From: Podospora anserina
Taxonomy: Eukaryota
Assembly: GCA_017654855.1 (NCBI GenBank)
Contig: CM030338.1
Location: 620,001-684,000, forward strand
Length of the DNA: 64,000 bases
Direction: 5' to 3'
Shown: one piece after another, positions 1 to 64,000 of the stretch
Numbering within the stretch: position 1 is the first letter of the stretch
Layout of the letters: each line of letters opens with the position of its first letter
Program-made: the position numbers and the translations under genes
The notes under the pieces: model-generated
What the model saw: only the letters and a program-made list of their open reading frames with translations
Told to the model about the DNA's origin: nothing
Databases searched by the model: none

Positions 1-1280
1 CACCGGCCCTGGCTCCCGTATGTCGACGCTAGGTTGGCCATGCTCGTTAGCGTAGAAGGGTGATCGGCCCCAAGCGTAGTCTTCCGAGTCTCCATCACCT
101 GTACGTCCAGCTTCTCGGCCTCCTCCCACCGGCCCTGGTTCCAAAATGTCGACGCTAGGTTGGCCATGCTCGTCAGCGTATCTGGGTGATCGGCCCCAAG
201 CTTGGTCTTGCTCGTCTCCATCACCTGCACCTCCAGCTTCTCGGCCTCCTCCCACCGGCCCTGGCTCCTGTATGTCGACGCTAGGTTGGCCATGCTCGTC
301 AGCGTATCTGGGTGATCGGCCCCAAGCTTGGTCTTGCTCGTCTCCATCACCTGCACTTCCAGCTTCTCGGCCTCCTCCCACCGGCCCTGCCTCCTGTATG
401 TCGACGCTAGGTTGGCCATGCTCGTCAGCGTGTCTGGGTGATCGGCCCCAAGCTTGGTCTTCCGAGTCTCCATCACCTGCACCTCCAGCTTCTCGGCCTC
501 CTCCCACCGGCCCTGGTTCCAAAATGTCGACGCTAGGTTGGCCATGCTCGTTAGCGTAGAAGGGTGATCGGCCCCAAGCTTGGTCTTCCGAGTCTCCATT
601 ACCTGCACCTCCAGCTTCTCGGCCTCCTCCCACCGGCCCTGGTTCCTGTATGTCGACGCTAGGTTGGCCATGCTCGTCAGCGTATCTGGGTGATCGGCCC
701 CAAGCTTGGTCTTGCTCGTCTCCATCACCTGCACTTCCAGCTTCTCGGCCTCCTCCCACCGGCCCTGCCTCCTGTATGTCGACGCTAGGTTGGCCATGCT
801 CGTCAGCGTATCTGGGTGATCGGCCCCAAGCTTGGTCTTCCGAGTCTCCATCACCTGCACCTCCAGCTTCTCGGCCTCCTCCCACCGGCCCTGGCTCCTG
901 TATGTCGACGCTAGGTTGGCCATGCTCGTCAGCGTGTCTGGGTGATCGGCCCCAAGCTTGGTCTTGCTCGTCTCCATTACCTGCACCTCCAGCTTCTCGG
1001 CCTCCTCCCACCGGCCCTGGTTCCTGTATGTCGACGCTAGGTTGGCCATGCTCGTCAGCGTAGAAGGGTGATCGGCCCCAAGCTTGGTCTTGCTCGTCTC
1101 CATCACCTGCACTTCCAGCTTCTCGGCCTCCTCCCACCGGCCCTGGCTCCTGTATGTCGACGCTAGGTTGGCCATGCTCGTTAGCGTAGAAGGGTGATCG
1201 GCCCCAAGCGTAGTCTTCCGAGTCTCCATCACCTGTACGTCCAGCTTCTCGGCCTCCTCCCACCGGCCTTCGTCGTAATA
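1..1280 (-). repeat. Tandem 126-bp (42-aa) TPR-coding repeats with very high internal conservation; 10 units plus a partial one
   Basis: TGTCGACGCTAGGTTGGCCATGCTCG recurs at 21, 147, 273, 399, 525, 651, 777, 903, 1029 and 1155. Minus-strand unit consensus is YRSQGRWEEAEKLEVQVMETSKTKLGADHPDTLTSMANLAST. Confidence 0.97.
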
Positions 1281-3844
1281 TATTCTTCCTATCGTCGCCC
1301 CGATGAAACTTGGATTTCTCAAAAAATACTCCCGTTCCTGGCCATCATCCCCATGAATATCTGGCAAGTGTCCAGCTAGATGTCGACGGAAATCAGGCTG
1401 TTCCTCCTCGATGTTCTGACAGCACGCTGCCAAAACAAATACCATATACCACTGCTGCCATGGCCAGCTTCGGTGGCTTAGCATTGCCCGCCACCGAACC
1501 AGGCCATGCATTGTCACGCCAGCCCACCCCCCATCGACTCGCTGCAACAAGCTATAACGGAGCAGTAGACGGCAGCCCTGCTGATATCGAAAATCATCCC
1601 ATTTGTCTCCATCGAGTGGAAGGAATTGCTGGAGTTCAAAGGGCATCCCTTCGCTCTCCTCTTCCCCCATATTAGCCTTGACTTTTTCCATGCCAAGACT
1701 GGCCAGACGAAACATCTCATCCTGGATAATACCGCCCTTAAAATGTGCAAGAAACGTCAGCAATACATCAGGTCGCAGGCCTTTATTTTCCATCGCGATT
1801 TTCTCGAGCGTGGTGTCCCATACTGTCCACACCGTCTTCTCCGTCGCCAATAACCCTCTAAAAAAGTCCATCTGGAGGAGCTCGTCGCGGTGCCTCTCAT
1901 AGTCCGCGAGGTATCGCTGCAAAGCCTTGTCAGAAGGAGAATGGCTACCGATATAGGCGCCAGCAATATCAATGGCAAGTGCTAAGAATTCCAGCTTTTT
2001 CACCACCCTATCACAGTCGTCTTTGATGCCCCCAGGGGCCAGCTCTTCGTCGAGTTGCAGATGTCGGAGGAGAAGCGCTCTCCCTTCCGGTGGCGACATG
2101 TCGCCAACACGGACCGATTCGCAGGTCCCGCCGACTAACTTGGTACTTTGCTCGTCTCGGCTGGTAATAATAACTCTTCCTCGGTTTCCCCTCGGCATGA
2201 CCTTCTGGATCCCCCAGCTAACGTCGTCGGCATTATCCACAATCAATAGCCATTCGTCATCCGCCTCACTTCGGTCGCAAAGCCATCTAAGTACTGCCCG
2301 GACCCCTGCATCCATAATAATCGATCCTTGGTTTTCGCCGCCCTCCACTGTGAGTCCCAGCTCCGCAGCACATATCTTAAAGCTAGATCGTACTGTCTCC
2401 TCGTCCGTCGCGTCTATCCAGAGAATCGGGTTGTAATCATGTTTGTGCTTTTCGGCGTAGTCCAGCGCTAGCTGCGACTTACCAACACCGCCCAATCCGT
2501 AAAGAGAGACTGCATATGGAACGCTTGCTTTCTCATGCCTTATATGCAACTTCTGCTCGAGTTCCGCCGACAGTCCGACCCGCTCCGTATAGGTACCTAC
2601 CCTCCCGAGCGGGACAGCGTAGTGATGCTTCACCGGCCGAGCGGAGGCTCTGATTGATTCGGTAAGTTTCGAAAGTATTGACTGATAGCTTTCGTTCTTC
2701 GACGCAAATTTGTTGAGCCCATAGTGATCGACGGATAGCCCAATGTTTCGAACATTTCGGCCCTCATATGTGGCGGATTGCTCATGGACACACTGTGTCT
2801 GCTATTAGCGCTCCATCCATGCTAACATCCGACAAACTTACAAATCGCTCTAGCGGAACGAACCATAGCCGGAGAATACGTGTCGGCCGCTTCTCAAAGA
2901 AGTTAAACACACGCAAATCGTCTGGAGCCACCGCCATAAAATCCTTATGCAAGTCGTGTAGCGAAAATGAATCATACTCCAAATCGGCCAGGATTGACGG
3001 GTTCGACCCGAGAGGCTGGAGGACCTTTGCCGCAAGCCAACCCCATAGGCCGAAACTGGTCCCGCGATGCGGCGTACCCAGGAAGATAATTGTTTGAGCA
3101 TGCTCCGCGACGTGGCCAAAGTCTCGACTCGCTCGGGCTTGAACAAGTGCCTTTTAGAAGTTAGGCGCGTCGTTATCACAAGTGGTTTCTAGCTTACCCG
3201 TTTAACCACGAGCCCCCCAAAACTATGTGCTACAAAGATCAGGCTCCGGCTTTGCTCCTAGAGTTGGAGTGCGTTAGCAGTGCCCCAAGAGTCGAGTCCA
3301 AAGCTGGGTCTATCTTCACACCCACCGTCTCGGACATCCGGATCCCTCCAATATGCTCAAGCAGTTCATTCCCGAGGTTTGTCAAGCGTGTGTGCACCGC
3401 ATCCCTCTTCCAGTATGAATCGTAGTTGTAAAAGAATAGGCGGACATCTCTGCTGACCGCCGGAAGGAGGTCACTAGGGAGAAAGTCGCTGACCCAGTTC
3501 ACAAACTGCTCGTTGTCCGTCGCCGCTTCTTCAGGTATATCGGCCGTCGTCGCTTGTCTCGTCGCATGTTTCGTCGCCCGCCATGTCGAGTCGGGGTTGG
3601 ACCCGAGGCCGTGTACAAAGATAATACTGCCTCTGTCAGAAAGCTTCACTCCTAGTAGCGCTAGAGGTGCCTACTCAATCCCGTCCGCCCTCGTCGGTAA
3701 ACCACTGGCGCACGCTGGAACGAGCTCAAATCTTGATTTCGGAGCTTGGTCGGAGTTGAGTCGGCTGGGGATGCTCTTCGTGGCCTGGTAGTAGAGGACT
3801 GCAATCGAGAGCAGGAAGATGACCAGATATATAGCTAGGCCCAT
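1..3844 (-). CDS. Fungal NLR (STAND) protein: N-terminal hydrophobic segment + SesB-like alpha/beta-hydrolase + NB-ARC + TPR array; 3' end beyond window start
   Basis: Hand-spliced from ATG 3844 (MGLAIYLVIFLLSIAVLYYQ) through four short GT-AG introns (first 3674-3627). Gives DIIFVHGLGSNPDSTW, IFVAHSFGGLVVK (nucleophile elbow), IFLGTPHRG and DHYGLNKF. The last exon from 2792 is open to base 1 with Walker A GLGGVGKS (~2475-2498), Walker B WLLIVDNADD, IITSRD, MHGLV and then TPRs. Confidence 0.93.
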
Positions 3845-4225
3845 CGCGCGGTGGGGATGACGGGTGTGAGGAGTGTAGTGGTACTAGCACTAGGCTTGTA
3901 ACAATAGGCAAATATGGTTTAATTCAACTCATGAAAAGGTCCTCGGTGGTCACAGGCCGTGGCACTTCTCTTTTTATGTTTCACAGAGTGGTTCTGGGTG
4001 AGCGGGGTAGGGCCGATACAAAATGATAAATATAGGGCGAAATACAGGCCAATGAAAATCTTCGTTTGGTCAACCAGAGGCGGCTGTGTGGCAAGTCGTT
4101 ACGGGTCCAACCCGATGAAGGCCTGCAATATGCACAGCCCCGCGGATCTGTGGTTTGGTGAAATTCCCCTCAAAAAGACGCCCTTGGACATGTCCGCCGC
4201 TCAGCTTAACCATCAAAAATACCAA

Positions 4226-5278
4226 ATGTCTAGTTATTCCCATATTCCTTTCCCTCCATCCTCTGCTCCGAACAGAGATCGTCTCAGCCCTTACGATGAA
4301 GTGACTGTTCAGAATGCGCAATCCGAGCCAGATAATAAGGCGGGGCCTATAACGCATGTTCCAGGAGAGCCCGCTGTCAGACTACTCCCCGACCAAGTCC
4401 GCATTCATATCTCGAGTCACCTGGATACTCCGCTCCTCGATGAGCTTTACGAAAATCTCTGGCTTATTGCGAAGAAATGCGGTCGAAACATCGACCCGCT
4501 CCATACACAAAAGGTCAAAGGTCGAAGCATTGTCCCTACCGAGGATCCTAGGCTCCATCTCACCTGGCACCGGGACAGGATCTATATAAAGCCTGTTCCA
4601 GTATTCCTTCTCAACTATCAATTTTGGACAACATATCTACAGACCTCGACGCAGGACTCATCTTGTGGGATGCCCAAAGAGTTGGGCTTCGACAGCTCGA
4701 TTGCGACTGGATTCTTGCGGTCATATGCTTTGCTCGTGCCGCACCGTCTGGATTTCGAATTAGCGAAAGAAGCCCACCTTATCCCTGGCGACGTGGAGAA
4801 CTGGTTTCAATGGTCGAAATTCATCAGCCATTTCTATCACCTCTCTGATGAGAACGTTGCGAAGCGATATCACTACGGACAGCTGCGCCTCTCGTGGCTG
4901 AACTGGGCCGTCCGCGTGTTCCGCCCACAGCACGCGCGAACTTGGTGGTTCTACGAGGTCCCGCACTGGTCTATCACCGCTTTTGTGGCGAGAGCGACCG
5001 TACCTCTACTGTTCTTGTTTGCCGGTATATCCCTCGCTCTGTCATCAATGCAAGTTGCACTCTCGGTGCCGACAGACGACCCGTGGTTTCATGGACTAGG
5101 AGAGTCTAAACTACAAAGTATCGGCCGGGCGTTCTGGGTGTTCTCTATTGCTGTAATACTGGGTTGGGCAGCTATAGGGGCCCTCTTACTCGGCATTCCA
5201 ACTGCAATCCTGGTGTGGCAAGTTTCATGGGGGTTTATGAGAGAGAAGAGACGACGGGCGGGCATTTCTGCGGGGTAA
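4226..5278 (+). CDS. Conserved fungal protein, DUF6601-like, with two C-terminal transmembrane helices
   Basis: Long intronless ORF with HLTW-x3-RIYIKPVPVFLL, GFLRSYALLV-x4-DFELAK, RYHYGQLRLSWLN and LSSMQVAL. Start could instead be 4190. Confidence 0.7.
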   Translation: MSSYSHIPFPPSSAPNRDRLSPYDEVTVQNAQSEPDNKAGPITHVPGEPAVRLLPDQVRIHISSHLDTPLLDELYENLWLIAKKCGRNIDPLHTQKVKGRSIVPTEDPRLHLTWHRDRIYIKPVPVFLLNYQFWTTYLQTSTQDSSCGMPKELGFDSSIATGFLRSYALLVPHRLDFELAKEAHLIPGDVENWFQWSKFISHFYHLSDENVAKRYHYGQLRLSWLNWAVRVFRPQHARTWWFYEVPHWSITAFVARATVPLLFLFAGISLALSSMQVALSVPTDDPWFHGLGESKLQSIGRAFWVFSIAVILGWAAIGALLLGIPTAILVWQVSWGFMREKRRRAGISAG

Positions 5279-5704
5279 AATTCTTTATGGATGCAGAATG
5301 TAATGGTCTTAAGGTAGTGTATTACAACGAGCTTGGCCATCTCTACGAGTACACTGAGCTTGGAGAAGAAAATAGAAGGAGAAGATTTGACATTATGAGC
5401 ATCTAATATTTCACGAAGGACAAGGCTACTAATAGTAGATTATTGTATGATCGTTGATTTTAGGGTGTAGAAAGAAAGGAAGAAATGGCCTAACGACCGA
5501 TAACTGGGAAGGTATATGAATAAGTGATTGCTTTGTCTGGTTAAAACTTTGTAGAACCTCTGTAAATTCGTCGTTCTCTTCTTCCTATAGCTATGCTTTT
5601 AGCGTTCGGGGCGGGCCAGCCTTGTCCGAATTCTCATGGTAAAACCGCCGTAAAAGGTTTGGTGAATATTTGAAGTCGCTTGCCGGGTACTATTCCGTGT
5701 CCGG

Positions 5705-5942
5705 TGTAACGGGCTGAGCCCTGGCATAGACCTCGGCAACCCTCGGCCGTAATGAAGCTATTCCCAGAACGCACAGACCACTACTCCAGAACCCTTCTAT
5801 CACCGCGCACTGGCCAACACGCCCAGCCATATCAGAGGCTCATGTTGTCAAACCTTCTCTTTCTCTTTTCTTTTCTTCTCAAGTTCAGTGTACTCGTAGA
5901 GTGGCCTAGCTAGTTGCAATACACTGCCTTGAGGCCGTTACA
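5705..5942. mobile_element. Solo LTR of an LTR retrotransposon (238 bp)
   Basis: Begins TGTAACGG and ends CCGTTACA (8-bp inverted termini, TG...CA). Flanked on both sides by TCCGG (5700-5704 and 5943-5947). Confidence 0.88.
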
Positions 5943-6107
5943 TCCGGGTCCTAGCCTTTCCACTGAGCTTGGTACTACAATTTCCCGTGGTGGGTACGGC
6001 TGGCGAGGATCTTTGAGGCTTTATGCTCGGATCCACCAGTAGATTTCATTGGCTCTCCTGGCGTGTTTTCTCACGCTTATCCGGGCAATGGGTTGTTCGG
6101 GAATTTC

Positions 6108-6341
6108 TCAGGTGGTCGGCCGTGAACACTGCGGATTGCTTGAGAATACCACTCGGTCGCCGGGCTTGAAGTCAGGTTCGTGTCGGTGACGGTTTGTTTG
6201 AGCTACCTGTCGCGGTTGAGATTTGACGATAGCGTCCTTGGCAAATTTCACGCACCCTCTGATCAGTTGGGTAAACTTCTGAGCGTCTTCTTGGGTCTTG
6301 CGTTCACTTCGAGGTAAATCAGTCCATTCCTTGGTTCGCAC
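6108..6341 (-). mobile_element. Relic of Ty3/gypsy pol, integrase C-terminal region
   Basis: FAKDAIVKSQPRQVAQTNRHRHEPDFKPGDRV resembles the post-integrase 'Q..Q...NRHR..PDF..GD.V' segment of fungal gypsy elements. No RT or integrase core is recognisable. Confidence 0.6.
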
Positions 6342-7254
6342 TTGCCAGTTAAACTACATCCTCGTCGGGAAGCCGAACAATACTTCCTGCTCTCTACCAG
6401 AAGAGTGTCCAGGGTATTCTGGATATCTGTGAGCCATTGTCCTTCTCCAGGTATTCTTCCAGTATCCACTCCGAAAAACGAGTTGTTGCTCTTTGGTCAG
6501 GACCCTTCCAGATGTGTGGGGTCCCACTGGTTCTTACCGTAGGACTTTTTTCCTGCCGGTGATGATCATTTCGTTGCGGTGTTACACGCCTGGCAGTTGT
6601 TTTCTTCTTGAGTTTTTCGCCTCTCATGTCAAATGCTCCTCAAACTAGTGGCTTACCCTCAGGAAGAAGTCCGCCGAGACGGTCCACAATTATTAACACC
6701 TTAGCACGTATATTAACATGGCTTAATCCAACCGTCTCACAAACTCCGATATTTCTCGTCGGATTTACGGTTTCTGATCCACCACTTGGCGCTATGCATC
6801 TGCCCTTGCCAGGTTGCAAGGAAGCCTTGCAAAGCCCAGCTCCCGGTTTCCTTGCAAGGAGTCCAGCCGCCAAAAATGACTCTGTGTGCAGTAGAAGCCA
6901 GTTTTGGAGGCAGATAACGTCCACCTATAGTTCAAGATCGTGCTCTCAGCGCTGCTTCGAGAGCCTAACCATACAGTGCTGTAAGAATCTGAAAGCGTGG
7001 GTTCTTGTTTGCATTAAAATAAAAAAGCATTTATTGCCTCAATCGAGGCAGCGGTTTTTTATGTTACCTATGTCAAAACAGAAAAGCTGTTTCTGGCTTC
7101 AGCCAAGGAGACCATCGCTGCCTACACAGGCAAAATGAAAAGGCCGTTTCTGGCTTTTCATATGACCAGTGTGAAAATGTGATCTTCCATACAGTGCTCA
7201 ATCAAGTTAGGAACAATCCAAGTTTTCGGTGATCCCGGATGCAGGAACGGGAGA

Positions 7255-7445
7255 AGACTTGCCTGATTTAAACTAACTCAGAAACTGACTTAAATGGAGA
7301 CATTAGTTCCCTGTTATAGCTTTTATACCTAACATTACCTTAAACGGAATATTTAGTAATACAGCTAGGGTTATTTTCTAGTAACTCCACTAAAATCCCC
7401 CTGCAGTACTAATAACAATTATCGTGGAATAGGTATATATTCCAG
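7255..7445. other. AT/TpA-rich tract, possible RIP-mutated repeat remnant
   Basis: Local drop in GC with many TA dinucleotides, close to TE relics. Confidence 0.35.
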
Positions 7446-7925
7446 AAACAGCTCTGCCATGGTCTACCTCCAGCCTGGCCTCAGGTGGATTCAATCATTG
7501 CTCACCGTGCTCAGGGCCTGCTCAGGCTCTTGTTCCCCCTGCTCAGGAGATCTCCACTTCTGCTCAGGTTAAAGCGGCGACTGCTCAGGTCCCAAAACGG
7601 AAATGGAAATCGCCCATGTCCAGATTCCGATATTGCTCTGGCTGTTCCAAAACCATCTACAGACTGCTTGGCGTCAGCAAGCCTTGATGCCAATCCAGCA
7701 CCAACAAGCCAGTGCCTGGCTCGTGCAATGTGGCCATCGCATTCGGAGCGTCGGAATTAGACTTGGACGAAAGGAGCAAACGATAAAAGATGGAGAGAAG
7801 GTATTATTCAGCACTTTGATGATGGTGTTTGATTTTGAAGGTATATCCAGCTGTAGACTGCTCACTCAACTTCAATTCCAGTATCCACCACCAGTTTCAG
7901 CAACGGCATTCCGACTCTCACCAAG

Positions 7926-8980
7926 ATGAAGTTTTTCACCACAGTTACACTAGCAGCGACCCTCTTCGCCCAGTCCACTGTCTCTCTGACCAAGTGGGAT
8001 GACTGGGCCCATGGAAGAGTCGCCCTTGAAGACGTCTCAATACACTTTCGCTATGCCGGCAGTGGTCCCCTTTTGCTTCTCATTCATGGCAACCCTCAGT
8101 ATAGCTTGACGTGGCAGTGGATTGGTCCGGTCATTGCCGAATCCTTCACTGCCATCGCCCCGGATAACCGCGGAGCTGGAGATTCGTCCATCCCACCAGA
8201 CGGCAACTACAGTGCCACCGCGAGCGCTGCCGACCTCAAAGGTGTACTCGACTTTCTCAACATCACCGAGACCTACGTGTTCTCCCACGACAAGGGCGCA
8301 GGCATGGCAGTTGCCCTCGCCATTCAATGCCCATCGCTTGTGAAGAGACTGGGTGTCTCCGAATATGTCCTGCCCGGCTTTGGATACGAGGCAGCTTCAG
8401 TCCTTGGGCCGTACTGGGACCTGTATGGAAACTGGCAGCTGGCTTTCTTCAGCGTCCCAGACGCAGCCGACTTCTTCATCCGAGGTCGTGAAAGAGAGAT
8501 GCTTTCCTGGTATTTCTATCACGGCAGCTATTCGGGTGGATCGTCCATTTCGGAGGAGACGTTGAGTAGATATGCGACCTCCATCTTCAAGCGGGGGTAC
8601 CTCCGGGCCATGTTCGGACCGTTCGAGAGCAGGATCGTGGCCGATGGCGCAAAGTTCTTTACATCCACTATTGGGAAGAAGAAGCTGACTGTCCCGACAC
8701 TTGCTCTGGGAGGCGAGGCGCTGATGTCTTTCCTCACACGGCCCGCATTTGAGAATCTTACCGAGACTCTGGAAGTTGATATTGTGCCCAAAGCAGGACA
8801 CTGGATCGGTGAGTCCTCCTCATGACATGGTATTCTGGTAGACTGGTTGACTGACACGTAAACTGCTGATGAGAACCCCATCTGGGTCGCCAACCGTGTC
8901 GCCAGCTTCCTTGCCAAAGACACATCTTCCTTGCCAAAGACACATCTTCCTTGTCAGTTGCGAACCTTTCAAGCCTGACG
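7926..8980 (+). CDS. Secreted alpha/beta-hydrolase (epoxide hydrolase/haloacetate dehalogenase-like); 3' end appears damaged
   Basis: Signal peptide; HGNP, DNRGAGDS, SHDKGA (Asp nucleophile), GHW (catalytic His). Intron donor at 8809, but the expected acceptor at 8864-8865 reads TG. A 20-bp tandem duplication lies at ~8911-8950. Confidence 0.8.
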
Positions 8981-9363
8981 AACCAAGTGACGTTGACTGT
9001 GAGTCTTTACGGGGACCCTGAGAAACTTTGCTTTGGCTGGGGGTGGTATTCTGTAGTGTCTTGGCTGTCGCTGGTTAATCGTTAGTGGGTGTTTTCTTGG
9101 GATGGTTGATGGTCTAGGCAGCACCAAAACAGGCAAGATTCAGGGGGTGTTAGCAAATGAGGGAGCCTGGTTGGCGCCACCTATTTCGGTATCCTTTGCG
9201 CAAGCTGAAAGCTAGATGGTCAAAGGGACGCGCAATCGTCAAGTCTGTCTTTTTGTTTACCTTGTATAAACACTCGCGCATAATCTCTTCTTCTTTTTCC
9301 CTCACCATCAATGAACTGGGACTTCCGCTTTTGAACCGGGATTTCAACTTTGATTTGGAACCA

Positions 9364-11486
9364 ATGTCGTCCACTCAAGAAAAGGCTATGAAAAATGACC
9401 GACCTGACCATGAATTTTGGAATGCCTTCATCCACGGCACTCTGCTTCCATGGCGTCACAGGGACTACGTTCGGGCTGCCTACATGACCATTCTTCTCCA
9501 CGAAAATAGAGATCGCGGTCTCCTCGAGATAGCCAGCGACTTCGCCGCCAACATGCTTTCGTTGAAGCAGCGGGCGTCCCGGTTGAACCATCAGCCTGAG
9601 TCACGGTGAGTTTTCCTAGTCGTCACTGTCGAGATCTTAGTATCGTCTCACACCACGCAGAACAGAAACTGTTTTTTGGCTCTATCAAATCAAATCGGCT
9701 ATTGAGGCTGCGCAAGGATCTTCAACTGATGACAAGCACTTCACACCGCCCTCGTTCGACATGGTGCTCGCTAAAGGCCCGGAACTCCTTGACCGCAAGC
9801 TGATCGACCAGTACTACAGCGTGTATCTTCAGAACATGTGCTATACTCATCGGTATTATGTTTCACCCAATCTCAAGCCTCTTGAGCCACCCAGAAAAGC
9901 TCCAAGGTCTTTTTTTGGGTTCGGCAACAAACTCTGCGCCGGAACCTTTTGAGCACGAGCGCTATCTCAACATGGCCTTTGCCATTGTCCAGCGGTATCT
10001 GCGCGAGGGTGAAACCCGACGAAGAAGCTGGTTCATCGAGCGAGGGTTTGATGCCCTGCGTCAACAGTTCATGCGTATGAGGGCGCCAGTGGACGCTCGC
10101 ACTGGGGTCTTTGCTGAAAAGCCATCTTCGGGTTTGGAACCATTTTCAGAAACAAAAGCCTACTTTTATGTCCAGCTTGTTCACATTGCCCTCACCAAGC
10201 TCACCACTGGTGGTCACCATGACATGGTTCAAAGAATGCGGTATCAAACGTTCAAACGACTCTTCGGCATCGAACCCAACATCTGGAAGAAACACTACAG
10301 CGCGAAACGATGGACGAGTTTCAAAGCCCTCGGGGGTTTCCAGCCACCTGATCTCAAGCCCCTCCCGGATACCATTGGCGCTTCGTACAACAAGGGCAGC
10401 AGCATTTTCCTTACCGCTTTAGGAGGCTCTGGTGGCCCTTCCGATATCAAGGAATCCGTCAAACCCAAACCCTGGGACGACTTGTTTCTCAAAGAAGGCC
10501 TCGAACCCGAACTCCCCCTCGAAGAGGTCATCGCCTTCCACCGCTCCATCCTCCTCGAAGACGCCAAATCCATCGACCCCACCGCCCCCCTATCCCCCTC
10601 CCACCTCCCCACCCCCGCCCACTTGCTCAAATACATCTACACCACCCTCCTCACCGCCAGCTCCATGGCCACCCTCCCCGCCCGCGCAACCCACTGCCTC
10701 TCCACCCTCCTCCAGCACGCTTCGCTTCCCAAAACCCACCTAATCTTCTACCTAAACTACCTCCTCAACTTCTGCACCCCAGGCATAGAAATAGCCTACC
10801 CAGGCCTCTTCCCCTCGAACAAGACCCCCTCCTGGCAGGAAAAAATCCAGTTCCGTCCCATCACCACCACAACCACCACCAACCCAGAAACGGAAAAAAC
10901 AGAAACAAGACACACCCGGTATCACAACTGCCCTTGTCACAACGGCACGCTGCTTCCTTACTATATTGGTCCATCGGCGTGTGAATACCCCGTTAACTTC
11001 CCCTATGAGCACCCACCTCAGTTATACCACGGTTGTTCCTGCCATAAGGAAGAAAAGATTGATCAGGATGAGCTGGCGGAGATTGTGGCGGGGATGTATG
11101 CCGAGAGAGAGGCGAGTGAGGTTTGGAAGGGGGGGCAGAGGGATGGAAACACGGGGTTTGACAAGAAAAAGGTGAGAGATCGGGAGGAGATGTTTGTTGA
11201 GTGGGTTAGGCGGTGGCCTGAGTTGGTGATTGTGGAGTTTTCGCCTGGGGGGGAGAAGAGGGGGTTGGTGGAGATTTGGGAGGGGAGGGAAAGGGAGTTT
11301 ATTATGTTGGTGAGGGAGGAGGATGGGGGGGTGGGGGTTATGGGGGTGGTGCCAGTTGCGGATGGGGAGGGGGAAGAAGAGGGGGATGGGGATGAAAAGA
11401 CTTTGGCTGGGGATCGGGAGGTGAGGAGTGGAGACGAGGAGGATTGGGAGCTGTTGAGTCAGGCTGGGACGCTGTGTGAGAAATGA
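9364..11486 (+). CDS. Hypothetical protein with two copies of an uncharacterised helical domain; apparent frameshift near 9910-9916
   Basis: Exon 1 9364-9605, intron 9606-9660. Copy 1 ...TETVFWLYQ...LLDRKLIDQYYS...YVSPNLKPL; copy 2 ...ETKAYFYVQ...IWKKHYS...FQPPDLKPLP. The two frames join if one T is removed from the T7 run. Confidence 0.65.
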
Positions 11487-11536
11487 TTGTGGGATAAGAC
11501 AGTTTTTCGCCGTTGAATGAAATTTGGCAGGCTCGT

Positions 11537-13353
11537 TTATGTCAACCGTAATGCTCGTCTCCCTGATGCTCTGCTTCGAATACCGTTCATGCCTGCCCCC
11601 CTTCGGCTTTGTGTGCCCGACCTGGGACCCGTGACAGCGTTATTTGAAGGTGCTTTGATGACAAGATGATCACGTCGGTCCTCCGCAGATACCACAGGCC
11701 TGTTGGTCACCAAAATCACTCTCAGTCTCGTCTTTGCCCCTCTTTGATCCAGCTGTCCAAACATTCTGGATGTAGCTTCCACCCAAGGAAACTCTTCCGC
11801 AATGTCAACTTCGATGACAATGTACAAATTGGCCACAGAGGCCAGTAGGCTTGCCAATATCAACCAATAGTCCTCTGCCGTGACAGCTCTGTAGAAGCGT
11901 GCGCAGGCATTTGCTGCATCGAGCTCAGTCAGGACGGTCCCTGGAAGTTGCATTACCTGTAAGATCAGGTATTTCATCACCGAAGTAACTGGCACCTGCT
12001 TGGCCTCGTAGTGTGGGATTTTCAGCGCCCATATAACTGGAATGTTGGAAGTGCGGAGAAGTGTCAGTGTCGATATGACCAGACCTCGGGTCTGGTCTCT
12101 CGAGTGATAGCCACCGCGAATGAGCGCCAAAGATCTGAGCTTCGAGGCGGATGAGAACGCCGTCAACTTGGAACTAGCCCAATCGAATGTGCATAAAAAG
12201 GCACCTCGGCCAGCTCTCTCGGTTGCCCTCTGAAGAGCTATGTTGCGTCTGTATGTTGTTTCTGGTTCCGGAAGGAGGTGATACTCCGCGGCTTGCCGAA
12301 GAGACTGACAAATTTGAGCAAACTGCAAATCGTTCAGACGGCAGTTGGTATCAATGAAGCTGTTGATCGCCTTACTTTCCAATCCTACTGCTTGGTTAAC
12401 GATACTATCTCTCATGATTCAACGAGGATGGGAAAAACAACTCATGATTATGGCCTTCAGCTCTCTCACCTCCTCATGCATAACGGTAAGTTGGGAGCCT
12501 TCATGATCGATTTTGCGGTGAATCTCCCTTTGCTCGGCTTGTGCGCCAGAAGCGCTCAGGGTCTCAATCAGCTCAGATCGCTCTTTAACGTTTTCCAAAA
12601 GATCGGCATATCGCAGTTCAGATGGGCGAGACAACGAGTGCCAGATGTGCTTCAGCTTCCCTTCCTCGTACCATCTTTTGCTTCGTACCAGGAACTTGAT
12701 AATGTTGGCATATAGCTCAGCGACGGCACGCTTCATGCGTTTGGTAGGATAAAGAATAAGTGATAGCTCTGCGCGAGGGAGAATCGATCCAATCTGGCAA
12801 AGACCCTTGGCGAGGGTAGAACATGCATTTTCGTGGTTGACAAACGCCTGAACGATCAGTCAGTCGACATTCTTTCAGTCAATGGTAAACAGAAAACTGA
12901 AACATACAACAAACAGAAACTTCATGGCACCCCAAGCCAAAGAAACATACTCCGGGTTGTGTTGAATGAGACATTTCATCACATTGTCGTAGTGGCAGAG
13001 GAGATTAGAGAATTTGGTCAAGTACTCTCTAGTCTTTGATTTGACTCGAAGGGACTCGTACTTTTGCTGCGTTTCGGCCAGCGTAGCTTGAAGCTCTGCA
13101 AAGCCATGTGAACGAGATATGAATTGGCGCTTGTCTTGATCTTTGGTGAGATGATCACGGTAGATGCAAATTGCTTCTTCAAACGCATCTGTAGCTGGGT
13201 CCAAGCTTCTACTCAACGGTTAGAATCACATATGATCGTAATGGTAATTTGGGGTACCTGGGGAACAAACCCATCATCCACATCAGCATTGAACCACTCA
13301 GTGAATGAAAAGCCACCGCGTCCAGAGACGCTTAAAGTGGTAGAGGTGGACAT
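11537..13353 (-). CDS. NACHT-associated N-terminal helical domain (DUF7708-like) followed by a degenerate NACHT-like fold
   Basis: Spliced from ATG 13353 over three introns. Contains LIQHNPEYVSLAWGAMKFLF, NHE, LYPTKRMKRAVAELYANIIKFL and IDTNCRLNDLQFAQI. The P-loop-equivalent region reads IRGGYHSRD (no GK[ST]). Confidence 0.7.
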
Positions 13354-13631
13354 GAAAGGAGGATAGAAAGGAGGATCGATTGTGCATGAGTTGAAGAACT
13401 TGATCGACAGAAGACGGAAGGGAAGGAGCATCTGCAAGGCGGAGAGGTTGCCTGCAAAAGCGCTGCGATTCTCACGTGATTTTCTCTGTTGGCTGCCACA
13501 CCTTTCCCCTCTTTTCAAATGCAGGTATGCCTACGAGAGGTGCCAAGGCAGACTTCCTCGTCGCTTCACTACCTCATTACTTCTATTGTTTCAACGACGC
13601 CTACATACCTTAGACATCTTCTTGGGCCAGG

Positions 13632-16445
13632 ATGGCGGCTCGGTACGTTTTTGTTTCTCGTTGTGTAAGAGCTTTCATGTGACTAAAGGACCGAGTAGAC
13701 AACGTGGAGGATTCAATCCACCTCCTGGAAGACCGATCAGTCAAAGCGGCAGATCTATGTCCCCTGCCAGGGCGACGTCCCCCGACCACCCTACCGATGA
13801 CGAGGATGCCCTCCACAGCACTTTCACCATTTCACGGGACGAGACAAGAGAGAGCAACTTCCAAACCCAGCAACTTATTGCCGCAGGACAATCACAGGTA
13901 CCACAACGGCATAGTCTTAGACCTATGACTTCCGGGGAGTTTACTGGCATGGAGCCACCTGAACATGAAGGTGGAATGCCATACTCTGATGATGAGGCGC
14001 CACCGCCGCGGAGAACAACCTATGCCAACGGAATACCTGCCGTCCAGAGTTCAAGGTTTGCGCTCCAGCCAGAGCCATCCAAACATTACCAATCTCGTCC
14101 GACAAAGTCGAAAACACAACCCCAAAGGCTTGAAGCTGAACAGGAGGGTCTACCCAAAACCAAGGACGCTACCTCTACTGTGAGTCCTCAGGCTTGCAGC
14201 ACAGAGGACAAAAAGGACCAATCCGATGACTTGGTGTGGGAAGTGGTATATCGAATCAACAACCAGCATCTCTATCTTGCGCAACCCTACTATTCTGTTG
14301 ACCACAACGGAGTGAGCATATTACAGGGCGATCTCGGTCTGACCAGTTTGGCAAGACATTTGGCACGAAAGCCAAACATTGCTTTTGTCGTCTTCCAAGA
14401 TTATTACACGGTCGATTATTTGGATCAAGCTTCCGGAGCCAGACGGAATGGCCTGGGATATCCTCCCATGGGCCCAGGGATGGGAATGCCCGGCGGAGGG
14501 CCCTTGGTATCAACCCCGCCCCGTTCAACACAGCCATCTCCTTGGATCAACGAAACCGTGGGAGAGGCTGAAGACATTGAGACGCCCCCGATATACTTTG
14601 AATCTATTGAACCCGTCACCAAAGGAATGCGGGAGGCTCTGAAAGCCCTGCTTTCTTCCAAAAGTGTGTCCTTCATCCGCCAATCCCTCACCAACCCGCA
14701 GAAAGAGCTCGAGGCACCATACTTCTTTTGGTATTTTCTCAGAGATAAACAGGATGCGATCCGTGAGTTGACAGAGAAACATCAGTCACATCTCAGATTG
14801 CTGGGAAAGTACATCGAGAGTGCTTTCGGCAACACCTATCGTCATGTTGACGACCTTCTCAAACTCGGCAGGATTGAACTGAAGTATCTTCCGTTCCTCA
14901 TCCGACCAGACGAGGTTTTGGTGACGACTATACGGTCATACGTCCGAGGCTACATTGCCAGTGCGATGGTTCAAGTGGGGAAGCCCCCTGAACGGAGGCA
15001 AATGCCCGGCGTTCCTCCCCCTGCCGTGCAAGAAAACACATTCTTTTACGAGGTGCAGTGCTGGTGCTGGGCTTACAGTGGTTCATCTTTTGGGAGTCGA
15101 GACGTAACCCTCCGACTCACAAATGAGCTTGATGGAAACACACTCATGGACGAAGAGATAGAGATCAGGACGCTTTTGGTATATCCTCTCCGGTTCGCTG
15201 AAGAGGGAGTCAAAGAGCATCTTGAGGCTGTTGGAAATTTTTGTTGGTCATCTAGAGTGAGGAAGTTGGTGGCCTACTTTGATGGGCATGTAGGTTCTCA
15301 CATAACCCCATTCTACTCGACACCGGCTGTGTCACAAGTACTCATACCCTAACCTTTCTTAGGAAGCCGAACGCTTCATGATCGACACAGCCACATATCA
15401 AAAGCTCCATCCAGCTGGGATGCTTCGCCGAGATCCGGGATGCTTCGTTCTTGAGGAAGACCCGGGGCCCGAGGACAACGATATCTATGCGTTTCCACCA
15501 GAGGTCAAAGGCTTCAATCTGCGACGCAAGGCCTGGGGTGAGTAGCACTTGCTTTTTCTTTTGCTACGACTTCATACTAACCTAGGCTATCTCACAGTTG
15601 ATCTCGATGTTTCAAAGATCATAGAGGTCGAGTGGGACAAGAGAGCGTTTGAGAATCTCGTGCTGAGTGATGTGAAGACCAAGGACTTGATCAAAGCCCT
15701 CGTGACAACTCAAGTGGCCGCAGAAAAGGGGACTGACATCATCAAGGGTAAAGGGAAGGGCTTAATCCTCCTTTTGCATGGAGCACCCGGTACAGGCAAA
15801 ACCTTTACCGCCGAAGCTGTGGCTGAGATTACGGAAAAGCCGCTGTACCGCGTGACATGTGGTGATATCGGGACAAGCCCAGAAAACGTTGAGCAATATC
15901 TCGAGTCTGTCCTTTACCTTGGCCAGATGTGGGGCTGCGTCGTCCTACTCGATGAAGCAGAGGTGTTCTTGGAGCAGCGTGGACTGGCAGATCTCAACCG
16001 CAACGCACTGGTTTCGGTCTTTCTCCGGGTTTTGGAGTACTACGACGGCATTCTCATATTGACGTCCAACAGAGTGGGAACTTTTGACGAGGCATTCAAA
16101 AGTCGAATCCAGTTGTCAATTCACTATGACAATCTCAACATACCGCAGCGGAGGAAGATTTGGCGAAACTTTTTGACCCGCCTGAAGGAGATCGACGCCG
16201 AGAGTATCGACTCTGAAGACATTTACGACAGTCTGGATGAGTTTGCCAAGATGGACCTGAACGGTCGTGCTATCCGGAATGCGATCACTACGGCAAGGCA
16301 GCTGGCAAAGCACAAGAACGAAGTGGTGAGCAGCTCGCATCTGCAGTATGTCATTGAGGTCGCTTCGAGGTTTGATGATTACATCAAGAATGTCCGGGAG
16401 GGAATGACGGATGAAGACTTTGCGAGAGACGGGGGTTATCGTTGA
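13632..16445 (+). CDS. Fungal AAA+ ATPase with a long N-terminal region (DUF7025-like)
   Basis: Introns ~13643-13698, ~15290-15362 and ~15538-15597. Motifs ERFMIDTATY, Walker A GAPGTGKT, Walker B VVLLDE, sensor-1 LTSNR and Arg finger DEAFKSRI. Confidence 0.92.
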
Positions 16446-16550
16446 TTGTTCACCCTATTGGATACTTGATTTTTATGGCGATGTTTTTTGTTCCATATAT
16501 ACAGGATGATCTGGACAAGCGTACATGAGTTCCTCACTTTAACGACTCTA

Positions 16551-17853
16551 TCACCTATCCACATTCTCCACAGTGGTGGTTCCAGGCTGCTTGTTCGTTG
16601 TGCCATAGTCGACCGCCGCATCGGGGTTGGGTACAAGGGCATTCGCACTAGGCGTCGCCTCAGGTGCTGGGAGCGCACTGACCGTCCGGTCCATTCTCCT
16701 CCTCCATGGACGATAAACCAACACTGAGCCAATACCCACAACAAGGAAAAGACCGCAAATGCTGGCGCCAATAATCTCGTAGTGGTCACCAATGGCGCCG
16801 ACACCATCCCAGAAGCTTCCATCTGGTTCAGCAACATGGTCAATCAAGGACAGCCACTGGATCACACCAATGAAGGCCGAGACAAAGACAGTGATGCTGG
16901 TAAGTACAATGGAGTAGTAGAGAATGGCGACAATGTCTCTGGAAAAGGCCTTGTTGGTGTATAGGGCCATCATGAGAGCGCCATCAGTAGTGTCGACCAT
17001 GCACATGCCGGCTAAGACAACAGGGAGTCAGTGAAGTCCCTTAAACTTTGGATATTGCCTTCATACCTGTGAACAAAAGAGGAAAGATCAAAATAACCCA
17101 AATGCTCGTCCCCTGGGCAGCCTGAATGCTGGCAATTCCGAGAATGGCAATCTCGGAACTGGTATCAAAGCCAAGCCCAAAGAGCATTCCCAAAGGCAGC
17201 ATCTTCCATGGCCTGTCAACAGCCTTGAACACACCCCTGAAGACATTCGACAAGAACCCCATCCCCTCAAGCCCCATCTGGTCGCCAATCGGATCAGCGT
17301 TGGCCTCCGCATCCGAGTCATAGTCCGGAGCCAGCCTCGCCGCTCTCTGTTCAGCGAGGACTTGCTTCAGCCTTTGAACCAAACGGTAAAGAATCCACCC
17401 GTTGGCAATGCACAGAATCAACAGGAACGTCCCGGATACACTCGTCCCGATGATACCACCGATGCGCTCAAAGTCATCGAATTTGTCTCTGACAGCACCG
17501 GCTGTGGCCGCGAGGGCGATGCAAGTGACAATGACAATCGTTGAGTGCCCCAAGCTGAAAAACGTTCCCACGGCGACAGGGCGTTGACCAGAGGCGATCA
17601 GTCTCCGGGTCATGAGGTCAATGGCGCTGATATGATCCGCATCGAGGGCATGACGAAGACCGAGGGTGTAGGATAAAACAGCCGGTGAGATAAGCTTAGG
17701 GAAGTAGTGCAAGACAACGGCTACACCAGCCCAGACCAACAGGTTGATGAACACGAGGATGCCGATGAGTCGGATGGCAGGGAAGGGGATGGCTTTGAGG
17801 GGTCCCTTCTCGTAGACGAGCCGGGGCGAGAAGGAAGGCCAGGATATCGGCAT
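16551..17853 (-). CDS. nic1: High-affinity nickel/cobalt transporter (NiCoT family)
   Basis: Signature RHALDADHI, FSLGHS and GLGFDTSSE; multiple TM segments; one intron ~17012-17066. Confidence 0.92.
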
Positions 17854-18479
17854 CTTGATCGGGCGGGTAGGTGCCGTGCACTTTTGGCGACGACAACGTA
17901 GGTAACTGAGAGGGGGCTATGGTATCGGGAAAAGAGAATAATGATGCATGGGAAAGTTTATGTTTTATGATGATTCATAGACTACCGACATCGCAGCCCT
18001 CAGGAGTTTCTCGTATTTTTCTCGCCAGAAGCTTTGTTAGCTTCCCCTCCCAAGAGTCGTTTCAAGGCATGGTGTTCTCCACCTGGCTGGGGAGGTACAT
18101 AATCGATAAGCTAATACGCGGTATCGATTTGACAAGCGGTTGGTTTGCTATCAATATTTGTCATGGACTTTATTGGATGGGCTAGCTGTGCAGTGGTTAT
18201 GGGACTTCGGAAGGAAGCGGTGGTGAGGGTGCATTGAATGGCGGGGTGTTTTGCACTTTTCGGCTGGCGGCTCGCATCGGCAGACGCCGGGTCCCCAGCT
18301 CGACGCGGGGATGACAAGCCCAGCTCCACTGTCGGGTGAGTGGGGGGAGTCCGATTTCTGGAGGGATCAAGGGTGCAACTTGGAAACTTTTTAGGGCCGG
18401 CAGTTGGTTTAAGTCCTGTTGACTACCTATCATTCATTTCCCGTTCTTCAACATTTATTATACCCCTTCTCAACACCCC

Positions 18480-19382
18480 CTACCGCGTCTTCGACACTTC
18501 CAGCGGACCGCCTGGCTTGCTGGCAGATATCGCAATATACCGCCACCTCCCGAGCCCTCGATATGTCTCTACCGCAGCGATCGTGTTGATAAAGTGCCTC
18601 TCGAGTCCAAGCAGCCGAACGATCAAGTACGGGATGATGGCCAGCACAAAGAACAACCGTGTCATGGGCTTGACGTTCGGTGTGAGATCGTGGACGACGA
18701 CATTCTCGAACCCCGCATCCTCGGCCATCTTCTTGAACACACCGGGGTGTGATATATCATTTGTTGGCATGGCGGCATACTTGTTGATCTTGCGCATCGA
18801 GACTGCCATGTCCTCTGGGGAGTCGGCCATCAGATCGTGGTCGTACTCGAATTGGGCCAGCCGGCCGCCTGGCCGGAGGATACGGTAGAACCCGGCGAGC
18901 ACAGCTTTTGGGTCCGTGGCATGGACAAATGTTTCCATCATATAAACCCCGTCAAGCGACTCATCCGGCAGTGTCTCCAAGTGATGATAGTCCATTTTCC
19001 GGACTGTGACAGTGCCTTCAGGCAGCCCTGACCGACCAATGTTTCGCTTGGCCTTGGCGATGTGGTGATCAACGACATCGATACCTGAGATGCGCAAGCC
19101 ATGCGCTTTTGCCATGTGCAATGCGACATGGCCCACGCCGCAGCCCGCATCAACAACCTCGGCGCCGCGGGGCAGAGCCAGTAGCTCAGCCAGCTTGTCT
19201 TCCATTGCCCTCAGGGGCTTCGATAGCGGGAATGGCCAGTATGTATCATGTTTCCAGTACCCAAAATGGCGGGTGCCTCCAAGTAGCAGGCGATACCCAA
19301 TGCGGGACTCCAGTGAGGAGTAGTAGGATTGCAGGTCGGTGTTGGCGTTAACCAGCGGCGTGGTCTCGGAATCGGTCGCCAT
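18480..19382 (-). CDS. SAM-dependent methyltransferase (sterol 24-C-methyltransferase-like)
   Basis: HFGYW, motif I VVDAGCGVG, ETFVH and RILRPGGRL. Confidence 0.88.
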   Translation of the reverse strand: MATDSETTPLVNANTDLQSYYSSLESRIGYRLLLGGTRHFGYWKHDTYWPFPLSKPLRAMEDKLAELLALPRGAEVVDAGCGVGHVALHMAKAHGLRISGIDVVDHHIAKAKRNIGRSGLPEGTVTVRKMDYHHLETLPDESLDGVYMMETFVHATDPKAVLAGFYRILRPGGRLAQFEYDHDLMADSPEDMAVSMRKINKYAAMPTNDISHPGVFKKMAEDAGFENVVVHDLTPNVKPMTRLFFVLAIIPYLIVRLLGLERHFINTIAAVETYRGLGRWRYIAISASKPGGPLEVSKTR

Positions 19383-19935
19383 GTTTGATTCTATACCAGG
19401 CTTAGGGGACTTTGGGAATTTCGGGGCTCTGGTGATGGATGTTGGCAAGAAAACAAACGGAAAAATCACACAGCTGAAGTCGCCAGGGAAAGAGGTGCTG
19501 CTGCAGCCAAGCTTTACCGGGCGCCGTCAAGGGACTCCCAACTGCAACCAATCGTCGATCGTTTAACTTGTTGCGGATAAGCGCCTGGCCAAAAGACGGC
19601 GTGCATTTCTGAAAATAACTTTGGCATAAATTGGCAGCTTCAGCGACCTTTGCCATTCTTTTGGTGCCTCAGCGCCTATCACAACCACACAAGAGAATCA
19701 CTAACAAATCGCCGTATGCCACACTGAATCGAGGTGCATAGTGGCGTTCAGGATTCAATTGTGAAGTACTCCAACTGTTTCAACGGCAATTCAGGCCGAA
19801 CATGATCGGCAATAATGAGAACAAAATGGGGACAGGGCTTCACTGCCTTTTTGCCTTGATATCTCATCTTCCTTCTTCACATCGTCGAATCGGTTGGATG
19901 TCGAAATAACCTGTATCCGACCTCGCAAAGGTGTC

Positions 19936-21717
19936 ATGGCTGAATAATCCATTTTGACAAACACCACGTACCTTTCCGAGCTTCGCTATGGTTGGATTCC
20001 ATCAGGGCAGGATCGCGGGACTTTGGATATACTCTGGTCATGCCTGATTCACCGTGACGCTTTGTTGCTGGGTTGTAACCCATCCCAATGCCGGCTCTTC
20101 CAAAGACAAAGTCTACCACCCCTTTATCGATAGAGCCCACCTGGCTATGGTGGGCTTGCTGGGTCCGGAGTTCTTGTTGGCTATTGCACTGGGACAGTTC
20201 TCGAGCGCAAGACGGAGCGTTAGAGTAGCCTTCTCATCATCGACCAATTTTTGTGTGAGACGCGAGACTGACGACACATGCAGAAATTCAGGACAGACGA
20301 GGTTACCAAAGGTGTGTAATGGAACCTTACATACGCTTTTTTTTACGGACATAGGAGCCATGTCTCTTACCAGTCCTGACTACCCGGAGGGGTTTCCCAC
20401 CAACGCAGAGCAGTTTCATTATCTCGTCAAGTACGGCCATGTCGACTTTCCAGATATGGAACCGATGAAAATTGGCGAGAGGAACGCTTTCTGATAATCT
20501 GTCGCGGTATGTGGCTACTTTATCCGTTCACCTAGAAAAGCTAACCTTTACGGGTCCAGGTTCCTGACTTTGTGGCAAGCCATTTGGTTCTCGGTCATTG
20601 AGATTCAACGTATTGCGCATGGCCTCCCCATGACAGCACTCGAGCTTACCGCCTTGTCATATGTATACATCCTGGTGGGGTGCCAGATTTTCTGGTTCAA
20701 GAAGCCTTCCATCTCAGTCCCAACGCGCATCCAAACCAAAGACGACGTAAAGATTCAGCAGATTCGAATGTGGGCTAAGAAGCATCTATGTGTATAGACC
20801 TAACAATATAACGATGTTCGCTATCCCTGCCACTTGCTAACACAGTTATTTGAGACCCATCATGATCTCCCTGAAGACCCCCAAGCATGGTACCGGACAC
20901 CCGTGGATTTTATCAGTGGACCGCGATGGCAAATCGGCATCCACTGGGCATACTATACCCGGTGGTTGGAAATCCTCTGTGTTCCACTCCAAAGTCGCCC
21001 CATCAAATCCAAGCTATGGGACCCCTTTCCGTCTGACGAATGGCTGCCAGCCGAGAAGGGTCCAATACTTCTATTTTTCTCTTTTATACTCGTGGATTCA
21101 CAATCTGGTTCTTTGCCAGCTGGGAATTTTTTTTTTTGCAACACCTATCGAGCAGATCCTTTGGAGGGTATGCGCCAGCTACCACGCCATATTCGGGGTG
21201 TATGGTTATACTTACTATTATACCGAAATATTCAAGTGGCACAAGGCGAAGATGGATTCCGACAAGCGCTGTCAGTATGTGGAAGCTTCGCCGTCAGAGA
21301 CGGAAGAAGCGGTAGTCATGGGGGAGAAGACGGGCCACCCTGTCAAGAACCTAACTCCTGTAACGGCTACGGATATCCCCCCGGACAGCAAGGACAATAC
21401 CAAAGCTGACAACAGCGACATTGAATCTCAGACACAGCCTGCCTCTGAGACGTCAAAGGATGGGTATCATGCACCTTACACGCCTCAATGGCTTCCTCCT
21501 ATGACTATCGCCGGGGTTCTTGGGTTCCTGCGGAACAACTCGGCAAACAGAGACCCCCAAATGCGGCTTTCTTGACGCGTTCTCATTCCAGTGTCGGTCC
21601 TCTGTGGGCTGTACATTCTATGTCGTTTGGCCATCTGGAGTGAGAATTTCATGGCTAGAGGGTCCAGCCTGCTGGGGTTTATGTAACTGTGAATCGATAT
21701 ATGCCATTTTGGGGTGA
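19936..21717 (+). pseudogene. Disrupted multi-pass membrane protein of the fungal 'RGTxDILWSC' family
   Basis: ATG GCT GAA TAA stop at codon 4. GWIPSGQDRGTLDILWSCL is frameshifted (~20050) into TVTLCCWVVTHPN; LGPEFLLAIALGQF, ALELTAL and FWFKKP follow. Further frameshifts, including the T11 run at ~21127-21137, and a TGA at 21573. Confidence 0.75.
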
Positions 21718-21917
21718 TGGGTGAATTGTCCATCGTATTTGTCTTTTTTAATTGTGGAACCATGATTGTCCTGGCGTTTAGGGGTTCTTGAATATTGGGG
21801 GATACTTTTGGTGCACATACAGGATCCTGGACAGGTCAAAATGATTGCATACGGTAGACATTTTTCTTGAAGATACCTCAGACCCTACTTGATGAAAGGC
21901 CTGTATAAGGAGTTGTG

Positions 21918-23810
21918 CTATAGAATGGTTATTCGACATTCTTGGGTGTCGCTGAAGAATGTCTTCAAAGTTCCATCGTGTCTAACCTCCAACAATCCAA
22001 CTCTAGTGTAAGCATTCGGGGTGGACTGCACCTGTCGAAGGACTAGGGACTTGATGCTGATCCAAGTGTCCACACTATTATGACCCAAGGCCAAAAGGTG
22101 ATAGCATTCTTCTTCTTCTATTTCGGGATATTCGCGAGTTTCCGTTTCGATATCCGGGAGCATCTCGCCAAGGTACTGGTTGTTGCGATCTAGGCGGTTA
22201 TCCGTCACCCGGGGCATTTTCTTGCTCCAAACGCTCTTGCAGTCCCAGTTCATGCTCACTTTGACGGGTATCAAGAATCCCATCAGCGTAATGTGACCGG
22301 ACCGAACTGGCCCAAAGCGATTCGCAGTCGAGGGTTCCGTCTCGCAGTCTACAATGCGGGCGTGGAACTCGAGGCGGTCCAAAATGAAATCCACTGCGCC
22401 GGTGATGGAAGCCCACGACCAGGTCGGGGCATAATACTCGGGATGCCTTTTGGAACTGATGACGGGGATACTCGTATCCATCTCGTGGCTTCTCATCCAC
22501 AATAGTTGCCGAGGAAGACCCCGCCGCCATAAGCCAGCACAAAAGGTGTCATTTTCAGAAAGTTCCCACCCAGTAGCGATGCCCGATAGCGCGGGAAGGC
22601 GATCCGAGATGTACGTCAACTCGCGCTGTGTGTATGCCAGCACCATACGACACCACACCTCGCTGTTTCCGTCCTGAGTGCGTGAGAGGTCATGCGCCAG
22701 TGTGTTCACCGAAGGGGGAGAACACTCGCAAGCGTTGAAGGTCGCGCAACGCCACTGAAGCTCGTCTTGTGTGTAATACAAGATACGATTAGCCAATTTC
22801 TCCTCCTGGTAGGTCCACGCACGCTTCTCAAGGGGCTGTCCTAAGCCCGTCATCCAGCCATGCACACTCTGTGCGGACCGCGTGATTCTGCGGCTGTCCT
22901 CGTAGCTCCTTCTAACTCGTCTTGCATAGGCAGTGCTTTTCCTCCCTCCCACGCCGCTACACTCAATAGGCAGAACACCCTCCACGCTGGCGGCACGAGA
23001 GCCCAAAAAGCAACCTCCATCGCCATCGGTAGCACCGCTCGCTGCAATAACAAAGAAGGCGTTGGCATACACCGTCGTCATTTTCGAGGCTTCGATAGCC
23101 CAGTCTTGGGCATCACCTTGGATGATACAGAGAGAGTCGATCCAAAGGTACCGTATACCTAGGCGGCGAGTGATGATAACGGCGTCTTGGAAGGTCTTGG
23201 TCAGCTTGATCCAGGGTATCTCGGTTTGGAACTGGCTGAGATTATCGGCTGTCGTTTTAATCGTCCTCGCAGCTTTCTCCGGTGAACCCCAGCAATGGCT
23301 GAGAGCGACATATCGTGCCGACTCGTTCTGTGGAATATGAAGGCGAAGTCGAGGTGGCTGCTCCGCCGCTCCAATATCGATGACTCGCGTGGGGAGCAGT
23401 TGGGGTTCGCCGTCAGCACATCTCTCATGTTCAGTGATGCAGTCGTTGATCCAACGCTCGGCCAACGCGAAACATTCATCCGAGGAAGAATCGATGGAGA
23501 CTTCGGTAGACGGTCCGATCCAAGAGCATGAGGTAGGTGAATCGGGATGGCAGTAGATATCAAGCAGCTTGCGGCTGCCTTCGTGGTTGAGATAAATCAC
23601 CTCCAATGGTCTCCCATCGTCCTGGAGCAAGTCTACTCGGCCATCCTCTTGACTCAAATTTGGCATGGCATGCTCCAGTGCTTTCCAAAGCAATATGCAT
23701 GAAGCGCAACCATCTTTGACAGAAGCAGTCAGATCTTCAATTTCGAAATATATTCTGTCGGTATCTGAGGCGTTGAGACCCCAGCACACTTCGCAGGTCG
23801 ACTCAGACAT
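21918..23810 (-). CDS. HET-domain (heterokaryon incompatibility, PF06985-type) protein
   Basis: Single exon with LPTRVIDI, YVALSHCWG, TFQDAVIITRRLGIRYLWIDSLCIIQ, RAWTYQE and APTWSWAS; N-terminal CxxC pairs. Confidence 0.94.
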   Translation of the reverse strand: MSESTCEVCWGLNASDTDRIYFEIEDLTASVKDGCASCILLWKALEHAMPNLSQEDGRVDLLQDDGRPLEVIYLNHEGSRKLLDIYCHPDSPTSCSWIGPSTEVSIDSSSDECFALAERWINDCITEHERCADGEPQLLPTRVIDIGAAEQPPRLRLHIPQNESARYVALSHCWGSPEKAARTIKTTADNLSQFQTEIPWIKLTKTFQDAVIITRRLGIRYLWIDSLCIIQGDAQDWAIEASKMTTVYANAFFVIAASGATDGDGGCFLGSRAASVEGVLPIECSGVGGRKSTAYARRVRRSYEDSRRITRSAQSVHGWMTGLGQPLEKRAWTYQEEKLANRILYYTQDELQWRCATFNACECSPPSVNTLAHDLSRTQDGNSEVWCRMVLAYTQRELTYISDRLPALSGIATGWELSENDTFCAGLWRRGLPRQLLWMRSHEMDTSIPVISSKRHPEYYAPTWSWASITGAVDFILDRLEFHARIVDCETEPSTANRFGPVRSGHITLMGFLIPVKVSMNWDCKSVWSKKMPRVTDNRLDRNNQYLGEMLPDIETETREYPEIEEEECYHLLALGHNSVDTWISIKSLVLRQVQSTPNAYTRVGLLEVRHDGTLKTFFSDTQECRITIL

Positions 23811-24566
23811 AATCGGGGGAAGGCGTTGAGTTACCTAGGGTGTAATTCCTGAGGCATTATCACCTTAAGCTAGTTCAGGCGAGGTCAGGCACATCGAAGA
23901 GGCAGATCACGTGCGGTGGTCCACAATATATTCTCTTCCATCCACCCACTGACCTGACGGCCATCGATATTCTCAGCAACAGCAGCCCCAATTCCAAAGT
24001 CGACGAGCGCGCAACATTCAGAAAGACGACACAAGTCGGATATCCTGCACCTCACACGTTGCGGTGGCTTCCTTTCAGGACTTTGGACGATACGACATGC
24101 ATTTCTTCTACCATGGCTCCAGGCTAAGCCTGCTTTGTGGAACAACCTCAGAGATGAGGTCGGAAGGTCGCTTAGATAAAGATCTATCCGACTTGGTTCA
24201 TTCGTAACTCTACTCACCAATATCCGGCAAATCACATCTCCACAGCCCTACCCAGCCGCGCCTCTCATATTCAATCTACATCTGCCTGAATATCCCCACC
24301 TATGATTTCGCGTCAAAGATTCCCCGAGGGTGGGAACTCACTTAAGCTCCCAGTTTGCCAAGAATATCTATTGTTTTTCGGATGCCGGCAAGTGTTGTTA
24401 TAGGATTTCATCTATCTCTACTCTATTACTGACCGAGCTGCAGTTAACTCATGGCTTTGTCAACATGGCCGGTTCCTTCTTTAAGATGAGACCTTCCCTT
24501 TGTTTGATGGACTTACCATAGCTCGTTTTTCAACCCGTTCCCGTATCGACACCTGAAGCCTCGACA

Positions 24567-25724
24567 ATGAAGTCCCTCTTCCTAGCCCTTCCGGGCCTCG
24601 CCCACGCGGCTCTTCGTTTCGGTTGCTCGACACTGACTATCGAGCGTCTCGACCCAGTTGTTGAGCCTGGGAATAACCCCTCTGCCCATGTTCACCAAGT
24701 CGTTGGTGGAAACGCGTTCAACGCTACTGTTGACACCTCGGTAGATGTTGGAAACCGCGCGACCTGCACCACCTGCATCTTTTCCGAAGACAAATCCAAC
24801 TACTGGACCGCCACACTGTATTTCCGTGCCCGAAATGGATCATACCACAAGGTGCCCCAGTACCCCAACGCTGTCTTCCACGACGGACAAGTCGGTGGCA
24901 TGACTATCTACTACACACAACAGGACTTCTGGGACAATGGAAACCAAAAGATCACGAGCTTCCCTCCTGGTTTCAGGATGACTGTTGGCAGCCCTACCAC
25001 CGAGACTCGGGAGCAAGCCCAGCAGTACAAGGGGCTGAGGTACACCTGTCTGCAAGACATTCTCACTCGTGGTAGTGAGACATATGACTTCCCCAAGCAG
25101 CCTTGCCCCGCTGGAATTATGGCCATTCATCACTTCCCCGCGTAGGTTCTTTCTGATGCATTGCAATGTTTGTAGTGACACTAACTGACATCATCTGTGT
25201 TCAGTTGCTGGGATGGCAAGAACCTGGACTCACCCGATCACCAATCCCACATGTTCCTCACCGGCCACGGCGGGTTCCGAGTTGCCGACCCTTGCCCAGC
25301 TTCCCACCCCGTCCGCATGCCCCAAGTTGCGTATGAGACCATGTGGGACACTTCTGTGTTCAACGACAAGGACCTTTGGCCTGAGGATGGTTCGCAGCCG
25401 TTTATCTGGTCGACTGGGGATACAAAAGGGTACTCCACCCACGCTGACTACTTGTTTGGCTGGGAGGGTGACTCGCTGCAGAGGGCCATGGATTCCAACT
25501 GCTTCTTCCAACGGTGCTCGCTGGGCAAGTATCCAGAGGGTGTGCTCAAAGTCCAGACACCCGAGGAGCAGAATGCTTGCAAGATTGAAACGACGGTCAA
25601 AGAGCCGGTGGATGGCTGTAAGTTTGCCCCTCTCCAATCTTTGTTTGAGGCCAAAAGCTGATAGACAACTTCAACAGGGCTTGACTACCTTCCTGGCAAG
25701 CCGGAGACTGCTCTGCGTCACTAA
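24567..25724 (+). CDS. Secreted DUF1996-family protein (paralog 1)
   Basis: Signal peptide; LRFGCS, RLDPVV, HVHQVVGGNAF, EDKSNYW, FPACWDGKNLDS and HADYLFGW. Introns 25142-25204 and 25618-~25677. Confidence 0.9.
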
Positions 25725-26316
25725 GAGAGGATGCTTCCATGGTGGCCACTAGACTGTAGCGCTGGAAAATGGAACCACAGGGTTGGAGAGGGTTGCACTT
25801 CAGGAAGTAGATCCCGCATCAAGACATACATATACAAGAGCCATTTGTCAGATTTACCAAATCATGATGAAAAGATGCGCTGCTCTGAAGCTTGTCTTCC
25901 TCTTTTGGTTACCATACTCCCACCTTTCCTTTCTGCTTTTATCCAGCACACAATCCACATCCTAGGCCCAGATGCTCTGCCGAAGACACTGCCATTCTCA
26001 ACCGGTAACCGACATCCTTCCCAGCTCTAGACAACCGGCAAAACTCTTGGCGCGCGGGTGGGATATTGACCATGTTGAACCTCATAGGCCAGAATGGACG
26101 ATCAGGATGCGGAAATATTGCCAGCACTCTACACTCATCTGGTGGAAAGAGTTACACAGGGGAGGACATGTTATTGCCACGGGCGCTCTGGACCGCAATC
26201 CTGCACAGCACAATGGAAAGATAACACGGGTTTGAGGCAGCCACGATCATCGGTTTTCCATTCTTCTTCCCATCATCCATCCCCTCATCCACAGGCAGTC
26301 CCTTGGTCAGGCCAAG

Positions 26317-27623
26317 ATGTTGAAATTTGGTCTTGTTGTCTCAGCCTTCATTGGCATCTGCTCCGCCCAGACGGGTGTCGAGCTCGACCGGCCTATGCTC
26401 GGTCCCCCTGGATCACCGCCACGCAGAAGCCCGGTTGCCATGTTGCGCTTTGGCTGCTCGCAGGTTGTGATTGAGCGTCTGGATCCGTAAGTGCTTCTCG
26501 ACATTAAACCAGCAGAAGGGCGACTGGAGCTAACCTCCGAGACAAGACTCGTCAACCCAGGCCAAAACCCATCATCCCACATGCACCAAATCGTGGGAGG
26601 AAATGCCTTCTCGGCCTCCATGCCCCTCGAAGACATCTCCGCCCTCTCCACCTGCACGACCTGCCACTTCCAAGAAGACCACTCCAACTACTGGACCGCC
26701 AACCTCTACTTCCGCGCACGCAACGGCACCTACAAACGTGTTCCTCAGATGGCCAACGAGTTCAACACCGGCGACAACGGTGGTATTACCGTGTACTATA
26801 CATCCCCAGCGCCGAATGCCACGACTGCTTTCAAGCCTGGTTTTCGCATGCTGGCCGGCGATGTGAACCTACGCAAGTCAGAGGGTCTCGGTCGGAACAT
26901 GCAGCAGTGCTATCGGTGTTATACCAAGGAGAACTTTGGAGGGAGCATGTACAGCCCGTGCATGGACCCTGTTTATGATACGGACCATCTTCCCAAGATA
27001 CCCTGTCCTGGCGGGATCAGGTCTAATATCATCTTTCCACTGTGCTGGGATGGCGTCAACTTGGATAGTCCAAACCACAAGGATCACGTTGCGCATCCTA
27101 TTACAGGACCAACATCGTTTTCCGTTGTCGGCGGAGAATGCCCCAAGTCGCATCCTGTCAAGATACCGCAGGTCATGTACGAAGTGATGTGGGACACGAG
27201 ACCGTTCAACAACCCGGAAGACTGGCCGGAGGATGGGAGTCAGCCTTTGGTGTTGTCGAATGGTGATACGTGAGTTTATTTCAGCTCAGGGTTTACAGCT
27301 AAAGTCAATTGTGGTGATATACTGACGCTGGAACAGAACCGGGTATGGCCAACATGGCGATTATGTCTTTGGCTGGGAAAAGGATTCCCTTCAAGTCGCG
27401 ATGGATACGGGGTGTTATCTGCGAAATTGCAGTAGCTTGACTGAGCTGCCGCCAAAGGTCAAGAACCAGTGCCAGGTGCCGGTCAGTGCAACGGTTGATG
27501 GAGATTTGGATGAGTGCAAGTTACCCCCCCACCTTTTTTTTTTTTTTTTTTGTGTTTTGAAGCTGTAGAGCTAATGGAATAACAGGGCTTACTGAGCTGC
27601 CGGGTGGTGGCCATGGTGAGTAG
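26317..27623 (+). CDS. Secreted DUF1996-family protein (paralog 2)
   Basis: Signal peptide MLKFGLVVSAFIGICSA; LRFGCS, HMHQIVGGNAF, EDHSNYW, FPLCWDGVNLDS and HGDYVFGW. Last intron 27516-27585 has a GC donor. Confidence 0.9.
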
Positions 27624-27897
27624 GGCATGGGAATGCCAGTAGAAACAATTGGGTGGAGTGGTAGATAAACATTTGCCACAGCATAAGCCCACAGCCGCAG
27701 ATTGTGGTACACTGCCCCTGAGCCACGTGGATGGCCCCCTCCCCGTGCCGTGTGCCTCCCTTGGGTGGCTACGTCATTGTCAACTTCGTGTTACGCTCGT
27801 GGTTCATATAATTATTATTATTCATTTCCTTGACTCCGTTTTTTTTGCTCACTTCAAAACATCTCTCTTGACAAACTCCCATACTCACCGATTCATC

Positions 27898-28680
27898 ATG
27901 GCACAAGCCAAAACAACTTCACTCGTCCTTGCTGACGCCGACCACCTCATCTATGACACCTCTTCCACCCCTCCCACTGCAGTCTACGGCCTCAGCACGA
28001 ACATCGAATCGCTCACTTACAAAGACTCCTCCCTGAACTTCAGTCGCGCGCTCGATCAAAAAACGGCATCATCATCAACACTCGAATCAGACCCCGCGAC
28101 ACAACAAGAAGGCGACCGCCTCTACAACCTCGTCCACCCCCTCAACGCAGACTACCGCACTGACATCCCCGCCCACTTCTTCCTCACCTGCCATTCCCCA
28201 TCCCTCTCCCCCGTGGGCAACATTAAACTCACCACCTCCAAGTCCCTCCTCTCCAGCAAACCTGACAAAATCAAAGCGGTGCACTACCCCAACCGCACAG
28301 CATCGACCTCCCCACTATTCCCCGACGAAGATGCCACTGAAAAGGTTCTCCTCACATGCAGCAAACAAACATTTGGCAAGGGCTACACCTGGACAAACTC
28401 GCAAAACAAGGAAGTAGCACGAGAGGAAGAGCTCAAGGACGGGGATGCTGTCAAGGGCAGAAGGTTGATTTTCACAAGTGGACAAATCACCCAGGAGGAA
28501 CAAGACGCCCTTGTTGCAGTTTGGGTTCTGAAACGGTGGGTGGAAGTGGCCGAGGAGAAGGAATTCAAGAAGGAGGCGCTGGACAAGCTGTCTCCGGCCG
28601 AGCAAGCGGCCATGGATATGAAGTGGTTCAAGCGGGCGGGGGGGTTGGCCGGGTTGGCGGCTGCGGGAGGGGCTTGCTGA
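27898..28680 (+). CDS. Hypothetical protein
   Basis: 260-aa ORF from a good-context ATG with coding-like composition; no family recognised. Confidence 0.65.
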   Translation: MAQAKTTSLVLADADHLIYDTSSTPPTAVYGLSTNIESLTYKDSSLNFSRALDQKTASSSTLESDPATQQEGDRLYNLVHPLNADYRTDIPAHFFLTCHSPSLSPVGNIKLTTSKSLLSSKPDKIKAVHYPNRTASTSPLFPDEDATEKVLLTCSKQTFGKGYTWTNSQNKEVAREEELKDGDAVKGRRLIFTSGQITQEEQDALVAVWVLKRWVEVAEEKEFKKEALDKLSPAEQAAMDMKWFKRAGGLAGLAAAGGAC

Positions 28681-28999
28681 GGGGGCTGTGCCGTAGCCTG
28701 GGGCTAGGATCGGGTGTCTGTTGGTGTTGAAGAGCGGTAAACGGGCTGTGTAACTGTCGATCAACCCGTTGACTTGCGTAGTTTGGTAACGAATCATTAC
28801 TGGATCACACTACACGTGTATGCATACTACAACAAACTTGGACTGTTGTTGCTTATGTCCCACAGAAATGATCCTTCCCCGCCCGCATATATTCTCCGTT
28901 AGCCTCGTGGAAAAGGAGGAAATTCTCCGGACAAAGACTTGGGCCAATGAGTATAGAGAGGTACCTTTTGGTCGCCAAGAATGCCACGCTTGAAGGATT

Positions 29000-29991
29000 G
29001 CAGTTACAGTAAATAGAGCGAGGTTCCAACCATGATTGACCGATCCCATTCTCTTGGTGTCGACTCGTCCTTCCGGTTTAGCACAATACTCTCCTATTCT
29101 AGACAGGAAACCAACCCTTTCCCGCAAGGCCGATCTTGCTCAATCGCAAACTGGCAGCTACCGTATCCATGATTACTGTGTTCGGGCATCAAGCTCACCA
29201 CAACAGCACCATGCCCATCTGGTCCAGCTCCCGACTCCAAGACCTGGAGGGCGAAAGTTTTGGATGGCTGTTGTTGCGGTCAGATGGCAAAGACGGCTCC
29301 TTGACGTCATTGAATACAGCCAAGAGCCTCCGTGTGATTCGGTGAGTGCGTATTTGGACATGCAACCAGCTTCGTGGGCTCTCAGGTGGTCATCCCGGAA
29401 CCCGGAACGGCAGGACCAAGAGTGGCTTCGCGGGAGCTCCGTGTTGGTACCGAATGGCGCGGGGAGCTGCAAGGTGCTGAGGGGGAGCCAGGAAAGTGAA
29501 AAGGCTGCCGATCGTAGGAGGGCGGACGTGGATCGTGAGATCGGCAGGTGTAAAGCTGGAACGGTGGTGGTGGTGGTGGTGGTGGTGGTGATGGCGGTGT
29601 AGCTGAAGACCTGGTCTATATGACAGAGGAATAGTCAGCAGGGTCTACCTCTAGATGTTGGTGCCTAGGCTTACCCTTGGAGTTTGGGCCTTGGTGCTGA
29701 TCGAGTAGAAAATAAGTGGTGGGCGGAAAAGTCACTCCCAGCCAACACAAGGCAGCCGACTCTTTCGGAGTTGGTCAATGTCTGTGACCGCAAGTCTTGC
29801 GCCAAGCGGTGCCTGTTGGTAAGGTTAGATATTTAGGTGGTAGCCACTCAACCTCGGACTTGGTTGCGGCAGGGGGCTTACCGTACAAGTCCAGATCCTC
29901 CGCGGGGGCATCGAGAAAGAACTTTCCCATCTGGAAATCGAATTTTGTCGATGACAGTCATGCCAAGAGAAACAAAGGTTACGTTGTCCAT
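29000..29991 (-). pseudogene. Degraded PfkB-family sugar kinase remnant
   Basis: MDNVTFVSLGMTVIDKIRFPDGKVL...GGSG resembles the N-terminus of fungal PfkB kinases. Downstream is only scattered fragments and the 3' limit is approximate. Confidence 0.45.
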
Positions 29992-30364
29992 GGCCGGGAG
30001 GTCCGGTAGGTCAGGTGCCGTACCACACGGGCAGGGGAGGTTGGCTTCGTTGCAACAGTAAGACGAAAACTGACCCAAATGGTAGAAGCTAATCACGTGT
30101 GCATCACACAAGCAGCATTGTGGTGGCAGTAACAACCTCGAAGTTGGGTCGGCCAAGCTCTAGAAGCGCTCTTGTGCCGCTCGTATAACAGCCACCGTTT
30201 GATCCTTCGAGTTTCAAGGCAGACAACATGCATTCTCGATCGATCGGTAGAATATTCAGAGAAATAATGTGACGTAGTTACCCTTACCCTTCTGAGGCTA
30301 TTGGGCCACCCCATCCATCCACCACCATCAGCTTTGAATTTTTCATGCGCAAAAACCAGCTCTG

Positions 30365-30944
30365 ATGTCTTTTCTACGGTCGCCCTTGGTGCAGCATCTC
30401 CTGGGCATCCTTCAGGTCGTGTCGGCATGTTTCATGGCATGGAAGGGCGCCTGCCTTCTTTCTGGCACTCCCTACCCGGCCGTGGTGGTCATCACCAACT
30501 CGATGGCCCCGGCCTTTGATCCGGGGGACATCTTGCTCGTCCATCGCCACCCGGCACATGACAGGAGAGTAAGGGTTGGTGACCTTCCCGTCATCCTCAA
30601 TCCTGATCGACCATTTCCTTTTATTCACCGGGTTATTGGTGTGTTTTACGATGACAATCAAGAGTATGTGTGCTTTGGATTACTGAATGGGTTGAGCGAA
30701 CGATTGCTGATTTGCATGCAGGGAGATGGTGTTGACCAAAGGTGACAACAATGAGCTGAACGATTCAGTTGGAATGATGTATCCTGGTGGGCAGGAATAC
30801 ATCTCTCGACGTGAAATCGCCGGCTTCGTCAGAGGCTATGTTCCTTTGCTGGGTTGGGTTGTTATTTTCTTGCAGGACCCTATCCGTACTATGGAGCGGT
30901 TGCTATCTTCAGATGACGAGCTTGGGCCTAACAACTTTATATGA
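30365..30944 (+). CDS. Divergent Sec11-like signal peptidase (S26B)
   Basis: VVVITNSMAPAFDPGDIL (catalytic Ser box), FIHRVI (His), LTKGDNNELND and GYVPLLGWVVI; intron ~30666-30721. Confidence 0.8.
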
Positions 30945-31011
30945 TTCTGTTGAATTTCTCCCCGACATCGACCACCTTCAGTGAAAGGTCAACGTTGAGC
31001 AACTATCTGAC

Positions 31012-32097
31012 CTACATACCCAGAGCAACATAGATCTTGGGGTACATCCACAGCGGCACCACCATAAAGAAGAATCCAAACAGGTACATCATCCCGGCCG
31101 TTCTCACCGCCCAAGACGGCACCTCTCTCTTGCAACTCTTCCACCCCGCCGTCTTCCCGACAAAAGTCTCCACGGCACAAGCCACAAAGTTCAAGAAAAA
31201 GAACAAGACATCCCGACCCATCGCCCCGTCACCAACAGCCCACCCCCCCAAGCCGTGTGACAAGCCCGAAAGTAAAAAAACAAACAGGGGTACCAATGTC
31301 TTTCTCAAACCTGTTTTCTTCTCAACGCCAAGTATATCCAAGAAGAGGCCCGCATAGAACGCAAACGTCGGGATCGTAATCCTATTCCACACTTTCCCCC
31401 AAAAGCCCCTCACAGACGTCGCATTCGCCGCACGCCCCCAGATCGAGGGCCACTCCTCCGGTTCATCCCATCTCAGGACTGCAACGAACGCAAGCGAGAG
31501 AGCACAACGGGAGGCTTCAAGAAGGTAAAACGCTGTCCAGATCCAGTTCACCGAGATGCCGGCTCGGATGAGGAGCTGTCTACCGGTGAGTGGTTGGAAG
31601 CGAAAGACTTCGTAGTCAGGGGCAAAATCCGATGGTTTGGCGCCTGTGAAGACAAATACGGAAATGACACCTTGGACGAGGTGCGTGTCTGCTGTGAAGA
31701 GGAGGGCGATCTTGACGAGCTGAAGGATGGCGAATCTGAGCCGGGATTGGGGGTTCTTGTTGGGAGTAGTGGAGAATACCACTGGGGGGGCTTCAAGCCC
31801 TCGAGGGTTGTTCCAGAGTTTGTAAGCGTTGATGAAACCCGGGGATTTTGGTGGTTGGTGGTCAAGAACAAGGATTTTGAGAGTGTGAAGAAAGTAGAAG
31901 ATGACGAGGCTGGCGTAGGTGCTGTTGAGCCCTCCAGGCCATGTCAGGTGGTGGCAAGTGTTCAGAGACAGGAAGTTGAGTGGCCATATGGCGAGCAGTG
32001 AAAGCTTTCGGATTCCTTTTCCTTGGCCTAGAGACAATATCGTGACGAGGCTCGCCAGAGCAAAAGACCATAAAGGGGTGAATACTGTCGAATGCAT
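31012..32097 (-). CDS. MBOAT_2/wax-synthase-like (TRI7-like) membrane O-acyltransferase
   Basis: Multi-TM; NNPRG, WPSIWG, SVRGFWGKVW and FLLSGLSH (catalytic His). Confidence 0.82.
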   Translation of the reverse strand: MHSTVFTPLWSFALASLVTILSLGQGKGIRKLSLLAIWPLNFLSLNTCHHLTWPGGLNSTYASLVIFYFLHTLKILVLDHQPPKSPGFINAYKLWNNPRGLEAPPVVFSTTPNKNPQSRLRFAILQLVKIALLFTADTHLVQGVISVFVFTGAKPSDFAPDYEVFRFQPLTGRQLLIRAGISVNWIWTAFYLLEASRCALSLAFVAVLRWDEPEEWPSIWGRAANATSVRGFWGKVWNRITIPTFAFYAGLFLDILGVEKKTGLRKTLVPLFVFLLSGLSHGLGGWAVGDGAMGRDVLFFFLNFVACAVETFVGKTAGWKSCKREVPSWAVRTAGMMYLFGFFFMVVPLWMYPKIYVALGM

Positions 32098-32807
32098 AAT
32101 CGTGAGTGAAATGTCGCGCTTTCCGTAGTTGAGAATGACAACATTCATTCGAGATAGAAGTGCTCCAAGGAGGGAGAAAGTGGGAAGTCGACGCCGCAGT
32201 CTTACAGTCTGTAACCCACCTCGTTTAAGTTCCAGCACACCGAATCCTTCTCAGGCGCTATGCGAGGATCCTGTACCATGCACCGTTGCTGCCACGCAAG
32301 CTTCCATAAACCTTGGCTGGTCAGCCTTACACTTGAAACTAGCCCACACTATAGATCAAGGGTGATCCAACGTTACGTTCCACAACCAAGAACATGTTTG
32401 CGGTCCCACGGCAGCCAAGGAAATCGAACATCAGACACGACATCGATGGGCTACCATATCGTCGATACGGACAATCAACATAACATCCACTGCTCCGATC
32501 ACCTACCTGTGTAGGTCATATCTTGGGCCGTGCGGATTGTATACCTGGTCATCATAGTTCTTCTACCATGAGTGCCAGGAGCCGGCCATACCTCGGGGCA
32601 GGTTTCGACCACGAGATCCTCACCCCTGAGAATCTTCACTGCTTCCGTCAAGATCACTAATGGCACCAAGGTCTAGTGACTCTCCAAGCTGACCAACAAG
32701 TCGGTGGGACCTGGCGATGATCAAGGCCTGTTGGAGGAAGGAACCTCTATCCATATTCACTAACAGAACGAGGTAGGGTAGTATGACAAGAGCGAGACCG
32801 GCACAAG

Positions 32808-32813
32808 TATAAA
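32808..32813 (+). promoter_or_regulatory. Probable TATA box of the secreted-protein gene
   Basis: TATAAA about 100 bp upstream of ATG 32914, followed by a CT/CA-rich leader. Confidence 0.45.
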
Positions 32814-32913
32814 GCTGATCTCTTCGCCCAACCTTCAATCATCTTCTGTCCTTCAACACAACAACATCTCCAGCCCTCATCTATACCATTCCAGTACCAC
32901 CACAACCAACAAA

Positions 32914-33519
32914 ATGCCTTCCTTCACCACCAAGGCCGCCGCTGTTGCGCTCGCGCTCAGCTACTTCTCCGTCCAGCAGGTCCAGTGCCCCCCGGTGTTC
33001 ATCGGGCCCATCCTCACCGTCGTTGGCGCAGTTGCAGGCTTCGCCGTCGAGGTCACTGGTGCCGTCCTGAAGTGCGAACTCGGAGACTGCACCGACGACA
33101 GACGCCGCAGTGTGGCCGGCGGTCTCCGTGCCCGCATGCTCAAGGCGCGCCCCATCTTGACTGGCCGCCAGGCAACTCCCCCCACCGCCCCCGAGGGTGT
33201 GCCCCAGTTTGAGTTCGACAGGTGCTTCAACGACATCAACGGCGGAAGCGTCCTCCTTGAGGGTCCGGTGGAGAATAACGGTGGGTGCTTGCGAATGACT
33301 CCTTTTTGAACAGATATGGCTGACACGTTTTGCGATCTAGGCATCCGCATCAGCGGTCTTCCTGCTACCTGCATGAACCTTGCTACTGTTCTTGATGGCG
33401 ACGCTTCTGGTGGACCCCCTCCCACTCCTTGCGGCTCTGACTGCCTCCTGTACAACAACCTCAGTGCCGCCGACTACAACAACCTGCGCGGTATCTTGAA
33501 CGACTGGGCCGGCGCTTAG
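32914..33519 (+). CDS. Small secreted Cys-containing prepro-protein
   Basis: Signal peptide; intron 33281-33340; RRR and GR|Q putative processing sites; strong codon bias. Confidence 0.8.
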
Positions 33520-33744
33520 GTCTTCTCTCGACTGGATGTATGGTAGGGAGGCAGAGGGCTGAAGCCATTGGGGCTGGCACCGATTTTCTAAGAGGTTATT
33601 TTGTTCCTGTCGCTCATTTGTTGCATGTTTTCGGAGGATGTATTGCACAGTTCAGCTTGGTGTAGGTAGCAGGTAGCAGAGCCGGTCGTTGCCCAGGTAC
33701 ACAATACCACTACGCTGGCGTAGAAACCAATGTTCCCTCAAGAA

Positions 33745-34500
33745 TCACAGTGTCTTGCCCTCTTCCAACAATGCGACAAACTCCCCAATCTTCCTCGTCC
33801 TGGTCTCTGCCCGTTTGGTTGTCACGAGCTTCATCAGAAAAGTATACCTCTTCGTCTTCCCCAGCCCCTCCCAGAACCCCTTTGCCTTGTCATTCTCCGC
33901 CAGCGCGGCGCCAAAGTCCTCGGGCATCTCCATCATGCTAGCCCCATCGTATGCCCTGTCCCAGCGTCCGTCTTCCTGTGCCCGCTTGACCTCTGCCAAT
34001 CCTGCCTCTTCCATTCTTCCTGCTAGAGTCAAGGCAGCAACCTTTTGGACGTTGCGCTTGGACCACATGCTGTTCTTCCTTCGGGGGGTGAATCGCTGGA
34101 GGAAGTAGAGCGAGTCGAGGGCCTTGCGCTGGCCGTCGATCCAGCCGTAACAGAGAGCGCAGTCGATGGCTTCATCGTAGGAGATGGAGGGAATGTTGGA
34201 GTTTTTCTTGGAGATCTTGAGCCAGATTCCGAGGGGTGTTGTCGAATAGTTCGTGCCTAACCAGCTGGTGAAGGAGGCAGAGGTTGGGAAAGAGAGGGTT
34301 TCCGGGGTTGGGGTTAGCGGTGGAGTCTGAGCGGCGGTCGTCGTTTGTGGGGTTGGCATGGATGGTGGTTTTGCTGCTTCTGCTGCTGTTGCTTTGACCC
34401 GCGCGGGTGTCAGTTTGGGCAGAGCTGAGCTCGGTGTTGAGGCTTCAGCGACTGACTGAAGGGCTTTGGCTGCCGCGGAGCGACTTCGGGTCGACCTCAT
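33745..34500 (-). CDS. YdeI/OmdA (bacteriocin-protection) family protein
   Basis: GIWLKISKK, YDEAIDCALCYGWIDG, QRFTPRRKNSMWSKRN, GRMEEAG and MPEDFGAAL; intronless. Confidence 0.88.
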   Translation of the reverse strand: MRSTRSRSAAAKALQSVAEASTPSSALPKLTPARVKATAAEAAKPPSMPTPQTTTAAQTPPLTPTPETLSFPTSASFTSWLGTNYSTTPLGIWLKISKKNSNIPSISYDEAIDCALCYGWIDGQRKALDSLYFLQRFTPRRKNSMWSKRNVQKVAALTLAGRMEEAGLAEVKRAQEDGRWDRAYDGASMMEMPEDFGAALAENDKAKGFWEGLGKTKRYTFLMKLVTTKRAETRTRKIGEFVALLEEGKTL

Positions 34501-34988
34501 TTTCGGAACTGATGGATGATGAATGATGAAGAGAAGACGCGTTCGACAAAGCCAACAACTTGGGAGGCGCGTTGTGAGCACCCCGCGCCAAGGCCACATG
34601 TGTAAGTCCGGGGTCCGGGTTTCGGGTTAGGGTTTACGAGCATGTCATTACCCCTGAGCCCCTGACTCCACCTTTGTATCTGGGTGCCAAAGTAAACATG
34701 AGACTTAGGTTCCATCTCAAATCGATGGGAGAGGACTATCCGAAGATACCGAGCCATGATAACTAATCCAGAAACGATATGAGGACTGCGGACCAACTCC
34801 AACAGCTTCGGTAACCCCACTTGGCGATGTCGTGATTGTGCGCCATCGCCATTTGTCATCCATCCCGCCTTGTCATGAGAGATAAGTATGAGGATATCAT
34901 GGGCTTTGAGAGCTCTTGAAAGGGCGTCCTCAACACTGATTATTATTTTATCTCTCTGGTAACGAAACAATCCTTTAACTCTTTCACC

Positions 34989-36323
34989 ATGGCTACCCCG
35001 AAGAAGCAGCTGCACCTCACAGCGTTTATGCGCCCAGTCTCGCTCCATACAGGAGCATGGCGCTACCCCGGTGCTGTTCCCAATGCCAACTTTTCTCTCC
35101 CTCATCTCAAGTCCTTCATTCAAAAGCTCGAAGCTGCCAAGTTCGATGCCTTCTTCATGGCCGACCACCTAGCAGTCTTGAACATGCCCATCGAGGCCCT
35201 GCAGCGATCCCACACCGTCACCTCCTTTGAGCCATTCACTCTTCTGTCCGCACTGTCCGCTGTGACAGAGAAGATCGGCCTCGCGGCCACAGCCTCGACT
35301 ACATACGACGAACCCTACCACGTCGCCCGCCGCTTCGCCAGCTTGGACCACCTCTCCTCGGGCAGAGCAGCCTGGAACATCGTCACGACCGGCAATCCGG
35401 AATCTGCCAAGAATTTTGGGTTGGATGAGCACGTGGAGCATTCTGAGCGGTACAAGCGAGCCAGGGAGTTTTACGAGGTTGTCACTGGGCTGTGGGATAG
35501 TTTCGCGGACGACGCGTTCGCCTCTCGGAGTCAGGAGTCCGGGATCTACTTTGATCCTTCCAAGCTTCACGTGCTCAACCACAAAGGGGAGAGTCTCAAA
35601 GTGAGGGGGCCTTTGAACATTGCGAGACCGGTACAAGGGTGGCCAGTGATTGTTCAGGCTGGGCAGTCGGAGCCGGGGAAACAGCTTGCCGCAGAGACGG
35701 CAGAGGTGGTGTTTTGTTCGCCGAGGGATATTCAAGGTGCGAAGGAATTGTATGAGGATATCAAGGGAAGGGCAGAGAAGTATGGCAGGAATAGGGACAG
35801 CTTGAGGATCCTGCCGGCCGCCTTGGTGATTGTTGGTGATACGGTTCAGGATGCCAAGGAGAAGAGGTTGAAGCTTGATAGCCTGGTTCATTATGATAGC
35901 GCGATTGCCTCGCTGTCCATTGCTCTTGGTAGCGATGCTTCAGGGTTCGATCCTGATGGTCCACTGCCAGATGATATTGCAGACACCAACGCCAGCAAGA
36001 CTGGGAGAGCAGGGGTTATCAAGCTCGCAAGGGATGAAGGCCTGACAGTCAAGCAGCTTGCCCAAAGATATGGAGGGTATGCGGGGCTGGCCTTTGTTGG
36101 TACACCCCAGAGCATTGCTGACGAGATGGAGGAATGGCTGTCACAAGGGGCCGCAGATGGTTTTACTGTCACTTTCCCTTTTGTCCCCCAGGGAATAGAT
36201 GATGTCACGCAGAGACTGGTTCCTGAACTTCAGAGACGGGGCTTGTTCAGAACTGAGTATGAGGGGAGTACTTTGAGGGAGCACCTTGGACTGTCCAGGC
36301 CGAACAATCGTTTCTTTACCTGA
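34989..36323 (+). CDS. Luciferase-like FMN-dependent monooxygenase, NtaA/SnaA/DszA family
   Basis: HTGAWR, FFMADHL, FEPFTLLSAL, ARRFASLDHLSSGRAAWNIVT, QAGQS and LVPELQRRGLFRTEYEGSTLREHLGL; intronless. Confidence 0.95.
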   Translation: MATPKKQLHLTAFMRPVSLHTGAWRYPGAVPNANFSLPHLKSFIQKLEAAKFDAFFMADHLAVLNMPIEALQRSHTVTSFEPFTLLSALSAVTEKIGLAATASTTYDEPYHVARRFASLDHLSSGRAAWNIVTTGNPESAKNFGLDEHVEHSERYKRAREFYEVVTGLWDSFADDAFASRSQESGIYFDPSKLHVLNHKGESLKVRGPLNIARPVQGWPVIVQAGQSEPGKQLAAETAEVVFCSPRDIQGAKELYEDIKGRAEKYGRNRDSLRILPAALVIVGDTVQDAKEKRLKLDSLVHYDSAIASLSIALGSDASGFDPDGPLPDDIADTNASKTGRAGVIKLARDEGLTVKQLAQRYGGYAGLAFVGTPQSIADEMEEWLSQGAADGFTVTFPFVPQGIDDVTQRLVPELQRRGLFRTEYEGSTLREHLGLSRPNNRFFT

Positions 36324-36685
36324 AACAATAATGCACGTATGAAAGGTCTTGCCTGATGGATAAATCCTTCAGTAATCAAATTTCCCACTTATGTCTGCCG
36401 TCAGTGGCTTTTGTTGAGAGCGGGGATCCGGCGGTTGAAGGCTGAAGCCCGGAATCTCGCGTCACCTGATGTGTAACGGCCTGTAACGATTTTCCCTTTT
36501 TCTTTGCATCCGCTCTTTGGCAATCTCTAATAAAGTTTAATCAAGGTTTGATACACCTTCAGTCAGCAAAATACCTCAAAAAGGAATGAACTTTTGCGTT
36601 TCTGCTCCTATCTACCAAACACTCCCGTCCTGATCCTCAGTCAACAGTTGAGTTTTATAACCATCGATTTGTGCAGGGCAACAAA

Positions 36686-38356
36686 ATGTTGAAGCGCACA
36701 GCGGCCAGGCTCGAGTCGACCGGCAGCGAGTCGACCGGCAGCGAGTCGACCGGCAGCGAGTCCGCCAGCGGCGATACCCAACCCTCCCAACCCCCATCTG
36801 CCAAAAGACCCAAAACATCGAAAGACGATGATGGCACAACGGCAGGTCCTGGTCCATTCCGGGGTCTTTGCCTTCTCAACCTTCCAGTCGACATTCTGAC
36901 CATCATCTGTCACTTCATCCAAGAGCAGGATACCGCACCACCTGCACCACCCGTGACTACCAGGACACCAGTCCAGAATGCCATTGCTATTACCCCCGGA
37001 TCAGCATCGACGAAGTAAGCGCCCCCAAAACCAGTGTGGTTCAGCGGACAACCCTCGCTTTTGAACTTTGCTACGACTTGCAAGTATCTTCGAGCAGTTT
37101 CCACGCCAGTCTTATACCGCCCGATCAATCCCAGCCACGGTCTTGCATCTAATGACTATTCTCATGAAGCGAATTTGAAGAAGCTAGTGACCATGAGACC
37201 CCCATGGGAAGGATGCTGGACACTCTGCTAACATGGAGTTCTCTCAATTTCGTACTCTCATCTCACGCCCTGAACTGTGGCACCTGGTGCGCCACGTCAA
37301 TATACGGGTCGGCTATGAGGGCAAGTGTGAGAAGCGCACCTCCTATCTTCAAGAAAAGTTTCAAGTTACCCACAAGAAAAGCCGACTCAGGTCTCTGTGG
37401 GAAAGTGATCTCGACCAGGATGATGAAGTGGCTCGCCGTAATCACCTAATGGCCCGGTCGACTTTTTATCGTCTGCTGCACGAGTACGACCTACCGTTAG
37501 AACCTTAGCTGTGCCCAAAGACTGGATGGGATATAGGTGTATCACGCCTCTGGCCATTCTCTGCCTCGCAAGACGGCTGCGTAGTGTCCGCATCATCCTC
37601 GACGCGGGCTGTCAAGAACGAATCAATCCCCTTCCGAATGGAAACATCAGTGATGCCCAGGTCACCAATATTGTCCTCTTTCCTGATTTGGACACACTGC
37701 TTCTTGATGGTTCTTCTGCATACGATGCTCCACGGTCATGTCACCGTCCAGTCTTTTCCACTCGGGCACTACTACGGCTGGAACCCAAAGATACTCTTGC
37801 TGGTAGCCGCCATGCCCAGCCTGAGGTTTCTTGAGCTCCGAAGGTTTACGTCCAAGCGCGCCTGGGGTTCTCTTCGGTGTTCCGACCCAGCAGTAGCACT
37901 CCCCAAGACCCTTGTTTCCCTGACCCTGATGCACCCCGAAATCCTTCACAGGTACGCTCTCAACAGCATCCTCCGGTTTTGTCGTCATCTCACGAGACTT
38001 CGCAAGACGCTCATCGAGACGTGTAAAGCCCTCGAGGGCTTCATGCTTTACTATGTAGACGGGTTGTGGTAGGAAGATCCAGTCGCATTTTGGTGAAGAC
38101 GTCTCCCGGAGGAGATTTCCTGCACTGAGGGCCGTCAAGCTGGTCAGCGGCGCGCCACCGGAAGGAATCAGCGGGTCGGGCCGGAACAAACTCTGGAAGA
38201 AGAACAACTACCAACCCTTTGCGGGCATTGGTGACACTACCCGCCCCGGAGCTGTTCAGAACTGGCGAGGTGAAGTTGATTGTCCAGGACAGACCAGGCG
38301 AGGATCCGGACAACGCCTACACGGCGTTTGAACGGGAGGTGGGTTGGTGGCCGTGA
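36686..38356 (+). pseudogene. Disrupted F-box-containing protein
   Basis: LLNLPVDILTIICHFI, then an in-frame TAA (37016), then LLNFATTCKYLRAVSTPVLYR. More stops and frameshifts downstream; 3' limit approximate. Confidence 0.6.
36712..36762 (+). repeat. 15-bp tandem repeat (CGAGTCGACCGGCAG) x3, coding ESTGS
   Basis: Directly visible. Confidence 0.9.
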
Positions 38357-40064
38357 GAGGAGAGGAAAACATAGTCGCATCATAGGTGAGGGCAGTCTCG
38401 GACATAGCGCGCCAATAGCTGCAAGGCTATGATGTATGTAGGGGTCCTGTATGGACTGTGAAACAAGGAGAATTATTCAGACTGCATGAGGGAAAACAGA
38501 TCAATCGTAACACAGAGACTTTGCATTGGATGGGCGGTAATTGTAATGGGCACGCGAGAACCTGTCTGTGGAGAAGTGATGTGCAGCATTCTCCCTCCCC
38601 CCCCGGCCCATAAGCCACCAACCCTGGTCCAGCTGGACTATAGACCTCGAATAGGGAATCACTGGAGTTCAACGCCCGGAGATGGCACATCGACAGTCCT
38701 CGCTGATTCTTGGCGAAGCTCCTCACCGAAGCCTCATACGACTGCAGTCATGTATGTATGCAAGGCACCTCTATCTCCAGTTCCCAGGATACCGGGGACG
38801 AAGAGTTCGCAAATCGCCGGATACAGAAACCCACGGCGGTATTCCGGCGATGTGAACCCTGAAACCAGAGGGTGTTCCTGGTACCAAGGATGACTTGCAT
38901 CCTGTCTAATTTAGTTAAGGTAAGAGAGAGACGTCGTCCCAAAGACCATTTAAGGTAGTGGAGGGCAGCAAGTGCGGTATTTCTGCTAGGTGCGTTGACC
39001 TTTGTTCATCGCCAGAAAACATGGTAAGGCTCTCGGCGGTGAAGTGCTCGGTAACGGTTGTGGAACAGTGGTGACTTTCTGGGGCTGTCATTCGTTGGCG
39101 TTCGACATCTACACTGGTCTTGTCCGATGTAGCGCCGGCATATTTGGGGGCTACGGAGTACTCCTGGGTGAATGAGGCCCATGTGTTGCAGACACCGGTA
39201 TGCACGGCACAAGGCGACCAGAGACGGGCGTCTGTTGGGAAGTCTTAGATGATGTGCTGGGAGCTGTATCAGCGGATCATGAACCTTTTTGATGACCATC
39301 TCAAACGGTGAAGCCGTGATTGGACAAGGAAATATGTCCGTTGGTGCGCGAGCTGCCTTTTCACATCAAGCGCGTCTGCCGGCACTTTGTTCGAGGCGAC
39401 CCCACGCTCACCACTGTTTTCCGGGGCCCTGCTAGCACGGCTACAGGGGACGGGAGTGGCTGTTCGCCTGTTTCTGCTCCCGTCCATCTCCCAGCCCAAC
39501 GGTCCTCAACTAGCCCAAGCAGGAGTCGCCTAATTCCCAATCATCACCAAACCCTCACTTTCCACTCTCGCCCGGGCCACCAGGTATGCCAAAATTTTGA
39601 CAGCTACCACACCCGTCCTCCCGCTTTCACCGCCAAGCCATTGACAACTACATCATTTTGTGGGGCTCAACCATGCCGGGTACATGCATTTGAGCATTTC
39701 CTCAGGGGGCCTCCCAGGAGACAACTACCACTTTCCACAAATTTTGATATGTTGTCTTGTGTGTGACTCGACGCTAGGACCAGTCAAAGGTACCTTCAAC
39801 GCCACCACCTTCACAGCCGCCGAAGATGTCTGGTCCACGAAGCCGATTCAAGGATGGCCAAGGCCGTTTCGGTATGCCGTCTTATCGAGATGAGGCCTAA
39901 TCAAGCCAGAGAGAAGCTCTCCAGAGTCCGACATGTCCCGTTTGGTTGTGGAGGCTCTGTTGGAAACAGAGGTATAAAGATGGACAAATATGCCATACCA
40001 GACGAGATAGAATGTGTAAGACACCTCCAGCCCAGTATCGGTTTCTAGGCCAGCCCATCTCACC

Positions 40065-40912
40065 ATGGCAGACTACAACAGCCCGTACGAGGACGGTCAG
40101 GAGGGGTGGGACCAGGGGTACTCGGACCAGCAGTACTTGAACCAGCAGTACTCGGGTACTAACATTCCCCGTACGACTTACATCGACCAGACCGCCCTCA
40201 CATCTCTTGCCGCCAACGCAGGACCTTCGTACCCATATCTCTCTACAGGTTCAGCTAGCCACGACGACCCAGGGTCCTACATACCGCCTCACCCTGGTCT
40301 CGCCACTCAACCCTGGGACATGGGACCATACCAAGTATGGACAACATCATCCTTACCTCCCACTACTACTTATACCATGACATCCGGCGCTTTCTCTGAC
40401 CCCACTGTCACCGGCTTCCCGGACATTGCTCCCCTCTCAGACAGCTTGCCTCCCATCCCTGAGCAGTACGTTGTCCGCCGTTCACACTTTCTTTGCAAGA
40501 TCAAGACCACTGACCCTCAAATATCAGACAGCTCGTGGAGTACCAGAGCGGCTACGACTACTCCTACGGCCAAGCTCCTCCTCGAGAACCCAGCTCATCC
40601 CCTTCCCAACTCAGATGTGACATCTGCAACGAGAACTTTGCAAATCAAAAGAACTGGGACCGTCACCTCACCTCTGAGAAGCACCTCAGCAACGTCGGTG
40701 AGGACGACCCCGACGTCCCAAAGTACAGATGCGCATGCACCTACTCGGTAGCTCGGAAGGACAACTACCGCCGGCACCTCAAGCACTGCGCCTTTCGTAT
40801 CGACTTTGCCTATGTCTGCACCTGTGGGGAGCCCACTCAGGACAAGGAGTATCATGAGCAGCATATCGACAATTGCGGACGCAAGAGACATAAGAAAGGG
40901 CACAAATGGTAG
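40065..40912 (+). CDS. C2H2/C2HC zinc-finger protein
   Basis: Intron 40466-40527 joins the two ORFs in frame. Fingers CDICNENFANQKNWDRHLTSEKH, CAC...RKDNYRRHLKHC and CTC...HEQHIDNC. Confidence 0.82.
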
Positions 40913-41368
40913 AATTTGGTTACCTACCTATTCTATGGAATAAGAGGTGGCAGCTCTGGAGCGGTCGATTTCATTTTTGTTTTCGTTTCACGGCTTGGTC
41001 TCAAGATTTTGGTCCCCACGGACTCGAGAACGTCAGTCGCTTCAGTTACAATTTCCCTTTTCTTTTCGATTACGGTACCTATCAGCACACGACTTTTATG
41101 ATGACTTACGACAATTTTTTTTCCCTTTCGAGACGTATTCATTTTATTTTTCATTTGTTACACGAGACGAGAGTGCCCGGGCATTTATGAGTTGGAAAGG
41201 AGGGGGGAGGGGGGAAAGAGCTGTTCGGCGAGCAAGGGACTAATGAGGAGGAGGCGAATGGTACCATTTGAATGTCTATTAACATGTTTTCCTTTTTTCT
41301 TTTCTTTCTCCAATAATTACAATCGCTTTCCCACCCCATCAACCATGACAAGTGAAAAACCCCCCCGA

Positions 41369-42319
41369 CTAACCCCTAAAATACCTCCCCTTATTCACCA
41401 CCGGCGCCTCAGTCCTCTTCACAGCACCACCGGTCCACTTCTGCGTAACCGTACTCCTCACCACAACAACCGGCGTCCCATCCGCCCGGCTCATCATCTG
41501 CTGCTGCTGCTCATGCCCCACCGGCCTCGCCTGAGGCGCCACCGTCGGCCCAGGAACCACATACCCCGTCAAGCTCGTCGACACATCAATCAAAATCCCC
41601 TCGTCCGTCTCCTTGTAGAACCCCCTCGCATCGAAACTGTCCAGCTTGAACGGTTGCGGGACCGGCACAGCCGGCACAGGCGCCTCCACCCAAAGGTTCA
41701 TACAAACCGGGTAATTCTGCGCGCCTCCCTTGTTCTTGGCAAAGTGAAGCGCGATGATCTCGTGACGGAGGACATAGGGTCCCGGCTTCAACCCACGCGG
41801 GATCTCCACCTGCCACGAGTTATTCCTCGCGATCATCACGTCCGTCGCCCACTTCCCCGCCGGACTTCCCCATGTCCCTGGCTCTCCCGGCACGAGGACA
41901 GGGTCGGAGTCGTCGAGCTTGGTCCAGCGGAGGTTTGTCTTGGAGACAGATCCGCACCCGTCAGCGGTGTTGAGGCAGGGGGCGATGTAAGCCAGCACCG
42001 GGCCGACGTGGCCGATCGGCCAGCCGTTCCACTGGATGTGAACCTTTTCCCCCGCCCGAACGGGGGCGTGGGCCGAGGGGGGAGCGCCGGACTTGTGGCA
42101 GATGATCTCGGCGGAGGCGTACTCTGCCGGGCCGACGTAGCCGTCGTCAGCGTTGGAGGAGGACCAGCCTACCCGGTTGGGGAAGTTGGCAATGTTGGGG
42201 CGGGGGTCGAAGCCGTTGTAGAGCACGCCGTTGACGAGGATGTGGGCGAGGTGGGAGTGAGCCAAGGCTTGGGAGGCTGCGGCTCCCAAAAGGAGGAGGG
42301 AGGTCGAAAGGGAGGGCAT
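41369..42319 (-). CDS. AA9 (GH61) lytic polysaccharide monooxygenase
   Basis: Signal peptide followed by His1 (A|HSHL), HVGPVLAY, YVLRHEIIALH and GAQNYPVC. Confidence 0.95.
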   Translation of the reverse strand: MPSLSTSLLLLGAAASQALAHSHLAHILVNGVLYNGFDPRPNIANFPNRVGWSSSNADDGYVGPAEYASAEIICHKSGAPPSAHAPVRAGEKVHIQWNGWPIGHVGPVLAYIAPCLNTADGCGSVSKTNLRWTKLDDSDPVLVPGEPGTWGSPAGKWATDVMIARNNSWQVEIPRGLKPGPYVLRHEIIALHFAKNKGGAQNYPVCMNLWVEAPVPAVPVPQPFKLDSFDARGFYKETDEGILIDVSTSLTGYVVPGPTVAPQARPVGHEQQQQMMSRADGTPVVVVRSTVTQKWTGGAVKRTEAPVVNKGRYFRG

Positions 42320-44817
42320 GCTGTCAGATTATGCAGGTTGCCGGGAGCCGAAAAATAATCAACAGCAGGAAAAGGGGGGGAAGGGATGGGAATAAAAGAT
42401 GTGAGCTATAGGGTTCAGTCCTTTGAGAGTGAGCTGACCAGGCGGCTATTGTTGGCGGCAAGTGGACAAGACAGCCCAGCCTGTTGTGTTGGGATGACAA
42501 GCAAATCCAGATATTGGGGTGCAGAGGCGGTTGATATTTATCCTTATTGGAGACAATAACATGATGATCTGGAGCTGGCTTGCCGAGTTGGCTCCGCATG
42601 ATCGTTCTGCTAAGAGATTCAAATTGCATCTCACGCCTCTTCCCGTTCCCTGTTGCAGAGGAAGAAGGCACGGTTCGGCCGTAATGCGGTCTCTTGCCGT
42701 CTTGTCGATGATGAAGCCTGGTTGCTGGGATCCATCGTGGTGTTTGTTCTGTCAGGGGTCCACTTACACAGTGGGTTGCCAACATTGTACATGGAAAAAG
42801 ACCATGGTGTTTGCTCTGCAATGCCTCTTTTGGGAAAATGCAAGGTTAGGAACCAAGGACCGAGGACTCCCGCCGATCTCCTCACCGAATCCTCACCTCA
42901 TGATCCAAAACAATGAATCCTTGAGACGTTGCAGACACCAACAAAGAGAGAAATAGTGATGATCCGGCAGGGAGGGGCAGAAAAGACTTGTCACGGAAGG
43001 GAGCGTTGCGTTATTTGTCCAATTCAGTTAGTGTCATTTGTCCCATCTGCCACGCCGGATAAAACGTCTCTTGTTCTTCAGGCTTGAATGGGCCGGTAGT
43101 CATGTGTGGATCCGCGGATCAACACACCCACGCCGCTGTTTTCTGGGGAATGTGGGGCTCGAATTCATCTATCTGAGATGCTGCTTGTTAGTTACCTGTT
43201 CCGTGTTTGAGGGTTTTCAAATGATGTACAAAATGCGGCAGATTCTCTCGGCGGGGAAATACCCACTGCAGTTGAGCTAGTTTTCTTTTTGATTTTGATT
43301 TGGAGTCATTCGTTCAACTATACGCTCGAAAAAGTTTCTTCGGTCTTGGAATCGATATCCAGTCCCTGCACCCTGTCCCCCACGCATACTTCCTCACCCC
43401 CATGGAACACACCTGACAACGGTTCTGGAATCTGTGCCGCTAATGGAAATGCACATCATTGACCGGTCTCTCTCAAAGGATGCGGCACAGGAGACCTATT
43501 GCCAAGTCGGGGAACTGTCCAGGGCAGCCTTAGTAACCCATCGCTTGCATGGTGCCAATCAGGAAGCCAGGCACAGGGGGGCCGACAACGACCTTATGGG
43601 TACCAAACCTGACCTCACTCATGGTGAACAAGGGGACCCGAGTGAATGGGATCCAGGTCCAGACCTGCTTCCATGCCATCACTGTTGATCTCTCGAAAAC
43701 GACATCAAATCCGCATCAAGTCAGAAATTTTTGTTGGTTGTTACTCATTTCTTGGTACCCATCCTCACTTGATCCTGTTTCGCCCTCTCTGTCCTGTCTC
43801 CATTCCCCTGACATCAACCAAGAATTCACCTACCTGGCGAGACCCTGCAAACCTGTCCCTCAACATGCCGGCCCCAACGGACATTTTCACTCTTGCCTCT
43901 AACCCCAGCCACGTGGTGGGCGTGGTATTCCGGTTTCCAAGCAATGACCAGTGCGGTTCACCAACATGGATCCAAGGATGCCATGCCATCCAACCTCCCT
44001 CCCAGACCTCCCTCACCGAAACCTCGTATCCCCTCACCTCCCCACCTACCACCCCAACCAACCAGCCAAAAACCCCGAATCTCCGCTTGCGTAACAACGG
44101 AAAGGCCCTTCCCTTCCAGTTTCATGCCCGCCAAAGTTCCACAACATATCGGGCTTATAGTCGGCTTCCGTTCGCGGGAGTCGGTGCGTTCTAACCCGTG
44201 TGGCTTGCCTGGGCGTGGTGTGATCCCGAACGCCTCGAGAGATGTGGCTTTCAAGGGTTTGGTCCCTGGGAGATGGCTGACCGAGATAGTATCGAGACTG
44301 GTTTTGAATCGATAGACGCGGTGGGAAGGGCCGGAAGACCCGGTTCACCGTTCAAAGCACGCCGAACAACATCCTTTGTGAGCCAAGAAAGGAAGATGCA
44401 CCTAGGCAGTCAAGAGTTGGCCGCCTTTAAGACCACCCCAGGCCAAATTCGCAAAGAGATCTTGTTCAGCACTCCGCTGGAAAGAAAGTAGGAACCGTAC
44501 CAAAAGACAAAGAACCAATCTATTGTGCTTTCAAGTTTGAAACCAAGAACAGAAAAATCCATTAAGCTAAATAATTAAATCATTAAACGCCATATGCTTG
44601 TGTCAATCCCAAGTTCCCAACCCCGTCTTCCCAGCCCCACCTATGGTCGACGAGCTGCCCCAAACGTTACCCAGAATATATACAAGCCCACCCCCCCCCC
44701 CCTCCACAACCATCACATGGTCAAAATATCATATCATCCGAAGCGAAAGCCTTTTGTTTGTAATCCCCCTTTTGTGTGTCCCTCCTTTCATACATACCAT
44801 CCACTCTCCGTCATATC

Positions 44818-47002
44818 TTACCACCTCCAAGAACAAAACAAAAAGTAATGCACAATATACAAATTATACCCATTCAGTATCAACAACGGCAGCGTGTGAT
44901 ACCAAGGAAAGTCATTCTTTAACCTGTACGTCACCGCGCTAATCACACCGCCAATCGTCAGTATCGTCCAGAACCAACAGAGCAGCCTCATGTTTCTAAA
45001 CTTGTTGCTCTTCTTGTGCGCCTTCTTGTCGCCCGACGCCGCCCAGAGGAGCTCAATCCCAAACAGGCGGTCTTTGATGGCCGTGAGGTAGGCGTACGAC
45101 TGGACTATCATGACGTGCTGGACGTTGAAGCCGTATTTGGCCTTGGCCCAGAAGCGGAAGAGCAGGGAGCCGTAGATGATGGAGGGGATGGCGAAGGCGA
45201 GGTTGTAGTACTTGAACCATTCGGGGCGGAAGATGAGGAGGAGGGTGCCCGGGATGGGGGAGATGAAGATTCCGAGGGAGACGGCCGAGTAGTAGAGGAG
45301 ACCTGTTGATGTCAGCATTGATCGCAGTAAAGGGATGGGAAAACGTCGAGGGTAAACACACCACAGAGATAGCAAACCTTCTGAATGAAGGAAAGGTTCG
45401 AAGTCCAGAAATGCTTGGTCGTCAGGAGCGTCGTGCTGCCTCTGGCCCAGCGCATCTGCTGCGAGAAAAAGGAGCGTGGGGTGTTGGGGCAGATGCCCGT
45501 CGCCAAGCAGAGAGGCACGTACTTGACCTTCCAGCCGCGGTCAACAGCACCGAAACTGCATCTGGTTAGCCCCACTGTCATCTCCCGTCAACAGCCAGAG
45601 CAGTCAAGACTCACCCAGTATGAACATCCTCCGAAAACCCAATCTCGGCCGTCCCTCCCACCTCGACCAGCGCCTCCCTCCTGTACACGGCATTGCTCCC
45701 CACACAAATCGACGCACCCCATTTGTTCCGGTTCACCTGCACCACGCGATAAAACAACTCCTGCGTCGCTCCTGCACCCTGCTCAACCCAAGTCTGGTCA
45801 TCGGTCACCCTGAAAAACTGCGGACTCTGGATGATAGCCGTCTTGGGATCCGCCATGTGCTCAACAACAAGCTCCTTGAGGAAATCGGGACGAGGGCAGA
45901 AATCAGCGTCAAAGATGGCAAAGAACTCCCCCTCCGTCCTGGTAAAAGCCCACCGGAGGTTGCCCGCTTTGCGCAGCCTTGGGCGGTCCTCACGGACAAT
46001 GTAGTTGAAGCCGTACTTCTCTGCCAGAGCCTTGATGGCCGGTTGGTCACCATCGTCAAGGACATAAACCTTGAGCTTTGCCGCGGGCCAATCAAGCTTG
46101 ATGACGTGCTGGTAGGTGTTCTCGATAATCTCCAAGGGCTCAGAGCAGCAAGGCAGGTAGACATCCACCGTCGGGGCAGTCTCATCGTTGATCGGGTACT
46201 TCTCGACCAGCTCCCGGTGGCCCTTGTAGTCCCAATCCTTGCCAACCACACCGACAAAGTACGAGATGATGAGGTAGACGTTGAGGAAGCCGACAAAGAC
46301 ACCGTACCAGGCGAAGATGGGCGCGCAGACGGAGAAGAGCCACATGCCAGCCGAGAGGGTGAAGAAGGAAAAGAGGCCAAAGATGTAGAGCGGGATGCGG
46401 TTCGTGTGCAGGTACATCATCTTCTCCTCGTCGGTTGGGCCGGTGGGGAAGACCAAGCCTGGTTCCTCCCTTGGGCAGTAGGTCTCCCGGAAGCGTTCAT
46501 AGAGACGCTTGAATGGATTCCTGGATTTCTTTCTGGGCGTAGCGGCTGTCTCCTCGCCGGCCTTCTCCGCGTCAGTAGAAGAGAAAGCAACAGGCTGGGT
46601 GCCCTTCTCAACGTCAGCACCGGCCTTTTCATTGAACACTTCCTCCTGTGGTAAAGCGGCAGTCTGCTGAACATGTTAGTATCTGGTTCAACCTTGAATC
46701 AGGAAGCAGATTGCTTACGATTGTCTCCCCCTTGATTGTTTGTGTTGGGGGCGGCCGTGTCAGTGCTCTTGCAGGAGGGGTGACATCGGCAACGGGGAGG
46801 TCCTGAGTTGGCCAGCGTTAGTACATCGCACGGCGATATTAACCATGGTTGCACTTACTCCAGATGTCCTCCTCGAAGACGCACTCTGTGCTGACGAGTC
46901 CACATCTGATGGGTCTCTGAAAGGATCTGGAGTGGCCAGGCTTAAACTGGAACTTGGGGTCTCTGGTATCCCGGGCCGAAGCTGATCCTGACGAGGCGCC
47001 AT
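44818..47002 (-). CDS. Processive GT2 glycosyltransferase, cellulose-synthase-like
   Basis: Five exons from ATG 47002. D,D,D,QxxRW motifs: LDDG, KAGNL, FDADF, QSPQFF, SEDVHTG and QQMRWARG. N- and C-terminal TM helices; no PilZ domain. Confidence 0.92.
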
Positions 47003-47716
47003 CCCGATCTATAGCTGCGCCTGTATCGGCAGCGAGGCTGGAAAGGGGAAGGGAAAGAAAGAAAAGACTGGTCGTGGAGAGGACGACCGACCACGCAGGT
47101 GGGAAAGATCGAAAGGGAAAGAAGAACACAAGAGAGAGACTTGCAACCCAGACGGAGAAAAGAACGACCGTGTGAGGTGTGCAACGCACGACAAGGCCAC
47201 GATATAAGACGAGCAGCTTCACGGGGGACAGGCCGGCTGCTTCTCTTCACCGATCTGTGATCCAAGACGGCGGACAGTTGCGGTGACGTTTGCTCGGTAC
47301 GACGCCGGCAGTGGCTGCCAGACGATCTCGCCGAAGAGGGAAGACACTATTGAAGCTGAAGAGCTAGGGGGGGGTAAAAGATACCATCCCACGCCTGCTC
47401 AAAACGGAGGGCGATCGCTTGATAGGGGAAGTGACGTGGTCCCTGGGCCCTGGCCCGTAGAGAAAGAAGCGCCAACCTAAAATGGTGGCCCGCTACACTT
47501 CGGCAAAAGAAAACAACGGGCAGGACAGACGGCCGGTACGAAAGAGAAAAGAGACATGCAGCAGAAGAACACAAAGAAAGAAAAACATGAGATGGAAATT
47601 CTGCGGAAATTTCGACACACTGCGGAAGGGCTGCGGGACGTGAACATGGGGCCACTGCAGGTACCCATTAGCCAGGATGTGGATCCGCGAAGGCTAGACT
47701 TTCTGATTAGACGACG

Positions 47717-48945
47717 TTATAATAGTACAGCACCAGCACTTCCGATGATCGACATGTTCAACACTACCAACCATGTCCATGACCATGATGCTGCTCGAGT
47801 GTCTGGGGCGGCCCGAGCAGCACCTGACTTGGACTTGGGAAGCTCCTCGGGCGGCAGTGTTGGGGCTGCTCCGGTGTCGAGCACCATATCGAAGTCCGTG
47901 GCCGAAAAGGTGACATTTTCCACAGAACGGAATGCTTCTGATCCAAAAGCCACCACGCCGACAAACGAGCCAGCTGAGACAAGGCCTTCGCGCCAGAGGT
48001 ATTGCAAAAGGGGCGAGACCTCTGCCGAGAAGCTCAGCGCGTTTCCCTCGGCCACCCACGAGAATACGTTGGTACCTCTCTGGTTTTTTCCGTAGTACAA
48101 GGTGCTAGGGCAGCCACGTTAGCGGGAATTTGTAATGACTGGCCGACTGATGAGTGAGTCCAAACAAAAACAACATACAAGTCCACATTGCCCAAGGTGA
48201 GACTTATGCGAGGTCTGTTTTCGTTCCATCCAAGAGGCTGCGCATGTCCAAATCTCCCGAGCCAAATCATGATTTCCGTCTCGGCCATGGTTTCCTTGAC
48301 AGACTTGTCCGCATTGCGATCGGCAAACATGTCGAAGGCCACATTGGCCGTCACGTCAAGGTCGGCCAAGGCTGAGGTATCAACACTCAGTCTCGGTGCC
48401 GGTGTCGATCCCGCCCCCATGGACCATTTCCCTGTCAGATGCATTGCCGAGATGTTGGATAGCGTGACGGGGAGAGCCGGGGCTGTCAGCTTAACGTGGG
48501 GGTAGGAGTGCACCGTATCCGCCGCCGAGGGCCATTTCCAAGTGGCATCAAAGGCCGGCGGTGAGTCTCGAACCTGGGAATCCTGGTCAGCCCTGAGAAC
48601 CGTGATAGCCAGTCAGGTGGGTGGGGGGGAGAGACAAGACAAGACACGGGGCCAAGACTCGGGGGCGGGAAGGGGAGTAGGGGAAAAAGCAGGAATCCGC
48701 TCACGTACCGACATGCACTGAAAGCCCTGGCCATCAGGATTCCACGCGTTTGGAACATCTGGTGTCGAGTGAGCCGTGCTTGCTCACTGTCGAGGGGATC
48801 TGATTGGGTACTCACATATCAACTCGCCCGATCGGCTCGTATAAGTCTTTTGGTTGCAGACGGTTGCATCGTACGAGCCAGAGCTTGCAGAAGTCTGTTT
48901 GATGCATAATAGAACCAGGACAATTGCGTGGCCCAGGCACTGCAT
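47717..48945 (-). CDS. GH12 endo-beta-glucanase with signal peptide and probable GPI-anchor signal
   Basis: Four exons: MQCLGHAIVLVLLCIKQTSA / YVPNAWN...FQCM / FDATWKW...HSYPHV...NVAFDMF...ETEIMIWL / GSEAF. Both catalytic Glu present. Ends KSGAA plus a hydrophobic tail. Confidence 0.85.
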
Positions 48946-50493
48946 CGTGTTGACGGAGTGTAACTCGGGGCAAATGGGCGCGGTTGTCGTGGATGTTCCA
49001 GGTTGTCAGAGATGTCAGGGAACAGGACAGTGCTCCGTACTGATAAAGCAGGGCCAAGCTGACACCGGGCTCTCTGCGTCCCCCGGCCGTCCTCGCATGC
49101 CACCGTGATGCACACTGCCCAGCCCGCTAGAGACCCAGACAGACAGGTCCAATCAGCCCCAGCCGCAAGATTGATCTGGCGCGCACCACTGGCGGATGTT
49201 CCACTGCTTTCAAGCGCTGTCGGGCTCAGGGGCGACGCAACACACCTCGGGTTGGCCCCTGCGTGTTACGGAAGCTGCTGGGTGCTACAGCAGGCGCCAC
49301 CACGAGCTACTACACATAAACGCCCCCTCTCCCGTGCCGAGTCCGGCACGAGGTAAGCCAGGAACATGAGACTGCAAAGAAACCTACAGGTAGACAGAGA
49401 GACCTTTCGTCCCTCCTCTCAAGTCCAGCCTGATGGCCCACGGCTGTCGGTTGCGATTGTGGAATAGTAGGATTCGCCCGTCAGCAGGGAGAAAAAGCCG
49501 CCATTTGCCTCGACAAAATGCTCAGATCGACAACACTATCTGTGATATTGCCAAGTCATCCCAGTAAAGCCCGCCAAGAGATGTTGGGCCTGGAGATCCG
49601 AACCCCTGAAAAGCCAATGGCATGTCGCGGATCGGCAAACCAAGATAGGCGGCCTGAGCCGCACCAGCCCAGCACGGGATAGTGATCGTCTGGCAGACGC
49701 CAATGGACGCCAATGGCGCCATCAAATAAGTGCTCTGGCACTACTGGACAATTCCTTTTTTCTCTTCCCAGTCCATCTCACCTCGAGTTTGTCGGTGGCT
49801 TTTATGCCAAGACGGAAATCTTGGTTGTCTCATGAGACAGCACACCCGCGCAATTCCCCAGGTCGGGCCTTTCGGGCAACACCATGTACGGTACAGAATA
49901 CTTCCCCGAGAGATAACGGGTCAATGCATCCGAGCTCAGACGCCAACTGCAGCCAGCATCTGGCTTGGGTCTGCCGACACTTCAGCAGCCATCGAGATCC
50001 TTGGACCTTCCGTTTGTATTCTGGCCTGTCCGAAAGAGGAAGCGAAGGTGCTATGCCGGACAGACTCATCCGGGAGACAGGATTATCAGCACTGGGAGCG
50101 GTGACTTGGTGAGGGTGATGGCATCGGCGTTTCCTTGATCCAAGGCTGCCTGTTGACGATGATCTCGATAGCTGAGATCTGTTTGCTCCAGGGGTTCGAG
50201 GAAAGGGGCCCGCAACGGCGTGGGTAGGCATACACAGCATTAGTCCGGAGGTGTGTCTTGACCAATGTTATTGCTGGCGTTATTCCGATGGGCAGAGAAG
50301 GACCGCCATTGACGTACTTGCTGGGTGTGATGGTATATATGTTCATCCTTTGATCATGCCGAGCTTTTCGCGCCGAGAATTCTTCACTTCGTCTGCTGCA
50401 TTGTATTACCAAGACGACTCTTGAAGAACCATAGGTCCTGCAGCAGAAAGCCTTTTTGCCTGAGCCGCCGAAACACGGAAGCCAAAGCTGCCC

Positions 50494-52579
50494 ATGGACG
50501 CCTCCAGCTCACCAGCAAGGCCCAAGATGCCCCCTCGACTTCCGAGGTCGTTACCAAGCTCACACTCGATAGCGTCGACCTTTAGTCCGGGGAGCTCGAC
50601 ACCAGGATCATGGACAGTGAGCCCGTGGAATCGAGATACACCAGACACCTCGCCTCCCAGCTCCGACGCTGGCTCTCCTAAGCTCCAGGCCAAACAAGCA
50701 GATGATAGTGGGAGGATCTCTCCGGTGGAGGGCTCACTCGACGGGCAGCCGCGTTTTGGGGTCGTACGCAGTATCTGCTTCGTCGGCGCTGGTTTCGTCG
50801 GTATGTCGTTGCCTATCCCCGCTGTTTGGGACCCATTGAGACTGACATGTTGACAGGAGGACCGACGGCTGCTGTCATTGCCTACCACAACCCACAGATC
50901 CAGGTCAATGTCGTCGACCTTAACGAGGAACGAATCAAGTCATGGAACTCGGCCCATCTTCCCATCCACGAGGATGGCCTGCTCAAAGTGGTACGAACGG
51001 CACGAGACGGCGCGCTGGACAAGACACTGGTACTGCCCGGACTGCCCAGGGCTATCGAATTGAAGCAACGGCAGCCCAACTTGGTATTCTCGACCCGTGT
51101 GGTGGACGCTATCGAGGAAGCCGACATCATTTTCATCTGCGTCAACACGCCCACAAAAACACACGGTATTGGCGCGGGTTCCATGGCTGATGTGAGCGCG
51201 ATTGAAAGCGCAACGCGGACTGTGGCCAAGCATGCCAAGGAGGGAGCCATCGTTGTTGAGAAGAGTACTGTTCCATGTGGAACCGCACAGATGATCCAGG
51301 ATATTGTGAGTCGCTGCCATGTAGTCTGAACCGGAAGCAGTTTGCTGACTTGAAAACACAGCTTCGATACTACCGGCCAGATGTCGAGTTTGAGGTGCTT
51401 TCCAACCCTGAATTCCTAGCCGAGGGCACGGCTGTGGAAAACCTCATGCACCCTGACCGAATTCTTATCGGTAGTGCCCAGACACTTGCAGGTCTCCGTG
51501 CTGCCGCCGTTGTCAAGGACGTGTACGGAGCTTGGGTGCCTGCGGCTCGCATCGTGACTGTCAACACCTTCAGCAGTGAGCTGGCCAAGCTTGTGGCAAA
51601 CACCATGCTTGCTCAGCGTATCAGCAGTGTCAATGCAGTCAGCGCCATGTGCGAGGAGCTTGGGCTTGGAGCAGACGTCGAAGACGTCAGCCTCGCCATT
51701 GGAAAGGACGCACGACTGGGTTCCAAATTCCTCCAGGCTGGCGTGGGATTTGGGGGCTCCTGCTTCGAAAAGGATATCCTCAACTTGGCCTATCTTGCAA
51801 GGGAGCTCCATCTTGATGTGGTGGCCGACTACTGGCTTGCTGTGCTGAGAATGAATGAAGACCAACGGCGGCGCTATGCTCGCAATGTTGTGCGCGAGCT
51901 CAACGGGTCACTTCGAGGGAAGAAGATTGCCATCCTAGGATTCGCCTTCAAGGATGGTACTAATGACACGCGCAACAGCATTGCTGTTCACGTCATCAAA
52001 GATCTGGCCATGGAGATGCCGCGCGAGATTGCCATCTTCGATCCCGGCTGTGCGTCGGCCGAGATCCGTGAAGAGGTCGAGAAGGCGGGCTTGACCGCAA
52101 GCCAGCTCGAGCGCATCAAGATCTTGACCAACTGGAGGGATTGCGTCCAGGAAGCAAGTGCCGTGTGTATCCTGACACAGTGGAAACAATTCCGGGGCCG
52201 CAAGCTTGGCTCGGCCACGTCTAGCAACAAGAAGGCACGGAAACTGACAGCTGACTGGGCGACAAGCTGTGTGGCAGACAAAGCTGATATCAGCGAAATG
52301 GACATCTTGGCACTGGAGGAGCTCGTGAGAGACAAGTCGTCGGCGACAACCGGTGATGACCCATTGGAAAGACTGGCACCGCTTGCGCCCTGTCCCGAAG
52401 AGTGTTCACATTGCCGCATCGAGAGCGCAGAGGCTCATGATCAGGAGCCAGTGGACTGGGCTGAGGTGGCCGGCATGATGCAGGAGCCGCGCTGGGTGTT
52501 CGATGGGCGGAATGTGGTGAACAGGCTGGAGCTCCAGAGTCTTGGTTTTAGAGTGAGGGGTATCGGAAAGGGTTTTTGA
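50494..52579 (+). CDS. ugd1: UDP-glucose 6-dehydrogenase
   Basis: GAGFVGG (across an intron), ICVNTPT, EKSTVP, NPEFLAEG, catalytic GFGGSCF and FDGRN; two introns. Confidence 0.93.
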
Positions 52580-55500
52580 GGATGGAAAATGGGTAATGGT
52601 AGATATCAGGACGGGAGTTTGGCGTCATCCCCATGTTGTAATTGCGTGTGAATTCTTCTTGTATATCGGGCTTTTAATCGGTTTTGGTTGTTGAAATTGA
52701 AGGATAGGTTCCGGGTTTGCGATGGCAGCTTTGGGTGCAGGGTTCAGGGTGCAGAGTGATGTCGGGTTAGAGTTGAATTGGGGTAAGCTGTTAGTGCAAT
52801 ACTGAGCTGTTCGCTTAAAATTAGTGCCGTGGGCTGTCCCAAATTAACAGTGCGCTCCCGCCCATCCCCCTGCCCGTTCTGTGCTTGGCAAGTCCTTCAG
52901 CCCGATCCCGTCTCAACAACCTCACCAACGGGCAGTCTCGATACGTTTCTCCGGGCAGTGTTTGTAAACAGCAACTGCCGCTCCGAATATCGCTAGCCCA
53001 CCGTGTTATCAATTTGACACGACATCTTCACAGCTTGACAATACCCCATGGCAATCTGGTGCAAGCTGCCGACTGCCGTCGAAAATGCCCAGCCAGATAA
53101 GCGACCAGAACAGCCGGCCGGGTGGTCTGTCTGTCAGAGACCTAGAACCACCTGTTACCAACAGCAACAACACCTCAGTCTGTAACCCGGGGCATGGTAA
53201 CAGGTCACACCAGCATCCCACTGAATAGGCATTCATATGCCGCGATAGCATTGGGCTCCAGTGGAGGCGTACAGGGCCGCCTCCAGTAATAACGTTCCCC
53301 GACTTTCCATATTGGTGTTGACATGTTTCGACAGCCGTCGCGCCACGATGGTTCGGCCGATACGCCCGGCATTCCCGCCGATGCATCTTCCCGTGGCTAA
53401 AAGCAAGAGCCTCATTGTGCTTCCACGACCACAGCCGAACGTAAGAGCCCCGAACGCAAGCTATGGACAACATCTGCTATTTTGTACCTTGGCTAGGCTT
53501 CCATCGGGGAGAAAAAAGGGTAAGGAGATGTGTCACGACGTCAAGGGACAACCCAAGAAGGACAAGCAAGGCTATCTTGACCGAAACGCATCACCAGATC
53601 ATCTCAACGTTGGCATGACGTGTAACTTAGCAGATGGCTCTCTCGTGTTCGAACACATCTGCCCTGTTATCTGAAGGCTCATCAGTGGAACTCGGTGGCA
53701 AACTCGGCCAGAGGGAACCAAATATTGGGGGTGTATAGATGGCGACGATCAACTACACTCTCTCGGGGCAGGCTTGGCAGGGTCCAGCAGGAGTGCAATA
53801 TTTTTACGAGTCTCAAGACGACTCCTGGTGTTTCTTTATCACGTCGGATGATACAAGAGAGTGTTGGCCTTGGCCTAGGTTCGCAGATGATAGAAGTTTC
53901 TGGCTTCGTTGGAGGCACTTTTGCCAAGTCGACCTAGCCAAGCCCACCTCAACTGTCTTCTCGCGCTGTCCGAACAAAGCACAGCAGAAAGCATCGCATG
54001 CTGTGCTGCTGTTCTCAGCTGTCTCGACGTGGAAAAAGAAAGCCCATGGATGATTCGTACCAACAGGCATTCATTGCACACCGTCACAGAGAGCTTTGTC
54101 GGTTGCCCAAAGAGGAAATTTCTGGTGTGGAAGGATGACGTCGACCCCACCATCTCGACCAGGCGAGCAGCTCAGCCTCTATGCAGTCGCCATAGCGGTC
54201 CCCCGCTGATCTCGTGCGCGTTTCTTGCATTACCGTTCACTGCCGTTGCTGCATGCATACACGATGTGCCAACGGTTGGGATGCTGCATTGCCGAGTTCC
54301 AGTGGCCGAATGGGTTGAGCCGACTTTGACGCAGGCCTCTAACGACTGGACGGCCTACTGTCCCGGTGCAGTGTGGGCGTGCTGACCGTGGCCTCTTCGG
54401 GAGGTAGCCCCGATCGCTGGAAGCTACCCTTTCCGATGATCCTGCTACTCTGCAATAGTGCACAGCGGCGAATCGGCATCAGAATGGCAAACACCAAGAG
54501 CAGATTTTCTCAACAAAACCGCGGTGTCAGTCTACACAGTATGGCTTGAAATGTACTGCATGACAGAAGCTGCCATCGACGTTGCACACGGCTCAAGGTG
54601 TGCAACCAGCAACTTCCTGCGCGGCTGACATGGCGACAGCCTCTGGGGAAAGCTGTCCTAATCTCTCGCCAGTGAGTCAGTAGCTTCGGTAAAGGGAACG
54701 CTGTAGGTGAGCAGTTGACCTCTCTACCTTGGTGGGCTGAGGTGAGTTTTTGCTCGTCAGCAGGAGAAGCTGTATAGAACACGGACAGAAGACATTGATC
54801 AGCACAGTTGGTGCTATTTTTGCCAGCCTGGTCACTTTTACCCTGGTTGCTGCGCAGCATTCGGTTCCGGTCCCCTGGGTGTGCCGCGCAAGTGCTGGCA
54901 GCGCTTCTTCTGGGGACCGCCCCCGTTTCACCCTGCTTTGTCAACGGCCACCAAGCGACCACATTTGACACGAAACCCGAGAGTCTCATTCTGGACTGGT
55001 GAATGTCAAGGAAAGAACATCATCTGTCACCCGGTGAGCATCATCATACCGGAGGCTCGGAGTGAGAGGGAGGACTCACCACCTTGAAGTGAGGATGAGC
55101 CTGCTTGCTAATGGTCATTTGTTCAACTCAGCCTTCTCGAGGAGAACATCTCATTGGTCTTGGGGAAGACATCCGCTGAATGTGCCGCAAAGGCTAGTTT
55201 ACCTACACCCTCCCTTACCCCAGACAACACCGTTACACGGCAAAGGCAAGTGCCCGTGTGCTTGTTGTCGCCCGTTAGTACGGGGCGCACCCAGCAGCAG
55301 TGTGGAGGGTGTGAGCGGAAGCCGGCGGCAAGGCTGCCGAGCAATGGGGTGTGTGTGTGCGCCTCTTGAGGATGGTGGGCCGGGGGGAGTGTCCCCTCGC
55401 ACCTGCAGAGGGTCATATCTGCATATAACAGAACCGGTCGCCCGCCCTTGGGTCGTCGGCCCTGATCTAAACCAACCTCGCCAGCCAGACTGCCCGCCAG

Positions 55501-55919
55501 AAACTCTCGCCAGAAACAGTTTGCACCGCCTAGCCTATCCTCACACCAGGTCTTCTACTGGAGATCACAAACATCGCCGAGACATCGACCCTTCGTATAT
55601 CTGGGTCCGGACGCCGGTCTTGTCAACCCTCCCTCTTCTGGTTCTCCTCTATGTCCCCATGTCTTTGACACAACCTGGACGGCAATCAATAGCCTGTTTT
55701 ACGCAGGACACGGCAGACTGACATCGCACTTGACCGGACACCACCTCAGATCACCATCACTTTAGCAATCGTAACCGGCCATCAAAGATCCCGAGCAGAT
55801 CTACTGGGACCTCGTCACCAGTATCACCACCCACAGTCAAACAGCCCGATATAACCATACCATCTCCCTCCACATCTCCACAACTCGTTCGATCAAACAA
55901 CACACTCAACACCACCACC

Positions 55920-57113
55920 ATGTGCCTCTCCAAGGTCTACTACAACTCCTACTCGGACGGCCAGCAGGACGTCACCGAAAAGACGTATGCCTGCCGCGAT
56001 GGCAGACGCTGCGCCAACCCCGAAGTCCGCAAATACGACCGCAAATTCCCCTTCACCAAGCTAGGGGAAGCCCAGCCCGAGTCCCAGCGCAGCATCTCTG
56101 AACGCAAGCCCACCCCCTACTTTGAGTCTCGCGGCTCCAAGTCCCCTTCCCCATCAGGCAGAGACAGCAGACGGGACTCTGGCATCTACATGGGTGGCGG
56201 CTCCTCTTCCAAGTCCAGCAAGCACTACGACCCTTACGACCCTTACTCCTCCGGACCCTATCGTTCCTCCTCTTCTTCCCGGGCCCGTGGTGACCCGAGG
56301 GACTACTATGGTGGGAGGTCAAGGTCAAACTCGATCCCGCAGATCATCTACATGGACGGCCGGGACGGCTACAAAGAAAGCGGCAAGCGGTCGAGATCCA
56401 GCAGCAGGGATTACTCGAGGGATATCCCCATCGGTCCCGTCCACTTGGCCGACGAGTACGGTCGTCGTTCCTCCCGGTCTCGCTCCCGAGACTCGACCGA
56501 CTTGAGCTCCAAATACTACAGCACCAGCGGCAGGGGAAGAGGGGATGCCATGTCGGGGTACATGTTCATTGACGATCAAGACGAGAGGCGGAGACAGAGA
56601 AGAGAAAGGCGGCTGTCGACCTCGAGCGCGATGGATGAGTACGACCCCAGTCGGTATGTGCCCCGCTCTTCGCGACGGGCTTCGACGACTGGGGGAACTG
56701 TGGTCCACAATGGGGATGGCACCAGCCTTTACACTTCGTCATCGGCACCCACCGGTCTTTCTTCGAGCAAGTCTGGGTCGGGACATGTCAGGTGGGAGGA
56801 TGAGGTCCGCGCCAAGAGGAACAGGCAGAACGCCGAGATTGCCAACCGGCCGGTGTTAGGCTCGGACGGCGAGCCGAAGAGCATTCTCAAGAAGAAGGGC
56901 GATGTGAAGGGCAAGGGGAGGGAGAGTGATGAGGATCTGTATGACTTGAGGAGGGCAGTGGAGGGGATGGGGTTGCCGAGCAGAGGGAGGAGGTCGTCGT
57001 CGGGGAGGGACTTGATGGATGAGTATCCGTCTAGCAGGTATGATGATGGGTTGGGGGCGAGGAAGAGCAGGGGGAAGAGCGGGTATTCGGATGATCGGTA
57101 TCGGTATTTCTGA
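55920..57113 (+). CDS. Ser/Arg/Gly-rich low-complexity hypothetical protein
   Basis: 397-aa ORF with a good start context and a short Cys-containing N-terminus. Confidence 0.75.
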   Translation: MCLSKVYYNSYSDGQQDVTEKTYACRDGRRCANPEVRKYDRKFPFTKLGEAQPESQRSISERKPTPYFESRGSKSPSPSGRDSRRDSGIYMGGGSSSKSSKHYDPYDPYSSGPYRSSSSSRARGDPRDYYGGRSRSNSIPQIIYMDGRDGYKESGKRSRSSSRDYSRDIPIGPVHLADEYGRRSSRSRSRDSTDLSSKYYSTSGRGRGDAMSGYMFIDDQDERRRQRRERRLSTSSAMDEYDPSRYVPRSSRRASTTGGTVVHNGDGTSLYTSSSAPTGLSSSKSGSGHVRWEDEVRAKRNRQNAEIANRPVLGSDGEPKSILKKKGDVKGKGRESDEDLYDLRRAVEGMGLPSRGRRSSSGRDLMDEYPSSRYDDGLGARKSRGKSGYSDDRYRYF

Positions 57114-57821
57114 TTTTTCTCCGGACACTTGGGTAATGCATGGCAGCGCGCGTTTTGATACTTTTTGCTTTGGTCACTTTCACAGCACACGTTTGGGGAT
57201 ATTATGGACACGGACGACGGAACGTTTAATTCTGGGGATATGGACATTGGGGCATTTTCTCGGCACATCTTTATTTCCTTTGTCTTTTTTCCTCATGATT
57301 TTTTGATGAACATGTTTACTTACAGGTTATGAAATACGCGAGTATACAAAACACAAAGAATGATTATGATTTACTTTTACTATACCTTACTGATGCGAGG
57401 ATGAGAGATGTGTTGTGGCGATGAGATGACGTTGGAAGCTGTCTTTGACATTGATATCCCTACCCCCCTCCCCGCTATCTTCCAGAAGGGTTCACAAACC
57501 TGAACCAACGATCGCTTGGCAATGTCGTTTCAAACACCAAGAAACACCCAAGACGGTCAAACAAAACGAAACATTTTGTTTTTTGGCCGGTCTGGCTGGC
57601 TGCCCTAACCCACTCGTCCGACCATATCACCTTTTTTTTTTTTTTTTTTGGTTGGTCTACCTACCCGCGAACAAGTATCTGCAACCAACAGCCGGTTTCT
57701 CTCCCAGGCCAAGCTCCAGGCCACTGCGATACTAAACGAGCGGCAACATCCCGCCGCCGCCGCGGCGGACCACGCCCTCTCTGTCTGTTGGGCAACGGTG
57801 CCATCTCACTCAGATCCCATA

Positions 57822-57858
57822 GTATATATATATATATATACATATATTTATGTATATT
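57822..57858. repeat. (TA)n microsatellite
   Basis: Directly visible. Confidence 0.8.
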
Positions 57859-58650
57859 TCCACAAAAGTCTTGCTGCCTTCCCCCGTTACGCCATCTCAC
57901 CACCGCCTGCATTACACCCCATCTGCACTACCTCATGCGGACGCGCGCTTCTGTGTTTACATAAGATGACGGCTTGATGATATCGACCCAACCCTTCCTG
58001 TCGTGAAAGACTTGCCCCGCCGGTGACCGTCACCTGATCCCCCATCATCAGATGATCTCGACAACCTACACAAGTGGTGGAATCTCTTTAGTCAACGCTG
58101 TAGTGTGCACCCTCTCGTAGTATTGTTGAGAGGAAGGAGGTTGTGCCGCGTTTGGGTGTTTTTGACCGAGAGACGGCAAAAGATGGCAAGATGACACAGC
58201 AGTGTGCCACATCTGCCGTGATGCCGGTGCTTGCTCGTGGCATGTAAACAAATCTGGCCCGTGTGCTTCGTCAATCTGTCTGACCGCAACATAAGATCCG
58301 CGCCCTGGTGGTCTCGCACCCTAGAGCATAGTCTGATGCTTGAGAAAAAGAGACAAGACGAGATAATGATGATTAATATTAGTTTTCCTGCTCGCCTCTC
58401 AGCAGGGGGTTCAATTCTATCCGCCTTTGTCCCAATCATCATCCTGCTTCCCATCCATTTCGTGCATAATAATGCTCATGAAAACTTCGACAGCCATAAA
58501 ACTCCAGTCCTGAGACAGCAAACCGTAACACGTAAACGGGGAAAAGAATATGTGTGCCGAATGCACGGAGAGGCTCCGGGGAAGGCGATTCTATCGGGTG
58601 ATAATTGCAAAAGTGTCCAGCGAGCAGCACACTGTGGTCGGTCGCTATGC

Positions 58651-60000
58651 TCACGCCTCGGAACAACGCCCCAACCCCTTCAACAGCTCCCCAGCACGCA
58701 CATCAACCCCCCCCGCTCCCTTATCCTCCACCCCAAAAGCCAGAAACACCACATCGTCCGAGTAGGCGTGGTACTTGTTACCATGCTCCTTCCAGGCCAT
58801 GGACGTGACATAAAACATGTCTGTCCTCCTCCGTCCCTCGTCACGTCCCCGGCCGTGGATCCAAATCGGCTTCTTGGACATGGCGTACATCTCAAAGGGA
58901 GCGCGCTGGTGAAAGAGAACGACGTACGGCTCGTACTCGCTATGCCAGCTGTAGTACGTCTTGTGCTGGATGATCGTCATGATGAACGTGTTGGAGTCGT
59001 CGGGCTTGCAATTCTCGTCGGACCGCTGGCAGAGCGTGACCTTGAGCGAGTTGGTGGCCTGATGGATGGACTCGAGCTCGGGTGCCAGCTTGGGCATGTA
59101 GCGCGCCATGCACTTCTTGTCGTAGCTCGCGGCTTTGGGTGCGAGGTCCGATCCGATCACGGCTCCTTTGCCGTCGACGGCGCCGAAGGAACGCGAGGGG
59201 TACATGTCGTAGTGGATGTACATGTTGTCGTCCTTGTCCCAGAACGCAAAAAAGTTCTTCTCGAGGATGCCGTACGGGGGTGGCCTCTGAAGCTCTGTTC
59301 CGTACTCAAAGTCATCCTCGACGAGGGGTTCGGCAGGCCAGTCGACGAGAGTTCGGAAATCCTGAATCCATTGGCCAAAGCAGGTAAAGGCACTGTTGGA
59401 CCCATAGATGGTGTACGGCTTCGTCGGCCCGTAAAAGGCGCGCGCATCGTGGGGGCCCTGGTTCAAGTTGAGCGGCGTGTACTTGCCAGTGCACTTGTCG
59501 CCTGTGGTCGGTTCAATAGGTAGCGGCTTTGGCTCGCCGACACACGTCAGGATGTCTCCCGAAAACTTGGCGTCGCAACCCGTCTCGAGGGCAATGAAGC
59601 CCTTTCCTTCGGCCTGGTGATCGGTCCATTTCTGGCCCATGAGCATCCAGGTATCATTTTGTGTAGGGTGTGGGAGGATGTTGGGGTTGAAGACGGGGAC
59701 ATGGCCGAACTTGATCTCGAAGTACTTCTTGTCTGTCGTCGACGCCGAGAAGATCCTGTGCCAAGCGGCCGTCGGCGCGAGGGGATTCGGACGGTCGTAG
59801 CTACCGACGTCCGGTTTCTGTTTCTTGTCCTCCTCATTGTCAGTTGTGGCCGGGCCGGAGCCAAGAGGCCTGCCGAGAAACTCGCCGACTCGGCCTCGGA
59901 GGTAGTCGGGCTGGGTGTGCCATAATCCAACGGTAACGAAAAGCAGTGCGACCACGGGGCAGAGCAACAGCACCAGTCGCTTGAGATCCCTGACGATCAT
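58651..60000 (-). CDS. Type II membrane protein with a putative five-bladed beta-propeller (GH130/beta-mannosyltransferase-like)
   Basis: N-terminal signal anchor and stem. FNPNILPHP, GPHDARAF and EKNFFAFW parallel the FNP / EDPR / EKNW motifs of that clan. Confidence 0.6.
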   Translation of the reverse strand: MIVRDLKRLVLLLCPVVALLFVTVGLWHTQPDYLRGRVGEFLGRPLGSGPATTDNEEDKKQKPDVGSYDRPNPLAPTAAWHRIFSASTTDKKYFEIKFGHVPVFNPNILPHPTQNDTWMLMGQKWTDHQAEGKGFIALETGCDAKFSGDILTCVGEPKPLPIEPTTGDKCTGKYTPLNLNQGPHDARAFYGPTKPYTIYGSNSAFTCFGQWIQDFRTLVDWPAEPLVEDDFEYGTELQRPPPYGILEKNFFAFWDKDDNMYIHYDMYPSRSFGAVDGKGAVIGSDLAPKAASYDKKCMARYMPKLAPELESIHQATNSLKVTLCQRSDENCKPDDSNTFIMTIIQHKTYYSWHSEYEPYVVLFHQRAPFEMYAMSKKPIWIHGRGRDEGRRRTDMFYVTSMAWKEHGNKYHAYSDDVVFLAFGVEDKGAGGVDVRAGELLKGLGRCSEA

Positions 60001-61055
60001 GATATATATAAAAAATACCAGCAAAACGAGCGACGGGTAAAGACAGACAGAGATAAAATGCCGATAAAGATGAGGACGGCAAGCAAAAGGAGAGAACTTG
60101 GGGTCGACAGGGAAAAGGCGGCCAAAGTACATGAGGCACAGTCAGCCAGATAATATCACCCAGAACCCTCCCCGTTCCATCAATCCGAACCCACTTCTTT
60201 TTGCCCGCCCCCAAATCGCAATCGATAAAAAGAGAAAGCCGCGAGTGCTGAGTGCACGCATTCAGCCAGCCACCAAAGCTGTTTCCCGAGCCAGCAAATG
60301 ATTCAACGACGTTTGCAGCTTAACTATCAGCCGACAGACGTGTTCGCGCTGTCATCTGTCAAAGTGTTCTAGAACACATCCGCCGGGCTAGGACACCCCT
60401 TGTCGATGATGATACGTGTAGTGGCGCATTCAGTTCGTAATCAAGAGACGCCCGTTCGCTGTTGCGCTCAACCGAGTTCCCCTCCCTCAGGCGTGAAGCT
60501 TTTGTCCAACTTCATGGTGAAGCGAACGACATGTGAAGGGCAAATCACTGCCCGTATTCGGTCCAGAAATCAGTTCCCGGCGCGAAACCGCTTGCGATTC
60601 TCCTGGAACTTCAGGTTTTTCTCTTTTGGGCGGGAATGCGTGTCGCTGGTTTCGGTTGGTTGGCTCGAACACAAGTCCCGGGCGTGAGATCCCTGTCAGG
60701 TCCCGGGTGGGGTGCGCTGATTAAGCTTTTGTGCTCTGTTCAGGGGCCAGCCTCTCCGCGTTCTCTTCAGTCTCTCGACGCGCAACGCGCACCTTTTTGA
60801 CGTCATGCTCTGGCAACAGCCCTGAGCTCACTTGGGCAAGAAGCATACCACTTTAGTGCCTCAAAGATGAAATATTCAGTGTCTCCTCTATGGATTGTAT
60901 ATGAACCTGCCGTGTATGTATATGTCTTCCCCTCTCCATGGCCATCAATATGCTGTCAAAAGAAATTTTACAATAATTCTTCATCCAAAAAAAACTTGCC
61001 ATCCAAAGAGCAATACGGGTATCCAAGGCGTCGCCGAAGCGTGGTCCTCGGTTAT

Positions 61056-62528
61056 TTACTCCGGTAACTTTGTTGGTTTGGTTGCCGTCGTAGTAGACTT
61101 GTACAGCCACTGCGGGAACCTGACGCTGGGTTCGTCAAACATCCTCGTGACAATCTCGGCGAGCCATAATGTCAGCGGTAAGAGGATGATGTGTGGCGCC
61201 AGAAAGCTCAGCTCCATCCCCATGGGTCCCGTCTTGGGAAGCTCCCAGATGTTGACCCACTGAGGAAGGTTCTTCACTCGGTGCTCCTCCCACCACCCAA
61301 CTGCCGCGTAGAGCCGATCTCCCACCGTCCAGATCACCGGGCCGTGGACGAGATAGAAAGCAAACGATATCCTCCCCATGTGCTGACAGAACCGTGTCTC
61401 AAAGAAACGCTTGACCCATCCGATGTGTGGGATGGCAGCCACCAGCATGACGGCTGCAAAGAAGAGGAAAAACCACTTGACGTCGTAGATGGACTGCGAC
61501 TTGAGGAATGACAAGTAGTACCACCCCGGGTTCTTTCTCAACTCCTTCACATCCGCGCTGTGAGCCGGGATGCCCCCAAGCCACATGGCGATGAAGAAGC
61601 AGTGGTACATGATGATCATCTTGTACGGTCGGAGTCGCTCAAAAAAGGCCGGGAGCTCGTTCTTGCTGGCGAGTTGTTCGACGTCGCTGATGAACATGCC
61701 CGCAACAAAAAGGGCACAGTACCACCCATCCACGATGAACATGAAGTACCCCATCAGCCCGATTTGCAGCCACAGCCGCGCGTTTCGTGTGCACCTAGCA
61801 AAGGCAAGCGCCGCCGTGTACACGACGATGGACCCTTTCATCTCGACTGGGATGGACCAGAGGTGGAAGTTGTAAGACAAGATCTCGGCTCTGGTGTGGA
61901 AGATGAAGGTGAAGTTTTTGACCTCACAGTACCACCCCCAGATCTCAGCGCCCAACGAGGACGCCCTCTTCAGAGGTAAAACCCAGATGTTGAAGACGTA
62001 GGTGAAAACCATGTAAATAAACGTTGTGGTGATTAATGGGATGTAGAGCCGCAACCATCGCCGAAACAACGCGGATCCCAAATTGTCAGCAAGCTTTGCC
62101 TGGTCGCCTGATTGGATCAAGCTCATGGGCTTCATCGAGAGGACATATCCCGAGATGACGAAGAAGGTAGCCACGGCAAAGTGGCCGCCGTGGAAAAGGA
62201 TGCGGACGAAGGGCAAGGCTGCGAAGTAGCAGTAGCCATCATAGCAAAACGCCGACTCGAAGAACAGCCTCTGATCGGGCACGTGAGCCCAGAGTTGGTG
62301 GTGGTGAATGTAAACGAGAAAAGCGGCAAAGCCCCTAAGGCCATCGAGATATGCCGTCGGTCGTAGTTTGTCTGATTGTCCATGTGTCCTCGGCCATGGG
62401 CTGAGAAGTCGCCATATCTTGTTGACCCGTAGGGAAGCCAGCATCGATATCACGGCCGAGAGTGGGCCTGATGAGGCGTACTGATGCTTCCCCTGTCTGG
62501 ATTCCAGCTCAATCACGTCGCTGGGCAT
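61056..62528 (-). CDS. Acyltransferase-3 family (OafA-like) multi-pass O-acyltransferase
   Basis: YLDGLRGFAAFLV, FFVISGYVL, RRWLRL, HLWSIPVE and GRISFAFYLVH. Confidence 0.92.
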   Translation of the reverse strand: MPSDVIELESRQGKHQYASSGPLSAVISMLASLRVNKIWRLLSPWPRTHGQSDKLRPTAYLDGLRGFAAFLVYIHHHQLWAHVPDQRLFFESAFCYDGYCYFAALPFVRILFHGGHFAVATFFVISGYVLSMKPMSLIQSGDQAKLADNLGSALFRRWLRLYIPLITTTFIYMVFTYVFNIWVLPLKRASSLGAEIWGWYCEVKNFTFIFHTRAEILSYNFHLWSIPVEMKGSIVVYTAALAFARCTRNARLWLQIGLMGYFMFIVDGWYCALFVAGMFISDVEQLASKNELPAFFERLRPYKMIIMYHCFFIAMWLGGIPAHSADVKELRKNPGWYYLSFLKSQSIYDVKWFFLFFAAVMLVAAIPHIGWVKRFFETRFCQHMGRISFAFYLVHGPVIWTVGDRLYAAVGWWEEHRVKNLPQWVNIWELPKTGPMGMELSFLAPHIILLPLTLWLAEIVTRMFDEPSVRFPQWLYKSTTTATKPTKLPE

Positions 62529-64000
62529 CGTGGGCGACGGTGGTTGAGCGGGATCATGAAATGAAAGTTTCTCTCTGGGGAGTGGCTGGAACCCTCGTGA
62601 ATGTCGTCGTCGTTGATGAGTTGCCGTTGCAAAAAGGTTGGAATTTGTGAAAAGGGGGCTTTATCGCTGCTGACGGTTTGTTGTGCCCAGAACACTCAAT
62701 GCAACCCTGGCTTCAAGGGAGGTGATTGGACGTTTGCGTCCACACCCAAGGTCTTGGGAGGATCAGATTCAGGGCCAGGTTTCTCCAGCTTTAATCGCCA
62801 CGGCTGGACTGATGCGACAACGTAATGCCGTGTCTCCAGAGGGAAGGGCCGCGTGAGGATGGATAAGACAACATCGTGACAGTTTAATAAGAGCCTGGAC
62901 GCGTTGAAAACATCTGTTTGTGGGGGTCGAGATTGAGCTGTGGGGAGCCAAGACATCAAAAGCGAGCACGGCAAGCTGGGAGTTACATAATCAGTGAAGA
63001 CTTTCTCCCTAGACCGCATTCCTACATAGCACTTTACACCGGGCAATTGCATGAGAAGCATTCGCATTCCCTCCCCTCCTGTAATTTACGTCGCTGGAGA
63101 TTATCGCTTTGAACTAACGGTTGAGCATTTTCACTTTTCGACTCGTCCTCAGTCTCGACACCTGACAACAGACAACAGCAGAGGACCGGGGTAGGAGCGG
63201 AGCAAGCCGCCATGTCGGGGGGCACTCCTTGCTTTCCCCATACTCTTGGCAATGTTGCGCCGAGAAGAGCACAAGGTCTGATATCCACCTCGACATGATG
63301 CTATTCTCTGATATCAGGCTGTCAAATAGCTACGGTTTATGATATCACTATGCTAATCGTTCTCTACACTACAGGAATGCCCTAGTTTGAGCTTTCATTG
63401 TGCCTGTTCGGTATGGATGTGTTCGCTGCCTCCAAAAACAAGTGCGGAGGCATCTTCACATGCTGGCTGAAGGCCCTCTCAAGTCCCGCGGCTCAATCCA
63501 AACTGGAACCAGCTCCGCGCCCACCATGCAGGTGATGGCGCCTCCCCATCGATCTCAACTGCTGGGGAAGCGGAGAAATCGAGGGGAAAAGACAACCAAG
63601 ACAAGCTCAACGGCTGCACCAGTGCAACCCTCACGCATCATCATCCTTGCCGGCCCACCTGCCACTTTCTGGTAGAGATCGCTGTGTGGTACCTTGTGCC
63701 TTCCAGCCTGGGAGGCTGAAGCATCGTCACTGGCCACGGCAGCATGGGAGATGGAGAGGGCCCTCACCATGGCGCCTCTCCGCACTGAGACAGTCCTTGA
63801 ATCTCCACCACCCTAGCCAGTAGTTCCTGCGCCCGTTCTCTGAGCCAGGGTGTCGCTCTTATAAGCCAACCTCTAGGATTGGCCAGAGAGACGATCAGAG
63901 AGGGACTGCCTCCAGCAACTGGACCTGATCACATCCTGTTCCTTGGACAGGCCCCGGCACTACACCTTCTCTCCCCGCCGTGACATTCAGCCATGTGCGG

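Follow-up and report, generated by a model that had tools for sequence, protein, structure and literature searches.

In Podospora anserina, the gene for a cellulose-synthase-like GT2 lies beside genes for a GH12-family glycoside hydrolase and a UDP-glucose 6-dehydrogenase (UGD). This arrangement raises the question of whether the three proteins act in one pathway and, if so, what polymer they make. Fungal wall and matrix polysaccharides are targets for drugs and crop protection, and few of their synthases have been assigned. No paper describing GT2, GH12 and UGD as a unit was found in the literature. The initial annotation of the DNA analyzed here (64 kb in length, hereafter the window) proposed that the trio makes a beta-linked, possibly glucuronic acid (GlcA)-containing surface polymer. 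This interpretation is now partly supported: synteny and co-regulation speak for it, whereas the beta-linked GlcA polymer stays a proposal. The trio is kept together across several fungal classes and therefore probably builds a cell-surface polysaccharide, possibly an acidic one.

Gene structures and transcription of the locus

The trio is present, intact and arranged as the initial annotation had described (Table 1). Pfam matches and spliced RNA contigs from four of four runs bore out three adjacent intact genes; GT2 and GH12 are indeed co-oriented, and the predicted divergence of UGD from GH12 over about 1.55 kb was measured at 1548 bp. The outer ends first given for the cluster, 44818 and 52579, coincide with the outermost nucleotides of the stop codons of GT2 and UGD, respectively. 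All nine introns are canonical (GT..AG) and were confirmed by spliced RNA contigs in four of four runs from four studies, with some cut positions ambiguous by 1-2 nt. In-silico splicing yielded open frames from an M start to a stop codon for all three genes, and transcription of each was seen in every one of the four RNA runs.

In run X12, the GT2 transcript contig extends to 47304, which places a 5' UTR inside the GH12-GT2 spacer, and the contig with the GH12 3' UTR begins at 47593 in the same spacer. Contigs of runs X1 and X4 bridge this spacer; such bridging is not proof of a single transcript. Another RNA contig, at 49672-50205 within the GH12-UGD intergenic region, points either to a separate transcript or to an extended leader of UGD. 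In five Sordariales-like loci, GH12 and UGD lie about 1.4-1.6 kb apart, and the intergenic sequence itself gave no alignment between the loci compared.

Table 1. Coordinates of the three genes and their intergenic regions in the window
Feature	Position	Strand	Description	Evidence
GT2 synthase gene	44818-47002	-	5 exons, 651 aa	
GT2 exons	44818-45300, 45360-45555, 45615-46663, 46719-46801, 46858-47002	-		
GT2 introns	45301-45359, 45556-45614, 46664-46718, 46802-46857			RNA joints
GH12-family gene	47717-48945	-	4 exons, 320 aa	Pfam, tblastn with orthologs, RNA joints
GH12 exons	47717-48104, 48179-48571, 48707-48758, 48816-48945	-		
GH12 introns	48105-48178, 48572-48706, 48759-48815			RNA joints
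UGD gene	50494-52579	+	3 exons, 657 aa	
UGD exons	50494-50799, 50856-51305, 51362-52579	+		
UGD introns	50800-50855, 51306-51361			RNA joints
GH12-GT2 spacer	47003-47716	no strand	GH12 stop codon to GT2 start codon	
GH12-UGD divergent intergenic region	48946-50493	no strand	1548 bp	

The GT2 synthase

GT2 matched PF00535 (73.8 bits; cut-off, 23.3) and PF13632 in Pfam, and 644 of its 651 residues are identical to those of Podospora comata P0001. The protein has a disordered N-terminus, two hydrophobic helices, a GT-A domain and about five C-terminal helices (hydrophobic segments at 168-218, 486-516 and 595-616), and it ends about 30 residues past the last helix. No PilZ family was found in Pfam scans of the exons or among the 240 homologs listed. 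All catalytic motifs are kept (LDDG, 278-281; DAD, 328; SED, 420; QQMRW, 458); they align column for column with LDDG, DCD, TED and QRIRW of Escherichia coli BcsA and are invariant or nearly so across 14 orthologs. The best PDB sequence match was BcsA 7lby (4.9e-49 with a profile), with an identity between GT2 and BcsA of only about 20-22%. The AF2 model, whose mean pLDDT is only 62, has two N-terminal and about five C-terminal long helices; about 550 of its columns align with BcsA in Foldseek (best fold match 9b8v, E 1.6e-19), and it also matches the fold of the Chlorella virus HAS (7sp7, E 1.6e-13). The modeled fold and the motifs point to a presumably processive synthase with a predicted nucleotide-sugar substrate.

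The closest solved relatives of GT2 are cellulose synthases that use UDP-glucose, and BcsA is its best match by both sequence and fold. This favors an alternative that we consider unlikely, in which GT2 would make a neutral beta-glucan (cellulose-like or mixed-linkage 1,3;1,4) from UDP-glucose, GH12 would process it, and UGD would not supply the synthase. UGD would then be kept here by a shared promoter or chromatin domain, for control of the UDP-glucose pool, or for another glycan with GlcA or xylose. A fungal GT2 with such a product exists: TFT1 of Aspergillus fumigatus (AfTFT1; XP_748682) is a mixed-linkage glucan synthase according to PMC4344333 and to the available text of a preprint (10.64898/2026.09.17.752320), which also describes the AfTFT1-like lineage as 70-96% identical across classes and present in Aspergillus. 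However, Eurotiales proteins are absent from the 240 GT2 matches listed, which reach down to about 50% identity, and the 12 named clusters obtained for 20 representatives include neither Aspergillus nor Penicillium. Because the matches listed include no Eurotiales, the Podospora GT2 probably belongs to a lineage separate from AfTFT1, which argues against the neutral product.

The GH12 hydrolase and the UGD dehydrogenase

GH12 matched PF01670 at 47 bits (cut-off, 27), with the match coming from one exon only. Its E160 (EIMIW) aligns with the Glu of ELMIW in Trichoderma Cel12A (PDB 1oa3, 1h8v and 1olq), and its E248 (GSEAF) aligns with residue 200 (GTEPF) of that enzyme; we take these counterparts to be the two catalytic glutamates of Cel12A. 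At its N-terminus the protein carries a signal-like peptide, and at its C-terminus a hydrophobic tail of about 20 residues; a GPI-type hydrophobic tail occurs in 15 of 15 GH12 orthologs from related loci. Read from these sequence features, GH12 is a putative GPI-anchored surface protein, as the initial annotation had proposed, and is predicted to be catalytically competent. The mature domain is acidic (net charge, -7), and this charge, taken with the neutral-glycan GH families found at these loci, neither supports nor excludes an acidic substrate.

Structure matches of GH12 include endo-1,4-glucanases, xyloglucanases and the 1,3-1,4-glucanase 7ee2, which fits a neutral beta-glucan. They also bear on the idea that UDP-GlcA is a side-chain precursor (for example, to UDP-xylose) used by enzymes encoded elsewhere, giving a xyloglucan-like decorated beta-1,4-glucan that would suit GH12. 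Many characterized GH12 enzymes are xyloglucanases, the PDB matches include 3vl8, 4npr and 9ktq, and UGD catalyzes the first step toward UDP-xylose. We nevertheless consider this idea highly improbable: Pfam scans of 20 long open reading frames in the window found no UDP-xylose synthase, xylosyltransferase or other GT, and nothing beyond the trio is common to distant loci.

UGD matched PF03721, PF00984 and PF03720 in Pfam (E-values, 2.8e-31 to 4e-21) and TIGR03026 in NCBIfam (308 bits; cut-off, 189.8). It matched human UGDH (2q3e) with an E-value of 1.9e-122 versus 6.4e-25 for GDP-mannose dehydrogenase (1mfz), and it keeps the catalytic GGSCF in alignment with human UGDH. UGD is accordingly assigned by homology to the eukaryotic-type UDP-glucose 6-dehydrogenases; 651 of its 657 residues are identical to those of P. 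pseudoanserina P0241. It is a long form, extended at the N-terminus by about 90 aa rich in Ser and Pro and carrying two inserts, one of about 21 aa and one of about 85 aa; the larger insert lies in the C-terminal domain and is conserved across fungal classes. UGD may be the sole copy in the Podospora genome and have other duties as well.

Conservation of the gene trio

In 19 named species, GT2 and UGD share a contig, as judged by an identically sized longest contig listed for both matches. Some of these contigs are short, including those of Rhypophila (26,483 bp), Chaetomium olivicolor (26,732 bp), Zalerion (70,819 bp) and Achaetomium (74,570 bp). Room for one gene between the two is left by the locus-tag pairs VTI74DRAFT_6886/6888 and OQA88_880/882 and by accession numbers exactly two apart in 12 Sordariaceae assemblies. 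GH12 is merged with GT2 (PF01670 present) in eight gene models among the 120 GT2 matches listed; these merged models come from Sordariales, Xylariales, Ophiostomatales and one Dothideomycete.

A metagenome set comprised 25 non-redundant loci with GT2 at no less than 55% identity (at least 55%). GH12 was found in 9 of the 12 loci with at least 2.5 kb upstream of GT2, and UGD in 7 of the 8 with at least 6 kb. All three genes persist in Leotiomycete-like loci, although their order has changed. Among the rearranged loci, L016 and L017 have GH12, GT2, then UGD downstream, and L015 has GT2, then UGD. An Aureobasidium-like locus (L018) has UGD and GT2, with a GH5 replacing GH12. Only the N-terminal part of UGD is found in L005 and L006, and GT2 stands alone amid housekeeping genes in one Pezizomycete-like lineage (L022 and L023). 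The GT2 tree follows the fungal classes and thus fits a single orthogroup. The synteny expected from the initial annotation was therefore recovered: Sordariomycetes, Dothideomycete-like loci and Leotiomycete-like loci show linkage of the whole trio or of the GT2-UGD pair, and the module is conserved in all three lineages. GT2 occurs in the plant pathogens Colletotrichum, Cytospora and Fusarium, and the module in the models Neurospora, Podospora and Sordaria.

Much of this linkage is found among related Sordariomycetes and could be inherited. The adjacency would then be functionally meaningless and GH12 an ordinary secreted plant-cell-wall glucanase, a view with which the solitary GT2 of the Pezizomycete-like lineage would agree. 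We consider it improbable, however: GT2, GH12 and UGD are the only genes common to the window and distant loci, where the flanking genes differ; the trio persists in three classes and despite rearrangements; and the invariable GPI-type tail of the GH12 orthologs is unusual for a secreted biomass-degrading enzyme. On these comparative grounds, the adjacency of the trio is not due to chance.

The linkage also bears on the product. A UGD-family gene lies within 8 kb in only 3 of 80 bacterial relatives, so the UGD linkage is not ancestral to the family, and a close bacterial relative in a Streptomyces locus is paired with a GH26; both observations favor a neutral beta-glucan. Against it, the GT2-UGD link outlasts rearrangement and replacement of the hydrolase, and the specialized long-form UGD is conserved together with the cluster.

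Regulation and the Neurospora orthologs

NCU08226 and NCU08228 of Neurospora crassa are the GT2 and UGD orthologs, respectively. According to the available text of a preprint (10.1101/2025.04.07.647663), both are among 26 genes that NUC-3, the phosphate-starvation repressor, represses directly. This positive outcome for co-regulation argues against both inherited synteny and a neutral beta-glucan. The NUC-3 core motif CACGTG (E-box) is absent from the intergenic regions of the cluster in the Podospora window; of 6 related loci examined, 5 also lack it, and L036 carries a single site, in its GH12-GT2 spacer. The Neurospora literature suggests that the module serves during sexual development (perithecia) and belongs to the NUC-3 branch of the phosphate-starvation circuit.

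Lichenin is present in N. crassa walls; the available text of a review (PMC6796803) assigns it no synthase and names NCU08226 as one of seven GT2 candidates, which would suit a neutral glucan, but it regards the vegetative genes cps-1 and NCU03240 as likelier lichenin synthases than NCU08226. An NCU08226 knockout, at least, exists in the Neurospora deletion collection (PMC3364853), and a yeast expression assay exists for the related synthase AfTFT1, as described in the accessible part of 10.64898/2026.09.17.752320.

Proposed pathway and product

We think it quite probable that GT2, GH12 and UGD act in one pathway. Whether these conserved genes form a three-gene module that makes an extracellular beta-glycan by a synthase-dependent route is, in our judgment, evenly balanced, and the presence of GlcA in the product is a tentative proposition. 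In the proposed mechanism, the long-form UGD, assigned to its class by homology and presumed active, would convert UDP-glucose to UDP-GlcA in the cytosol. In the plasma membrane, the BcsA-like GT2 would polymerize nucleotide sugars and extrude the chain via its own transmembrane helices. The polymer would contain GlcA; it might, for instance, be a glucuronan or a chain in which Glc and GlcA alternate. The putatively GPI-anchored GH12 at the outer face may trim, release or transglycosylate the nascent chain.

A GlcA-containing beta-glycan is our best inference for the polymer, and GlcA is placed in it only because of the conserved GT2-UGD linkage and bacterial and viral precedents. The known activities of GH12, GH5 and GH26 mostly concern neutral beta-glycans, and a polyuronide would more commonly be paired with a lyase; both points count against a GlcA polymer. 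To our knowledge, no GlcA polymer has been reported from Podospora or Neurospora walls. The term "glucuronic" is absent from the available text of the N. crassa wall review (PMC6796803). Should the product be acidic, GT2 would become the first synthase of a uronic-acid polymer to be assigned in filamentous ascomycetes, and this could explain the retention of a specialized UGD in such fungi. A bolder version of the GlcA reading, which we regard as a long shot, is that the trio is an undescribed Pezizomycotina pathway with a dedicated UGD, making a phosphate-free anionic wall or matrix polymer under NUC-1/NUC-3 and also in fruiting bodies. In this version, the conserved insert (about 85 aa) and the Ser/Pro-rich N-extension of UGD might tether the enzyme to the synthase or control it there.

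Comparison with known systems

The locus shares with BcsA/BcsZ a GT-A domain with DDG, DxD, (T/S)ED and QxxRW motifs, predicted flanking transmembrane helices, and a glycoside hydrolase gene adjoining the synthase gene. Unlike BcsA, the Podospora GT2 has neither a PilZ domain nor a BcsB partner, and it carries ICVGS in place of the FFCGS motif. BcsZ is a GH8, whereas the Podospora hydrolase is a putative GPI-anchored GH12, and the locus includes UGD. Other precedents are streptococcal hasA/hasB, pneumococcal type 3 cps3S/cps3D and the chlorovirus HAS with UGD. There, too, one membrane GT2 synthase is encoded together with a UDP-glucose dehydrogenase, which provides UDP-GlcA, as is predicted for the Podospora enzyme. 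These are bacterial operons or viral genes, whereas the Podospora genes are three separately transcribed, intron-bearing eukaryotic genes with a divergent promoter and a surface hydrolase in addition. The synthase-UGD linkage and co-regulation of the has and cps3 loci were found here as well, the co-regulation coming from the text of the N. crassa preprint.

Among fungi, the words "GH12", "hydrolase", "neighbor" and "dehydrogenase" are absent from the available text of the AfTFT1 preprint (10.64898/2026.09.17.752320). Like AfTFT1, the Podospora protein is a fungal multi-pass cellulose-synthase-like GT2, predicted to act on a wall polysaccharide. The Aspergillus galactosaminogalactan cluster (gtb3, sph3, ega3, uge3 and agd3) is likewise a fungal, co-regulated set of a polymerizing transferase, glycoside hydrolases and a nucleotide-sugar enzyme. 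It encodes a GT4-type transferase, GH135 and GH114 hydrolases, a 4-epimerase and a deacetylase, and its polymer is alpha-linked and cationic; the Podospora enzyme families are unrelated to these.

The tua operon of Bacillus (TuaD; teichuronic acid) is a UGD-containing polysaccharide locus in a phosphate-starvation regulon. It encodes a lipid-linked multi-enzyme pathway induced by PhoP, whereas the sole phosphate link of the fungal trio is NUC-3 repression in N. crassa; the NCBIfam model of TuaD scored 269.8 bits against the Podospora UGD, below its cut-off of 700. If the bolder proposal is true, a phosphate-free GlcA polymer made by this trio would be the fungal counterpart of bacterial teichuronic acid.

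A transcribed three-gene locus

The GT2, GH12 and UGD genes of the window each gave an intact reading frame when spliced at RNA-derived joints. Pfam matches to GT2 families, to GH12, and to each of the three UDP-glucose/GDP-mannose dehydrogenase domains fell on the expected frames. The window comes from a member of the Podospora anserina group; proteins with 99% identity to the large GT2 exon and to UGD occur in Podospora comata and P. pseudoanserina, respectively. Nine introns in the region 44500-52800 were confirmed jointly by contigs of four sequencing runs from four studies. Spliced joints with canonical intron ends occurred in all four runs, indicating that the contigs derive from RNA. 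The expression evidence in Podospora consists of these spliced contigs, whose depth gives no expression ranking. Thus, the initial annotation, which described three intact adjacent genes with GT2 and GH12 co-oriented and UGD divergent from GH12 over about 1.55 kb, was borne out in every particular by Pfam, RNA joints, and spliced frames; the divergent spacing is 1548 bp.

Single contigs of the public runs X1 and X4 cover all three genes. In run X12, a further RNA contig falls within the GH12-UGD intergenic region and may represent either an extended UGD leader or a transcript of its own. Elsewhere in the window, the Acyl_transf_3 and MBOAT_2 ORFs have no counterpart detected next to the trio in the other loci, where the UGD-side flanks are short. 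The NB-ARC/TPR and HET genes are of the kind typical of non-self recognition in Podospora.

Positions of features in the window and in loci compared with it
Sequence	Feature	Position	Strand	Remarks
Window	GT2	44818-47002	-	651 aa; 644/651 residues identical to P0001 (P. comata GT2)
Window	GH12	47717-48945	-	320 aa; intact frame after splicing at RNA joints
Window	UGD	50494-52579	+	657 aa; 651/657 residues identical to P0241 (P. pseudoanserina UGD)
Window	Separate X12 RNA contig	49672-50205		~300-800 nt upstream of UGD start codon
Window	UGD insert	~52200-52455		P0241 residues ~531-615
Window	Acyl_transf_3 membrane acyltransferase ORF	61056-62660	-	~8.5 kb from trio
Window	MBOAT_2 ORF	31012-32250	-	~12.5 kb from trio
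Window	ORF beside UGD	55734-57110		Common only to loci L003 and L008; hypothetical in protein atlas
Window	NB-ARC + TPR (NLR-like STAND) gene	3-2801	-	Extends past window start
Window	HET-domain gene	21918-23834	-	
L018	GT2	10028-11737	+	Core identical to P0047 (Aureobasidium pullulans GT2)
L018	UGD	5627-7494	-	
L018	GH5	11824-12645	-	PF00150, E 3.3e-43
L005, L006	UGD, N-terminal part	6360-6895		Query residues 25-204
L052 (Streptomyces antibioticus)	GT2 homologue	7821-9524	+	38-40% identity to fungal GT2
L052	GH26-domain ORF, then two PMT_2-family membrane glycosyltransferase ORFs	Downstream of GT2 to ~14100		

Linkage across fungal classes

Four lines of evidence say that the adjacency of the trio is more than chance. 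In protein searches, the GT2 and UGD matches listed share a longest contig of equal size in at least 19 named species; for several species, that contig measures just 26-75 kb. Two locus-tag pairs leave room for one gene between GT2 and UGD, and the accession numbers of the two proteins are exactly two apart in 12 Sordariaceae assemblies. GH12 and GT2 are joined in one gene model in 8 of the 120 GT2 homologues listed. Because the two genes have their own start and stop and mostly separate transcript contigs in Podospora, these models are probably merged annotations; they nevertheless prove adjacency and co-orientation in those species. Scanning metagenome contigs with the GT2 alignment returned 50 loci, of which 25 were non-redundant at a GT2 identity of at least 55%. 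GH12 was present in 9 of 12 non-redundant loci with at least 2.5 kb upstream and UGD in 7 of 8 with at least 6 kb, counts that, like those for species and assemblies, are not phylogenetically independent. The cluster proposed in the initial annotation is a linkage kept across fungal classes.

Three loci depart from this pattern: L018 carries, downstream from GT2, a GH5 gene in place of GH12; L022 has a solitary GT2 amid housekeeping genes; and L030 is without GH12. In L018, UGD is kept and GH12 was not detected. In the trio loci L005 and L006, UGD was detectable for its N-terminal part only, despite several kb of flank, and may be decayed or rearranged there.

The window and distant loci have only the three trio genes in common. 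The topology of the GT2-core tree tracks fungal classes: the Sordariomycete clade carries the trio, as does a clade of the Dothideomycete Glonium with L011 and L012. UGD is relocated downstream of GT2 in the Leotiomycete clade (Mollisia, Cadophora, L015-L017), the Aureobasidium row is identical to L018, and GT2 is solitary in a clade of the Pezizomycete Trichophaea with L022 and L023. Since the linkage outlasts rearrangement and a swap of hydrolase family, it points to selection acting on the cluster, of which GT2-UGD would be the core.

Properties of the encoded proteins

The nearest solved relatives of GT2 in a profile search were bacterial BcsA cellulose synthases (E 4.9e-49). Aligned column for column with Escherichia coli BcsA, GT2 has LDDG, DAD (for DCD), SED (for TED), and QQMRW (for QRIRW); the FFCGS position reads ICVGS. 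An AlphaFold model from 14 orthologues, of moderate confidence only (mean pLDDT 62), places two long helices N-terminal to the GT domain and about five C-terminal to it. Foldseek ranked BcsA first for this model (E 1.6e-19), followed by chlorovirus hyaluronan synthase, plant CesA, barley CslF6, and chitin synthases.

The eukaryotic clade of GT2 also includes, as more distant members, GT2s of Agaricomycetes, Ustilaginomycotina, chytrids, brown algae, and Tribonema and chlorovirus ATCV-1 Z823R. This viral 'cellulose synthase' (P0401/P0535) clades with the fungal orthogroup, as do the brown-algal and Tribonema GT2s; rows falling outside are mostly unnamed, with one named Actinomycetota MAG. The brown-algal GT2s are uncharacterised CSLs that have been discussed as potential synthases of mixed-linkage glucan or mannuronan (PMC11468063). 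The bacterial relatives are mostly Actinomycetota with 34-41% identity, and GH12 was found near none of the 80 examined. The Streptomyces antibioticus locus L052 is another synthase-plus-glycanase pair, without UGD.

The alignment of GH12 with Trichoderma Cel12A covers the two halves and takes in the Glu of E(L/I)MIW as well as that of G(T/S)E. At its N-terminus, the protein has a signal-like peptide and, at its C-terminus, a hydrophobic tail, which is kept in all 15 GH12 orthologues from related loci. UGD is of the eukaryotic type (human UGDH, 1.9e-122 vs. GDP-mannose dehydrogenase, 6.4e-25) and retains the catalytic GGSCF. Three additions set it apart from human UGDH: about 90 aa as an N-terminal extension and inserts of about 21 and 85 aa. 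The larger insert (SEMDI..LE, DPL.RL, Cys-rich motif) is conserved among cluster-linked UGDs of other classes. The C-x3-4-C-x2-C motif of this insert occurs in 8 of 9 aligned sequences, the N. crassa protein being without it, and the N-terminal extension carries a TPxTSPPxS motif (P0241 residues 60-80) and several Ser/Thr-Pro sites. As sequence features, the Cys motif and Ser/Thr-Pro sites suggest possible metal binding or phosphoregulation.

Neurospora orthologues and phosphate control

N. crassa is represented in the same 90% clusters by NCU08226 (GT2) and, two accession numbers on, by EAA30082, named UDP-glucose dehydrogenase. Co-regulation of the GT2 and UGD of the proposed cluster is supported in this species: gt2-4 (NCU08226) and gld-2 (NCU08228, UDP-glucose 6-dehydrogenase) are both reported within a set of 26 direct repression targets of the bHLH factor NUC-3, defined by DAP-seq promoter binding and, 12 h into phosphate deprivation, at least a 2-fold rise upon nuc-3 deletion (10.1101/2025.04.07.647663). 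The NUC-3 consensus reported there includes CACGTG. This NUC-1/NUC-3 core motif occurs at 9 sites in the window (15.6 expected) and at none within 44.8-52.6 kb; in the intergenic regions of related loci, it is absent from 5 of 6, with a single site in L036. Thus, the motif gives no support for conserved NUC-3 control. Aligned across six loci, the GH12-UGD intergenic region has no conserved block (45% mean column identity).

NCU08226 has also been named as one of seven GT2 candidates for lichenin synthesis in N. crassa, among those highly upregulated in perithecium development (PMC6796803), and its deletion strain is reported as viable with increased biomass on cellulose (PMC3364853). The main text of the literature searched makes no mention of NCU08227. 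In the gene lists of PMC6796803, NCU04167 with NCU04168 and NCU09906 with NCU09904 are GT2/GH16 neighbours by locus number, and these numbers hint at GT2-glycanase pairing as a broader theme among Sordariales. For NCU09906, an induction of at least 6-fold under phosphate starvation is reported (10.1101/2025.04.07.647663).

Discussion

A putatively processive, BcsA-like synthase is linked across classes with a UGD that looks dedicated and with a beta-glycanase whose catalytic residues are intact and which is predicted to be anchored at the surface. The simplest reading is therefore that the trio would form a synthase-dependent pathway for an extracellular beta-glycan drawing on UDP-GlcA, in which GH12 may shorten the chain, set it free or transglycosylate it. 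The present analysis shows that the genes are intact and transcribed, that their catalytic motifs are kept and that their linkage is conserved; shared NUC-3 control comes from the literature, while the substrate, polymer structure, location, and timing are what we infer.

Several points speak against a GlcA polymer. The solved relatives of GT2 use UDP-glucose. GH12, GH5, and GH26 are known chiefly for neutral beta-glycans; the first two stand beside the fungal synthase and the third beside the S. antibioticus homologue. The GH12 domain is itself acidic, a UGD-family gene stands at 8 kb or less from only 3 of the 80 bacterial relatives, and the UGD of the trio could be the genome's only copy. 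In view of these points, it is quite probable that the three genes act in one pathway, and the presence of GlcA in the product is tentatively held as a serious possibility. A neutral glucan, the main rival product, seems rather unlikely.

The characterised fungal relative, the mixed-linkage glucan synthase TFT1 of Aspergillus fumigatus, belongs to a lineage with a reported 70-96% identity across classes (10.64898/2026.09.17.752320), whereas members of the trio GT2 orthogroup from other classes share 56-69% identity with the Podospora protein. Among the 240 GT2 matches listed, down to about 50% identity, none came from Aspergillus or Penicillium. The 20 representative clusters looked up held no Aspergillus either; they comprised Ustilaginomycotina, chytrids, brown and yellow-green algae, a chlorovirus, one Actinomycetota MAG, and unnamed metagenome proteins, and single-linkage clustering fused nearly all representatives without lineage resolution. 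The reported identity range and the match lists thus indicate that the trio GT2 is probably of a separate lineage.

Literature searches on a UGD/GH12/GT cluster, glucuronan synthase, and Podospora or Neurospora UGD did not find the trio as a unit or its product, and a Podospora sexual-development preprint contained none of the relevant terms. This agrees with the initial annotation, in which the trio was not recognised as a characterised fungal pathway. The trio is best read as a synthase-dependent polysaccharide locus of filamentous fungi, marked by a GH12 with a predicted GPI anchor and by a UGD of a specialised long form. The locus is real and conserved, and knockouts and a yeast assay with which it could be tested already exist. 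Bacterial hasA/hasB and cps3S/cps3D are synthase-plus-UGD loci. The trio would work like these and like bcsA/bcsZ but is a member of none: a Pfam scan of exons and homologue Pfam lists found no PilZ domain in GT2, the hydrolase is of another family, and the genes are eukaryotic, with introns.
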